In this document: positions 1-64,000 of the stretch, piece after piece | Layout of the letters: the number at the start of each line of letters is the position of its first letter | How positions within the stretch are numbered: position 1 is the first letter of the stretch | Assembly: GCA_965112155.1 (NCBI GenBank) | Contig: OZ218101.1 | Length of the DNA: 64,000 bases | Direction: 5' to 3' (one strand) | Origin: Podarcis liolepis | Taxonomy: Eukaryota | Notes under the pieces: model-generated | What the model was told of the DNA's origin: nothing | The model's input: the letters and a program-made list of their open reading frames with translations, nothing else | The model's database searches: none | Position numbers and translations under genes: made by a program

Positions 1-749
1 AATACTTTGCTTTGTCAAGGGTATGCTAACAGCTTTCTCATGTGTGTAAAATATTTTAGTAATCCCTCAGGATCTGGCTTATCTGATGCAGATTGCACTG
101 CAAGACCTCACAAAACATTCATGAAAGGAAAGCATGACCCATTTCTTAATCTTTTCCAGGCATCTTCCCAACTACTGGAACAACAATAAAATAAATATTT
201 ACATTTTTTTATTTTACTCAGGTTTCATAGGCTACTCAACCTTTTCGGTCTTTTATAGTTCAGTATGGGGTACGGTAAAGGCAGGCCAGAATTATTTGGG
301 TTGTTTGCACAAGATACCTTCAGTAAAAATATTTGCTTAAATAATTATTTAGTGTAGAAATAATAAACTGGCCTTCCTATTGATATGACAAGGTGCAAGA
401 TAGGTATGAAATGGTGTGATAAGATTTTGCAGTTTCCGCTATAGCTGCCGGAACAGCTGCTGAATTTGGAATAATATGGTTTGAAAGAACAAACTAACAT
501 TTTATTTAAATATGTTTGTGATTAGTCTTAACAGGAAAGGAATGCTGTCTAGTGATCACAGCAGGGATCGGAATCATGAGAGGAGAGGTTCACTCCTGGC
601 TTTGATGGCACGAAGCCTTGCACACACAAAAATACTAGAATGTTTCCCTCTGTTTCATGACCTCTACAAAAAAAGATACAAGTTCTGGGTATGAACTTGT
701 TTTCACTGCTGCTTTTAACTGCTGCCTTTTATTGTGATAGGCCTTAGTC

Positions 750-1132
750 CAGTGTTTCCCAAAGTACTTCCCCCATGGACCACTTGAAAATTGCCAAGGA
801 TCTTGGCAGACCACTTCTTCTGCATACTGTAGCAATTGTAATGTGCTATGCTAGATGCTGTATAATTTTATTCTATTTTATTTGGCTTCTTGTATTTATT
901 TTATATTGTGTTTTGTTGCATTCCATAGAATTCACACTGTAATACAATGAAATATAATGTGAGAATTAAAGGAAGCAATAAAAACACAATTAAAAAAAAA
1001 TCATTATTACTATTCAATGCGATGGATGTGCCAGTTCCCAACTTCAACCTCTAATCTACAGACACACTGCAGACCACCTAAATGAAGCTTGTGGACCACT
1101 GGTGGTCCACAGACCACAGTCTGGGAACACTG
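750..1132. mobile_element. Non-autonomous hAT-like DNA element
   Basis: TIR cagtgtttcccaaa / tctgggaacactg; subterminal GGACCAC repeats. Confidence 0.65.
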
Positions 1133-1433
1133 CTTTGGTTGGTTTTATTGTACTGGGAAATTGCCCTGGGATACATTTTGACTAGAAAGCGGAAGAGACA
1201 TGCTCTAAATAAATAAAATTAAAATGAGCCCATAAATTATTTCTAGACAAGTATTGTGAAATCTAATGTCAAGTCAGAAATGTAGGGAACGAGGCCCAAT
1301 ACCCTCACTGAAGTACTTCAAAGATGGATGTTAGATTTAGAACTATTGTGGATTGCTATTTATTATTAATTATTATCATTATTAAATTTATTACCTGCCC
1401 TTCACCAGCAGGTGCCAGGGCATATTACAACAA

Positions 1434-1434
<1 letters not shown>

Positions 1435-1468
<34 letters not shown>

Positions 1469-1469
1469 T
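1435..1469. repeat. (CTAA)n microsatellite
   Basis: Direct reading. Confidence 0.95.
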
Positions 1470-1477
1470 AGGAATAG

Positions 1478-2652
1478 AGTTGTTGTCCCTTGTCCTCACT
1501 GTTGTTTATTATGACATTGGAAATATTGCTTCAGAATATGAGAAACAGGGAAATCAAAGGTATTGGGGTGGCACGTAGCGTCTATAAATTAAGGGCATTT
1601 GCTGCTGATGTGCTGTTAATAGTAGAACAACCTTTGGAGAGCGTTCCCAAAGCCTTAGAAGAAATTAAAAGGTTTGGAGAAGTTGCGGGTTTCAAAATAC
1701 ACTCAGATTAAACCAAAATTTTGGGTAAAAAACATGGATGAGCAGCGGAAATATTTTTTAGAAAGGATGTCTGGTTTAAAAATAGGCAAAAAAGTTAAGT
1801 ATTTGGAAATTTGACTGACAGTAAGAAATCTTAATCTTTTTGAAAATAATTATATTAAATTGTGGAAAGAGGTTAAGAAAGAGTTGGAGATATGGGGGAG
1901 AATGAAACTCCCTGTTAGGTAGAATCTCAGCCATTAAAATGAATTTACTGCCTAGAATGCTGTTTTTATTCCAATCAATTCCAATTGTAAACAATTTAAG
2001 CTGCTTCAAAGAATGGAAAAATATATTTCTAAATTTATCTGGCGGGAGGAAAGCCAATAAATAAATATAAAATTATGATAGATACAAAAGAAAGAGGAGC
2101 TTTGCTCTGCCAGATTTGCAAATGTATTGTGAGACAGCCTGTTTGTGCTGATTAAAAGAATGGATTGTATTGGACAATGTAGAAATCTTAGAGGGTCATG
2201 ACTTAAAATTTGGTTGGCATTCATGTCTCTGGTATGGGAAGGCTAAAATCTATAAGAGTTGTATGAACCACATTATTAGGAAGAATTTGAATAGAGTTTG
2301 GGAGAAATATAAAAAATCTGCTGGAAATAAAAACACCTTTATGGCTATCTCCCATTGAAGCAATTACAATTAAGAGAGATAATATGGACAGACAATGGGT
2401 GACTTACAGGGAATTGCTGAATTTTACGGGGGGTGGGGACAGACCCAAACTGAAATCAATGGAAAGCTTAAGAAGTCAAGTTACTGACTGTTTGCAATAT
2501 CACCAGTTACACGACATATTAGATAGAAAGAATGGATTTCTGGACCAAAGCTCACAATTTGAAAAAGAACTCTTACAAAATAAGGATGAACTTTTGGCTA
2601 AAATGTATTGTTTCCTACTAGAATGGGAAACAAAGGACGAGCTTGTTAAATA
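1478..2652 (+). mobile_element. Degraded L1/Tx1-clade ORF2 fragment
   Basis: CPLSSLLFIMTLE, YKLRAFAAD (YADD-like), GFKI and [18 protein letters not shown] motifs, with frameshifts. Confidence 0.8.
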
Positions 2653-4072
2653 ATCTTATGGGGTCATTCAAATGTATTCAAATAAGCATAGGATCTCCCA
2701 GTTTAGTTGCTCACATTTCTCCTTAGTGACAGGCACAGTAGAGAATGCACAAAGAGGTTTACCCCTGAGCAATGTCTAAACAGGACCACAGTATGATTTC
2801 TTTTTTCTATAGAAGCAATTCTTATGACTCTTCTTCATTAAGGAGAGGTTCAATTTTTATTATTATTATTATTATCTAGAACTGTGATTTGCTATTACTT
2901 ATTGTGATAACAATATAATGGTGAGACCGTTCAGATGTTCTCCACGTGTAGAAGCTATGCATGGATAACGGGACAGTGTGACTGTCTTGCTAGCCCCACC
3001 GGCACTGGACCTGCCCTCTGTACATCCATGAATAGGCATCCTAAGAATCAGGAAACTGCATACGCTCGGGCAATTAAAAATGGCTGCTAACACTGGAGAA
3101 GTTGACGTCTCCTCTCCCTTCCCAGAAGAATGTAACACCATGACATAATATGCTTCTGCAGTGGCACTATGGGTTGGCATGCCTCCAGAGAGCCCAGGAA
3201 GTGCCAAATCTGTTTTAAAATATGCTTTATAAGCTGAGGGAACGAGAAGGGGAGAGGGGAACCTCTGCCGCTGGCTTTGTAAGACCACAAGGTTTAAAGA
3301 CACTGTCCACTGAAAACGTAGTGTTTCTTTCCGCCCCCTAAAAATGTGCCTGGAAATATTCATTCAGGACTTGATTATTCACCGTAGGCAAAGTGTTTCT
3401 AAAACATAATGCTATTAGACTTAAGAGTGTTACTTCTTACAAATTATAGGTTCCAGGCATTGTAGAGTCATTTTGTAATTTATGTACCATACTGCAATTA
3501 ACAATGATTGCTGAAACTAGAGCTGTCAGCTGCTCCCCCCCCAAAAAAAAATCTTCTTACTGATATGACACCAGAAGATTGCTGTTATTTACTTCCTGAC
3601 ATTCCATTTGCCCACTCTTTAGTCTTCTGCAGAGAAATACAGAAAACACTGCATAGATGTACTTGTTTACCATTTCGCTGGCCAATTTATTGTAGGATCA
3701 GTTGATCCCACTGCGTAGTTCCTCAAAGTCAGCATTCTGCTACCAACAGGGGCAAGTGGATGCCTAAAGGCACTCATTGGGAAGGCAAGGAGGCTGCCTT
3801 CATAAAATCTTATAGAGTTGGAAGGAACCCAAGGGTCATCTACTCCAATCCCCTGCAACATTCTGCTGTTGAATGTTCCCGGCCTCTTGTATTTAGATAA
3901 ATGCTGCTTCTGTACACCTGTAATTTCCTTTCATAGAGGTCAGTTAGCATCTCTGTTTGTCGACTGCCACTTGCTTGATTACTTTCAGAATGGAATCTCA
4001 TGCAAACAGGGTAGCACTTTAGAATCAGCATCTTAACATTTTCACATCTAGCTCATATCTTTTGTCACTGAA

Positions 4073-4145
4073 ATAGCTAGCTAGCTAGCTAGCTACATAG
4101 ATAGATATAGATAGATAGGTAGATAGATAGACAGATAGATAGATA
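4073..4145. repeat. (TAGC)n/(GATA)n compound microsatellite
   Basis: Direct reading. Confidence 0.95.
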
Positions 4146-4368
4146 CAGTGGTACCGCGGGTTACATACGCTTCAGGTTACAGACTCCGCTAACCCAGAAA
4201 TAGTACCTCGGGTTAAGAACTTTGCTTCAGGATGAGAACAGAAATTATGCTCCAGTGGTGCGGCAGCAGCAGGAGGTCCCATTAGCTAAAGTTGGTGCTT
4301 CAGGTTAAGAACAGTTTCAGGTTAAGAATGGACCTCCAGAACGAATTAAGTTCTTAACCCGAGGTACC

Positions 4369-4372
<4 letters not shown>
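4146..4372. mobile_element. Tc1/mariner (Tigger-like) MITE
   Basis: TIR CAGTGGTACC(G/T)CGGGTTA, TA on the left; near-identical inverted copy at 5989-6214. Confidence 0.88.

Positions 4373-4412
<40 letters not shown>
4371..4412. repeat. (TG)21 microsatellite
   Basis: Direct reading. Confidence 0.95.
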
Positions 4413-4413
<1 letters not shown>

Positions 4414-5988
4414 AGCTTAGACAGAATTTCTGCTTCAGTCTGTTGCCTGATCAAAAACATTTGCTTATATTAAGAACTGCTTGCTTGGAAAAACTCACAC
4501 TTCCATGCATTCAGCTGTGTTATTACATTTATAAACCTTAAGGCGGTATCACTTCCTTCTCTTTAAAGCAGCACAGTAATTTAAGAAAGTGGTTATGCTT
4601 ATCTTCTGCCAGTCAAGCACTTTGTGCATTAACAAAATATAATTTTTCCCTTCGGCAGATGGGCGTGTGTGATGTACTTCACATATGTCAATATTAGTAG
4701 TCCTCCCCAGTAGGTGATGGAGCTACTTTATTTAGCAGGGTGCATGACTGGAAGTAAAAGGGGGGGAAAACCCATTTACACTTTAATGAGTAGCGACAAT
4801 GCAGCATGTCAAAGTCATGTACTCATTGCACTTTAGGAATCAGCATTATACAATTTTGCACAGGAAAACCACATTAAAGTACCACTCTTAAAGGAAATCT
4901 AGCATACCATAAAGGTTGCAAAAATACTCCTTGTATGAATGCCTAGTGGCATTTTGTACAGGAAGGTCCAATCAAGGTGAAAAGAAGCAGATCACCTGAT
5001 GGTTTGTTAGTGCAGAGATAATATATGTATCTATGACAGTCTCTTTCATTAGCTTTTCAACTTGTCAAACAATAAATGCAACCTTTGACCTCATGTATGT
5101 CTTGAATAAAGCTTGAGAAGTCTGAAATATCTCACTGGTAGAACACCTTGATTGATATTTTGGCTAACTTTTTAAACTTTCAATTAAAATACATAATTAA
5201 ATATGAAGGAAGGAACTATGACAAATGCTGCATTGTAAAGAAAATACAGTGCAGTAATTGTTCGCTAAAACACTGTTGGTTAAAGTGGGCAATTGGATAT
5301 ATTGAACAAAAAACAGAAGCCACATTTTATAGCTGTCAATTTTGGACTTTTCTTTACAGCAACAGTGAAATGCCTTGTATATTGTCCTGATTTCTAGGTC
5401 CTTAATGTTCCAAAGCACTATTCCCGAGGCTGTTTTGACTAATTATAGAAATAATTACCTACTTTGAAAGTACATTTATAGGTCACTTCCTAGAAAAAAA
5501 GAGGGAAGGAAATTCCTTGTTTTAGGGCAAAAGTGCACAAAAAAAGAATATGTGTGCGCATGTCTATGTATTCTAAACCTTTTTTTAAAAGCATTTATAA
5601 ACCACTTAACAGATAAAAATCCTAGCATCGTACAGAAATGCAATAAATAAAACCCAGTAAAACAGTGTTATAAAAACAGATAAAAAGAGGAACTCAGTAA
5701 TAACAAGTCCAATCTTAAATTAACAAGGCAGATGACTGGATATTTGTTGGATTTTAACGAATTACTCCTTCAAACTAAACTTCAAAAATTGCCAAGAACT
5801 GTGAAAGCATTTAGCAGTCGCCTTATTCACTGCTGTGCTTTTTAGCCCAAACAGAGAGGTGAAATTGACAACTAGTAGTCAAAATGCACATTCCTCTTTA
5901 TACAAAACTAGAATCCCTTGCACTTAAGAGTACATAACTAAACATCTCTGTTCAGTTCAATGGAGCTTTACTCCCAGATAAGTGTATA

Positions 5989-6214
5989 CAGTGGTACCTC
6001 GGGTTAAGTACTTAATTCGTTCCGGAGGTCCATTCTTAACCTGAAACTGTTCTTAACCTGAAGCACCACTTTAGCTAATGGGGCCTCCTGCTGCCACTGC
6101 GCCCCCGGAGCACAATTTCTGTTCTCATTCTGAAGCAAAGTTCTTAACCCGAGGTATTATTTCTGGGTTAGCGGAGTCTGTAACCTGAAGCATATGTAAC
6201 CTGAGGTACCACTG
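5989..6214. mobile_element. Tc1/mariner (Tigger-like) MITE, opposite orientation to 4146-4372
   Basis: TIR CAGTGGTACCTC(G/A)GGTTA with TA duplication on both sides. Confidence 0.9.
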
Positions 6215-7526
6215 TATAGGATTGCAGCCTGTTTTGAAGTGTCTGTTTTAAAATATGATTTAAATTAAGCTGCAGCCATTTAACAAATAATTGCCAATTA
6301 ATCCAGTACTAGCAATAGTCTATTGAAGTTATTAGTCTAGATCCAAAGAACTGGATCCCAAGGGTATTTTAAACTTCAAATTTTTGTTTCTTGATTTGCA
6401 GTCCTTCATGCTACATTTTTACCAACTGGGACATTCCGAGGTGGGGGGGTGCGGTCTGCCCCGGAGGCCATTCCAAAGGAGGGGTGACAAAATGCCAACC
6501 CCCAATTGGCAGCACCTCCCGGGGTGCGTGCCACGCCCCCTGTGGACAGCGCACCACGCCCCCTGGGATGCGCACCATGCCCCCTCAGATGCACGTCAGT
6601 TGCTCCACCTCTGTCACCAACAGGGATCCCCTCCCCCCGCGCCCAAGGCTCCTGGCCCTGTAGGAGTAGAAGGGATTTCCATTCCTATTTTCGTGGGGGA
6701 CTGAAGCCTTTTCCCTTCTTGCAGTGAGCATCTGGCTCCCTAAACACTGCTACACATACATCTATTTTGGATCCAACTTGACTTTGAGATTGGGTGTGGT
6801 GTGGTAAGTAAAATTCCAATGGTGCACCCAGCCACAGGTGATTTTCTGGAAGATGACCAATAATATGATAATAACTTCTGCATTCGTATAGTATTGTTTA
6901 ATTCCCAAAGTACAACACATAGCATCGCATCGTAAACTAGGCCAAAATCATTATACCCATATAGGGATTGAGGACTAAAGCAAATGAGCGCATGGCTAAA
7001 ATGAGGTTTCAATTGGGGATTTTCTGGTGCACAACTCATATTTGTAGCCATACACTTTCACCAGCTCCATTTTAAATGCAGCGTAAGAGTTGCAATGCAT
7101 TTAGGCATGCTTTAAGCCTATTGAAATTCATGAGCATAAATGGACTTTGATTATGTTTGCAGTATTTTAAGAATGGTTATCACTAGAACAGAAACATTCA
7201 TAGTTCTATACAGCAATGACAACTACACCTCTTGGCACTTTTACATGTGCTTCTCCTTGCATGTGCTCTGTGCCATGTAATGGCATTTACACATCTCTGA
7301 TAGGTGCATATTTGCGACAGTTTCTTCCAGCCAGCAGTTTGCTAGATATTGGACAGGACTTTAGCAGCAGCAGCAGCACAAATCCTTTAAAACTGGCTGA
7401 AGCTGATGTCATCAGTATTAGTATCATGACATAGTATCACACTTAAGATATTTTAATAGAATCAGCCTGTTCTATTGCAGTGAGAGGAGTTTATCTCGAC
7501 AGAGATATACGTATGTATGTAAATTA

Positions 7527-7655
7527 AGGTTACCAGATGTCCCCGTTTCCTGGGGACAGTCCCCAGATTTACAAATCAGTCCCCTGACAAGATCCATCCC
7601 CATCAACTGAAGTTGAAAAGTGTCCCCGGATTCATTGAAAAAAACCTGGTAACCA
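7527..7655. mobile_element. Short hAT-like MITE
   Basis: TIR ggttaccag / ctggtaacc; internal GTCCCC repeats. Confidence 0.65.
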
Positions 7656-8840
7656 TAATGGGTATATGGGTGTGGGGTTTTTTGGGTTTGTGTGATACAC
7701 ACAAACACACATATACACACGCTCTCTCTCGCTCTCTCTTTCTGCCATAAGCTAACAAGATGGGAAATTAAATTCTAACCTAAGATCACTGTGCAAATGA
7801 AACAATACAAATCATGAGGATAATACAATCCTATTGTATTACTGTAATTTATTTCAGTGATAATTATTCCCTAGTTAAATGTACACAGGAGAGAAGCCTA
7901 AACAGAGCAGCAACACACCAACATCAACAAAATCCAAAGCTGCAGAGGAAGGGAAATAAACATTTTCTGAAACTTTTTAAAAACATAAATTGAGCAGGCT
8001 AATTGGATCTTGCTGGTGAGAGAATACCGTAGCACAGAGTGATCCTCAAAAAGCCGTGTTCCTGATAGACTACAATCCCATAGCAGATAGTGATGGCACC
8101 TGATTTTTAACACCATAATGAAATTAAGTCTCAGATAGGGAAAATACATTAAACTTCATTCAAAAATTATTAAAACAATAGGAAACTCTATCTGCCTTCT
8201 GTATCATAAACTATTTGGTACAGTAGATGTGCTGCAGATGTAGCAACCATAACTTCATTTACAACGTATCTTAGGTTATTTTTTCATAAAGGATATTAAT
8301 TTAAGCAAATCAATGCTTTACATGTACAAGAAGCAACTACCAAAATGCAGAACTGTTTGGGACCTTTCAGTGAACTCAGGTTCTTACAAACAGCAATAAC
8401 TCTTTGGGAAATACAGGGAGTTAAATGTTCTGGTGGACCACATTCCTCCAAAGGAACAGCACATTACACTAAGTATTCTTGGACACCTGCACACATGCCA
8501 ATTCAGTGAGTCAAAGCTGACTCATACATTACCAAACTTTCTATTTCCTCTTACACCTATCCACTTTTACTTGGTTTCCATCCAATTTTCAGGTTTGGCA
8601 AGTCTCATTAGCTTATGAAAACTTATGAAACCATAATCAGAAATACAGTTAGGGAACCAAATTAATTTATCTGTTTTTATAAGAAGGATTTTATTTCCCT
8701 CTATCCCAGCAGGTTATGAATTAATTTCTATTTGTTTTTGTGTGGTCTAGGAAAGCACATGAAAAGTGTGCTTCTCTACACAGTTGGATCTAATGAAAAA
8801 AATCCTTATAACTTTTTCACACTGAACTTAATGCAACTGT

Positions 8841-8968
8841 GATAGTTCAGTTGGTAGAAATCTCAGGGCCATAGGTTAAAGCCCTACATTGGGAGAAAGA
8901 TTCCCGTGTTGTAGGGATTGGCCTAGATGACTTCATGATCCCATCCAACACTTCAAGTCTATGATTCT
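8841..8968 (+). mobile_element. Degenerate short tRNA-derived SINE with CR1-like tail
   Basis: gatagttcagttggtaga...ctagatgac...ctatgattct. Confidence 0.6.
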
Positions 8969-9502
8969 TTGAATATTCACACTAAGTGATTACTGCTATG
9001 AGCAATTTTGCTTAATGATAGTGTGTCTTGCGTTGATGACACTGTTGTTGTAATTTAAAAGGTACAAAAAGAATATGCATTCTCAAAATCTCCTGTTTGG
9101 TTCCCCTCAACCCAACGTTTTAAACCAATTGATTAAACTCAAGTGCAGGCCATTAAAACTTGCTAAAAATCTTGCTCTACAGACTGAAATCCACCACTTA
9201 ACACCAATATCCTTGCCTTGTCATTGGGAATCTTGCATAGGCCTCCCTAAGCAATTACAAACAGGTGTAATGGGTTTTGGGGCACCATCTTCTTTAAAAA
9301 CATACATGCCGCTTGAAATGATGTGTTGCTTTCATTGTGAACCTAAATAATAGAGATCCTGCCACAGATCCTTTTATGTTGCCATCCATTTGTCTTGGGA
9401 GACCCTGGAGGAGTGTGCCTTGGGGAGCGAAGTCAAACCGTTGGAGAATTACAGTGTATGCTGTGGCTGTGGAGACCGATACAGGAGAGGCACATCCCCT
9501 TA

Positions 9503-10036
<534 letters not shown>

Positions 10037-10219
10037 CTACCATTTACATATATTTTATTTGCATCCAAGTTCTTTCCATGTAGAATAAACATGCATTGGG
10101 GGATGTAGAATCACAGCAGCAAACACAGTATACATGTGTAAACTTTCTCTTCTCAATCAGGAATCCTGACCCTGGGGTACCTGGTTGTGCAAAGAAAGAA
10201 CCTACACACAAACAAATTA

Positions 10220-10471
10220 CAGTCATACCTGGGGTTACAGCCGCTTCAGCTTGTGTTTTTTCGGGTTGCGGACCGCCAAAACCTGGAAGTACCGGAACGG
10301 GTTACTTCCGGGTGTCGGCGGCCGTGCATGCGCAGAAGCGCTAAACTGCACTTTGCACATGTGCAGAAGCACTGAATTGCAACCCGCGCGTGCACAGACG
10401 CGGGTTGCGAATGCTGCGGGTTGCGAACGTGCATCCCGCATGGATCACATTCGCAACCCAAGCGTCCACTG
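10220..10471. mobile_element. Tc1/mariner-type MITE, GC/CpG-rich
   Basis: TA|CAGT...ACTG|TA ends, imperfect TIR, internal CGGGTTGCG repeats. Confidence 0.75.
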
Positions 10472-13439
10472 TATATACATGTAAGCTCTGTGCAAAAGAT
10501 CCAATGGACACGTTGAGATCAGAATGGGACCACTCCCTCCTCCCTCAACAGCCATTCACTCTACCCTGTTTGGTCACTTGCAAAGGACTTGAATGCAAAT
10601 CTCAGATACAACACCCTAAGACCTGTGAGCATCTCCAAGCTTAATGCAGCTCACAACCCCTGTTTTGCAGCCTGTCATGTATATTAGACACACGCACACC
10701 CTTTTCTCAATCCTAGGGAGGCATAAAATCAGACCTTTTCTTTGCAAGGTAAGCTTAACGAATTGCAGGTTATACAACCTTGCATTCTTTAGCAACACCT
10801 CACACATTTAGGCAATGCAAACGTTTTAGCACTCTTGATATGATGCAGTTCCATCAGAAGAAACAGTTGGAGAGCCCATGTCAGGACCAGCACACAGACA
10901 ACGGAATCTGCACAGCTTACTTTGTGTGTGCATCTGTTGGGGGAAAGGAACTTGCTTCCCTTACTCTGTGAGACATCAGGCATTGCAGTTGCCTGCGGCA
11001 CAGCACTAAGCCAACCAGGAGAGGTTTAAAAAGGAATTTGTTTTTCCCCCATGCAGTCCTTAGTTGTTTGTACATAAGACTTTTCATAGATTTATTCCTT
11101 ATCCAAATAATGAATTGTAGAAATGCAAACCTCTATTGGTGTATGTTTTACCTTTACTGAAGGAGCAGATTTTCCTTCAACTAGGCTTATAGAGATTAAT
11201 GTTAAAGGCTGAATATTAAATATTGCAAGCCTATGACACTAATCTACTTGAACAATAAAAACTGAGGCACAGAAAATGAGATCTCAGAAATACTGGAATA
11301 TGTTTCTTCATTAAAAATAACTTTTTAATTAAACCATCCAATTTAATGTTTTTATATGGCACTTCAGTCTTGAAGGNNNNNNNNNNNNNNNNNNNNNNNN
11401 NNNNNNNNNNNNNNNNNNNNNNNNNNNNNNNNNNNNNNNNNNNNNNNNNNNNNNNNNNNNNNNNNNNNNNNNNNNNNNNNNNNNNNNNNNNNNNNNNNNN
11501 NNNNNNNNTGTGCTTGTCTACTTCTTCACACTTTACAGACATTTTGTCATCTCTAGGTCATTAGGAAAGAATTTTTAATGGTTTTTCTAGATGCAAGCAG
11601 TTCAAGTTACATCTAATTAGATGACAATAATAAGCCCAACACATGCAGTAGCTAAATATATACATAATTAACCAGTGAGGGCTTGTACATCACAGAGTAA
11701 AAAAGTGGAAAATGCTAAGTGGAGAGGGAAGAAGTAGGGCTGAATTCGTTACCTGAATATGTCAATTTTCTACTAACATGTTAAAAATACTTTCCATCCG
11801 AAAGAAAGAGAATATTGTTCACCCTTTTTAGTGTATGATTTTCAGCTAACTATATGTGTGAATATTCATTTTTACTAATTAGAGTTTTAACATTTTATAT
11901 GTTTTAGTTAAGAAATACTTTCCACCTCTTATAGAATATCATTTACAACCAAGTCTGCATGCTCTTCTTCCACATTCATTATTTTCTGTTGTGACATATG
12001 AGGTATATTATTTTTTATTTTATCTATATCTATATCTATATCTGAAGCATGATTAACCTGCTACCTAAAAACAGATGCAAGTACTGCAGTAAGACATAAT
12101 TCTGGCTGCTAGACTGAACCACCTGACTCTTCCATCTTTTCCAGTGTAAGGATCTTTTATTAATATTATAGTAATTAAAGTGAGAGCGTACTGTTCTTTT
12201 TAATTGCTTATTACATATAGCACCTTTCATTTTCTAGTGAGAAAAGTGGTGCTGAATCAGTAAAAGTAGTGATTTCTCCTTCTCCTCTCTATAAATCAGG
12301 GGATTCCTGAGAATTGTGCAGAGTCAGAATTTTATAAATAATTCTGACTCTGCTCAATTCTCAAGAATTCCCAGTCAGGAAGTCCTACGTCTACAAAATG
12401 AAGACAAAAGCCAGGGGCAGGCAGAGTATAAAACTTAGACTGACTGATAAGTAGCAGAGTGCCATGTTTACCTTTGGAAAAAGAAAAAGAAACCACACAG
12501 CGCTGTAAACATGATGAAATATGTCCAGTGACAAGAGGGGCAGAGAAGAGGTGAAGACCTTGGGAGCAGAACGAAGTAGAGAGAAAGCAACTGGGTATGC
12601 TTGTCAAAAGAAGAGCTTTCAGACTCCGAACAACCATTTTGACTGCAAACTACAGATACAGTTATGGAAGCCTTACTTTTAGCAACTTCCTTGCTGGTTT
12701 GTTATTGTTATTTTATTAGTGAATAGATTTTGCAGTTCTTTGATTGATTTAGAGCATTATTTTAAAATGGATGAGATTAGTATATGAGGAACGTCTGCAA
12801 ATCCATTAAGATTAACTAGAGTGCAATCCTATTCTTATTTATGAAGAAGCAAGCCCACAATGGGGCTTACTCCCAGTTAAATATGTGTAGGATTGCAGCC
12901 TAAGCCCCTCTAAACTCAGTGGCACTTACTTCTGAGTAGACATATACAGGATTACACTGTAAATCTCCTAAAGCTCTAATCTGTAAACATATTATTATAT
13001 TCCTATTCTGCTTTGTGAACAGATTAAGAAAGACTCATGTAGTGAATCTCATTTTTGCATCAATAACTTCTATTGAGCTCACTGAATACAGATTTAGATC
13101 TGGTCCCTAACCATTATTACCATCCATGACAGCTATGTTACTTACTCCTTTATCATCAAAACTTTATTTGATGAGGAGTGTAACTGCATCAAGAAGGTGC
13201 TTAACTCCCTCAAACAAATGGATAGGCAAATGGAAGGAAGAAGGAATAGCTAGCAGTAAATGTAACACATTTTTGTTTTTAAAGGTATCCACAGAAAATC
13301 CAGAATCCATGTCAAGCTAGTTAGCTTAATGTGTATGGGTAAACTGGTGGAAAGCATGAATGAAGGAAAATATCAATCATATAGAAAAACAAGTCTTGCA
13401 TAAGATGAAATAACATGGTTTCTGCATATACAAGTCCCA

Positions 13440-15030
13440 TCTCTCTCTGTTAGAGTTCTTTGAGAAGGTTAAGCATGTGGATAGGAGTGTATACTAGAGA
13501 TGGATGGTTTAGCCTATTTCGTGTGTTTATTCATAAATTTGTTCAGTCCAATTTCTGCATTAATCTGTGGATTTTAAAAATTTAAATAGCTGTATGAAAA
13601 TTCATATATACATACATATTTTGTCTCAATGCACTCGTTTCCAAATGTATTTGATCCTAAAATATATACTTTTAATTTGATGTCGGTGTGTGTCTTCATT
13701 CAAAAACTGTATCATTAAATTTAGAGGTGTAAAATCTGAAGAATTACATTCTGATCTGTATATAATTCTAAGAGGTGCAAATTAGGTTAGTTCACTTAAA
13801 TATACAAACCAAGCAAAATTATCCTCCATCCCTAATGTTTACTTGGATTTTCAAAAAGCTTTCAACAAAGTCCCTCTCCAAGGCACTTAAGTAAATGTAG
13901 CAGTCATGGGATAAAAGGGCAGGTCTTCTTAGACATCAGTAATTGGTTAAAGAACAGTAAGCAAAGATTTAAGACTCAATGGACACTTCTCACAGTGAAG
14001 GGATGTAGGAAGAAGCGTGATCCCCAAGGACCAGCATTTTTAACTTGTTTGTAAGTGGCGTAGAGGAGGGAGTGTCAACCTTTTGGGGCCCATGGGCCCA
14101 TTTGCAAACCAGATAAACTATTGTGGCCACCACAAACTATTATATTGCCAACAATATAATGCATCTTTCATGCTTATTTTCAGCAGAGGGAGGGGACTGT
14201 TGGGCACCAGAAAACAACCCCTGACCTAGAGCTAGGATGAGCAAGAGGGCAATTCAGTGTAAGTGTAAATTGATGCACAATGGTGCAAAAAATCCTAATT
14301 TCACATATACACTGTTGGATTCTGAGCTGATGGTGATTGGTAAGGAAAAGATTATGAACATCTCAATGAAAACACTGTGCATGACAACTTGTGTATGACA
14401 AAAGGGATTGAAAACTTGCTAATATCACAATATCTGTATAAAAAATATTTAACACAACATATTTGGAATACTGTGAACAATTTTGTTTGCCAGATCTCAG
14501 AAAGGATATTACAGAACTGAAAATGGCAACCAATTCTGGTGAGAGGAATGAAGCAACTCCTTTATGCAGAAACTGCTGGGGCTTTTTAGTTGGGGGGGGG
14601 GGCGACAAGAAAGGAGTTAAAATTATGCAGGATGTGCAGAAAGCAAATAGAGAGACCATTGATAGGGTCATCCAATGGGCGATTCTGGGCAGAAAAAGTA
14701 AGTACTTCTTCACACAGAACTTAATAAATGTATTAAATTTGCTATGGCAATGGCCACCAACTTAGATGGTTTTAAAGGGGTACTGGACAAATTCATGGAG
14801 GATAAAGTCTTCAATGGCTACTAGCAACAATAGCCATATACTGCCTCCAGGGCTGGAGTCACTATGCCTCTGAATGCCAGTTGCTGGGAAGCAACTATGG
14901 GAGAGGGCTATTGTCTTAAGCTCTTCAGTTTATGCGCTTCCAACAAAAACATGGTTGGTCACTCTGGGAACAGAATGCTGGATGAGATGGGCCTCTGGTC
15001 TACTCCAACAGGGCTCTTACGCCTTTATGA
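13440..15030 (+). mobile_element. Degraded, interrupted CR1 LINE 3' region
   Basis: tacttggattttcaaaaagctttcaacaaagtccct (YLDFQKAFxKVP), a WLKN motif and a CR1-like 3' end. Confidence 0.65.
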
Positions 15031-16367
15031 CTAAGGCAACGCAGTGGATTCAATGAAAGATGACTCAAGATGTCTCTGTTCATTTATGTAGGCAAGTGAA
15101 AACTCGAAAATGAAATGGTTGCTAAGTGAGTTCTTACATCTCAAAGCAGGTGGAAAGGAGACAAAAAAAATAGAAAAATCTTGATAAAGGGAAATCTATA
15201 ATAACACTAGGCTAACAAATGGGATTGCTATCAGGATTCTTGAGCTAATTTATGTGAATTTTTTTGAGCACTCTAAGTGCTATATAAATGCTAGATATTA
15301 TCATTAAAGTATTTATAGCATACTAGCTTAAGAAAGTTAATGTCATTGCATAATGATCCACTATTATGGTAGGTTATTCTAACATCTAAAATTCATTAAA
15401 TGGGATTTATGGCTCTACATAGTACTGAATTATTACTGTAATAAATCCCATGCTACAGACTAACAAATTAATCATACTGAGTCATTTTCAAAGTGAAATG
15501 TATCTGGTCTGCATGGTTTTGCCTGGCCCAGGCCTAAGCATGACTTACTAACCATATATTTATAGAATATGATACAAAATAAATACCAACATGTTTGCAC
15601 ATTTTTTGGATGTGTGTGTGTGTGTGTATTTCTTCGTCTCCTACCTAAGGCTCAATGGACATTCAGCTGAATTTCATTCCACCTGAGAAAATTTACCTGT
15701 GGCAAGATTTGTATTATTTTTGGATGCTGTGATGTTGATATATTAATGGTACAACAATTATGCTGTTGTATATTAACAGTAAATCCTTGTATATCATTTT
15801 ATATTTCAAGCCAGCATGCATTAATTAGTTTCAAGTGCTAGTGAGACCCACCTCTCATTAAGTCATGTAGAAAGGTTTTGAATCGTGGGCCTAATTTTAA
15901 AGATCAGTTCTCATGCATTCCAGTTCAAGGTGCTAAAAAAGGGAAGATGCTGCAATTTAATCATAACACCACCTAGGTGACATCTGTACTAGGCAGGATA
16001 CTACTGTTATTTTGCTGTCTAGTTGCTGTTGCTAAGAATGACGAAGTAGCGAAATTACATTTTCCCATTATTATTTCCAGACACACACTGGCAATGGTTT
16101 GTTGACTCTAATAAAGCTTCAGACAAAGCTGTCAGCAGAGGAAATGGCAGAAGGAGAGCAAAGAACAACCACCACCACAATAAATAAATTTGAAGTCTGG
16201 GTGATAGGTTGTGCATTTTTCGATAAAATTTAATGTGAGTTTTTCAGAATCTATCATACAGCCACAGCTAAATTCCAGATAGATAAGTGCATTCTATCAA
16301 GTCACGGTACTCAAGAAGTTGACAAACATAAACATATTATGAAGGATTAAAGAGACAAAAGACTTAC

Positions 16368-16483
16368 CTGCTATAGTATTGAGAAACATCAAATACTCAA
16401 AGTTTGAAATCTCCCTTCGTTGCCAGCGCTGAGTCATATTGGAAGATTTATACAGTTGACGGGGAGTGGCCAGAGAAATCCGT
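16368..16483 (-). CDS. NBEA: Neurobeachin coding exon (start of BEACH domain): (R)[38 protein letters not shown](G)
   Basis: Acceptor ttcctag|ACG and donor GCAG|gtaagt; 116 nt, phase 2 to phase 1; BEACH signature [16 protein letters not shown]. Confidence 0.96.
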
Positions 16484-16734
16484 CTAGGAATTAAATTTAA
16501 AGAACACATTCTAATAGTTGTTTCTATATTGCAAACTTATTAGCATTTTATAACTCAGAATTATGTATTCTTTTTCACACCGTTGTTGAAAAAGACTTAG
16601 TTGTTATTAGAACATATAGAATACATGCTAACAGGAACACCAGATGTAAACACTGGATTCACAATCCAATCCAATATAATTATAGTAGTACTTTCATGAA
16701 TCTTTTAAAATTTAATTGAACTTGTATGAGAGTA

Positions 16735-17582
16735 GCTGTGCGGAACTGCAATCAGACAATGGACTGGATGAGAGCCAACAAACTGAAGCTCAATCCAGGT
16801 AAATCAGGGGCACTGCTAGTGGGTAGTTCCCTACACTAGTTTACCTGATGGGGTTATGCTCCATTTGAAGGGGTGGGTACGTGGTTTGGGGGATACTTCT
16901 GGATCCATTGCTGTCGCTTGGGGGTCAGGGAGCCTCAGTGGTATAGAATGCCTTCCATCAGCTGCACCCCTATCTGGACAAGGATAGCCTGTGCCGTCTG
17001 TGCTCTGGTAATTCTAGGCTAGATTATTGCAACATGCTATATGTTGGGTTGCCTGTCAAGATGGTTCAGAAACTTGAGTTGTTGCAGCCAGGTAGCTCAC
17101 GGGGGCAAGATGGTTTGAGTATATTTCACCGATCCTGGCCCAACTGCATTGGCTGCCAATTAGTTACTGCACACAATTCAAAGGGCTGGTATTAAATGCC
17201 TCAGGATCGCAATACTTCAAAAACCACCTTTCTCCATATGAACCTACTTGGATCATCGTCTGAGGCCTTTCTTGGTGTGCCTCCTTTAAGAGAGGTCTGG
17301 ATTGTGGCTACATGAGAATGGGTCTTTTCTGTGATAACTTCCTACTTGTGGAATGCTCTCTGCAGGGAAGCTTGCCTGGCACATTCATATATTTAGGTGC
17401 CAGGAGAAAACATTTCTCTTTTACCAGGCCTTTGGCTGTATGGCCTATAAATGGTTTTTTTTTGGGGGGGGGAGGTTACTGGTTTTTATTGTTCTTGTTT
17501 TTATTGTGTATTTTGTGTTCTCGTTTTCTATTTTTATGTTGTGATCTTCGGATGAAGGGTGGTATACAAATTTAAATAAATA
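16735..17582 (+). mobile_element. Degraded L2 LINE 3' region
   Basis: WMRANKLKLNP, SRLDYCN and LHWLP motifs; ends in aaataaat. Confidence 0.75.
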
Positions 17583-19073
17583 GTCGTAGTAGTTCCTGCT
17601 TAAAATCTCACTTGTACCATGAATTCACTCAGTGGTCTTCAGCAAGCCCCTCTCTTTCAGCTTTATTGGTCTCATCTGCTGGATAGGGGTTCATATTAAC
17701 TAACCTTATAGAATTGTTATAAGGACTGTTATATATTTGGTATAAAAGAACCCGCAGAAATCATATATGCAATATAATTAACATTGTATGATACAGAATG
17801 GTGGAGTAGAAAAATTTGTTCCACTTTTGTTCCAACATTTTGGAAATGTTGGAATATTTTATTTCACTCACAGTATTAGTACAATCTACTTATTTTTAGG
17901 CATTACTTGGATCCTTTAAGGGCTTTTATTTTTGGATGCTACCTTCTGATTTGACAGAATATGATGCAAAACAAATCTCTTCTGATAGCTTCCTACTGGT
18001 AAGATAGCTGAAGAAAATCACGGAGTGTGAATTACTGTGGCAGAGTTAAATAAATTATGCACAGTAAATTGGTTCCATGCCCTTATGTTTCAAATAACGT
18101 AGGAAGGACACACTACTGTGGTGTTTTCTAAATCTGCCCAGCTTTGATCAAGTCACATTACCTTTTGGATATCCTACCGCAAATGTGTATATGGAAATGT
18201 TACTTTTGTTTATTGGAAAACAGCAACATCTCAACAGACCAAGGAAGCAATATTCCCTAAGCACTTGTGTGTCAGCATGACTAGTAAGCATTTCAGTAGG
18301 AGATGGGAGAGCGTTGGTTGGTGAACTGTGTCCTATGAGGCTGGGGGTTAACAAAATCTTCTAAATAACCAGTATCCCTACCATCGTGAGCATCTTTATC
18401 ATGTTTATGACATTTTTAACATAAGTAAAATCCTTACATACATTTTCCTGTGCTTTTAGCATTAAACGCCAGTGAACAGGCATCCCTACATAAAAATCTA
18501 ATTTATGCACAAAGGGATAGAGAGTCTCTGACCTGTAACAGTAGAGTAGGCAACATTTTTAAAAAATCAAAACAGTGAAAGATCCACACACTATTTAAAC
18601 AATAATTTTCCTGTAAGTGGAACAGACTAAAATACAATGATGGGAAGGTGGAATTTTCTAATTATACTTTTAAAAGAATGTATATCACAAGTAATTTAGG
18701 CTGCAATTGTAAACATACTTTCCTGTGAGTCGCCAATGAAGTCAGTGGGACGGAATAAACATTTATAGAATAGCACTGTTAAAAACTAATCTGTTAATTC
18801 CATCTTCATGACGATTCCAGAACACCTGGCAGTAACCTGTTTAACAATTATGATTCCTGTCTGAACAGGAAGCGATCTGAGAGTGAATGGACATGACACC
18901 CACAAATGATTTTACTTGAAAGTAATGCAATGTTTCCGTGACTATGATCACTTACGCATGATAGATACTCCACATAATCGAGCTTTCATGCATTATCATC
19001 GCATGACAATCTTGTGTGAATCTACTCTGAAGTTACCACAAAAGAAAACAGGAAATAAGATATATCATGATAC

Positions 19074-19176
19074 CTAGCTTGTGGCAAGCCATAGCTGGTT
19101 CCTACTCCAACACGAGGTAAGCTGTACACAACCTTTTTGACTGTTGCTTGGTCAGGAAAATTGAACATTACGGAAG
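19074..19176 (-). CDS. NBEA: Neurobeachin coding exon (end of PH domain/linker): (T)[33 protein letters not shown](R)
   Basis: Acceptor ccaacag|CTT and donor CTAG|gtatc; 103 nt, phase 1 to phase 2, in frame with both neighbouring exons. Confidence 0.95.
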
Positions 19177-19439
19177 CTGTTGGACAACCAGAATTGAGAT
19201 GTTAGGAACTGACTAATGTGCAAACAGACGTTTCTGTGTACAACACCTCATGATATCTCACGAAAAAATTACATTTATTTATAAGTAAAAGTATTACTAT
19301 ACAGCCCACTCACATACAATATCAAGCTGCCGCAACAGATAAAATATGATAAAATGATTCAAAATAGTCACAAGAATGACTTGCTCATAATCATAAGCAA
19401 CTGAATAGGTCTGTTGGCATGCAGAGTCTGGTGTTATTC

Positions 19440-19496
19440 AAATAAATAAATAAATAAACAAACAAACAAACAAACAAACAAACAAACAAGCAAGCA
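19440..19496. repeat. (AAAT)n(AAAC)n(AAGC)n compound microsatellite
   Basis: Direct reading. Confidence 0.95.
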
Positions 19497-20592
19497 TGCG
19501 TTAATAAATCTATATGATAATGTATATTTATTTATTAAACTATTTTTAGCCCAACTAAAAATCTCAGGGTGCAAGTAATATTTTACACATAGTATAAAAT
19601 AACAGTTACACTGCTGTACATAAGATCACAACCAATCAGTAAATCTCATCAAACTGGGAAGCCCAATATCAACTACAGTTTGCATGACCGAAAGGCCTGC
19701 ATAAACAGGCAGCTCTTAACTTGGTGAGAAAAGAAGACCACTGATGGTGTCAGCTGAATCTCTGAGGGCAGAGTGTTATGCAGCTGGGACTCCACAGCCA
19801 TGAAGCCATCTCTTTCATCTCCATATTGATATATAGTTACCAAAGAAGGGAGGTGAGAAAAGGTCATTGGCTGTAACTTTATCCTTCTATGAAACCAAGG
19901 CACTTTAAAGGACCCTTCTCAGATTCCTACATAGAAAGGTAGGCAGATCTACACTGTGCATCAAGGTCCTATCTTGCAGAAAACCATACTCAGGAAGAAA
20001 GGTGCACATCCACCTATTCAGTCCTGTAGCACACTGAACAGAATGCTCATTGCTTACTTTAAAAATTCACCAGAACTGCTGTTTGTTCATACTAATTACA
20101 TTGCTTTAATATTGTGGTGATTAACACAGCTTTTTACATCTAAAATACATACTTGGATCCTTTGAAAAGTGACACTTGTTTTACATAATTGCTTATTTGG
20201 GCGTAAAAGTTAATTCCTGGAGTGTTATTTCCTGGTGTACATATACACCACCCATTCTATAACACAATGGACAGACAATTTTCTCCTCCGATTTATAACT
20301 AATAGTCTCCATATTTTGGACTCAGTTGTGGGGGAACACAATATCAGCTTTGTATTACACAAGAACATTCCAGTAATTTCAGTGATGTTTGCAGGTCATT
20401 TCCTGGAAAATTCACTGTGCTCAAATGAATGGTTAATTGTTATGTTTACTTTTTTTGCAATACACAGATTTTATGCTATCAACAAATTCATCAGATGGCA
20501 AAGTTACACTCTCAGCTGCTTAAGATTCATTATCTTTTGAAGTCTAATAATTTTAAAGCATTATGTTGTTGTTTAAGTAATATAGTGTGAGG

Positions 20593-20810
20593 ACATAAGA
20601 AGGGCCTGCTGGATCAGGCCAATGGACCATTTAGTCCAGCAACCTGTTCTCACAGTGGTCAATTATACACCTATGGGAAACCCACAAGCCATTACCTGAG
20701 AGGAACAGCACTCTATCCACTAGCAAGTCTCAGTATCTGGTATTCGGGGCATACTGCCTCTGACAGCAGAGTAGAACATAGCCATTGTTCTACTCATAGC
20801 TGTTGATAAA
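20593..20810 (-). mobile_element. CR1-type 3' fragment
   Basis: cataagaagggcctgctggatcaggcc is the reverse complement of the type of end seen at about 14870-15030. Confidence 0.55.
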
Positions 20811-21244
20811 GCATATCATGTGGCCTATCAGAGATATATCAGGTAGGATCCGAATTTCACCTTCTATGGATGGAAATGCTCCTTCCCATAGCCAATATTT
20901 GCTAACAAATAAAAACATAATTACTTTGATAACCTGAAGTCAATCACATTTGTTGTTAATATTTTGTTCATGAACTGCACCAAATATTTGATCTAAAAAC
21001 TGAGTAAAATTCAGAATATGAGCCATCCCGCTACAGCAGCTGGGGCTCAGTGAAGCCTTCTCTTTCCCACTGTCCCATGCATTGGCTGTCTACTCATAGA
21101 CATGTATGGATCATTACTTCTGCCTGGAAACAAAAAGTGAGAAACTAAATATCATTTCTGGATGCACATTTTCAGATCTGGTAGGTTTTGTTAGTTTTTA
21201 AACAGATGTACAAATACTTTATTCAAAACATGCAGTGAACATAC

Positions 21245-21362
21245 TTCTGTTTGCCATGAACACCTCCAAGGCTGTATTCTGAAGAAGGTAACGTCTTGAG
21301 AAAACAGCTCGAATTTCGCTGAACATCCATTTTCCATGAAGGCCTTCTGTATAAGCAAGAAC
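21245..21362 (-). CDS. NBEA: Neurobeachin coding exon (PH domain): [39 protein letters not shown]
   Basis: Acceptor ttttgtag|GTT and donor AGAA|gtatgt; 118 nt, phase 0 to phase 1. Residues [10 protein letters not shown] and LEVFMANR fit NBEA rather than the paralog LRBA (recalled sequences). Confidence 0.95.
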
Positions 21363-23854
21363 CTACAAAAGAAAAAGAACACTTTTTGACTTGTGATTTT
21401 GGTGCTACTAATAAAAACCAACTTATGCTTAAGTATTATTTTTTTCCTGTATCTTGAAGAATTCTTTTTATGTGATATGATGCCATTCCTCCCTGTTTGC
21501 TGGGCAATGTCACACTTTAAAAAGATCACCTCCTGCCAAATCTGGCGACCCTATGAATCATCAGCCACCTATTCTAAGGGAACTGAGATGAAAGAAAACC
21601 CCTGAGAAAATCCTGTTACTGAAGGAAATGTTGGTCAAATGAAAGCAAAGGGAAGTTCAGAGAAAGCAAAATTGTCTCAAGTTATTTGTCGGTGAAGTAA
21701 CCAACCAGAATTTTTTTCTTGGGTTCCAGTCCTCCAACAGGTATCATGCCTCTATTAATGACAAATCTGGGTTTGAGAAACCAGACAAGAGGAAAATACA
21801 AAAATGCAACATGTGGACAAATATTTCAGTTCCGCACTTTTACAATGACAATGGCAATAGCAGGAAATTTTATCATAGCAACATGCTGGTTTTTAAGGTG
21901 ACCACAAGCTAGAAGGAGATACCTGAAAGCAAAAAGATTTGTTACTACCAAAAGACTTGACAATAGTATTATCATCACCTTTTAAGCTTCTTTTTTGGCC
22001 TTCCACTTTTGGGAACTGATTAATGACCTGATTTGATTTCTTAGGCTGCAATTCTTAGGCTGCAAAGTACGGTATATCACCTAGGAAGTGAATGTCAATG
22101 ACCTCTGTGGAACTTAATTCAGAGTAAATATACTGCACATTTGGGTTAAAATGTATGGCTGTTCACATCTAATGAATATTTGGATAGAGTTGCATTCTTA
22201 TTTAGAGTCTAAAGTCTGTTTTAGACAGCAAACTTCCATGAATGATTTATTTATTTATTTATTTTTGGTTCTCTGTCATGGAATGAATTACGGTAATAAT
22301 TCTAGTTGGCTAAAAAGCAAAGAAAAAAGTGCACAGCTTAGATGCACAGGTTTAAAGAACAGTGGGAATACAAGGACACCTTATTTGAGTCGATGAATAG
22401 GTACGATCCCATCAGTTATTGCTCATATACTATAGCTATCCGTGAATCATGTTGTAGAACATACCTTGTACTAAAGACTCCAAGTAATTAAGAATTTGCT
22501 AGGTGTATTCTAATGATTAATTATATTCACTATTTGATCAATGCAGCTTACTCCAGAACGAACTTTACCAGCTAAACATTGAATCAGTAGATCATGCAAG
22601 GCCTTTGTCTATCAGATTAAGGAGATTTTTAGCATCAGATGTCTTCTTCTGTGTACATAATTACACACATATCAAGTCACCTTACAATATACCTTGATAG
22701 ACATTTAGTTTTCTTTGATATATGATACTAAATAGCATAAATCTTTATGCAAAATGTGAGGTAATCTAAAACTATAACTCCTCGATTTATACCAGTTTCT
22801 GTTTAGGGTATTTTTTGTTAACGCTAAGCATTCAATGTCCTAGAAGAAATTAGAGACGTCGGTGGATTTAAGATGTTAAAAATGTATATCTAGGATCATA
22901 TGATGTTCTGTATGTCACAGAAGCTGCAGCCAGATACCCTTAAATGTTCACCTGGTTGCTATACATAAGCACCAAAATTTGGAGTTATGCTAGAATTGGA
23001 CCTTTCTTAACATGTAATGTTGTCCACGCAAGTTAATGAAACATATTTAAAATCTGTGGAGAAATAAACTAGAAATATTAATAATAAAGAAACCTTAGAA
23101 TACAAACAATGAAAAATCCTGAGAATACAAACAGGGACATATATTCTCTCTCTCTTTATGAAACTGTGTGAAATACCTATTTTTCTGTCATAAAGGGAAA
23201 CATTCACATGAAAGGAAAACAAGTAGGTAGAATGTGACAGTATGCATAAATATACATGGGCAAACCATATTCATTTGTTTAAGTCAGGGAAACAATATAT
23301 ATTTATGTTTCTTTATGCAAGGGAAAAGGTTTAGCTTGGAGGTAAAATCATACATTATTACATAGCAGCTCAGGATCTGATTGTCTTACTTCGGGTCTGG
23401 ATGAAATTCCCCATAGGTCAGATTTATAGGGACGCTTGCTTTTGTTTTCTGCTCTCTCCAGCATGCTATGGCAGTATTCAGCCCATGGACTGTTTTCTTC
23501 ATATAGTCATATTTGGAGAAGATATTGTAGGTCACCAAGTTCAAATTTCTGCTTGATGCAAGAAATCCAGCCTTTGGTTGAATGACAAAGGAGAGCCTAT
23601 TTCTCCCCATGCTAATTAATTGCATAGTTAAACTCATCTTACTACTCTGAAATTTTCTCTAATGCCGAATAAAAATCTACTCTCCTGTAACTTAATTACA
23701 TCTACTCCTCTGGGGCAGCATAGGACAAGGCTTCTTCCACGTAAGAAACCTTCACATCTTTGAAGACTGCTATTATATTCCTCCAGTCCTTGGTCTTCTC
23801 CAGGCTAAACATACCCAGTTCCTTTAACCTTTCCTCATTGGGCTCCCCCCTGTT

Positions 23855-24205
23855 AAAGGTAAAGGGACCCCTGACCATTAGGTCCAGTCGTGGACGACTC
23901 TGGGGTTGCAGCGCTCATCTTGCTTTACTGGCCGAGGGAGCCGGCGTACAGCTTCCGGGTCATGTGGCCAGCATGTCTAAGCCGCTTTTGGCGAACCAGA
24001 GCAATGCACGGAAACACCGTTTACCTTCCTGCTGGAGTGGTACCTATTTATCTACTTGTACTTTGACGTGCTTTTGAACTGCTAGGTTGGCAGGAGCAGG
24101 GACCGAGCAACGGGAGCTCACCCCATCGCGAGGATTCAAACCGCCGACCTTCTGATCAGCAAGTCCTAGGCTCTGTGGTTTAATCCACAGCGCCACCCGC
24201 GTTCC
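23855..24205 (-). mobile_element. Sauria SINE, full length, with 13-bp TSD TCCCCCCTGTTAA
   Basis: tRNA-like head with A/B boxes, ACCTTT tail; TSD at 23844-23856 and 24209-24221. Confidence 0.92.
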
Positions 24206-24891
24206 TTATCCCCCCTGTTAAGCCTACCCTAAAATGGATAGTCTCATGCAGTCTCTGCAGAAGACTCCCAAGTAGACACTCCTACTGGTGCAATGATCAA
24301 GTACGTAATCTGGGAGTATTCCTTGATTCAACCATGTCATTGGATGCCCAAGTAGCCTCAGTGGCAAGAAGTGTCTTTTTCCAGGCAAGGCTTTACAAGT
24401 CATGCCCAGACTGAAACCCATGGAGAAGGCTGCTGCTTAATTTGAGCGCAAATAGCGCCTTCATTTTAGTGGTCATTTTTATTGTACCGCTATTGCTGTT
24501 GGAATATAATTTTATTCTCCAGAATGCTGCCACAAGAGGGCAGAGCAAACTTCAAACCTCAGGAACTGGAGGAGGAGCCAGAAACATCCCCCAATGAATT
24601 ATAACCTTGTACTAATTTACACAGTTTATGTGCATGCGCTTGTCTTCATGCACGCAGACATCCCAACCCAGGTGCTAAGCTATAACAGTTCTGTAGCCAA
24701 AAGAAGGTGACAGAAAACGTGATGGAGGTATCAGCATGCTTGGGGGAGCTCCAAGGTTTGCAGAAGAAAGGAAAAAATCTAACTGACAATCAGCTTCTCC
24801 CAATAAGTGGCACAGGAGGATTGAGAATGCTGAAAGGTTGGGTGGGGGGAAACTGAAAATCGTGGGGTAGGGGAAATACAGTGGAAAGTCT

Positions 24892-25189
24892 TCGGCGGTT
24901 CGAATCCCCATGACGGGGTGAGCTCCCATTGTTCCGTCCCAGCTCCTGCCCACCTAGCAGTTTGAAAGCATGTCAAAGTGCAAGTAGATGAATGGGTACC
25001 ACTCTGGCGGGAAAGTAAACGGCATTTCCGTGCACTGGTTCACCAGAAGTGGCTTAGTCATGCTGGCCACATGAACTGGAAGCTGACTGCAGACAAACGC
25101 CAGCTCCCTCGGCCCATAGAGCGAGATGAGCACACAACCCCAGAATCGTCCACGACTGGACCTAACGGTCAGGGGTACCTTTACCTTTT
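24892..25189 (+). mobile_element. Sauria SINE, 5'-truncated
   Basis: B-box GGTTCGAATCC, body like the other copies, tail acctttaccttt. Confidence 0.9.
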
Positions 25190-28100
25190 AACATCAAACA
25201 ACACAACACCGTTGTTAAATAACGTATTGCCCTTGTTTGCCATTCTAAATCTTCCGAGGGCTAAGGTGATCTACCAATGTGAATAAGTGGTATGGTAGGT
25301 CTTTTTTCATTTGTACTTGCATCTGAGTATCCCACCACACAGACACAGAAAAAACAGAGTGCCATCCTAGCCAGAGTGCCTTGTTTCCCATTTTCCTCTA
25401 ATGTGGCTTCTGACACACTTGTGTGCTCTCCATAACGTGAGCTTACGACTGAGCGTGCTAGGAGTGGTTAGAAAGTTAAGATCCAAGAATTGAAGCAGCC
25501 ACATTCGGAGTCCTTTGGGTCTTCTCTCACGGCCATAATTAATACTAGTAATGGAATCGTTTCGCCCAAGGCAATGAAATAAAAACTGATCCTAGAACTA
25601 TAAGTGAATCCTTCCAATGTTTGTGATCTGTTAAAGAGCTTGCATTCCCTCCTCTCCGCCTATTATTAGCCAGCATCCATCTCATTGCTGATTGCCATTC
25701 CCCTGTGGCTCTTTTCTGGCCATACCCTGTTGGCAAACATAAGGGTATTGTGTGCATATGGCTAAAGATGGCTCTCTTATCTGACACACATATCCTCAAA
25801 TAAGCTAGTATCCACATACCCACAGGGTGGGGGAGGGGGATGTGCAAGTCCCAAGCTAAAAATAATTGTAATGTCTAATCTTTAACTTTTTAGCATCAGG
25901 CTAGGTTGCTTTCACAGCAGCCTTCTAGAGAAAATCCAACACACGCCAGATGACAATTGCAAACTAATCCCTTTCCTGCTTTCGATTTCTTTTTATGAAC
26001 TGCAAAAGCAAGGTCCAAGAGACAGCCTCTGATGCACCTCAAGTCCAGTACATGCCTTTCAAACCTAATCAAGAGGGTGTAAAAATGTATATGGAAAGAT
26101 GAAAGTGTCTTTGCCTTTGTAACATATGGCAAAAAAGCAGGAAAAGGCTGAAAGAGATGTTCCATAGGGGAAGGTTAAGTCTGATGCTAATGCTTATTTA
26201 AAATGGTGACAGTCTGGAGTAGTGAAGCCTTGCTGGGCTGCTTTAATTTCTCTCTGGAATAGCTTTCTCCCAACCTTCTGCAGCACATCAAAGTCTCTGG
26301 AGCTCAATTAAAATTGGATTATATTGAAATGCTCTGTCTATGGGACTGTGTGCTCACTAACACTTTTCTTTCGGTAATACTGCAGATGACAGTTGCCCAT
26401 CCCAATTTAAACAGTTGTCATAGAGACCACAAACTAAAGCAGCAGTAACTAACAATACAAAGGAAAGGTAAGTGCTCGGATTTCTATGAATGAAGGGGTT
26501 GGCTTTCAGCTGCATTGGATATACCACAAGCCCTTAAATGCAGCTAACATAAAAGGCTGTAATATGCCAAGCAGCTTGGCAGAGAGAAGCAAAGTAAACG
26601 ATTCAAGTAAAGAATTTCATTTGCGCCTAGATAGCAACCCTGTAATTAGACAAGCATTTTGTATGTGGCTATTCTTCCACTACTTAAAATATCCAAAATT
26701 AATAGACTCTCTCTAAGGATCAGTACTGAAGGTGGGATATAGACAATAGCCAGCAGTCAGTAAATTGAAGAAGTTAATAATTACTTTCTAATTACCAGTT
26801 TAACATAATTGGAGTAATTACTAGGCACAGTAAGGGATTATTCTGTTATTTAATAAAAACAGAAAACTTTGTTTCCATGTGAATATGTGAAATGGGGAGC
26901 ACCTTCATGCAATTCCATGAAAATTGAAATATAAACAGAGATTAGACTTCTTTGTATCATTTTATTAGTAAGATGTCCACTGAGAAAACAGAGGCTTATT
27001 TTATATGAGATTATATCCTGAGCTATTCCATAGACTCAAGTCAGATAATCATGTTATTCAACACAATGTTCATGATGTACAATGTAAATATAAAACATTT
27101 TAAAATAACCCATCTAAATGGGTATGTGATCAGACCTAAATAGATTTTAATTTAAAATCTTGCTTAATGTTATTATATTGCTTCAAAGATTGTCGACATT
27201 TTATATATAAAAAAATCCCTGTTCTGGCACTTTTCAAAAAAGCAAAATACTGTTATGAAGACAGCTTATATTTCTGGCAGCCATGCAGAGCAATACATTT
27301 GACAGCATAGATTGCAAGTAATGATATCATGTTCTCATGTAAATGGCATGTTTCTGGCACCATAAAAACTCACGACTTTTCTTGTAATTGGCTTACTCAG
27401 AGTCCCAAGGTTTTCTTCCCCTTGTCATTGTGCTGATCACCATGGAAATGAACAATTACTGTTAGTTTACTGTATGGCTCTATTTTTCTTTAAAGCCCTG
27501 GGTAAGCATGCTCCGTGCTCTCTTGGGGNNNNNNNNNNNNNNNNNNNNNNNNNNNNNNNNNNNNNNNNNNNNNNNNNNNNNNNNNNNNNNNNNNNNNNNN
27601 NNNNNNNNNNNNNNNNNNNNNNNNNNNNNNNNNNNNNNNNNNNNNNNNNNNNNNNNNNNNNNNNNNNNAACAAGAAAGGCCCCTACAGCTTGAGCCTNNN
27701 NNNNNNNNNNNNNNNNNNNNNNNNNNNNNNNNNNNNNNNNNNNNNNNNNNNNNNNNNNNNNNNNNNNNNNNNNNNNNNNNNNNNNNNNNNNNNNNNNNNN
27801 NNNNNNNNNNNNNNNNNNNNNNNNNNNNNNNNNNNNNNNNNNNNNNNNNNNNNNNCCTGCCAGCTGGAGAGTTCAGCCCCAATCTAATCACACCACCAGA
27901 AAATAACTTTTCATGCTTTCAGTCTGAAAAGATGGGCTCAAGAAAAGGGTGGGTGGGGGAAGACTGAAACAATGCCATTTGCTTCAATTGCATATTGTTC
28001 TCCAGAAAGAAATTTTAAAAGAACTTATCAGCAAATGCATTCATGCTAATTAATATTAACAGAGCATTGAATTGGCCACAGAGGCTGACCAATAACAGAC

Positions 28101-28929
28101 CATATTTATCATACTGCTATATCTTGTCTATGGATTCTATGCTAATGAAAATGGAAGCCCAGCATTTTCCATTGTGTTTTAAAATTAGCTCTCTTGAAGA
28201 AAAAAATAAGTACTGTTAATAATTTATTGTGATGTCCCACACTGTTTTTACAGGGTTGCTTTTTGAGTGCTTGGCACCTACAGATCCATTCATTGCACTG
28301 AAGAAGACCACCTCCACCCTACTTTAGGGAAGCTTCCCTAGGGCAAGTAAAAGTGTTGTCTTGGGAAGAAAGAAAAACAATCTGTTTCTCGGAGGTCATT
28401 AACAATCCTATAATCTGCAAGGCTATATATGCAAAAATCAGTAACCTTCTTATTCTTAAGCAGTGCAACGCAATAGAAGGACACTAAAATATGTTCTGTT
28501 TTTGTTCTGTTGTTTTTTTTAAAAAAGCTTCCTAGGACAAAAGTCATAATGGTGTATAATTGTTCTGCACCAGAAAAAGCTGCTATCAAGTAGCGGCTTT
28601 ACAAACACTTCTAAAGTAGTTAAGAAAGTATGTTTCAGGAATTTGGGGCCTATCCTATCCAATAGTCAAATACTAAATGTTACAAGAATAACAATCACCG
28701 TGCTAAAGATATATAAGCTTCAACTGATTTTATCACAGCCCAAAGAGATGCATTGTGTGATCAGCTCTCCTACCTTTCCCCCCCTTTAAAGCAGCTATGG
28801 AAAGAGGGGGTTCAGATTCTGAATGCAGCAGAGGTGCTTGAGGAGAGAATGTTTAACCCTTCCCTTTATACCATTTCCCCAACTGAAATAGCTCTTCTCT
28901 CTGCAGGGCTGGGTGGAAAAAATCTGTTG

Positions 28930-29635
28930 GTATCCGTCTGTCTTGAGAGCCAATGGAGTGCACCTCCAGCGGTGAAGTCAAACTGCTGCGTTAGCAACAC
29001 CTAAGTGACTTCCCCAGGAAGCAAGCCTGGGCACTGTGTATGGAGATCCTGGGCTGCCCAGACAATGACCCCCATCTCAGCCTCACAGATGTGTTCCAAA
29101 GGATAGCAGAGCTTTCCAAAACTCTGTGTCCAAAGGAAAGCACAGCCTTCATTTGGCAGTAGATTGGCTACAGGGCAGTTGTCTTAGGGACTTCACTGCA
29201 GATTTGTGTTGGGTTTTCTCCTGAAGATGAGCAGGAGGTTTAGGGCCAGAATTTTCCATCTCCTAGATGGGCTGCCTTCCCAGGTTGATAAGCCCCATCT
29301 GTCCCCTCTATAGCACATGCAGAAACCACTTTCTTGACTGTTGGACCCACTATTGGTCTCATCCATTCAATATGCCAGAGCCTGCCTTTGTATGCAGGGG
29401 AAGTCCCTAACTCACCAAGGATTTAAGACCCATCAGCTGCCCTCACCTGGTTTAGCCAGCCAGTCAAAACCATTCCTGAGGTGTGGCTGCTGTCACATGC
29501 TGACAGCTTCTAGGAACCACAGGTGAGAGCGGAGCGCAGGGTGGGGACCTAATGAGGATGAATTACCCCACAAGGAACATGATGTGTCCCCCACCAGAGG
29601 TACCACCCCACTCCTAATTCCCTATATACCCCTCG
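28930..29635. mobile_element. Probable interspersed repeat (possibly an RTE-type LINE 5' region)
   Basis: GC-richer block with a repeat-like appearance; family assignment is from memory and uncertain. Confidence 0.35.
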
Positions 29636-30048
29636 TGTGGAGAAATACAGGTAAGATATTGGTACCTGCCTCCCCCCCCCCCAGTGGAAATGAAAAATAA
29701 AGATTTAGAAATGGCTATTCCTTTCCACAGTAAGTGATAACTTCCAATTCAATGAACAAAAGCTATTTTGTTAAATATCTCACATAGTTTCACACCCTAA
29801 AATATCAGCATTAATAAATTATACATGTCGCATTCAATCAAAACCAATTTTCTCACAGGAACTTTACATCATTCATTGTATGCAATTATCCTCCAAGATC
29901 CAGTTACTAAAAGGGGGTGGCAACTGTGATATGTGCTTTATCAGTGGCTTTCATAACTACTGGCGGTCAGCAAAGGGATACACAGATTAAAGAATCCTAA
30001 ATTCCTTTATGGATTCACAAGGAAAACATGCTGTACTGGTCATTGTCT

Positions 30049-30049
<1 letters not shown>

Positions 30050-30087
<38 letters not shown>
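30050..30087. repeat. (AC)n microsatellite
   Basis: Direct reading. Confidence 0.95.
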
Positions 30088-30089
<2 letters not shown>

Positions 30090-30489
30090 TCACTTGCCAG
30101 CCCGTTCCCTCTCTATTTTCTAATACCCTGCCCACATCACCTTGAACTGTCTTGTATGTCTGGAAGTAAACCTAACTTCTTTTTCTACTGCCACGTCACA
30201 CTGAGAATACAGTATAGTTTTATTATTGTGTATGCCTGTGTGCCTAATGATAGATGAAGGTATTCTGCTAGGAATAGAAACTTTTCAGAACAAATGTAAG
30301 CAAACTGTAAGGTATGCACATTCTGATATTTTAGAAATGTGTAATTCTGCCAGATTTTCCTCATAGGAAGAGCAGCTTGCATCTAATTGTTGCCCTGCCA
30401 ACCTTCAGTACTTGATGCAAAGCTTGGACCTCGCTCAACAAACAGTTCAAATAAAATAAAAATAACTAAAAGAAAGCGAAGTCCCACCT

Positions 30490-30655
30490 CACCAACCTTT
30501 AGCAGCTATTTGAGAATGTCGACAAGCACATGGATAGGGTTGATCTGATAGACATTATATAGTTGGACTTTCAAAAACCTTCAGATGAAGTCTTCACTGA
30601 AGGCTGTTGAGTAAACTTAACACTCATGCAATAAGAAAATTACAAGTCCTCCAAT
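30490..30655 (+). mobile_element. Degraded CR1 RT fragment
   Basis: gacattatatagttggactttcaaaaaccttc resembles DIIYLDFQKAFD. Confidence 0.55.
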
Positions 30656-30685
30656 ATTTTAGGAACACGTATCAGGAAGTAGTGG

Positions 30686-30688
<3 letters not shown>

Positions 30689-30728
<40 letters not shown>
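30689..30728. repeat. (AT)20 microsatellite at left end of PLE cluster
   Basis: Direct reading. Confidence 0.98.
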
Positions 30729-30731
<3 letters not shown>

Positions 30732-30774
30732 AGTTTTGGTGTCTTCGGGTGTCTTCCCGTGTAAGAGTTGGGGT

Positions 30775-30824
30775 GTCTAGGCGACGTTTCGACGAGGTCT
30801 CACTCGTCATCTTCAGGCTGGTGC
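30775..30824 (-). ncRNA. Minimal type I hammerhead ribozyme motif in PLE 3' repeat (copy 1)
   Basis: CUGAAGA-U-GACGAG-ugagac-CUCGUC-GAAA-C-GUC. Confidence 0.75.
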
Positions 30825-31041
30825 TTACGGCTTCTTGTTACTGGAACAGAGCAGGATCTCAGTGTTTGAGTTCCTATAAATACTGTTGAGGGGGTGTGGT
30901 GTATTCTGGGCAGAGAGGAAGTTCCCAGGATAGTGTGACTTTTCTTCTTTTGTTCCTTAATTACTTGAGGGATATCTTGAGTGATTTCTTGAGTGATATT
31001 CTGAGTACCACTTAGGAGGGTCATTAAGAGTGGATTAGTTG

Positions 31042-32300
31042 CTAAAGCTTTCGTGTCTTGACCTCTTGAGCTTGTGAAGAGTTTTTCTGAGAAGATGGCT
31101 GTACTGCACTTAGTTGTGCTCTGGCTTGGCTTCGTGTATACGCTTCGTGTATACGCTTGTTCATGTTGTGAGGGTGTTTCTCTATCTCGATGGCTTCCAT
31201 GATTATTCTCTTGTGGTGATGTTCCATGTTAAAGAGCAATTTGGAATCTGCAAAATTAATTTCGTGTCCTGTTTCTTTCATGTGTTGGAAAAGAGAGGAA
31301 GTTTTTTCTTCTTTTTTGACGGCATTCTTGTGTTCTGCGATACGTGCATTTATTCGTCTGTTTGTTTGTCCAATGTACGTGGCTGGGCAGACTTTGCAGG
31401 GTATTTCATAGACCCCTTGGTTTTCCAACTGGATTTTATCTTTGGGGTTTCTGAGGATATTGGCTATTTTTTGGTTGGTGCAAAAGGCTGTTTTGATATT
31501 GTGTTTATGGAGGATTTTGCTAATTTTATCTGTAGTGCCCTTGATATAAGGAAGGAGGGCCATGCCATTGTTTTCTTCTGTGTCTTGGTTTTTGGGGGGT
31601 GTTTCTTTTTGGATTAGCTTCGTAACCCTGTTTTGCTGGTATCCATTGGCGATTAACACATTTGAGAGATTCTGTAACTCAGTTGTCAAGTGGTCTTTGT
31701 CAGCCAGGCGTTTGGTTCTGGAGATGAGAGTCTTGGCTACGGAGTTTATTTGTGCAGGGTGGTGGTGTGATTGTGCATGTAAGTAGCGGTTGGTGTGTGT
31801 TTTTTTCCGGTAGATGGTGTGTCCTAGGGAGCCATCAGGTTTTTTGTAGATTAGGACGTCAAGGAAGGGAAGTTGGTTGTTGGCTTCTATTTCCATAGTG
31901 AATTGTATTTTGGGGTGTAGGCTGTTGAGATGTGTGAGGAAGCTATCTAGTTTTTCTTTCCCGTGTGGCCAAATTACAAAGGTGTCGTCAACATATCTGA
32001 GCCAAAGTTTGGGTTTGTGTTCTGACTTGTCTAAAGCATTGGTTTCAAAGTGTTCCATGTACAGATTTGCGATGACCGGTGAGAGGGGTGATCCCATAGG
32101 TGCTCCTTCTATCTGTTTGTATCTTTGTCCATTGTGGATGAAGTACGTGTTGGTTAGGCAGTGGTTGGTCAGGTCCAGGATGTATTCGGGGGGATTGTAT
32201 TTGTTTTGGATGGCTGTCAAGGCTTCATTAATGGGCACTTGTGTGAAGAGAGATACAACATCGAAGCTCACAAGTAGGTCATCGGGATGTAGGTTTTGCT
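31042..32300 (-). CDS. Penelope-like RT (partial) + GIY-YIG endonuclease, 5'-truncated open frame
   Basis: About 420 codons without a stop, with RT motifs and a C-terminal GIY-YIG containing CxxC. The N-terminus is cut by the inversion junction, so the annotated Met is artefactual. Confidence 0.88.
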
Positions 32301-32930
32301 TCTTTAACATGGAACATCACCACAAGAGAATAATCATGGAAGCCATCGAGATAGAGAAACACCCTCACAACATGAACAAGCGTGACGACACGTCCCGCCT
32401 GCCAGACATCTGGAAATTAGCCCTCCCCACAAAAACCGACACCAGAACCAGAGGCACACAGAACGCCATCACCAATCAACCACACCAGACCCAAACCCAG
32501 ACCCTCTCCACAGATAAATTACAGACACCATCCAGTAGCCAAACCATAGTGGCACCTCCGGATGCTACACCCCCCTGCAATCCCTACACAGATCTGACTG
32601 GCACAGCTCGCCCCTATACACGAAGCCAAGCCAGAGCACAACTAAGTGCAGTACAGCCATCTTCTCAGAAAAACTCTTCACAAGCTCAAGAGGTCAAGAC
32701 ACGAAAGCTTTAGCAACTAATCCACTCTTAATGACCCTCCTAAGTGGTACTCAGAATATCACTCAAGAAATCACTCAAGATATCCCTCAAGTAATTAAGG
32801 AACAAAAGAAGAAAAGTCACACTATCCTGGGAACTTCCTCTCTGCCCAGAATACACCACACCCCCTCAACAGTATTTATAGGAACTCAAACACTGAGATC
32901 CTGCTCTGTTCCAGTAACAAGAAGCCGTAA

Positions 32931-32980
32931 GCACCAGCCTGAAGATGACGAGTGAGACCTCGTCGAAACGTCGCCTAGAC
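32931..32980 (+). ncRNA. Minimal type I hammerhead ribozyme motif (copy 2)
   Basis: CTGAAGA at 32939-32945, 6-bp stem II 32947-32952/32959-32964, GAAA 32965-32968, GUC cleavage triplet 32970-32972. Confidence 0.75.
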
Positions 32981-33056
32981 ACCCCAACTCTTACACGGGA
33001 AGACACCCGAAGACACCAAAACTTGCATTCCTGTACCCGTGAAAATCTACGAAAGC

Positions 33057-33080
33057 ATATATATATATATATATATATAT
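33057..33080. repeat. (AT)12 spacer between the two PLE units
   Basis: Direct reading. Confidence 0.98.
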
Positions 33081-33156
33081 GCTTTCGTAGATTTTCACGG
33101 GTACAGGAATGCAGGTTTTGGTGTCTTCGGGTGTCTTCCCGTGTAAGAGTTGGGGT

Positions 33157-33206
33157 GTCTAGGCGACGTTTCGACGAGGTCTCACTCGTCATCTTCAGGC
33201 TGGTGC
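33157..33206 (-). ncRNA. Minimal type I hammerhead ribozyme motif (copy 3)
   Basis: Same core as copy 2, on the reverse strand. Confidence 0.75.
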
Positions 33207-34752
33207 TTTCGGCTTCTTGTTACTGGAACAGAGCAGGATCTCAGTGTTTGAGTTCCTATAAATACTGTTGAGGGGGTGTGGTGTATAGCCTCCAACGTTC
33301 TGGGCAGAGAGGAAGTTCCCAGGTTAGTGTGCCTTTTCTTCTTTTGTTCCTTAATTACTTGAGGGATATCTTGAGTGATTTCTTGAGTGATATTCTGAGT
33401 ACCACTTAGGTGGGTCATTAGGTGTGGATTAGTTGCTAAAGCTTTCGTGTCTTGACCTCTTGAGCTTGTGAAGAGTTTTTCTGAGAAGATGGCTGTACTG
33501 CACTTAGTTGTGCTCTGGCTTGGCTTCGTGTATAGGGGCGAGCTGTGGTTTTGTGCCCTGTGCCAGCCAGATCTGTGTAGGGATTGCAGGGGGGTGCAGC
33601 ATCCGGAGGTGCCACTATGGTTTGGCTACTGGATGGTGTCTGTAATTTATCTGTGGAGAGGGTCTGGGTTTGGGTCTGGTGTGGTTGATTGGTGATGGCG
33701 TTCTGTGTGCCTCTGGTTCTGGTGTCGGTTTTTGTGGGGAGGGCTAATTTCCAGATGTCTGGCAGGCGGGACGTGTCGTCCTTATATCAAGGGCACCACA
33801 GATAAAATTAGCAAAATCCTCCATAAACACAATATCAAAACAGCCTTTTGCACCAACCAAAAAATAGCCAATATCCTCAGAAACCCCAAAGATAAAATCC
33901 AGTTGGAAAACCAAGGGGTCTATGAAATACCCTGCAAAGTCTGCCCAGCCACGTACATTGGACAAACAAACAGACGAATAAATGCACGTATCGCAGAACA
34001 CAAGAATGCCGTCAAAAAAGAAGAAAAAACTTCCTCTCTTTTCCAACACATGAAAGAAACAGGACACGAAATTAATTTTGCAGATTCCAAATTGCTCTTT
34101 AACATGGAACATCACCACAAGAGAATAATCATGGAAGCCATCGAGATAGAGAAACACCCTCACAACATGAACAAGCGTGACGACACGTCCCGCCTGCCAG
34201 ACATCTGGAAATTAGCCCTCCCCACAAAAACCGACACCAGAACCAGAGGCACACAGAACGCCATCACCAATCAACCACACCAGACCCAAACCCAGACCCT
34301 CTCCACAGATAAATTACAGACACCATCCAGTAGCCAAACCATAGTGGCACCTCCGGATGCTGCACCCCCCTGCAATCCCTACACAGATCTGGCTGGCACA
34401 GGGCACAAAACCACAGCTCGCCCCTATACACGAAGCCAAGCCAGAGCACAACTAAGTGCAGTACAGCCATCTTCTCAGAAAAACTCTTCACAAGCTCAAG
34501 AGGTCAAGACACGAAAGCTTTAGCAACTAATCCACACCTAATGACCCACCTAAGTGGTACTCAGAATATCACTCAAGAAATCACTCAAGATATCCCTCAA
34601 GTAATTAAGGAACAAAAGAAGAAAAGGCACACTAACCTGGGAACTTCCTCTCTGCCCAGAACGTTGGAGGCTATACACCACACCCCCTCAACAGTATTTA
34701 TAGGAACTCAAACACTGAGATCCTGCTCTGTTCCAGTAACAAGAAGCCGAAA

Positions 34753-34802
34753 GCACCAGCCTGAAGATGACGAGTGAGACCTCGTCGAAACGTCGCCTAG
34801 AC
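34753..34802 (+). ncRNA. Minimal type I hammerhead ribozyme motif (copy 4)
   Basis: CTGAAGA at 34761, GAAA at 34787-34790, GUC at 34792-34794. Confidence 0.75.
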
Positions 34803-34848
34803 ACCCCAACTCTTACACGGGAAGACACCCGAAGACACCAAAACCTGC

Positions 34849-34866
34849 ATATATATATATATATAT
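34849..34866. repeat. (AT)9 at right end of PLE cluster
   Basis: Direct reading. Confidence 0.97.
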
Positions 34867-35490
34867 AAATTTTCATTATAAAAAAAGAAACATACAAAAC
34901 AAACATCATATTTTTCACCAACTTCATCTTTTTGACTCCCCTCAGCCTTTCTGATGATTCTTCGTTCTATTTACTTCTTCCACATTTCTCACATAATATT
35001 GCACTACCTTAATATCTTATTTACCCCCCCTTTTTTTTTACAATATTTCTACCTTACATTTTCACAGAACTTCCCGAAAACCTACAAACGTTGTTTGATT
35101 ATCACATAATGTTTGCATATACTCTGTAAATTTAGTCCAGTCCTCAGTGAATCTCTGGTCACGTCGATTCCGGATCCTTCCTGTTAATTTATCAAGTTCC
35201 GCGTAATCTGTCAATTTCATTCTCCATTCTTCAATCGTAGGCAATTCTTCTTGTTTCCATTTTTGGGCCAACAATATTCTTGCTGCTGTTACTGCATATA
35301 AAAACAACTTCCATTCTTTCTTATTAACTTCATTTCCTATTACACCTAGTAAGAATGCTTCTGGTTTCTTAACAAATGTATATTTCACAATTTTTTTCAT
35401 CTCATTATATATCATCTCCCAAAAGCTTTTTACTTTTTTACATTCCCACCACATATGGTGAAATGTTCCTTTTCCCCCCTTACATTTCCA
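34867..35490 (-). mobile_element. L1/Tx1-clade LINE 3' fragment (ORF2 C-terminal Cys/His-rich region + 3' UTR)
   Basis: WKCKGGKGTFHHMWWECKKVKSFW motif, an open frame to the stop at 35062, then an AT-rich 3' UTR ending at the (AT)n tract. Confidence 0.8.
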
Positions 35491-36164
35491 ATGAGAGCCG
35501 CCACTTGCCATTTAAGGGGATTTGGGTGAAGACCTCTGCTGAGGCTTCCTGGAGAAAGGAAAAGGATGGTGGAAACTTCCAGTTTCTTGTAGAAGCATCT
35601 TACGATCATGCACAAGAGCCAAAAGTTTTTCCAGGTTGGCTGATGTAAGTGGAGGTTGCTTCATTGGCTCTGTGAATGGCAAAGTCCAAGTGGCATTCTT
35701 TAGCTTCTGTCAGCTGGGAGTCCCCATCCTGAGGAAAGTAAGTTCCTAGAGACTAAATTGAAAACTGAAAAGTCCACATTTGGGATCTTTAATAAGATCA
35801 TTAACTCAGTATCAAGGGAGTAGAATTGGTTAGAAATAGATGCTAGCTTCTTAACTTGGAGTGGCAAATCCCATTCAGATTTGGATACATTCCTTAGCAG
35901 AGCTAGAACTGGAACACCAGAGTTAGAAGTTTTAGGTTCAGCTGCCTCAACATGGATTTGCAGAAAATGAATCAAACAAGCATTATTTCTCTTTTACTGT
36001 AACATAATCTTCTTGATCATGAAGAAACAGTAAATGCTTTCTATAGGAAGGCTTTCTACACTTTCTCATATGACTTGTTGTGAAGGCTCCGATAGTCTGT
36101 CGTCTCCAGATTTGCTTACAAAGCAATGAGTTCATTTTATCATGCTAGCAGATTGTTGGATAAG

Positions 36165-36322
36165 GCTGAATAAGAGCTGTTTGAAACAGATGCCCTCAGA
36201 AGGTGGTGGACACCCCTTCATGGGAGGTTTTGAAGCAGATGTTCAATGGCCATCTGCAATGGATGCTTTGAGATTCCTGCATTGCAGGGGTTAGACTAGA
36301 TGACTCCCAACTGTGATTCTAA
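36165..36322 (+). mobile_element. CR1 3' fragment
   Basis: ggtggtggaca...gaggttttgaagcaga...gattcctgcattgcaggggttagactagatga. Confidence 0.65.
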
Positions 36323-39300
36323 GGCCTTTTTGAACCTGTTCTGGAGGTCTAGCTGCACTTGTTGATCTGCCAAAATAGGTCTAATTTCACCAAACTCACA
36401 GTGGGTTAAGATAGTTGAATTTAGGTTTCATTGAATTCACTGAGACATTAGTAATCACTTTTCATTGATTTCAATGAAAACTAAGTACAGCTAAGTCTGA
36501 TACAAGTGAAGTATCTGTTTAACTCTCCACCCCCAATAACCTATAGTAATAGGTATGGAAAACAACCCAGTGATACAGCTGATAATAAACTGAGCACGAG
36601 TAAGCAATGCACTCCCACTGCAAATAAGGCACCATAATAATGAGTTACATTACTGGTTGTTCAATCTTATGCATGTTTACTTAAAATTAAGGCCCTTTGT
36701 ATTCAATAGGGCTTACTCCCAGGTGTACGGGATTGCAATCTAAGGCTATTACAATTATTCCCACTCTACTCTGCATTGATAAAGCTGTTGCGGCAGTAAT
36801 GTGTTCCATTCTGGTTACTGAAGTCCAAGACAGACATAGATAAACTGGAAGAAAGCAGACTAACAAAAATTATCAGAATTCTAGCTTACTTAGCTTGAAT
36901 AAGAAGAAAAACTGAGTGAGAACTAGACATGGACTTCAAAGGGGGTCTTTTAAAACTTTTCTGATTGCTTTCAGAAAGGGTAGAGCCTAATTAAATTACA
37001 AAAAAAAATACAGGCTGCTATTTTGATGCCATTGACATTATGTGGACACTGCAAAAACCTTTCATGCATGAGCAGCACAGATCCCAAAGTAAATACCCAG
37101 TAGTCTTAAAGAACTTATTTTATTGCCTACTTTGGATACCCTAAAAAATTGTCTGCGAAAATAGACAGGACATTTGGAGAACTTCTGAATTCTTAGAATG
37201 GCAAAGAATATGGTACAAAACCTTCCATGATACTTATTGCTGACTGAAATAAAATCAGTTTTTATGATTATGACTGATGGCATATTGGCAATTTACAAAA
37301 GATGATCACTCTAGTCACTATAATTATTATTATCTGGCATTATGTTGAATGTAACATTTTTCCAGCAGCAACAAAAATAATGGGTGATAATGTTCAGTTT
37401 TGGTGTCGTGCTTGTGCAATAAACTTCTACTTGTGGAAGTGGAACTTTCTCTTCTCATCCTCCCCCTTGCAGTCTGCTATCTTGGCAGAATTGGGAAACC
37501 CTCCAGAACAGATGGAAGATAAAGGGGGATGCAGGGGAGAGAGTAGAAGTAATTCCACCACATCTACTGGTTAAACATTGGATCTTGCCCACTATCTCTG
37601 TAGGGAAAGTATACATATATCTGTATATACAGTATGTGACTGTACTTCACTAAGGGTACATGGACTAGGAAGGCTATGCATGCACCAATCCCTGCTTCAC
37701 CAATCTTGGAATATAATAGCAGTATGTAATCAAGAGGAGGTAATAACAGCAAAATGAATTTTGCATGCGCTTGTATTGTACAGTCTGACACATGATGTAG
37801 CAACCTTGCTGAGACTAAGTAGGTCTCACATGTGGTCAGTACTCAGCTGGGAAACTTCTTTAGAACCCTGTGTATACTGTCCAGAGTAGAAGCAAGGCTA
37901 GATAAGGGAAGAAAATGCACGTTTTTAGGTTTGTTCAAACATTTCCGAAAGGGATTCCACACATGAGAGTATTTCTATCGCAGGCCATTAACATTGCTCC
38001 ATGGTATTTCAGAGCCTGTCTGTTGATATCACTGTGTTGATTGAAAATAACCATGGTTCCCTCGTTGGCCATAACCTAAAACAGTTAAGCCTGTTTAAAT
38101 CGACTAAAACCAATTATCTTACTCATGCTTAGCTCACTGTTGGATTGTGACCTTTATTTGTTAGCTTGATGCCTATCTTGCTTTTGGATTGCAGGGATTG
38201 CATGATTCTCACTTTATCTGAGTTGTGATGGATTTGACCATTGGAAATGGCCTCAATGGGGTTCTTTACACCAAATGGATAATAAAATCCATTAGGAGAA
38301 AAAAAAATAGAAACAAAGGAATATTAGTAACCACAAATGAATGGAAAATTTCTTTTATCTTTTCTTTGTGAGATGAATCACATATGTGGAATAACCAGTT
38401 AAAATATTGTTTATATGTAAGTATATAATTTTGTTGAACACAGTATCTGTATTTAAACTTCTAATGTATTGTTTGTCATTAGCTTACATATTGCTGCCTT
38501 ACAGTGGCATTATTCAATTCATTTCATTCATCCAGAAGCAAAGAAAGCTCTGACCTCCTGACCCCAATTTTCACTTAAAGAAACAAATTTCTTTTTGCAA
38601 ACAAATTCAATTTTTCTCCTGTCAACCTTTAGCCTTGCTTTAAAATATTAAGCTTTTCCCCATTATAGTAAGCAATCAGGTTTCCACTATACAAATTTAA
38701 CATTAATCTCTACTTTATAATCTGGTGAGAATGTTACCTTCATTTTATTCAGTACTGCCAAAAAGAATACAAGTAGGTATACCCTTGCAATCTTCAAGCA
38801 CACAATGACACTCTAAGTGCAAAGCTATACTTTTAAATTTAATTGCTTTTTAACATTTTGCAAGGTAAAACAATCAGCTGGGTAGGGGATACAGCTCTGC
38901 TTAAAAGGGAGGGAACATGACACATGGAGAACAAAATTTGTTGATGAAATATAAATGTATTCCAAAACAAATGGTTCCACAAGGCCCCAAAGCAGTTGTT
39001 TTGAGGCAGGAATACAGAGGCCATTTCCCCACCTTCAGTCACTACCACTTTTTATCATGAAAATGAGGTCCAGGTTGGAGGTTACGGGTGGGAGGCAACA
39101 TAATGTCTTTTTTATTTCCCCCCCAGAGCAAAACTCTCCCAATATAGTAATGGGATTGAAATCACTCTGTAGCAAAAGGGCAGAAATGGCAACATAACTG
39201 TGTCTGTATTACTAAGCCAAATTATATTGTATTCCTAACTCAATCTTGTTCTTCAGACATTGACTTCTTTTTTTATATAAAAAAAGTACATAACTACTTC

Positions 39301-40692
39301 TGATGTCAAACTCTTCTGCTTGCAGTATAAAATAAATATGTGGCTAACTTGAAAAAAGATAATTTATTTTTAAAAATATGCTTGCTGCAATCCAAGTTCC
39401 ATGAACAACACTGTAGCTGCTCCACCTCCCTGAATTCCCTCAAGGTAAGGTAAAGGACCCCTGGACTTTTCTGAACTGTTCCTAAAAGTCAGGGGACTCA
39501 TTAGAGTAGCATAGGATGTGTCATGAGGAACTGCAGTTGTAAGAAGAAATCACAGAAGCCCTGATATTTCAAGGAATTTCTTAGGTGTTCACATAAGGGT
39601 CTGTGGACACCACCTGTTATTATCAGTCATAATTAAGCACTGAGGTGACACAGAGATTTGGTTTAAACATAGTGTCAAACCAAGGTTTAATGCTGCAGTG
39701 ACAAGTCTAGAAGAAGCCTCTCTGACTCATGAACTCAAGTGTAGTTAGTGACTTCCTTGTTTGCAGCAAACCATATCTGAATTGGCAGGATTACAAACAT
39801 TGGTAGGATTGACAGAAAACCTGTAGTTAAAATTTGAGCTATGTATTGGCTAAGGATTCATAAGAATAGAGTTATGAAAGAGATGCAGAGGGGGAAATCA
39901 TTATATTAAGATCCACAATGGGGATGGGGAGAGAAGTCAAAAGGGATTATATGTTTATGTATATGTATTTAATTCATTTGTTTATGTAAAATAGGAAATG
40001 CAAGAATAAAATTTATTTTTAAAAAATCTGAATTGGCAAAGGGTTTGGGGAAAACACCCTGATAAACCAGGATTGCAACCTAGGATTAAACCATAATTTA
40101 AATAGTTCAGATCTCATCCCACCCCCCTCCACAACCTGATCACAGTTAAGATTCCCCCCCCCCTTTTATTGAGATGAGGCTCATTAATTAAAGGATCCAT
40201 GAAGGGATTAATGTTTTGTGGCCTTTGCTATGAAGAAGTGTTTCTTTGAATTCCCATCACTAGAACTAATTGTATTGACTGTTTTTTCTGACAGAAATTC
40301 AATCAGTTCAATTCTTCATTGGAATATAACGTGTCAGAAATTTCAGATTGGCCCACAAATTTTTGTTTATTAGAATTGTAGACAACTTCATAATGGACTA
40401 GATTAATTTTTGGTTTTTCTCATCTGTGAATAACAATAATGTAACTGGGTCAAGGTACATGCAGGAGGCAGGAGAACTACAAGTCCCAGAGCTCTTTCTT
40501 GCGCCTCTATGTTTTCTTGTCTGCAGGCTTCCTAGGAAGTACAGTGCCTCTGCCTCACAAGCTAGAAGTAGAAAGGCCTTTGCCAATCACCTCTCAAATA
40601 AGTACAGTACTTGAATACTTGATTAATGAGTCACTTGCCTTGAAATGGCATGTGTGTGTGTAATTCAGTTCCAGTTAAGGTTTAAGGCAACT

Positions 40693-40825
40693 GAGAGCTC
40701 AATTGGTAGAGCACAAGACTCTTAATCTCAGAGTCGTGGGTTTGAGCAAAGTAAAGTTGAGTAAAGATTCTTGCATTGCAGGAGGCCGGACTAGATAGAC
40801 CTCATGGTCCTTTCCAATTCTATGA
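40693..40825 (+). mobile_element. Short tRNA-Lys-derived SINE with CR1-like tail
   Basis: Same head and tail as 48082-48215. Confidence 0.7.
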
Positions 40826-40860
40826 GAGGTTTTACATTCAACTAACTTTAGGGGCACTCA

Positions 40861-41195
40861 GACACGGGTGGCACTGTGGGTTAAACCACAGAACCTAGGG
40901 CTTGCCGATCAGAAGGTCAGTGGTTCAAATCCCCGCGACGGGGTGAGCTCCCGTTGCTCGGTCCCCTGCTCCTGCCAACCTAGCAGTTCAAAAACACGGC
41001 AAAGTGCAAGTAGATAAATAGGTACCATTCCGGCAGGAAGGTAAATGGCTCTGGTTTGCCAGAAGCGGCTTGGTTATGCTGGCCACATGACCCGGAAGCT
41101 GTATGCCGGCGCCCTCTGTCAATAAAGCGAGATGAGCGCCGCAACCCCAGAGTCGTCCGTGACTGGACCTAATGGTCAGGGGTCCCTTTACCTTT
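40861..41195 (+). mobile_element. Sauria SINE, full length
   Basis: Head GGGTGGCACTGTGG...GGTTCAAATCC, tail cctttaccttt, near-TSD taactYtagggg on both sides. Confidence 0.92.
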
Positions 41196-43687
41196 TTAAC
41201 TCTAGGGGAGAACCCTGTAAACTGATTCACAGCCAGGTTTAGTCAGATTTGTATACTTCGATAGTAACTTCCAAGCTTTGAGCTTTTGGATGAATTGCAT
41301 TATGACTAACTAGTAATACTGATCTTCAGAGTAACTATACTCCTTATAATTTTTCAATGGCTGCATCATATTATTAAATCATTCTTAAGAGTGAAAATCA
41401 TTCTTATTGTGCTTCGATTCTTGCCTTTCAACTGTTATTAGCATTAATATTACGGAGCTTAGGCTACCCTTTAAGTCAGAAGTGGCACATTCAAGAGGAA
41501 CTGGCACAGACCTTGGAGCTACATTTACAAGGGTAAGGAAAAGCACAATTCCCAAACCCCTTCAACATACCACATAGAGAAGAGCTTCATATGAAAGCCT
41601 ATTTAAGAGAAGAGATTGCAACAAAGAAAAGGCCTACAAATAGCTTTATGATGGTGCTGCAGGAGTACTTTATGGAAACTGAGTAGTGTCTAAAAAGTGC
41701 CCTGTCAGTTTTCAGCTCCCTCTTGCCAGCTGCATTAAAATGCGGCTCTGGGCAATTTTTTTTTTTTTGTCTGGAATTNNNNNNNNNNNNNNNNNNNNNN
41801 NNNNNNNNNNNNNNNNNNNNNNNNNNNNNNNNNNNNNNNNNNNNNNNNNNNNNNNNNNNNNNNNNNNNNNNNNNNNNNNNNNNNNNNNNNNNNNNNNNNN
41901 NNNNNNNNNNNNNNNNNNNNNNNNNNNNNNNNNNNNNNNNNNNNNNNNNNNNNNNNNNNNNNNNNNNNNNNNNNNNNNNNNNNNNNNNNNNNNNNNNNNN
42001 NNNNNNNNNNNNNNACAGCCCACTTTCACTGGCCGTTCTTTGAAGATTATTGTCACTGACATCTTGAGGATGCGTTTGGAATCTGGAGCATCATTTCCGT
42101 TGCGATGGGGAATTACACTGACTTATCTGTCATTGCCAAAAGCACAACAAGCAATTCAGTGTTAATGCAAAGGTAACACAGGTTTTTATCATGCCGCCAG
42201 AACAAGAGCTCTTGTGAATTTATGCTAATATGGCCCTTTTATACTTTAATAACCTCCTCCCTTACTGGAAAAAAAAGTATTAATGCATGCATGCACTTTC
42301 CCTTCCTCTCTTACTCACACACATACACACACATACACACTGTTAGTTTGATAATCTATGTCATAGTGTGGTAAGTAATTTGTAGATGATCCTCTTGTAA
42401 TTATTTATTGCAAATCTTTTTATGAATGCTAATCTCATAGAGTTACAGCAGATTGCTAGTTCTATTCAATATGGAGAAGTAGTGAGAACAACCATGTCTT
42501 ATTTCTTGCAGCTAAAACAATCATTGAAATGATTCTTGCTATGCTGTTTCTGGTTTTTTCCACCAAAGTTAAGTGCGGGATTTTTTGATTTTTTTTTTAA
42601 ACGGCTTCCAAAGCTCTCTCTGATTGCTGATTCAGTTTGCTTTCCTCATCAAGAGAATCAGGAATACTACAAGCGAGCAGTTCGCCTTGATCCAGGGTGG
42701 CATTCCAGAGGGACCAAGGCTATCCAGCATGCATGCCAAATCTGACAACACATGACAAGCCGGTCGGCGTGCAGTAATTTGACTAATTATACTGGATTAG
42801 AGCATATTAATGCAAGCTGTTTTCTCCAGAGTTAATGACCTGCTGACTGGGTTCTGTAAGGCCCCACTAGGTCTACAGACAGCTAAAAAACAAAACCTTG
42901 CCTTCTAAGCCCTCGTCATTTCACATCAGCAAATGAGTATATCAAACTACTGAGCAGCAAAATGTAAGCGACATTTTGTCTGCTACAAACTCATGTATCC
43001 TCCCTTAGCTTTCCACCTCAAGGGTTTCTTTGATATAAAATTAAAATCTGCTTTTTGCGGGTCTGAAAAATACTACCCAAAAGCAGAGGGAGAAATTGCT
43101 TTCTAGATGTTTATTTGTCAAGTTAAAGGAATAGTGGAGGGTGTTAAATATATAGAGAGACAAATTACTAGACGACATAACTGTGAGACATAGTTTATAA
43201 ATCTTTCCTTTACATGATTCTTTTTTATTACACAAAATGGATCTATTACCTATAGATATATATGAATAACAAGGAAATGGCTTTTCCATCTATGTCACTC
43301 TGTTTAGTTGCTTATACAGTTTTGGAAATTATTATTTATGGCTGCAATTTTCTTTTTTTCTTTCTTTCCTAGAGGTGAACTCTTTGTAAATAGTTGGCAG
43401 TTCATAATAATCTGGACAGCATTATGCAATAAATGGCAGCATCCAATGTATTTATTGATTTATTTAGATATTTAACCAAACCCTTCTCTAAAAGGTCCAG
43501 AAAGGTAACAATAAATGATAAAATAACATTTTAAAAGATAAATACAATTTAATATCACCACAGTGCTAACCATCTTCCAGTCACAAAATAACTGTACAGT
43601 ACTAGTTTTCAAACTTACTTACTTGACACACACACAGAGCGAGCGAGCAATGTATTTTGTCACATTTTATATGTTTGGTTATAAGGT

Positions 43688-44010
43688 CATAGAATCATAG
43701 AGTTGGATTCTCTATGGTTATCTATTACATCCCTTGCTCAGTGCAGGATCTGCAGTTTAGGTGCAGCTACAGAACCCCTGGCATATGGTTGTCTAGCATC
43801 TACATAACTACCTCTAGCAAAGAAGAGCCCACCACCTTCAGAGGCCACCTGCTACATTGTCAAACTCTTACCATTACAATACGTTTCCTGATGTTTAGCC
43901 AATATTGGCTTCCCAATGCAATTTCCATCTACTGGTTCTGCTCCTGCCCTTTGAAGGAACAGAGAACAAGTCTGCTTTGTTTTTAGATATTTGAAGGAAG
44001 TGTCCAATCC
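43688..44010 (-). mobile_element. CR1 3' fragment
   Basis: catagaatcatagagttgg tail repeat and similarity to 52005-52350. Confidence 0.65.
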
Positions 44011-46369
44011 CTCTCTCACTAAAAAAAAGTTTATTCTCACCCAGATGCTTTCAAGAGGACTTCCACTTCCATGGATTTCCATGCAGGTGTATATATCCTT
44101 TACATAGAATGCTACTTACTCTTCTTTTCCGCTGGGTCTATTCACCAATATATTACATTCACAAGTCTTATCCTACCAAGTCTCAATAATACTTATGAGA
44201 TTGTATTTACCTCCCTGTGCTGTTTTTGTGTGTTTATTTCTCATACACCATGCATGAGGCATAGGATGTTGCACCTTCCCAGTTTCCCTGCTGTGTTTAA
44301 CTGTAAATTACTGGGTGCCACCTCCACTGTCCTGCTTCTTGCTTTGTTTGAAAAAGACTCGGTGCGTGCCTAATTAGTGATCTGATGAAAGGATACTCTG
44401 CATGAATATGCACATGTGTACACCCCCAAAACAGATGGGTGGCACAGAGAACTGGCAGTGTGTATCACCTGTATGGGAGGTGAAATCATTGTCTATATTT
44501 TGCCCCAAGCAAGTGGTCAGAAGTGGCAAAGCTGTCCATGTTAGGAAACGTATGCTGAAACATACAGACACTCATGTTGTGATTGCCAGACGTCAGAGCA
44601 GGCTTGCACAACTGGAGAGCCGCAAAGTGAATGCAACTCACCAGCCATGAGTATCAGCCACAAGATGTCCTGGTTTTGCTACCTGCCTGGGAGGCTGTCC
44701 TGGGAAATTGAGAGGCACCTGAAAATCCACCATATACGGCTAGTGAGCTGCACTTAGCTTTTTACCTCACAAGTTCATGACAGAAAATGAGATAATATTA
44801 TATTTATAAGAGGGCAACACAATCATCAGCTTAATATGAGCAAAACACAACCTGCTTGTTCCCTACTCATAAGTTTTGTTTTGTTTTTTTGCTGTCAAAG
44901 GCATATGAAATTTAATGCTCTTTTGTGATTCCCCCCCCCCCCCTGCTCACTTAACCAACACTCTATACACAAATACAAAAAGTGTGTCAGGAATATTAGG
45001 ATAAAAACCTTTTAAAAATAATAGTAAGATGTTTAACTCTTAAACCTAATCTGTAACCCGAGTAAAAATTATACAGTGTACGTTTGTAAGCATTGGTGGA
45101 AATCATTAATTGCCTTGATATTCCAGGATATGTGCCATCTAGCTTCACAATTGTGTAATAAACAAATGCTACACTTCAGAATTGGTTAATCCACTTTTTT
45201 TGCATTCACCTTATTTATTCTCTGCCTTAGTAAGTCCTGCATAACAGCATGCAAGCAAGCGTTTATTCTAATGGGGACCCATTAATCATTGTGGTAGGAG
45301 AGGAGAAGGACACAGAAGGGAAAGATTATCTTTACCTCCCATATTTCTCAAGGGATAGGAGAGAGGACAAACGTGTCTCGTCCTCCTTCTATCTTACCCC
45401 CTGGAGAAATATGTGGGAAGGTGCAGGGCTAAAAGAAAGGAAGATCATAATAACAGGTAATGAAACCTAATATTAGTGGAGAAACAGCGCTCTTTGCTTC
45501 TGAAAAAGAAAAGTGCAACTTGATTAGATGGCTTCTAACCTCAAGTCTCAACTACTTGCCCATAGCATACAGGGTCATTACGTGAGCTATTGAATCCTAT
45601 ACCAACAACATCTAAATTGAGGGCCACACGCCAGCAAGAATTGCTCTATGAGTTGAGGAGAACTAGGAGAAATCACACCGGCAATGGCTAACCTGTGAAA
45701 CTCCAGATAAAAACAATCAGATACCTGGTGATGTAAAATGCCTCTCCCTTCGAGCCTGGAGATCTGATGCCAGTCAGAGTAGACAGTACTAAGCTAGATA
45801 AACAAATATATGCACCAGGTAGAAGGCCACTTCCTATGGTGCACACATCACTTAAAATAATGGGGTTTATGTGCAGCCAGCTGCACAATATGACAGTTAT
45901 TGATCCAAGTCTAATGAAGGAAAATGCTGCCAAATGGGATAGAATAAACAAAATGGTACAGGGCATTCTTGCTTTGTAAAGAAAATTTCATGGCAAGGTA
46001 GAATAGTAGTACTCTAACACACTGATTCTATTGAACGTATTGAGCCATTGTTTCCCATATGTACTGTTACAGCATCTGTTGCCTCAATGCATTCTCAGCC
46101 AAGCAGAGCTCTTTCAGGTGGTAAAAAAAATTACCGTACTATCACCTGCCTCAGTTAATAGGTGCTGGAACTTCACACTGATCTTGATGCTGATCTTAAT
46201 AAATATGGTCTCTGGTGAGGTGGACAGGACAGTTTATTTGAACTCTGTGGGGTCAGGGAAATGAGAACATGCAGGAGGTGCTTCTCGCTTGCCCTCTTGG
46301 CCCTTGCCCTTCCTGGCTTGTTCGTGTGTGTGTTGTTGTTATTGTTGGTGGTGGTGGTGGTATGACCGG

Positions 46370-46800
46370 ATTGATCCCAGTGGTAGTTAATGCATCCTTG
46401 CATGAGGTGATGTTTCTTATCGCTTTGAAGAAAGCAGTGGTGCATCCACTCATGGAAAAAAGCTCCCTGCACCCCAAGATTCTTGACAACTTCTGCCCAG
46501 TCACTAATACAGTGATACCTTGGTTCTCAAATGTAATCTGTTCCAGAAGTCTGTTCGAGTTCCGAAACGTTCAAAAACCAAGGCGTGGCTTCCGATTGGT
46601 GCCGGCGCCCAAGAAACAACTGCATTGGACGTTTGGCTTCCGAAAAACGTTCGGAAACTGGAACACTTACTTCCGGGTTTTCACCGCTTGGGAGCCGATT
46701 TGTTCGTCAACTAAGCCGTCTGAGAACCAAGGTTCCACTGTACTCTCTTTTCCAGGGCAAGGTACTTGAGAGGGTGGTGGTTGTTCAGCTGCAAGCACTA
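46370..46800 (+). mobile_element. L2 LINE RT fragment interrupted by a MITE
   Basis: LKKAVVHPLMEKSSL...NFCPVTN / GKVLERVV resembles the L2 KxAxVxPLLKK...NYRPVSNL...KVLERVV region. Confidence 0.7.
46510..46740. mobile_element. Tc1/mariner-type MITE nested in an L2 fragment
   Basis: TIR CAGTG(AT/GA)ACCTTGGTTCTCA with TA duplication. Confidence 0.85.
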
Positions 46801-47096
46801 AAACGTACCCTTTCTCAAAACTATCTCACCCTTCCCTTTCGGTCAACTGTATCAAATTTGTCAGGGTAACTATGGATACAATTGGCCAAAGTTAGCATAC
46901 GTGTGTGTGTGGAGATTAAAATTCTGGGTTCACAATTCAAGGTGAAGGAAGCACACACATATATACATATAGGCAAGCAGACATATTTAAGAGAGTGAGA
47001 AGGCAATAGGAAAAGTTAAATGAAGTAGGATAAGACTTGCTGGTATGGATGCACCCTTAAATGCTGCAAACTACAGTGGGGCGTAAAGCTTGTATG

Positions 47097-47246
47097 CCAT
47101 ATTTTTCCGTGTATAAGATGCCCCCTATTTTTAGGGACTCCAATTTAAGAAAATAGGGGGGATATTGTCCCGTGTATAAGACGACCCACAGTTTTTCACA
47201 CAATTTTAAAGTAAAAAAACCTAGTCTTATACACAGAAAAATACGT
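47097..47246. mobile_element. Short MITE (Tc2/pogo-like)
   Basis: TIR ccatatttttccgtgtataaga / tcttatacacagaaaaatacg. Confidence 0.75.
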
Positions 47247-48081
47247 AATTGGGTTCAGGATTGCTGCTTAAATGTGCATGATCATCTACTAGGCTTTCAT
47301 CCCTGGAGTAGACTATGGGGTCCTCCAGGTCAATGAAGGGTGAGGCATATCAACAGGACAGGGGTGAGAAAGCCTGCCTTGCTAGTACTCATGCATAAAT
47401 AAAAGCCCCTTTAGTTTTCAGGGCTGTCAATCCAGATCTAAATTCTTTTCTCACACATACGCACACACACAAAAATGCAGATAGCCTGGGGGAGGCTATC
47501 ATATATAACCAGGTAATCAATTTTTTAAATAAACATTTCTACAATGAAAGTACTTATAGGCCACTTTCCTCAAACTAATGGCAAAGTCCTGTCACTGTAA
47601 TAAAAGTAAATAATACATACTACTATAGTATGCGACTACAGGATTAATTTTTAAATATCTTTCTTTCTTCTTTATATGAAAATATTGAAGAGAAAAGTAC
47701 AGAATGAGTAAAAATGAATTAACTGCAATACATTCATAGCTAAAAAAACCCTTAGTTTTCACTAGCAAGATTATAGACAATGTTTGCTACAAATATGGTA
47801 ATGATAGTATTGAAGTATGTATTGTTTATTGTTTCCAGTGTATTGCCACCTTCCCTGTTATGACTCTAACAGATAGCGCATATCCACTGGAATCACAGAT
47901 CAGTAGCAGTGTAGAACTATCCACAGCCATACTGAGCATTTCAATAGGAAAATTATGAAATTAAAATTACATATTGAAATAGTAACATTGGATGATTTCC
48001 CACCTTATGGAGTGTCTTCTGAAGCTGCCAACTAAATACCATATTTTCTAGGCTTGCTAACTAGCTGGGCTAGAAGAAAGA

Positions 48082-48215
48082 GATAGCTTAGTTGGTAGAG
48101 CATAAGACTCTTAATCTCAGGGTCACGGGTTTGAGCCCCATGTTAGGTAAAAGTTCCCTGCATGCCAAGGGGTAGGACTAGATGACCCCGTGGTCCCTTC
48201 CAACCTTATGATTCT
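48082..48215 (+). mobile_element. Short tRNA-Lys(CTT)-derived SINE with CR1-like 3' tail
   Basis: tagcttagttggtagagcataagactcttaatctcagggtc...gagcccc head followed by a gactagatgacc...ccttccaac...atgattct tail. Confidence 0.75.
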
Positions 48216-51200
48216 AAGAATTCTAAGTGTTGAGACACATTTAATCAGGAAATGCTTCTTCTCTTGTAGATGCCATAATGAAGTGCCAATGGCAACCTTT
48301 TTGAAATCAACTCTCAAGGAAACATTTTTTAAACAACAACAACAACAACCAAGTGATGGTGGGGAGGAACTACTTTGGGGAAGATTAACAGGCAAAGTTT
48401 AAAATTCCATATATCATTTCAGGTCATAAGGCAGCCAAATGAATAAACTGATCTTACTTAAACATATTCTCAGCTAGCATCACCTTACAGATCCTCATGC
48501 GCTCAGTGATTGTTCATTTCTTTCTTTTTTAAACACATGGGTGCTAAACTCGTATCAAACCTTAAAGCAGAGGTCCAAGTATCAGTGTATAAGTCTCGAA
48601 TTTAGTGAACAGCACATATTTACACCATTGTAATTAACTCACAAGTAAAGTGTATAAAAATGAACAGCTGTGAATAAAAGTTTGCAGCAGAGCCTCAACG
48701 AAGCATTTAGCTGGTGTTGTCTACACTCAGCTCTAGTGGAAAAGAGTAAGCTGCCCCCCCCCCCAAAAAAAAGGGCTGCTGAGAATTTCAAACCATATTG
48801 TACAGAAGTCACATCAAATTAATACTGAGGACCATTTAGAGCTTTTATTCTGAAAAGCTTTTTGAAAAGGGATTAAACTATGAAAACTCGCATGATACTA
48901 AAGTACCTATTAATGGGTTTAGAAGGGGGGGGGAGGAACAATGAAAGTGTTATTTTTAGATAAATCGTTACTTTGTATGTAGCAGCACAAAGCATTTGCT
49001 AAGGAGATACGGCAACAGTTCTCTGGCAATATCCCACACATCTGAACACTGATTAGCAGGAGTCTTTTTGTTGTCGTTAAGAATAATCTTCTGTGAAAAC
49101 GGGGTCTTACCCATTCCCCCCTTTCCCCCTCCCGCCATGACAATTTTAGGAGTTTCACTTACACTCTTGGGCAAAACATGAGAAAGCCAAGGCAATGGAA
49201 CTGCTTAACGGGAGACAAAAATGCAACCCGATGAAAGTATAAGGTGGCTGTTCTGTCTTCCTCATCCTACCAACACAGTTGGCCCAATTATATGTATAAT
49301 CTGAACTAGTCTGTATATCATACATCTCCCCAAGATCCCCTACCACTGTTATTTTAAAAGTTTCAATTGTATGATACCCCTAATGTGCAGGAAAATGGTG
49401 TGTTATTTATATATATATATAGCCAGAAAACAGCATGAGCAACGAGAAGAAGGAAGCTGGGTAGCTGTCATCTCGTCAAAAATAATGAATTCTCAAGAGA
49501 CTTCTAACTTTATGTCTTCCCAGTCATTTGTCCAATAACAATAGGCTACCAGGAGAGAAATGAGTAGGCGTAGAGCACACACTACTTCGGCTCTGGCTCG
49601 CACCTGTAACCCCCAAACAACTATGTACCAGCTGAAACCTACAAGACAACTGGCCCAAAAGACAACTGGAAATGTTGTTCCTAGCCTGCTGTGCCTCCAT
49701 TCAGTTAAAGGATGCACCACATGGTGGATGACAGCTTTGTGTCTATCCCGTCTTGCAGCCTTCCCTTCCCCCAGCCCCTTGACAGTCATGCNNNNNNNNN
49801 NNNNNNNNNNNNNNNNNNNNNNNNNNNNNNNNNNNNNNNNNNNNNNNNNNNNNNNNNNNNNNNNNNNNNNNNNNNNNNNNNNNNNNNNNNNNNNNNNNNN
49901 NNNNNNNNNNNNNNNNNNNNNNNCTTTTGCCCAAGGAAGACCAATTTACAAAAGGCGTCCACTTTGGCTGTGGGACACCAAAGAACAAGCAATGAACTGC
50001 AGCTGTCACTTAAGTTAAAAATCTAATCGATTGCTTTTTTAAAAAGAAGAAGAAGAAAGGTAACTTTTTGAACAGCTTCTTCTTTGTGCAACCCTTTGGA
50101 GTGTGTTTGACCCAAATTTAATAAGCCGTTCTTAAAGCAGAAGAGCAGCTGTACAGCAAACCTTGTGGAATGATACTAGTGTGTTCGGCGTCTTAATTAT
50201 TTTAAAATGATTACAACCACTGCTTCATTCAAGAGGCAGAAAGCTTAGAGCTCTTTGCCCAACAATGTCTTAACACAAACTGTCTGAACAGGCAGCATTC
50301 ATTCGTCCTTCATGAACCCCAAAGGTCAGCTGCATTGCTGAAAACAACTCAGCAGTTTAATTGTGTTTCTTCTGAAGAGAGAAAGGGAGGGGGGCAAAAA
50401 CTTGAGGATTCATCCTCTGTGTGAAAACTAGCCCCCCCTTTTTTTATTTGCAAGGAAATATACAGCTTAAGTACAGAGACAAGGAGTGCATGATATGCAG
50501 ACAGGTGTAAAACATGAAGTAATTATAGAAGCTCAAATTAGTTCCTGGGCCTGAGGCAAAAAAGAGAACAGTGCCTTGACAAAAGGGAATANNNNNNNNN
50601 NNNNNNNNNNNNNNNNNNNNNNNNNNNNNNNNNNNNNNNNNNNNNNNNNNNNNNNNNNNNNNNNNNNNNNNNNNNNNNNNNNNNNNNNNNNNNNNNNNNN
50701 NNNNNNNNNNNNNNNNNNNNNNNNNNNNNNNAGAGGCAGGCATNNNNNNNNNNNNNNNNNNNNNNNNNNNNNNNNNNNNNNNNNNNNNNNNNNNNNNNNN
50801 NNNNNNNNNNNNNNNNNNNNNNNNNNNNNNNNNNNNNNNNNNNNNNNNNNNNNNNNNNNNNNNNNNNNNNNNNNNNNNNNNNNNNNNNNNNNNNNNNNNN
50901 NNNNNNNNNNNNNNNGTGGTACTCCTTTTGTGTATAGGCACTTTAGAAGTGCTGCCAAAACCAAAGAATTGACACCATAATAAAACAATTTGAATTTCAA
51001 CCAGGTAAATACTAGGCTTTCCAAGGGAGGAGGGAGCAGAGTGTAAGCACTACATCCATTTCATCTTATTTGAAATAAAGCTATGGGACTCTGACTTGAG
51101 ACTACAGCAAGCCTATTTTTCTCAGTGCAGGCCTCTTGGATGCCATATTGACAGGCTGCTAATTAATATAATTTAATGGACAAGATCTAAGATCAAGAAT

Positions 51201-52004
51201 AGTAAGTCAACTGTTCAATATATCTGTACTGAGCAATTTTATACATTCAATGGGTGGGGGAAAGCCTATGTATGTTACGTATAGCTCATGTATCCATGAT
51301 CAGACAATAAATGAGAATGTGTTTAATTGTTGCTTTATCAGATCCAGTATCTAACCCATCATTTCCTTCAGGCTGATGTCGTAACAATATTGTAAATATG
51401 ACTACAGCTTTATAAAACACATAATGGCCAGCATCCAGAGAACTCCCTGCACGAATGGGAGGCAATTTATCTTTTTGCAAGGGAACATGTCCTAATTCTG
51501 TGGATCGTTTGTTTCCCCCAGTACAGTCACTTGTGCCATATTTCTATGCTGTTCTGGAGTTTTTTTGGAAAGGGAACAAGAAGCTATAGTGGAAAGGAGG
51601 ACACAAGACACCCCTGTTTAAAAAAGAGGCCCCATGGAACATGTGTACTCTGTATCCATGGGGCCTCTTTTAAAGGACTCACCCTGTATGAGCAGCAGCA
51701 GCCGGGTGTTGGCACTAAAGTGTCTTCTGAGCAGTTGCATCACTGCTGCCTACCAGAAGGTGGAAGAAGTAGCTGCAAGGTGATAGGTCAGGTGGAAATG
51801 CACCAACAAAAGCCATCTGGTGCTCCCACCTGTGTGTCTGCACTGCACCAAGCTTGTTGCTACCATCCCCCACCTCTTCTACCACCTAGTAAACAGCAGT
51901 GAGGCAACCTACTGGAAGCTGGGAGTGCCACTGTCCCACCACACTCTCTGCTATGAATGTACAGAATGGTTCTGATGGCTTTCTGGATTTCATCCCAAAA
52001 TCAG

Positions 52005-53040
52005 GGAATCACAGAATTGGAATGAACCCCAAGGGCTATCAAGTCTAACACTCTGCAATGCAGGAATCTGCAATGCAGGAATCTCAACTAAAGCATCTGT
52101 GACAGATGGCCGTCCAACCTCTGCTAAAAAACCTACAAGGAGAGTCTACTACTTTCTAAGGGACTCCATTCCACTATCGAACAGCTCTTACCATCAGAAA
52201 GTTTTTTCCGCCTGATGTTTAGTTGGAATCTCCTTTCTTGTAACATTGGTTTGAGTCCTACTCTCCAGAGCTTGCTTCGTCTTCCATGTGACAGCCCTTG
52301 AGATATTTGAAGATGGCTACCATATCTCCTCTCAGTCTCCTCTTTTCCAGGACAAACATATCTTGTCTGGCCTAAATTTTTCCAACTTCTCCACAAGAAT
52401 ATTATGGGGGACTTTGTCAAAAGCCTTACTGAAATAAAGATGCACTTTGTCCACAACAGTTCCCTGATCCACCAAACTTGTAACTCTAATAAAAAAAGAA
52501 AGAAATGAGATTTGTCTGGCATGACGTGTTTTTGAAAAAGCCCATTCTAAGTGCTCACAGACCAATGGTTTAATTATCTGTTCCAGGACCTTTCCTGGTA
52601 TCAATGTCAAGCTCACTGGTCTGTAGTTCCCTGGGTCTTCTTTCTTCCCCATTCTGAAGATGGGGACAACTTCCCTGTTCTCCAATAATTATTGAACATT
52701 ATAGAGGCTCTGAGATTACATCTGCTAGCTCCTTTAGTACCCTTGGGCTCATCAGGCTCTGAATATTTGAATTCATTTAAAGTAACAAGGTGTTCCCTTA
52801 CTACCTCTTTTCCGATCTTGGGCTGCTGCTACCCCCTTACATCATTTATTATGTTATCACCAGGTTAGGCACTGCTTTCCTTTTGGGTGAAGACAGAGGC
52901 AAAGTAGGCGTTGAGCAGTTCCTACCACCAAAGAACCTACCACTTGCTTGTTCTTCTTCTTACTTCGGACATTGCCAAAGAAACCTTTTTATATTATTTT
53001 TAATCTCTCTTGTAAGCCTGAGCTCATTCTGAGCTTTAGC
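52005..53040 (-). mobile_element. Degraded CR1 LINE
   Basis: GKKEDPGNYRPVSLTLIPGKVLEQII and FSKAFDKVPH motifs plus a CR1 3' end. Confidence 0.85.
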
Positions 53041-56000
53041 CAGACTGACTAACCCCCTGCAACTGTTTGGGGTTATTATTAAGATAAGACATGATTGTCC
53101 GAATTGGCCCACTCTCAAAGAAGGCAATCACAGTACTTTAATATATTTTTATTTGCTGTTGTTCTTATGTAATTCTGTTTAACATTGGGGGGGGGGATAT
53201 GCTTAAAATATGATAAAAATAAAGATTCCATCAGAGTTAAATTATTGTCTAGTCATTCTCATGGGACTATAAAATGAACTACTTTTAAATAGGGAATAAC
53301 ACAAATGTTAAATATCTCTCTAGTTGCACAAAATATTATAAACTATTATTTAACCTGTAGAATGCAATGGTCAAATATTTAGTGCTTATTGTAATGAATA
53401 TTCAGTGACTTCATATAATACAGATTTAGGCAATCACATTGCAATACAACCTAGTTCATCTTTTTAAGATTTTCCTGTCCGAGGCACCTGTTTAAGAAAG
53501 GAAATTATCCGCCACATTGCTTGGGCCAAAATTATCTATGAGTTCAAACGAAGCACAACAAGAATTCTAATTCTGAGTACGATATCAGAAAGCAAAGCTT
53601 TATAACATTGTGAATAAAGGATAATGACATAAAATATTTGGTTCATTTTAATTACTGTTATTCTGTGTACTGATTCACCATCTTATGATATTCAAGCCTC
53701 AAGTATGAAATTTTTTAAGCCCAGGAACCCTTTAAAACATAACATTTCAAAAAGTAATTCATGGAAAACTCCACTGATTCCCTGCTTAACATGATAATTT
53801 GCTTTCAGTCCCCTCTCAGATGACCTGATTTATTGTGCCATAAGCTTCTGTAGGTAATACACTAACTTTTGTCAGACACCAATGCTACCACACTCAAATT
53901 ATTTATGCTGCTATAGACTAACACTGTTGCTTGTCTCAAATTATAGTTTATGTGGGATTTCTGGCTCCAGATTCAGAGGTTACAATAGCTCACCTCTATT
54001 ATTTATTTACCTTTCTCATTTATAGTTTAATAACATACACAAGAACTTCCCTATAAATTAAGCTTTCACACACACTTATTATTTTATCCTAAATCAGAAC
54101 ATTCTATGTTGCATACTAAAGTTGATGTTCCACCCTATCTTCTCTGTATTCTTTTACGAAATTGCCTGCCCAGAAATTTGAGTCTCGTAATTAATTACCC
54201 GGGTTCTAAAATTTAAGCTGACTTCTTGAGCCTATGGAAATGGAATGGTGCCAGACACCCTTAGGCATGTCCAAAATATTGTGCATCATGTAACAGTCTT
54301 GCAGCAACTTTCAAGAATCAGACAAGAGACGAATAAATTACTCAGTGAACAAGCTGTGTTCCAGGCTCCATTAGTTGTAATTACACCCCAAATATGCTCA
54401 GCACAATGCACACATGTCAGCTGGAAGTGACACACAATAGAGCAGCCAACTTATAAACTCCTTCACGCACAGAAAGGAGTCCATAAAGCAACTGACTTTA
54501 TGCATTTGGATTCATGTGATAACACCTCCTCCTGCATAAACCACCAGATCACACAGATGGGGCAAATCCAAACATGAAAATGCTTCTTTTGTTTCGGCAT
54601 TGATATCTATTCAAGCAACAAACTGCGGAAAGCTGTGGACAAAGCACCGCAATCTTTGCTCTTTTTACACCCCAGACAGTGTAACTGTTGCACAAAATAA
54701 TATATCATAACACACCTGCGGCTTGCAAGAGCTTTAAACAACAACAAAAATAACTGCTGAAGTTGTAAATGGGCTACAAAAAGGGAGCAGACTGGAACAC
54801 ATGAAGCTTGTAAAAACAGTAACATTCGTACATATGCACATAAGCTTGCTGCTGATTTGACCTTTCCAGTTTTTAAAAATAAAAATCTCTCCTGCCAACA
54901 GATCTTCAGAGTCTACTGCAGTTCCATATAAGTTAAGGATGAAGATCGCAGGTCAGTAAAACGTATGCCTGAATAAAATAGTAAGACTCAAACTGAGTTC
55001 TGCTCTGTGGATGAGGCCACATTACAAGTGTTTCCACAGAGTCACTCTGGTCAAACTATGGAACTGCAATGTTTTAATCACAAGGCTGACATGTTCTGTT
55101 CTAAGCAGCTATTGCTGTTTTCTCCCTTATTGGCTAGTAATTCCTATATTCCTCCAGGGTCAACCTGGCAAACATAAACAAAATGGGAGAATATCTCTTA
55201 TAATTTAGTTTCCTCTTTGCTACATGATGCAGCCTAGTAATTAAACCACTCACTTCATAGTGTATCCCTAGCTATGCTCTGGCAACTAATAACATTACTA
55301 TTGTTTATTTATAAAATGTATATACTGTTTAATATTTAAAAATCTCTTTTTTATTTAAAAAAATCTCTTTTTAAAAGCAGTTTATGTACAATATAATTGG
55401 AGGGGTCACTATAAATTCCAATAAATACAACTAATAAAAGCTAAATAAGAGCAGAATAAAACTATATCAAAGAAAGAGCTGAGAATTTCACAAAAAATGG
55501 AAATAATCATAATAATTTTGCAGCAAATTTCAAGATATTTCCATTCTCTAATTCACTGGTATATTTTGTGGCATTAATATACCTTTGGCCTATGACTACA
55601 CTCTTGTTTCTCTCACTGCACACATCCAACACATGGGTTTCCCAGATCACATTATTATGGCTTTTTGTTTCCTCATCATTTACATACTGAGCCTAATTCC
55701 ACCAAGTCTGGACATGGTTCAGAGCTCTTAAAACCATGCACATATCACAATTCTATTATGGCTTCCATTTAAGGATTATTTGGTCCACCAGTTTGCGGCC
55801 CCTAAGCAAGATCAACCAAGGCCCAAACACAGTAATTCCTGTGAAGTAGGAGGAATTTATTCTTCCCTCTTTCTCGGTTTTACAGTGATCTGTCACCAAT
55901 AGTGAAGGTGTAGCCAACTGCAAGGTTTTTGCAAAGTGTGGGGAACGCCTGCAAGACAAGCTCTTGCAATTCCATCCTTCTGGCATTGGCCATAGCTGAT

Positions 56001-56239
56001 AAAAAGACCTCTCTGTCTGTTGCTCCCTGGCTGTGATCGCTCTAGGGCCAAGTGCACTCCTAGAATGCTCAGCCTGGCAGAACCACTTCTAAGCAGACCA
56101 TCAAGTATTTACTGGAAGGATGTCAAAATCTTTGGAGGCTCCACTGTGGTTTGAGGCAATGATGGGCTTCCTAGGAAAAGACAGCAGGAGGGTGGTAAAC
56201 CAGGTAAGACATATAAGGCACTTTCTCTACAAAAAACAT

Positions 56240-56440
56240 AGGTAAAGGTAAAGGGACCCCTGACCATTAGGTCTAGTCGTGACCGACTCTGGGGTTGTGG
56301 TGCTCATCCCGCTTTACTGGCCGAGGGAGCCGGCATACAGCTTCCGGGTTATGTGGCCAGCATGACTAAGACGCTTCTGCGAACCAGAGCAGCGCACGGA
56401 AACGCCATTTACCTTCCCGCTGGAGCGGTACCTATTTATC
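56240..56440 (-). mobile_element. Sauria SINE, 3' part (split by the Copia insertion)
   Basis: (ACCTTT)n tail and a body matching the other copies in the window; continues at 61599. Confidence 0.9.
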
Positions 56441-56882
56441 TCATGGAACTTTGAAGTGTCAGGCATAGCCCTATTGGCTTTAGCCCAAACGTAGCAGAGT
56501 TTTCCTGCACAGCGAAGAAGCTAGTCGCGGCGGTAATGACTAGTCAGCTAGACTCAGAATAACTATTTACAGGATTTATTAAAAAAGGAAAAATAAAACC
56601 AGCAGAGTTTCTGCATACAAATCAAAGCAAAATAAATCCTCTCTTTCTCTCTCTCAAAACCATACACAGCACTTCTAACTCCTAACACACCTCACATCAA
56701 ACTGAGCTAGCAATCCTAGATAACAGAGTTGAGTGCTGGTCGTTAACCAATCAGAGTGAGTAGTTTCTAGGTCAAGCAGACCTGGGCTTTCTGCCAAGAG
56801 TAAATTGACACCAGCTTGAGTTAATTGTGTGAAGCTAGAATCTGCAAGTTTCCCACGAGAACCAATTAACAGAAACTGAACA
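56441..56882 (-). repeat. Copia 3' LTR (442 bp)
   Basis: Direct repeat of 61157-61598; AATAAA on the minus strand at 56575-56580. Confidence 0.96.
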
Positions 56883-56889
56883 CCCCCTC
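56883..56889 (-). other. Polypurine tract GAGGGGG
   Basis: Directly abuts the TG start of the 3' LTR. Confidence 0.85.
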
Positions 56890-56935
56890 ACAGATTCTGC
56901 TGAACAATTAACATCAAATACACCTATGTAGGAGA

Positions 56936-57640
56936 TCATTTTTCCAGCAAACCTAAACCCTTGCACATTCGCTTGTTCTTTATCTTTGCCAATGGTTTAG
57001 TTAATACATCTGCTACATTTTCTTCACTTGATACATAAGTACAGGTGATTACATTGTCTTGTACACAGCAACGTACATTTTGGTATTTTACAGAGATATG
57101 TTTGGAACGCGATTTGAAACCCTCTGTTTTACTTAAGGTTATACAAGCTTGATTATCAATGTAAACTTGTACTGGTTCTCCACAATTCACATTTAAATCT
57201 GTCAACAAATGCTTGAAATAAATCACCTCGTTGCACAATTCACTCAATGCGGCGTACTCTGATTCCGTTGATGACACACTTACAACGTCTTGCTTGCGTG
57301 ACCGCCAGCTGATTAAAGCTCCACCGACCATTATGACTAGTCCTGTGACAGATTTTCTATCTGGCAAATTTCCCCAGTCACTATCACAGTAGCAACTCAA
57401 CATTTCATCCTCGGAAGAATTTAATTGTAACATATAGCCAATTGTCTGTTTGAGATACCTCAGAACTTGTTTTACCCCTTTCCAGGCATTTAGTGTGGGT
57501 TTTGAGACCAATCTACTTAATATGCCTACTGCATAGCTAATATCAGGTCTGGACCACTGTGCTATATACAATAAACTTCCAATTACAGAGTGATATACAT
57601 CAGGATGTTCAAATTCAGGACTCTCATCTATATGAAGTGT
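56936..57640 (-). CDS. Copia pol C-terminal part (end of RT + RNase H), +1 frame relative to the upstream ORF
   Basis: YHSVIGSLLY...SRPDISYAVG, CDSDWG, STESEY, YIDNQ and VADVLTK motifs. Confidence 0.92.
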   Translation of the reverse strand, partial: TLHIDESPEFEHPDVYHSVIGSLLYIAQWSRPDISYAVGILSRLVSKPTLNAWKGVKQVLRYLKQTIGYMLQLNSSEDEMLSCYCDSDWGNLPDRKSVTGLVIMVGGALISWRSRKQDVVSVSSTESEYAALSELCNEVIYFKHLLTDLNVNCGEPVQVYIDNQACITLSKTEGFKSRSKHISVKYQNVRCCVQDNVITCTYVSSEENVADVLTKPLAKIKNKRMCKGLGLLEK

Positions 57641-60600
57641 TTTTTATGAAACCTGGATCCATAGGCACCGCTGCCCCTTTGCAATCCTGCATCCTGTATG
57701 TAGTCAGTAGTTGTTTAACTTTGTTCTGCTGACTAATTAGGCAGCTGCCATCTTGGGCCCAGCACACTTCCAACCCTAGATATGTCCTAACCGGGCCTAA
57801 GTCCTTCACTTTGAACTTACTGGACAATTGCTTGGCAAACCTTTTAGTTTGTTTATCTGTTTTACAGGCATACAATACATCATCTACATAAATCAGACAA
57901 AACTCTTGATCACTGCCTGTACCACGTACATAAACACAATTGTCAGCTGTACTCTGCTTGAAACCAAATGACACTAAGGCCTCATGGAAACATTTGTTCC
58001 AAGATCTTGCAGCCTGTTTGAGACCATATAGAGCTTTGTTTAATTTTAGCACTCTATTGGAACCTGTCTCATAACCAGGCGGTTCGGCTAGATACAGGTC
58101 TTCTGATATTGATGCATGTAAATATGCAGTCTGGATATCAAAATGGTTTAACAGGAGTTTTCTCTTTGCTCCAAGCGTTAAAATCAGCCTTACACTGTCC
58201 CCCTTAGCAGTAGGGGAAAAAGTTTCGTCATAATCTTTTCCAGGCCTCTGAGAATATCCTTGAGCCACTAAACGAGCTTTGTATTTGTACTCTCCTGTCA
58301 CCAGAGGTTTAAGTTTGTACACCCACCTGCAGCCTACAATCTTTGCCCCCTCAGGCGCTGCTACTGGTGTAAAAACCTTGTGCTCATTCAGAGAGGACAT
58401 CTCTTCCTCCATTGCCTGTTTCCAGAGCTCTGCCTCCTCTTTTGGTAACTTTAACACCTCCTGAAAACTCTTGGGTTCTGCAATTACACTAAACACATTT
58501 GCAGTATCTGGAGAAAAACGCACCGGAGGCACTCCTTTGTTTTGTCTTTTAGATCTTCTGGGAGAAAATTTTTCTTCTGACCCACTTTCCTCCTCAGAAC
58601 TACGACCTCTCTTTTGTTGCTTAGCAACTGGGCTCTGGCTAACTCCACTTTCTTGAGAGCTCTTATCTGAACTTTCCTCCCCCTCAGACTCTGATTCTCT
58701 GTGTCTACCTTCAGAGTCATGAAGCTCCTGGGAAGGTTCAAACCAAACCTCAGTATTGGCATGTAGTCTCTCCCAGCCACTATGTTCACAAAAACTGGCA
58801 TTCCTGGAGATCACAATGCCATTTGTCCCTTCAGCAAAGCGGAAACCCTTTCCCAGCTCCTGGTAACCCACAAACACTAACTGTTTGGTCTTAGGATCTC
58901 CCTTCTTTCTCATTTGTTTCGGAATTAATACCCAGGCTTTTGATCCAAACACATGCAAATGGTCAATTTTAGGTTTTTTCTGAAACAATTTAAAGTACGG
59001 GGTTGTACCTATTGTTTGATGAAAGAGCCTATTTTGGAGATAACACGCGGTGAGCATGCTCTCCCCCCAATAAGACATGGGCAAATCAGCATCAGCAAGC
59101 ATGGCAAACATCATATCTTGTAAAGATCTGTTTTTTCGCTCTGCAACGCCATTCTCCTCTGGGGAAAAAACGTTCGTTTTTCTATGCCCAATGCCACGCT
59201 TTTGTAACCAATCTTTAAAGGCATTTGACATAAATTCGCCACCTCTGTCCGTCTGAATCCTTTTGAGTTTAACAGACAGAAATCTTTCCGCAGATGCCAC
59301 CCAGCCTTTAAACTTAGTGAACACGTCACCCTTATTTTTCATGGGAAAAACCCAAGAATAACGCGTGGCGTCATCCACAATTGTTAGTGAAAAACGCAAT
59401 CCACCCCTGCTTACAGCAAATGGACCAATTACGTCCATGTGAACCAGCTGTAGCGGTGACTCACTAACTCTGTCACTTCTGGGGTAAGAGACTCTGTGGG
59501 TTTTAACCTTTTTACACACATTACAATCAAGGTACTTGTTACAACTCTTTAAATTACCCCCATCAGCCAATTCAGACATTTTTAGTACACTTTTCCAGCA
59601 AGCATGCCCCATTTTCCTATGCAATAAGTGCACACAGTTGTCATGTATAGCTTTGTTATTCACTGCAGGCTGAGATTTACTGACTACTGCTGCAACTTGA
59701 GATCCTGCTTTAAGCCAAAACAAGCCTCCCTCTGACTTAGCAGTGCCTAAAATCTCACCAGCCTTCTTAATAATGCAACTGTCTCCTTCAAAATACACTT
59801 TAAACCCAGCTTTTAGCAAACAATCTACAGACATCAGATTGCTCCTTAATGACGGCACACAAAGTACATTTTGCAGGCATTCACGAAGACAAGGAACAAA
59901 AACTGCACCCCCCGAAATCACTTCGGAAGTACTTCCGTCTGCTAGAGCCACCTGGCTGCGCTGTGCTGAGTTCTTGGAAACAAACAATTCATCTGAATTT
60001 ATGATGTGGCGAGACGCTCCCGAATCGACCACCCAGACAGCTTGTTTCTCATCAGCAATCTTGACCTTGGCGGTCACCAGCTGAGCCGACTGTTTTCGTT
60101 TGAAGAATTTCTTTTTACGCTGCTGCTGCTGCTGATCTCGTCTCTGCTCCTGCACCGGCAACTGAGATTTGACCAACTCCGGACATTGTCGTTTTAGATG
60201 CGCTGAAGACCCACATCGGAAACAACGCCTAACAGCAAACGCTGACTCCTCACCAGTACGCTGCTTTTGCGTCACCTCTGGCACGGCATGAGAACTCCTT
60301 CCAAACCGCCCGCCTGTAGAAGCCTCTGCAGCCAACGACCTTTCTTGCCTCTTCTGCCATTCTTCAATCAAACGCCCAGTAACGTAACTGACTGATAAAT
60401 CACGCTCCTGTATGCCTTCTAGAGACAAAACTAAATTATCCCAGCTTTCCGGGAGAGAACTCAAAATAATAGCCACCTTCTCCTGCTGGTCTAATGCACA
60501 GTCTCTTTCCTGGAGCGCAACAAACTTTAACTGTAAACTGTGTAGGTGTTCCTGCATTGTAACCCCAGGCTGTAACATTGCCTTGTACAATGCCTTGCGA

Positions 60601-60899
60601 ATGAACAGCTTGGAAACCGCTGTCTCACGCACATGGAGTTCTTTAAGTGCTTGCCACACACCTCTAGCTGTCTTGATTCCCCTCACATACGGCAACTGGG
60701 AATCTTCCAGCCCCAAGACAATTGTGGCCCTTGCTCTTTGGTCTTTATCGAGGTCTTCATCATCAGGCTTCGTAGGAAACTTACTCACCACTTGCCAGAG
60801 ACGATCCCTCTGCAGCACTGCCTGCATGCGTTCCGACCACAGCAAGTAATTGGAGTCATTCAGACGCTCAAAAGCCATCTGAACTGGTTGTGAGGCCAT
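57624..60899 (-). CDS. Copia gag-pol polyprotein (Gag, CCHC knuckle, protease, integrase, RT), interrupted by a frameshift near its end
   Basis: CFRCGSSAHLKRQC knuckle; VDSGAS protease; HRKMGH..CNVC and VHMD/TDRGGEF/NGVAERKNR integrase; GKGF motif; YKARLVAQG and YVDD RT motifs. Confidence 0.95.
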   Translation of the reverse strand: MASQPVQMAFERLNDSNYLLWSERMQAVLQRDRLWQVVSKFPTKPDDEDLDKDQRARATIVLGLEDSQLPYVRGIKTARGVWQALKELHVRETAVSKLFIRKALYKAMLQPGVTMQEHLHSLQLKFVALQERDCALDQQEKVAIILSSLPESWDNLVLSLEGIQERDLSVSYVTGRLIEEWQKRQERSLAAEASTGGRFGRSSHAVPEVTQKQRTGEESAFAVRRCFRCGSSAHLKRQCPELVKSQLPVQEQRRDQQQQQRKKKFFKRKQSAQLVTAKVKIADEKQAVWVVDSGASRHIINSDELFVSKNSAQRSQVALADGSTSEVISGGAVFVPCLRECLQNVLCVPSLRSNLMSVDCLLKAGFKVYFEGDSCIIKKAGEILGTAKSEGGLFWLKAGSQVAAVVSKSQPAVNNKAIHDNCVHLLHRKMGHACWKSVLKMSELADGGNLKSCNKYLDCNVCKKVKTHRVSYPRSDRVSESPLQLVHMDVIGPFAVSRGGLRFSLTIVDDATRYSWVFPMKNKGDVFTKFKGWVASAERFLSVKLKRIQTDRGGEFMSNAFKDWLQKRGIGHRKTNVFSPEENGVAERKNRSLQDMMFAMLADADLPMSYWGESMLTACYLQNRLFHQTIGTTPYFKLFQKKPKIDHLHVFGSKAWVLIPKQMRKKGDPKTKQLVFVGYQELGKGFRFAEGTNGIVISRNASFCEHSGWERLHANTEVWFEPSQELHDSEGRHRESESEGEESSDKSSQESGVSQSPVAKQQKRGRSSEEESGSEEKFSPRRSKRQNKGVPPVRFSPDTANVFSVIAEPKSFQEVLKLPKEEAELWKQAMEEEMSSLNEHKVFTPVAAPEGAKIVGCRWVYKLKPLVTGEYKYKARLVAQGYSQRPGKDYDETFSPTAKGDSVRLILTLGAKRKLLLNHFDIQTAYLHASISEDLYLAEPPGYETGSNRVLKLNKALYGLKQAARSWNKCFHEALVSFGFKQSTADNCVYVRGTGSDQEFCLIYVDDVLYACKTDKQTKRFAKQLSSKFKVKDLGPVRTYLGLEVCWAQDGSCLISQQNKVKQLLTTYRMQDCKGAAVPMDPGFIKNTSYR

Positions 60900-61146
60900 C
60901 TTGAGAGCGATGTCCCTGGAACCCGGAACCAGCTACTCACGACCACCGAGAGAGAAAACAGGAACCACAGCACCCAGCACTCACACGCTGCAGCTGTTGT
61001 CCTTGCGTCCACTGCGTCACCAGCTCACCACAGTCAGGAACCAGCCAGTGTCCATCTGCTGCACCAACAGGAACAACAACTTCTGGAACTACTGGAACCA
61101 ACGCCGTTGATGCTGACACCACCGCAACTCAGGCTGGCACCACAAT

Positions 61147-61156
61147 GCCCATAACC
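61147..61156 (-). other. Primer-binding site GGTTATGGGC, complementary to the anticodon-arm region of initiator tRNA-Met
   Basis: Immediately follows the 5' LTR; complementary to GCCCAUAACC of tRNA-iMet. Confidence 0.85.
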
Positions 61157-61598
61157 TCATGGAACTTTGAAGTGTCAGGCATAGCCCTATTGGCTTTAGC
61201 CCAAACGTAGCAGAGTTTTCCTGCACAGCGAAGAAGCTAGTCGCGGCGGTAATGACTAGTCAGCTAGACTCAGAATAACTATTTACAGGATTTATTAAAA
61301 AAGGAAAAATAAAACCAGCAGAGTTTCTGCATACAAATCAAAGCAAAATAAATCCTCTCTTTCTTTCTCTCAAAACCATACACAGCACTTCTAACTCCTA
61401 ACACACCTCACATCAAACTGAGCTAGCAATCCTAGATAACAGAGTTGAGTGCTGGTCGTTAACCAATCAGAGTGAGTAGTTTCTAGGTCAAGCAGACCTG
61501 GGCTTTCTGCCAAGAGTAAATTGACACCAGCTTGAGTTAATTGTGTGAAGCTAGAATCTGCAAGTTTCCCACGAGAACCAATTAACAGAAACTGAACA
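61157..61598 (-). repeat. Copia 5' LTR (442 bp)
   Basis: Direct repeat of 56441-56882; one substitution seen by eye. Confidence 0.96.
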
Positions 61599-61716
61599 TT
61601 ATCTACTTGCACTTTGACGTGTTTTCAAACTGCTAGGTTGGCAGGAGCAGGGACCGAGCAATGGGACCTCACCCCATCGCGGGGATTTGAACCACCGACT
61701 TTTGATCAACAAGTCC
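61599..61716 (-). mobile_element. Sauria SINE, 5' part (split by the Copia insertion)
   Basis: ttatctacttgcactttgacg continues the SINE body up to the B-box region. Confidence 0.9.
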
Positions 61717-61869
61717 CATACCCTTCCATTATTGCTTGAAAAGCACTTTGACTCTCCAGGTATGCTCCAGCCTCACATAATTTAGTTTCAATAAGAATCA
61801 TTTTCCTTTAACTCTTTTTATGCAAACACTTATGTGGTCATTTATAATAGCAGCTGAAGCGAAGCTACG

Positions 61870-62600
61870 ACAAATTGTTGCCCTGTGGGATGCTCCTGTT
61901 CAGGGTTTCAGTCACTTCAACATGCCCGTTTCCAGTATACTTCATCCCACGTTCCTTGCCTAGGAGAGCATTTTACCACCTTTGCCTGTTTTACCACCTG
62001 TGGCCATTCCTAGACAGAGACGGCTTAGCAACAACGATTCATACACTGGTAATCTCAAGATTGGATTATTGCAATGAGATCAATGTGGAGCTGGCCTCAG
62101 GTTTGCTTGAACACTGCAGTTAGCACAAAATGTCGCAGCTAAGTGGGACACCACATCACATGCACATATTACCAATGCTTAAAGAATTGTACTGGCTGCC
62201 AAGCCAAGTTTAGGTAACGAAGTTTGAGATAAGGGTATCTGAAGGAATGGCTCTCTCTGTGTAGAACTACCTATCCTCTACAGTTATCAGAAGAAGTCTT
62301 CTGGGTCATGCCATGCCCTATGGAAATTCAGCTTATGACTACTCAGAGAGAGGCTGCCTTTGTAACAGCATCCATCTCAGGGAATGATTTCTACCTGGAT
62401 TTCAAACAGGTACAACAGTATAGATACTTCATTGGCTAGTAAAATATGCCTGTTCACTCTGGTATTGAGGACCTTGGATACATTTTTATTGTTCCTTAGA
62501 TATGTCAGATGTAACATTTTATTCTCTAATGGTGTTTAATGTGTTTAGTGGATTGACTTAAGTTATTTTATTGTACACTGCCTTGGTAACTTGTGAACAA
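61870..62600 (+). mobile_element. Degraded L2 LINE 3' region
   Basis: IHTLVISRLDYCN and LKELYWLP motifs. Confidence 0.7.
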
Positions 62601-64000
62601 AAGATAACATATACACAGTTGTCATGCTTGTAACAAACAAATTGCCTTTCTGCCTCCTGCTCAACTATCAGTCAGCACATTCTGTGGACCATTTTTCAGT
62701 TATTATTAGGTGCCCCCACCCTGCCCTAAAGATCTTTCAAACTTCTCTATAAAACCCTGGTATTTCCCTGACTACTGTGCAGGGATGCCCTTTTGAATCC
62801 GTGAAGATCCATAGTCAAGAGAATGAATTCACTCTAAGATTATGGGATCTTGTCACAAAATATGCCCATTATTCAAAAATTCACTTCAAAATATGCAAAA
62901 CAAGTTTGACAAACTTTTCTCATTTGAAAGCTTCTATGATGAACATTGACAAAATGATTACACCAGAAAATATAATCCTAACCTTTTTACTCATACAAGT
63001 CCCCTGAGTAAAATGCAGACATATAAAACTAGGAAAAAAATCAAAGACCTTGTTAAACTGAGGCATAGAACTTGGAATAAATGGAACCTGGATGAGAGTA
63101 CTGGAAGCTCCCAGACAGAATCACAGTATGAACATCCAAGAAAACAAAAATATAATTTTAAAAACATTGCACTAGTTATATCTGTGAATACAAGTGGTGA
63201 TGGTGGGACTGGGGGTATGACACTGCCTGTTACTGGTGGAAGCATAAATATAGCCTTCCAGGTTTCCTCCAGATAGTACAGATAGTCTCTATCCAAGGTC
63301 AGTTTAAGAATTCATGCTGGCAAAGTACCTTTACTGCTTATAGGTACTATCATGTTGATTTCCTGTTCTTGTAGCACAACAGGTACAAGAACTATTTGTG
63401 AATTTATTACTGTATTAGCTTAAAAAGGGGGGAAAGCAATAGTTATTGAAAATAACCCGGCTAATAATTTCCTTCTGACACTTGAGTTTAAAAGGTTAAA
63501 TTACTATCTGAGGAAAGGTAATCTGGCTGCCTCTCACAGCAGCCTGCAAACTCGGCAATCTGCATAGAGAGGAGTATTTGTCATCATTAGCTGAACTGTG
63601 GCAGCTGGTACCCAGGGTGTCCCAGATTCAAGAAGTGGCAAAGGCACTCTCTTCTTTTAACTTGCCATTAGGTGTAGCATGTTTCATAAGCAACAAGATA
63701 TTTTGCAATACAGCATGAGACAACAGCCCTGAATACATCTGCATTTTATATGGCATAAAAACACCCTGATGCTGCATAAATAGTATTATTTGCCTTAAGG
63801 CTACTAGCTCCAAGCCAAACAACCAATACTTTCCGCAGGAAAAAACAAATGGCTTGTATGAAGAACACTTTGGTCATGATTTTTCTTTAAACTATTAAAT
63901 TCCAGTTTTTAAATGCAGTTTGAACCCAATAATGATCACATATTAGAGGACATGTAATAAGCTGTGAAGCAGGAAACTCAAATTTATTTTCATGATCCTA

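Follow-up and report, generated by a model that had tools for sequence, protein, structure and literature searches.

The closest described system is PAc, a Poseidon element of Anolis carolinensis which, in the main text of its report, cuts and extends both strands in vitro, with two start sites that bound the tail (PMC11167929). The element described here resembles PAc, as presented in that text, in having an ORF with a reverse transcriptase (RT) plus a GIY-YIG domain at the C terminus, a hammerhead at the ORF start (putative in our case), what appear to be two start sites bounding the tail, the distal one near +111-118, and AT-rich cleavage. However, it represents a separate family with 45% identity, its target is near-exclusively (AT)n, and its start sites carry AU able to pair with the target. 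The main text on PAc does not tally, across the genome, inverted dimers, the pairing of tails or target duplications (PMC11167929).

Penelope elements of Drosophila virilis and Adineta vaga likewise carry an inverted, 5′-truncated copy head-to-head beside the element, have a tail that is optional on one inverted pseudo-LTR, and occupy AT-rich simple targets (PMC2377424, PMC3846280). Duplications of 8-10 bp surround these inverted structures, of which few copies have been described, and self-priming on an antisense template has been proposed (PMC2377424, PMC3846280). Our element differs in offering thousands of young ends and a near-strict rule of one tail per unit. Neptune and Naiad elements also show insertion bias for (TA)n or microsatellites, along with tandem and inverted structures, and they carry a CX2-5CxxC linker hypothesised to mediate this bias; in Naiads the endonuclease is N-terminal and a hammerhead is missing (PMC8557442). 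The same source counts both the formation of tandem or inverted structures and the microsatellite bias among the unexplained features of Penelope retrotransposition. The element examined here is strongly (AT)n-biased without that linker.

The first-pass annotation of this DNA had proposed an (AT)n-targeting family whose normal product is an inverted dimer. Its implied novelty was overstated, because inverted 5′-truncated copies, a one-sided tail and AT-rich targets were already published for Penelope elements. The counts presented below were not found in the literature searched; Repbase reports and Arkhipova 2006 may describe (AT)n targeting by Poseidon families.

Two inverted units in one AT tract

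The window is a 64,000-nucleotide stretch of Podarcis liolepis DNA (contig OZ218101.1). Its coordinates bear out the proposed layout of (AT)20, unit A, (AT)12, unit B and (AT)9 with head-to-head units, the right tract being 19 nt of (AT)n (34849-34867). The left (AT)20 tract (30689-30728) is absent from this junction in related organisms. Unit A, read from the sequence layout, spans both arms (30729-33056). Its long, tail-less arm (30729-32306, minus strand) is 5′-truncated within the RT and holds the C-terminal part of the RT, the GIY-YIG domain and the pseudo-LTR (Pfam RVT_1, E=1e-12; GIY-YIG, E=4e-4, which is under the gathering cut-off). At the inversion junction, a by-eye reading gives 6 nt of exact microhomology (32301-32306) with the short, tailed arm (32301-33056, plus strand). 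The latter carries a TATA-like box (32873-32880, plus strand) 30 nt upstream of where arms most often break (32903, ORF −42), minimal hammerhead core motifs (CUGAAGA, stem II, GAAA and GUC; 32939-32972, plus strand) across the ORF start codon at 32945, and a 30-nt tail (33027-33056, plus strand; ORF +83 to +112). The two units then meet tail to tail across the common (AT)12 (33057-33080). Unit B, again read from the layout (33081-34848, both arms), consists of a short, tailed arm (33081-33780, minus strand; tail at 33081-33110) and a long, tail-less arm with the GIY-YIG coding region (33779-34848, plus strand), which share 2 nt of microhomology at their junction (33779-33780).

All four of the variants originally named as common to both arms of a unit are present as described. 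Over the stretch common to four arms, seven substitutions and a 12-nt indel separate the A arms from the B arms with zero exceptions. Arms of 414-672 nt in the window are 100% complementary, and the inverted arrangement is therefore not due to chance. Two features had been overlooked. First, the tail is one-sided, occurring in the window at the two inner ends only, one per unit. Second, while the arms are indeed 5′-truncated, the left arm of A has in addition lost ~230-250 nt internally (reference 2377-2622), with a 12-nt templated insert in place of the deletion (31141-31152, minus strand); the right arm of A retains the corresponding stretch. Rfam microRNA matches at 32984-33153 coincide with the tail-to-tail palindrome, and all are below the gathering score.

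From motifs and protein identity, we assign A and B, as two separate insertions, to a young Penelope-like retrotransposon of the Poseidon clade. The 906-aa ORF, open in L069, a natural copy, as well as in others, encodes an RT (RVT_1, E=9e-16) followed by a GIY-YIG motif at residue 705; the GIY-YIG match is weak (E=4e-4 on the window fragment, under the cut-off). The single RT plus C-terminal GIY-YIG frame and the clade motifs agree with the GIY-YIG family named by the earlier annotation. The Penelope/Poseidon clade is defined by a CCHH endonuclease motif and a DKG motif upstream of the RT (PMC8557442), and both are present, the former as CxxC inside the GVY..YIG core with histidines downstream and the latter at residue 282. 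Nothing within the 120 residues ahead of the GVY motif matched the CX2-5CxxC linker that marks Neptune/Nematis elements, and the N-terminal GIY-YIG domain of Naiad/Chlamys elements is likewise missing. Further clade features, all present here, are a pseudo-LTR over the ORF start, a tandem or inverted structure and a 30-40-nt tail. The putative hammerhead, suggested by core motifs and a stem II fold, recurs in all four arms; an Rfam scan at E<=0.1 listed no hammerhead family. The element protein is 45% identical over 773 aa to P0019 (Anolis, 836 aa), whose N-terminus matches, by eye, the RNA letters of PAc in Fig. S1 of PMC11167929.

Target tracts, tails and dimers across the genome

A core 30-mer from the element has 4266 exact genome matches, of which 2245 run on into the tail. 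Among the other 2021, which are tail-less ends, TATAT comes next in 1913, and the tail word is followed by AT at 2934 genome matches and by the ORF at 370. Sampled ends adjoin (AT)4 or more in 214 of 227 cases, flank figures being unbiased only in sample 1 and the genome counts; the remaining 13 comprise 11 interrupted-AT or AT-rich flanks and two rearrangements. Sample 2 (L111-L160) was taken from matches already leading into TATAT or tail. The query of the first genome search included the terminal ATAT and favoured AT-flanked matches, and its 30 loci were excluded from the flank, tail and arm statistics. Tabulating the flanks of 3′-end copies had been set beforehand as the test of the (AT)n preference, which is indeed seen genome-wide.

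Head-to-head dimers account for 106 of 133 classifiable insertions at 100 sampled loci, as expected if the inverted dimer is the normal product. A tail is present on exactly one end in 93 of 100 complete dimers (48/50 and 45/50 in the two samples), where 50 would be expected (p about 1e-20); seven break the rule. Duplications of 12-13 nt bracket whole dimers at L093, L126, L141 and L149 (four among the 14 units whose flank is interrupted), and because the duplication surrounds it, each bracketed dimer represents one event. The duplication script flagged six units; L126 and L149 were re-read by eye, and the flagged duplications at L062 and L115 proved to be element-derived or trivial. At L134, AT extends only 8-9 nt on one side, without a matching duplication.

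These flanks also bear on the proposal that the element itself adds or extends the (AT)n, through AU slippage or read-through of the source flank, so that a pre-existing tract would not be the main target. Perfect AT of at least 16 nt occurs at 185 of 200 ends with lengths resembling whole free tracts and not halves, a paralogous site without the tract exists (L074 versus L198), and at the window locus three runs of related organisms show non-AT sequence carrying on from the left flank. However, interrupted repeats keep the same orientation across the insertion and accompany the 12-13-nt duplication, many single arms are flanked by AT on the truncated 5′ side as well, 15 of 159 outer ends lead into compound repeats of (AC)n/(GT)n, and the proximal start site has a single AU only. 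We therefore judge addition by the element to be improbable. Tract-length peaks at element ends (~22 and ~43 nt) recur in free tracts and are not element-specific. A paralogous-flank search for empty sites yielded two usable cases among 104.

The comparison with related organisms recovered the element-free site that had been sought. One relative contig crosses this site, links both flanks and includes ~125 nt absent from the window; in run X22 the raw reads did not cover the left flank. A simple insertion into a shared, pre-existing microsatellite, as first suggested for this locus, is thus not supported, given the relatives without the left tract and the missing host DNA. Short-read data of relatives include ends that lead into AT as well as inversion joints, one of them at the −42 site.

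Stacked units occur at 25 of 100 sampled loci, some chaining three units (L086 and L115); for its family, the pair in the window is nothing unusual. This recurrence, together with the joints and AT-entering ends in relatives' reads and the contig that joins the flanks, makes it extremely improbable that two haplotypes were mis-assembled into the stack. None of eight neighbouring stacked pairs is identical (2.2% apart versus 0.1% within units), in accord with the suggestion that stacked units come from different sources. Of 64 long AT tracts in C1:0-8.6 Mb, at least 41 lie next to the element, an approximate figure given that the search pattern favours element-adjacent tracts. An occupancy of 35-55% predicts 20-35% stacking; saturation of a limited set of long tracts thus accounts for stacking, and special attraction to occupied tracts is unneeded. 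Each insertion would leave (AT)n on both sides and the tract open to further insertion.

Origin and joining of the two arms

Over 37.9 kb, arms differ at 46 positions within units versus a mean of 453 between units (0.12% versus 1.2%), which upholds the view that both arms of a unit come from one source. Arms are identical in 71 of 96 units, and the worst exception, L154, has 12 differences between two tail-less ends. Three rare markers (3, 12 and 7 genome matches) are in both arms at 8 of 14 loci and occur once at the other six. A source element was sought through the extra single marker copies; those carried that one marker only, and no source was identified. At two loci, L063 and L104, differences of the tailed arm from its partner are confined to the vicinity of the 3′ end, at marker sites of another subfamily, which indicates that more than one template can contribute. 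Same-source arms would fit one RNA molecule, two RNAs of one source or one cDNA folded back alike.

Such likeness could also arise later, if independent insertions or templates were made alike by arm-to-arm conversion or by trimming at the palindrome centre. Long inverted repeats are unstable, and the sample-rare shared variants look unselected (10 replacement to 4 silent), as this route would allow. We nevertheless consider it very improbable, because neither one tail per dimer nor a duplication bracketing the complete dimer follows from it, whole indel haplotypes occur in both arms, and pairs of two tail-less ends (L154 and L080, for example) remain different.

Breakpoints of the two arms lie within 30 nt of each other in 50 of 92 units (permutation mean 9.2, maximum 19), and coupling persists where both arms exceed 130 nt (21/52 versus 2.7 by permutation). 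A cluster of 22 of 227 breakpoints falls within 3 nt, 30 nt below the TATA-like box, and we infer that ORF −42 (32903) is the transcription start.

We favour, as more probable than not, priming from both target strands. The endonuclease would cut both (AT)n strands 12-13 nt apart. Each free 3′ end would serve as primer for reverse transcription, with RNA from one source element as template; synthesis would begin at a proximal site (ORF +83, GCAU) for one end and at a distal site (+113 to +118, AAUAU) for the other, with AU pairing to the target in both cases. One tail per unit would result because the two ends start at the proximal and distal sites, respectively. Microhomology or short templated inserts would then connect the truncated cDNAs end to end, and fill-in would follow. 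Arms ending at −42 may represent run-off at the RNA 5′ end; longer or multi-unit arms would require a circular or concatemeric template, or a jump. In L1 twin priming, too, both target strands prime on the RNA and the junction forms by microhomology, but there the second priming site lies upstream and the arms are free of overlap, whereas here both arms repeat the same 3′ end from starts 30 nt apart. The deletion in the left arm of A and a 24-nt insert in one L105 arm are missing from the partner arms, as expected of separately made strands.

Several observations sit less easily with double-strand priming: the end differences in L063 and L104, the seven one-tail exceptions, L134 and the relatives without the left tract. 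In addition, the main text of PMC11167929 describes initiation in which homology to the cleaved DNA is lacking, while AU pairing is assumed here. The tail-less arm is longer in 22 of 29 distinct near-symmetric junctions, and 9 of 32 junction offsets are −12 to −16 nt (mode near −14). Both patterns are also predicted if one cDNA self-primes through a short inverted match and its folded-back copy is captured by a short, tailed cDNA from the other strand. Self-priming has been proposed for head-to-head Penelope inversions (PMC3846280), and it would suit near-equal arms, the end-limited differences in L063 and L104, the arms of L161, which contain unequal numbers of a 379-nt unit yet end at almost identical phase, and the internal jump common to both L167 arms. 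However, the deletion in the left arm of A is missing from the shorter right arm, and L081 and L146 have loop-less junctions with both arms at −42. Shared first-strand errors would have been proof of folding back, but the three of 26 sample-private shared variants checked genome-wide all occur elsewhere, giving no sign of errors copied into both arms. Folding back is thus a possible but clearly less likely route. Equal total arm length, as from lock-step synthesis from both starts (offset about −30), gave no clear peak, with 4 of 32 junctions at −26 to −28.

Implications for Penelope-like elements

A further picture is more doubtful. A dimeric RT-endonuclease might cut both (AT)n strands and run two tandem RTs on one, probably circular, RNA, with the distal-start enzyme stalling ~14 nt behind and displacing the proximal-start cDNA. 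The one-tailed dimer would then be the default product, and by this route the family would have come to border about half of the genome's long (AT)n tracts without a zinc-finger linker.

This family provides thousands of young, countable products that display one tail, same-source arms, an apparent 12-13-nt stagger, a likely run-off peak and coupled arm lengths. Its product rules tie directly to the sole in vitro system and yield predictions for it. Moreover, strong (AT)n bias exists in a clade without the linker proposed as its cause, and numerous near-perfect inverted repeats, along with interrupted AT microsatellites, have been seeded across a vertebrate genome.

Layout and identity of the stacked elements

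The paired inverted insertions in the window (G000:C4:78492001-78556000 of the 1.57-Gb source genome) are real. The layout proposed by the first-pass annotation is borne out by the sequence, which reads (AT)20, unit A (30729-33056), (AT)12, unit B (33081-34848) and a right (AT)n tract of 19 nt. Alignment of the four arms also agrees with the proposal that each unit has its own variant set, as evident by the seven substitutions and one 12-nt indel that separate A from B with zero crossing. A 30-nt tail (ORF +83 to +112) is present once per unit, only at the two inner ends. The left arm of A carries an internal deletion filled by a 12-nt templated insert, and the right arm carries neither. The right flank at 34868-35550 appears to be the 3′ terminus of an older, minus-strand LINE, and read depth is high from 35072 onward in all runs examined.

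L069, a natural full-length copy, has a repeat unit of 2964 nt and a 906-aa ORF with an RT domain, a DKG motif and a C-terminal GVY..CxxC..YIG endonuclease; a motif check of this ORF found no CX2-5CxxC linker. Core motifs of a hammerhead lie across the start codon in the element sequence, and no hammerhead family was among the Rfam matches for the element. Judged by domain and motif tests, the element belongs to the Penelope/Poseidon clade. The nearest proteins carry the names of Podarcis muralis (97%), Vipera latastei (82%) and Anolis carolinensis (45%), and the N-terminus of the last agrees by eye with the RNA in Fig. S1 of PMC11167929. The viper protein (P0002) is thus much nearer than the Anolis protein, a likeness for which horizontal transfer between squamate lineages is a possible explanation.

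Association with AT repeats

A 30-mer that stops at the proximal end has 4266 exact matches genome-wide (2133 per strand), among which 2245 run on into the tail and 1913 of the 2021 tail-less matches run into TATAT. The tail word is followed by an AT repeat in 2934 genome matches and by the ORF in 370. We sampled 100 clusters on one contig (C1) in two sets of 50, the first taken from the first 100 matches of the proximal 30-mer and unbiased for flank, the second from the TATAT-continuing and tail-continuing match lists and biased towards AT or tail. In this combined sample, (AT)4 or longer adjoins 214 of 227 ends; of the other 13, interrupted AT or AT-rich DNA borders 11, while 2 are rearranged. 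The suggested AT-repeat preference is therefore found in the flanks of genomic 3′ ends. In tracts L182-L213 and at element ends, the lengths of perfect AT tracts peak twice (~22 and ~43 nt), alike in free and element-adjacent tracts. Read by eye, three tracts (L186, L208, L209) hold a few to ~10 element-like bases, possibly minimal or aborted events.

The further claim that insertion occurred into a pre-existing microsatellite is weakened at the window locus by runs from related organisms (X6, X9, X15), whose flanks differ from the window by ~2%. All three have non-AT-repeat sequence after 30690, which in X15 meets the right flank after 14 letters. One X6 contig (organism C) runs across the element-free site, with 174 letters between 30680 and 34907, ~125 beyond what the flanks account for; its unseen part could hold a short AT run. 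These extra letters and the non-AT left flank indicate that host DNA was lost at this locus, where the AT tract either would have arisen in the window's lineage or would have sat at the right edge. Elsewhere the claim is borne out by 12-13-nt duplications at interrupted repeats, which bracket the whole dimer in 4 of 14 such units (L093, L126, L141, L149), with one (L134) not fitting and the remainder uninformative. That the element itself makes the (AT)n is less likely.

At least two insertions share one AT tract at 25 of 100 loci. Neighboring stacked units are 2.2% apart, with none of 8 measurable pairs identical, versus 0.1% within units. Mis-assembly of the stack is a less likely reading. 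The first 8.6 Mb of C1 yielded 64 long AT tracts, of which 32 adjoin an exactly matched element end and 9 of the remaining 32 a diverged one, with a search pattern that favors element-adjacent tracts. At an occupancy of 35-55%, chance alone would give 20-35% stacking, a range that includes the observed frequency, and thus the window's stack is ordinary for this family.

The one-tailed inverted dimer

Outside the window, our parser classed 133 insertions (3 unclassable cut pieces excluded) as 100 complete inverted units, 6 inverted units cut by a region edge and 27 single arms. Inverted dimers are accordingly the usual product (106/133), as had been anticipated. Exactly one tailed and one tail-less end occur in 93 of the 100 complete units (48/50 and 45/50 in the two sets), where 50 are expected. 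Arms diverge by 0.12% within units versus 1.2% between them (96 units), and rare markers are found again on both arms at other loci; later homogenization of the arms is a less likely source of this identity. Among 97 junctions, drawn only from window-independent simple units, overlaps are 1-4 nt in 42 and longer in 12, 9 are blunt and 34 contain an insert. Three loci (L068, L096, L149) have an identical junction (reference 2990/2976) beside the presumed hammerhead cleavage triplet, which could reflect cleaved RNA or merely a local 3-nt match.

Arm lengths are coupled. Of 92 simple one-tail units, 50 have their two arm breakpoints at most 30 nt apart (permutation mean 9.2, maximum 19); the same holds for 21 of the 52 whose arms both exceed 130 nt (permutation mean 2.7). 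Positions -41 to -43 of the ORF, 30 nt below a TATA-like box, hold 22 of 227 breakpoints (13 tailed and 8 tail-less arms end there), a peak that we read as putative run-off at the RNA 5′ end. Of 32 distinct near-symmetric junctions outside this site, 22 have the longer arm on the tail-less side and 7 on the tailed side; the offset is -12 to -16 in 9.

Production and significance of the dimers

We consider it probable that the dimers are produced by two-ended priming, all of whose enzymatic steps we infer: the target would receive a staggered cut, and both ends would prime copying. This model explains why a dimer stems from one event and one source, why it has one tail and why its arm lengths are coupled, and it agrees with the in vitro behavior of the Anolis protein, which cuts and extends both strands, with two start sites bounding the tail (PMC11167929). 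An element end at ORF +161 adjoins (AT)n in L190, a possible third start site, and L167 has a jump at +156. Fold-back followed by capture by a short tailed cDNA would explain both the longer tail-less arms and the differences that L063 and L104 show only near one end, but it leaves the unmirrored deletion in the left arm of A unexplained, and we regard it as rather unlikely.

The multi-unit tandem arms that flank one inversion on both sides at L161-L166, loci chosen because the ORF start is present, require either repeated jumps or a template that is circular or concatemeric. At L161 (G000:C4:19590300-19600200), a 379-nt mini-unit with an internal deletion is present in ~11 copies on one strand and ~8 on the opposite strand around a single inversion; of the two outer ends, one is tailed and the other tail-less. 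This array resembles a retrozyme-like concatemer made by this family. Tandem full-length 906-aa copies lie either side of the inversion at L162-L163, L165-L166 and L168-L170. Most multi-unit arrays among matches in which the tail word precedes the ORF are formed by a subfamily with a variant tail.

Inverted 5′-truncated copies are known for Penelope-like elements, as are a tail often at one end and targets that are AT-rich or (TA)n, with (TA)n for Naiad and a microsatellite bias for Neptune; these sources term the mechanism open (PMC8557442, PMC3846280, PMC2377424, bioRxiv 10.64898/2026.07.22.740005). Searches of the titles and abstract openings of open-access papers yielded neither such counts nor (AT)n specificity of a Poseidon family. 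The element adds to a known kind, and its products are unusually clean and countable.

What the first reader, a model, noticed from the sequence alone, without database searches (positions are those of the whole stretch)
30775..34802. Four minimal hammerhead ribozymes with a loop-less palindromic stem III, two on each strand
Seen: each PLE 3' repeat carries CUGAAGA-U-GACGAG-UGAGAC-CUCGUC-GAAACGUC. This has the hammerhead core, an extra U after A9, a perfect 6-bp stem II and a GUC triplet. Stem III is only the palindrome ACGU with no loop, and stem I has about 2 clear base pairs. Known: Penelope-like elements carry minimal type I hammerheads that are thought to act as dimers. Inference: a monomer cannot fold, but the double insertion places two same-strand copies in one transcript. 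The minus-strand pair (30775 and 33157) lies in the NBEA pre-mRNA, and a plus-strand pair also exists, so a cis dimeric self-cleaving unit may have been created inside a host intron.
Basis: partly seen in the sequence, partly recalled or inferred. Interest (0 to 1): 0.8.

Follow-up and report, generated by a model that had tools for sequence, protein, structure and literature searches.

The report
Known Penelope-element hammerhead motifs, four copies
Four identical copies of the small self-cutting "hammerhead" RNA motif that Penelope-like jumping genes always carry sit in two mirror-image insertions in a lizard intron-like region. The motif is genuine but already described, and nothing indicates it cuts the host RNA here.

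Summary
The 34-nt motif occurs four times, all identical: 30783-30816(-), 32939-32972(+), 33165-33198(-) and 34761-34794(+). None is expected by chance.

[quoted passage not shown] - Stems I and II covary across families (about 88-90% paired against 17-44% in slid controls).
- The extra nucleotide after A9, the G10.1-C11.1 pair and the loop-less ACGU stem III are family traits published in 2014 (PMC4209133).
- The same layout was tested biochemically in Anolis in 2024 (PMC11167929).

The four copies come from two independent insertions into one (TA)n tract. Each insertion made a mirror pair of 5'-truncated arms.

The new inference, a cis-dimeric ribozyme acting in the host pre-mRNA, is not supported.
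- In a read-through transcript of either strand, every sense copy is predicted to pair fully with an antisense copy (-66.6 kcal/mol). The dimer contact is worth about -3 kcal/mol.
- RNA reads show no pile-up of ends at the cut sites and almost no depth in the flanks.
- The host gene and its strand could not be checked.

This scan has noted PLE hammerheads many times elsewhere in this genome (111 notes). Verdict: real, ordinary, already known.

The parts
30783..30816 (-). Hammerhead copy 1 (arm A-). With stem I it spans 30779-30820. Predicted cut between 30783 and 30782. AUG at 30810-30808 = A9-U-G10.1.
   Evidence: 31 bits, E 6e-6
32939..32972 (+). Hammerhead copy 2 (arm A+). Predicted cut after 32972. 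AUG at 32945-32947 opens the frame MTSETSSKRR...
33165..33198 (-). Hammerhead copy 3 (arm B-). Predicted cut between 33165 and 33164.
34761..34794 (+). Hammerhead copy 4 (arm B+). Predicted cut after 34794.
30729..32306 (-). Arm A-: 5'-truncated PLE copy holding the C-terminal part of the reverse transcriptase and the GIY-YIG endonuclease (frame 31042-32310). It ends 54 nt after the cut site, has no tail, and carries a 231-nt internal deletion relative to arm A+ with 12 filler bases at 31141-31152.
   Evidence: in other copies the sequence runs on past 32306 (loose ends)
32301..33056 (+). Arm A+: 5'-truncated PLE 3' end. The body ends at 33026, 54 nt after the cut. The 30-nt tail is 33027-33056, ending 84 nt after the cut.
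   Evidence: I2: 414 nt, 100% complementary to arm A-
33057..33080 (.). Central (TA)n remnant of the target microsatellite between the two units. Matching tracts lie at about 30690-30728 and 34849-34867.
33081..33780 (-). Arm B-: the 30-nt tail (33081-33110) followed by the PLE 3' end.
   Evidence: I1: 672 nt, 100% complementary to arm B+
33779..34848 (+). Arm B+: 5'-truncated PLE copy with the GIY-YIG part. It ends 54 nt after the cut and has no tail.

Best explanation
The four motifs are intact copies of the minimal, dimer-dependent type-I hammerhead ribozyme found in the terminal repeat (pLTR) of Penelope-like retroelements, here of a lizard Poseidon-like family. In an active, tandemly arranged element the motif sits where the 3' end of one unit meets the start of the next. 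Its A9-U-G10.1 is the AUG of the element's reading frame. Two motifs on a multimeric transcript can pair through the ACGU palindrome into one shared 4-bp helix III and cut after C17. This cleavage is weak or protein-assisted and is thought to process element RNA (inferred from the literature, not shown here). At this locus the motifs are passengers. Two separate insertion events into one (TA)n tract each primed reverse transcription on both DNA strands. Each event left a mirror pair of 5'-truncated cDNA arms with their 3' ends, and so their hammerheads, facing outward. The template RNA was not cut at that motif, because both sides of the scissile bond were copied. In any read-through RNA of this locus the motifs are expected to be locked in long perfect double-stranded RNA and to be catalytically silent.
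For: Identity: the core and all family traits are present. A covariance model made from 10 hammerheads of PLE relatives found in metagenome contigs, without the window sequence, hits exactly these four places at 31 bits and E 6e-6; the next hits have E 0.16 and 0.61. Structure: with a descriptor that sets no condition on stem II, 20 of 26 distinct hits in 80 PLE loci have a stem II of at least 4 bp, and only in the register with one inserted nucleotide. Shuffles give 0.68 on average, 5 at most. On alignment A2, 87.9% of cells pair against 25-41% when partners are slid, 10 of 12 pairs change on both sides, and 0 of 500 shuffles reach the observed score. On 31 distinct model matches the figures are 89.8% against 17-44%. 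Stem I was in no descriptor and still covaries. Element: the frames hit RVT_1 and GIY-YIG, and the best relative is a Podarcis muralis protein at 90% identity. Two events: arms within a unit are 100% identical over 414 and 672 nt. Between units identity is 98-99%, and two indels of about 12 and 15 nt, seen as spacing shifts between repeat families and in the sequence, separate the units; their mirroring in both arms of unit B was read by eye. Ends: the arms stop 54 nt after the cut, or 84 nt with the 30-nt tail. In Anolis PAc the cut is at position 30 and the tail spans 85-119, that is 55-89 nt after the cut (PMC11167929). PAc extends both target strands in vitro. Silence here.
Against: No cleavage assay exists for this sequence. 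Stem I has only 2 contiguous pairs, at the low end of the 1-5 seen in relatives, so even the source element's motif may be weak. Minimum-energy folds ignore co-transcriptional kinetics and proteins. The RNA reads come from other copies of the family, in a run labelled organism B, not demonstrably from this locus (they carry fixed differences). They therefore say little about this locus itself. Ordinary RNA-seq is also not designed to capture 5'-OH or cyclic-phosphate ends. Rfam's hammerhead models do not report the motif.
Confidence: 0.9

Rival explanations
1. One reading: the two same-strand copies in a host (NBEA) pre-mRNA pair through ACGU and form a working dimeric ribozyme that cuts the intron.
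For: Two identical sense copies do lie on each strand, 2382 and 1822 nt apart. Bare 34-mers do adopt the dimeric hammerhead as their minimum-energy co-fold. Tandem or dimeric PLE hammerheads can cleave in vitro (PMC4209133; 1 of 9 Xenopus dimers in bioRxiv 10.64898/2026.07.22.740005).
Against: Every sense copy is predicted to be fully paired to an antisense copy in the read-through RNA. On either strand an antisense copy is transcribed before each sense copy. The dimer gain is about -3.1 kcal/mol (nominal Kd about 6.5 mM) against -66.6 kcal/mol for the antisense duplex. No excess of read ends appears and the flanks have almost no depth. With realistic flanks the co-fold prefers other contacts. 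The host gene and its strand are unverified.
Confidence: 0.04
2. The motifs are cut here only with help: protein from active PLE copies binds read-through RNA near the tail and promotes cleavage, as proposed for Anolis PAc.
For: PAc hammerhead cleavage in vitro needed the element's protein but not its endonuclease activity (PMC11167929). The family is transcribed, mostly in the element's sense direction.
Against: The same paper found no RNA-seq reads beginning or ending at the cut site in vivo, and neither did. The double-stranded sequestration applies here too.
Confidence: 0.05
3. The biologically relevant feature of the locus is the set of long perfect inverted repeats. These would form double-stranded RNA or DNA cruciforms and could feed small-RNA or editing pathways. 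The hammerheads would then be irrelevant.
For: There are inverted arms of 672, 414, 400 and 218 nt at 99-100% complementarity, one pair with no spacer. The predicted fold energies are -3218 and -3265 kcal/mol for the two strands and -436.9 kcal/mol for the central 436 nt.
Against: There is no evidence that the locus is transcribed through: flank depth is at most 0.1 in two RNA runs. The differences seen in reads run in both transition directions, as expected for diverged copies and not for editing. No small-RNA data were examined.
Confidence: 0.1
4. Chance resemblance to a hammerhead core in a repeated sequence.
For: Rfam release 15 gives no hammerhead match, even at E up to 10 on 81 nt.
Against: The independent model hits at E 6e-6. 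Both stems covary across families. The motif sits in a fixed position behind the frames encoding the reverse transcriptase and endonuclease. The Rfam models were not inspected; lack of a stem III hairpin in this motif is my inferred reason for the miss.
Confidence: 0.01

Closest known systems
min-HHR of metazoan Penelope-like elements (Cervera & de la Pena 2014, PMC4209133)
   Same: Type-I topology. No helix III loop. Palindromic 15.2-16.2. [quoted passage not shown] G10.1-C11.1 pair. Long helix II (6 bp here; 6-8 bp published). Short helix I. Location in the PLE terminal repeat. Pairs on opposite strands a few hundred bp apart. The paper reports it in fishes, coelacanth, Xenopus, turtle and snakes.
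   Different: The stem II and loop sequence is specific to this lizard family. Helix I has only 2 contiguous pairs, as published for Drosophila virilis, against 4-5 in the Schistosoma families.
Hammerhead of Poseidon PAc from Anolis carolinensis (PMC11167929)
   Same: The reading frame's AUG is A9-U-G10.1, at the start of stem II. Stem II has 6 bp. The motif ends GAAACGUC without a loop. The cut falls about 28-30 nt after the A of the AUG. An optional tail of 30-34 nt starts about 55 nt after the cut. The element inserts in AT-rich or (TA)n sites. Both target strands are extended.
   Different: Stem II has a different sequence (GACGAG/CUCGUC here), with compensating changes on both sides, and is one nucleotide shorter overall, so the coding frame through GAAACGUC is shifted by one. 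PAc was tested biochemically (C3G, G8C and the rescuing double mutant); this sequence was not.
Small PLE-associated hammerhead variants that cleave as dimers (Lunse, Weinberg & Breaker, RNA Biol 2016/17; cited as ref. 134 in PMC6765202)
   Same: An extremely short stem III, with activity through an intermolecular stem III between two copies.
   Different: The paper is not held in the library, so no detailed comparison was possible.
Rfam hammerhead families (type I, II, III, HH9, HH10)
   Same: The same catalytic core and three-helix junction.
   Different: No match at any threshold tried. The motif has no stem III hairpin of its own.

Membership tests
PLE minimal type-I hammerhead (min-HHR) | Conserved core: C3 U4 G5 A6 N7 G8 A9, G12 A13 A14, A15.1-U16.1, H17 | tested here: met
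   All positions are present in all four copies. The same columns are invariant in 11 aligned family members.
PLE minimal type-I hammerhead (min-HHR) | One unpaired nucleotide between A9 and G10.1 | tested here: met
   It is U here. In relatives stem II forms only in the one-insert register: the stem reaches at most 1 bp without it and is at least 4 bp in 20 of 26 with it. Counted by eye from the 22 distinct motifs listed, the inserted base is U in 10, A in 11 and C in 1.
PLE minimal type-I hammerhead (min-HHR) | Stem II closed by G10.1-C11.1 and kept through compensatory change | tested here: met
   G-C in 10 of 11 and G-U in 1. Five of six stem II pairs change on both sides, and 92-95% of cells pair.
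PLE minimal type-I hammerhead (min-HHR) | Helix III reduced to a palindrome (15.2-16.2, with or without a short palindromic insert) and no loop | tested here: met
   ACGU here. Relatives have CG (the majority), GC, CGCG, CATG or CCGG.
PLE minimal type-I hammerhead (min-HHR) | Open, short helix I (type I) with covariation | tested here: met
   2 contiguous pairs here and 1-5 in relatives. The three inner pairs are paired in 82-100% of sequences with 2-5 standard pair types each. This copy is at the weak end.
PLE minimal type-I hammerhead (min-HHR) | Sense strand of an element encoding a reverse transcriptase and a GIY-YIG endonuclease, in the terminal repeat | tested here: met
   RVT_1 and GIY-YIG hits. 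The motif starts 225 nt after the stop codon. In relatives 31 of 43 model hits lie on the strand of the reading frame. By subtraction of match ends from motif starts, they sit about 140-770 nt after the protein match or near or upstream of the start of the frame.
PLE minimal type-I hammerhead (min-HHR) | Scores as a member with a model built from other members | tested here: met
   Model R1, built without the window sequence, gives 31 bits and E 6e-6 for each of the four copies.
PLE minimal type-I hammerhead (min-HHR) | Self-cleavage after H17, dependent on dimer formation | not testable with these tools
   This needs in vitro transcription and cleavage assays. It has been shown for relatives only (PMC4209133, PMC11167929).
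Rfam hammerhead covariance models | Reaches the family's gathering score | tested here: not met
   No hammerhead match at the gathering score on the whole window, nor at E up to 10 on 4.4 kb or on 81 nt.
   All 34 nt of each sense copy are paired with an antisense copy in the minimum-energy fold of both strands. The energies are -66.6 against -3.1 kcal/mol.
   No place with an excess of read starts or ends, despite a mean depth of about 60-70 in the bin 33099-33245. The reads stem from other copies, and the library type is not end-specific.
   No exon is readable in the window. Flank depth in RNA runs is at most 0.1.

The most novel reading that the evidence does not exclude
During transcription of the host gene, before the long inverted arms zip up or with help from PLE protein or helicases, two sense copies 2.4 kb apart meet through the ACGU palindrome and cut the intron. 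The doubled mirror insertion would then act as a transposon-delivered self-cleaving module that lowers or reshapes the host transcript.
Probability: 0.03. Interest if true: 0.55.

Novelty: already known. Interest (0 to 1): 0.12.

Why it matters
It adds little. The case is a clean, well-resolved example of published biology: the minimal hammerhead of Penelope-like elements, its overlap with the element's start codon, the optional 30-nt tail, insertion into (TA)n, and mirror-image arms that fit priming on both target strands. Its main use is as a caution. An intact ribozyme core inside an intron is not evidence of host RNA cleavage when the same insertion also supplies a perfect antisense partner. 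The covariance model built here from unrelated PLE loci finds such motifs, which Rfam misses. It could be reused to sort the many similar notes in this genome quickly.

Tried and rejected
- Rfam models gave no hammerhead match at the gathering score on the whole window, or at E up to 10 on 4.4 kb and on 81 nt. The strong miRNA-model matches at 32984-33153 are artefacts of the perfect palindrome around (TA)n, and all are below their gathering scores.
Metagenome contigs carrying PLE relatives were used instead.
- Viral contigs held no relative.
- Protein N-termini of relatives were not informative, because the length window of the search cuts off full-length frames.
- The flanks of the N stretches were read for splice signals to get the host strand, and nothing clear was found. 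The N stretches themselves were not filled or looked up.
- The Lunse et al. paper is not held.
- Co-folding with realistic flanks does not give the dimeric hammerhead as the best structure. This shows only that the contact is weak.
Full report
**What is there**

No match occurred in 100 shuffles.

In hammerhead numbering it reads as follows:
- C3 U4 G5 A6 A7 G8 A9, then one extra U;
- stem II, GACGAG/CUCGUC, with the loop UGAGAC;
- G12 A13 A14, then A15.1 C15.2 G16.2 U16.1 with no loop, then C17.

The flanks then offer two contiguous stem I pairs, GC/GC. A relaxed descriptor run over the whole window finds only these four and one chance-like hit at 5035-5068. Shuffles give 0.46 hits.

**Context**

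The stretch 30729-34848 consists of four 5'-truncated copies of one Penelope-like element (PLE), arranged as two mirror pairs inside a (TA)n tract.
- Unit A is arm A- (30729-32306) joined head to head with arm A+ (32301-33026, plus a 30-nt tail to 33056).
- Unit B is arm B- (tail 33081-33110, then 33111-33780) joined with arm B+ (33779-34848).

The longer arms carry the C-terminal part of a reverse transcriptase and a GIY-YIG endonuclease (RVT_1 at E 1e-12, GIY-YIG at E 4e-4). The closest protein on record is from the wall lizard Podarcis muralis, at 90% identity. The next hits listed (about 45-80% identity) are from snakes, other lizards, insects, a lamprey and unnamed metagenome or assembly contigs.

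Within a unit the arms are 100% identical, over 414 nt in unit A and 672 nt in unit B. Between units identity is 98-99%. Two indels of about 12 and 15 nt also separate the units. They appear as spacing shifts between repeat families (2382 to 2394 and 1795 to 1810) and in the sequence. I read their mirroring in both arms of unit B by eye from the sequence. Each unit is therefore one event, and the two units are separate events in the same microsatellite.

Every arm ends 54 nt after the predicted cut. The shorter arm of each unit adds a 30-nt tail and ends 84 nt after the cut.

**Is the motif a real hammerhead of the PLE kind?**

Rfam gives no hammerhead match at any threshold, so I tested membership independently. 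A scan of metagenome contigs with an alignment of PLE proteins returned 80 loci that encode relatives at 34-58% identity.

I first used a descriptor that fixes only the core and a palindromic 15.2-16.2, and says nothing about stem II. It gave 26 distinct hits. Of these, 20 have a stem II of at least 4 bp, against 0.68 expected from shuffling the gap (5 at most in 2000 shuffles). The stem forms only in the register that leaves one nucleotide unpaired after A9.

Stem I was in no descriptor. It is 1-5 bp long in the relatives, with many different pair types.

On an ungapped alignment of the window motif with ten relatives:
- 87.9% of cells form standard pairs, against 25-41% when the partners are slid;
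- 10 of 12 pairs show changes on both sides;
- no shuffle in 500 reaches the observed covariation.

A covariance model built from the ten relatives alone, without the window sequence, finds exactly the four window copies at 31 bits and E 6e-6. The next hits have E 0.16 and 0.61. The same model finds 43 motifs in the 80 loci, 31 on the strand of the reading frame and 12 opposite, often as close opposite-strand pairs. On their 31 distinct sequences 89.8% of cells pair, against 17-44% in slid controls. That alignment is fitted to the model, so it leans towards the structure.

The condition the finding set for its own refutation, no conservation or covariation across PLE families, is therefore not met.

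**All of this is published**

Cervera and de la Pena (2014, PMC4209133) defined the min-HHR of metazoan PLEs. Their description includes:
- no helix III or loop 3 in a single copy;
- an extended helix III formed between two copies;
- the G10.1-C11.1 pair;
- palindromic 15.2-16.2;
- a long helix II and a short helix I (2 bp in Drosophila virilis);
- location in the terminal repeats;
- pairs on opposite strands 100-700 bp apart.

They report thousands of copies in vertebrates, including reptiles. They also found no cleavage by single motifs and only low cleavage by dimeric and trimeric constructs.

The Anolis Poseidon element PAc (PMC11167929) has the same layout as the window element:
- the frame's AUG is at the start of stem II (here A9-U-G10.1 at 32945-32947, opening MTSETSSKRR...);
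- the motif ends GAAACGUC;
- the cut is at position 30;
- an optional tail of about 34 nt spans 85-119, that is 55-89 nt after the cut, against 54 and 84 nt here.

That paper also reports the following. C3G or G8C abolish cleavage and the double mutant partly restores it. Cleavage needed the element's protein. The protein cleaves and extends both target strands, and reverse transcription starts at two internal sites that bound the tail. No RNA-seq reads begin or end at the hammerhead site in vivo.

The window element differs from PAc in the sequence of stem II, with compensating changes on both sides. The mirror pairs here fit extension of both target strands. This last link is my inference.

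**The new inference does not hold up**

Four points speak against it.
- Two sense hammerheads on one transcript is the normal state of tandem PLEs (PMC6765202). What is special here is that each sense copy has a perfect antisense partner in the same transcript.
- The minimum-energy fold of 30650-34900 (-3218 kcal/mol for the minus strand, -3265 for the plus strand) pairs all 34 nt of every sense copy with an antisense copy. The central 436 nt alone fold into a hairpin of -436.9 kcal/mol that buries copy 2.
- The sense/antisense duplex of the motif is worth -66.6 kcal/mol. The ACGU contact adds only -3.1 kcal/mol to two monomers, a nominal Kd of about 6.5 mM.
- On either strand an antisense copy is transcribed before each sense copy (sequence order).

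**RNA evidence**

I laid two raw RNA runs of a species labelled organism B, one possible RNA contig set and one likely DNA set on 30600-35000.
- The PLE family is transcribed. In run X23 the strand bias flips between the two arms of unit B, which fits RNA in the element's own sense direction and not read-through on one host strand.
- The reads carry fixed differences from the window, for example 62 of 63 reads at 33126. They therefore come from other copies.
- The unique flanks have a depth of at most 0.1.
- No place shows an excess of read starts or ends, although the bin holding copy 3 has a mean depth of about 60-70.

This agrees with the Anolis result. It is weak evidence for this particular locus, and the library type is not end-specific.

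**Limits**

- The host gene and strand (NBEA, minus) could not be checked. Earlier notes of this scan that place MAB21L1 and NBEA nearby are unverified.
- The Lunse et al. dimer paper is not held.

**Verdict**

The motif is real, and it is a member of the known PLE minimal hammerhead family. The four-copy layout comes from two ordinary mirror-image PLE insertions. The proposed host-intron ribozyme is unlikely, at about 3-4%. This scan holds 111 notes with the words hammerhead and Penelope. One follow-up in this genome (s1-847054) reached the same family assignment.

Noticed in passing
window 33144-33201 (loose ends): Other transcribed copies share the stretch from the hammerhead to the tail but diverge just upstream of the core. 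At least two different upstream sequences begin at 33199 and 33201. One variant carries changes inside GAAACGUC. This could mean other subfamilies or non-autonomous elements that share the terminal module, as proposed for animal retrozymes in bioRxiv 10.64898/2026.07.22.740005.
   Followed up: no
window 31141-31152: Arm A- lacks 231 nt that arm A+ has (32384-32614) and has 12 filler bases instead. The two arms are otherwise 100% identical. This may be a template jump during cDNA synthesis. It fuses the frame (...HPHNMNKR-IHEAYTRSQ...).
   Followed up: partly
window 32298-32310 and 33779-33780: The head-to-head junctions of the mirror arms. Unit A overlaps by up to about 10 nt around the near-palindrome CTTTAACAT/ATGTTAAAG. 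Unit B overlaps by about 2 nt. Full-length copies run on past 32306 (loose-end consensus, which matches the Podarcis protein).
   Followed up: partly
window 32984-33153: Many Rfam miRNA-precursor models match here (up to 89 bits), but all are below their gathering scores. They are caused by the perfect palindrome of two PLE tails around (TA)n. It is not a miRNA gene.
   Followed up: yes
window 9865-9922 and 48084-48141: Two partial tRNA-like matches (30.4 and 32.2 bits, just above the tRNA gathering score, model positions 8/9-63). They are probably tRNA-derived SINE heads.
   Followed up: no
window 11377-11508, 27529-27668, 27698-27855, 41779-42014, 49792-49923, 50592-50731, 50744-50915: Seven N stretches of 132-236 nt. 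Two pairs are separated by only 29 and 12 readable bases. The flanks show no clean splice signals.
   Followed up: no
L006, L013, L025, L040, L056 (metagenome contigs): Opposite-strand hammerhead pairs also occur in PLE loci of unrelated organisms. In L040 they lie at 616-657(-) and 804-845(+), and in L013 at 1579-1623(-) and 1796-1840(+). Mirror-image insertion therefore seems general for PLEs.
   Followed up: partly
L032:1795-1830, L033:128-160: Relatives with the U3-A8 core covariation (UUGANAA) instead of C3-G8, as described for Schistosoma in PMC4209133.
   Followed up: no
window 7945-7976 (+) and 60746-60770 (-): Weak partial matches to the PLE hammerhead model (E 0.16 and 0.61). They are most likely noise.
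   Followed up: no
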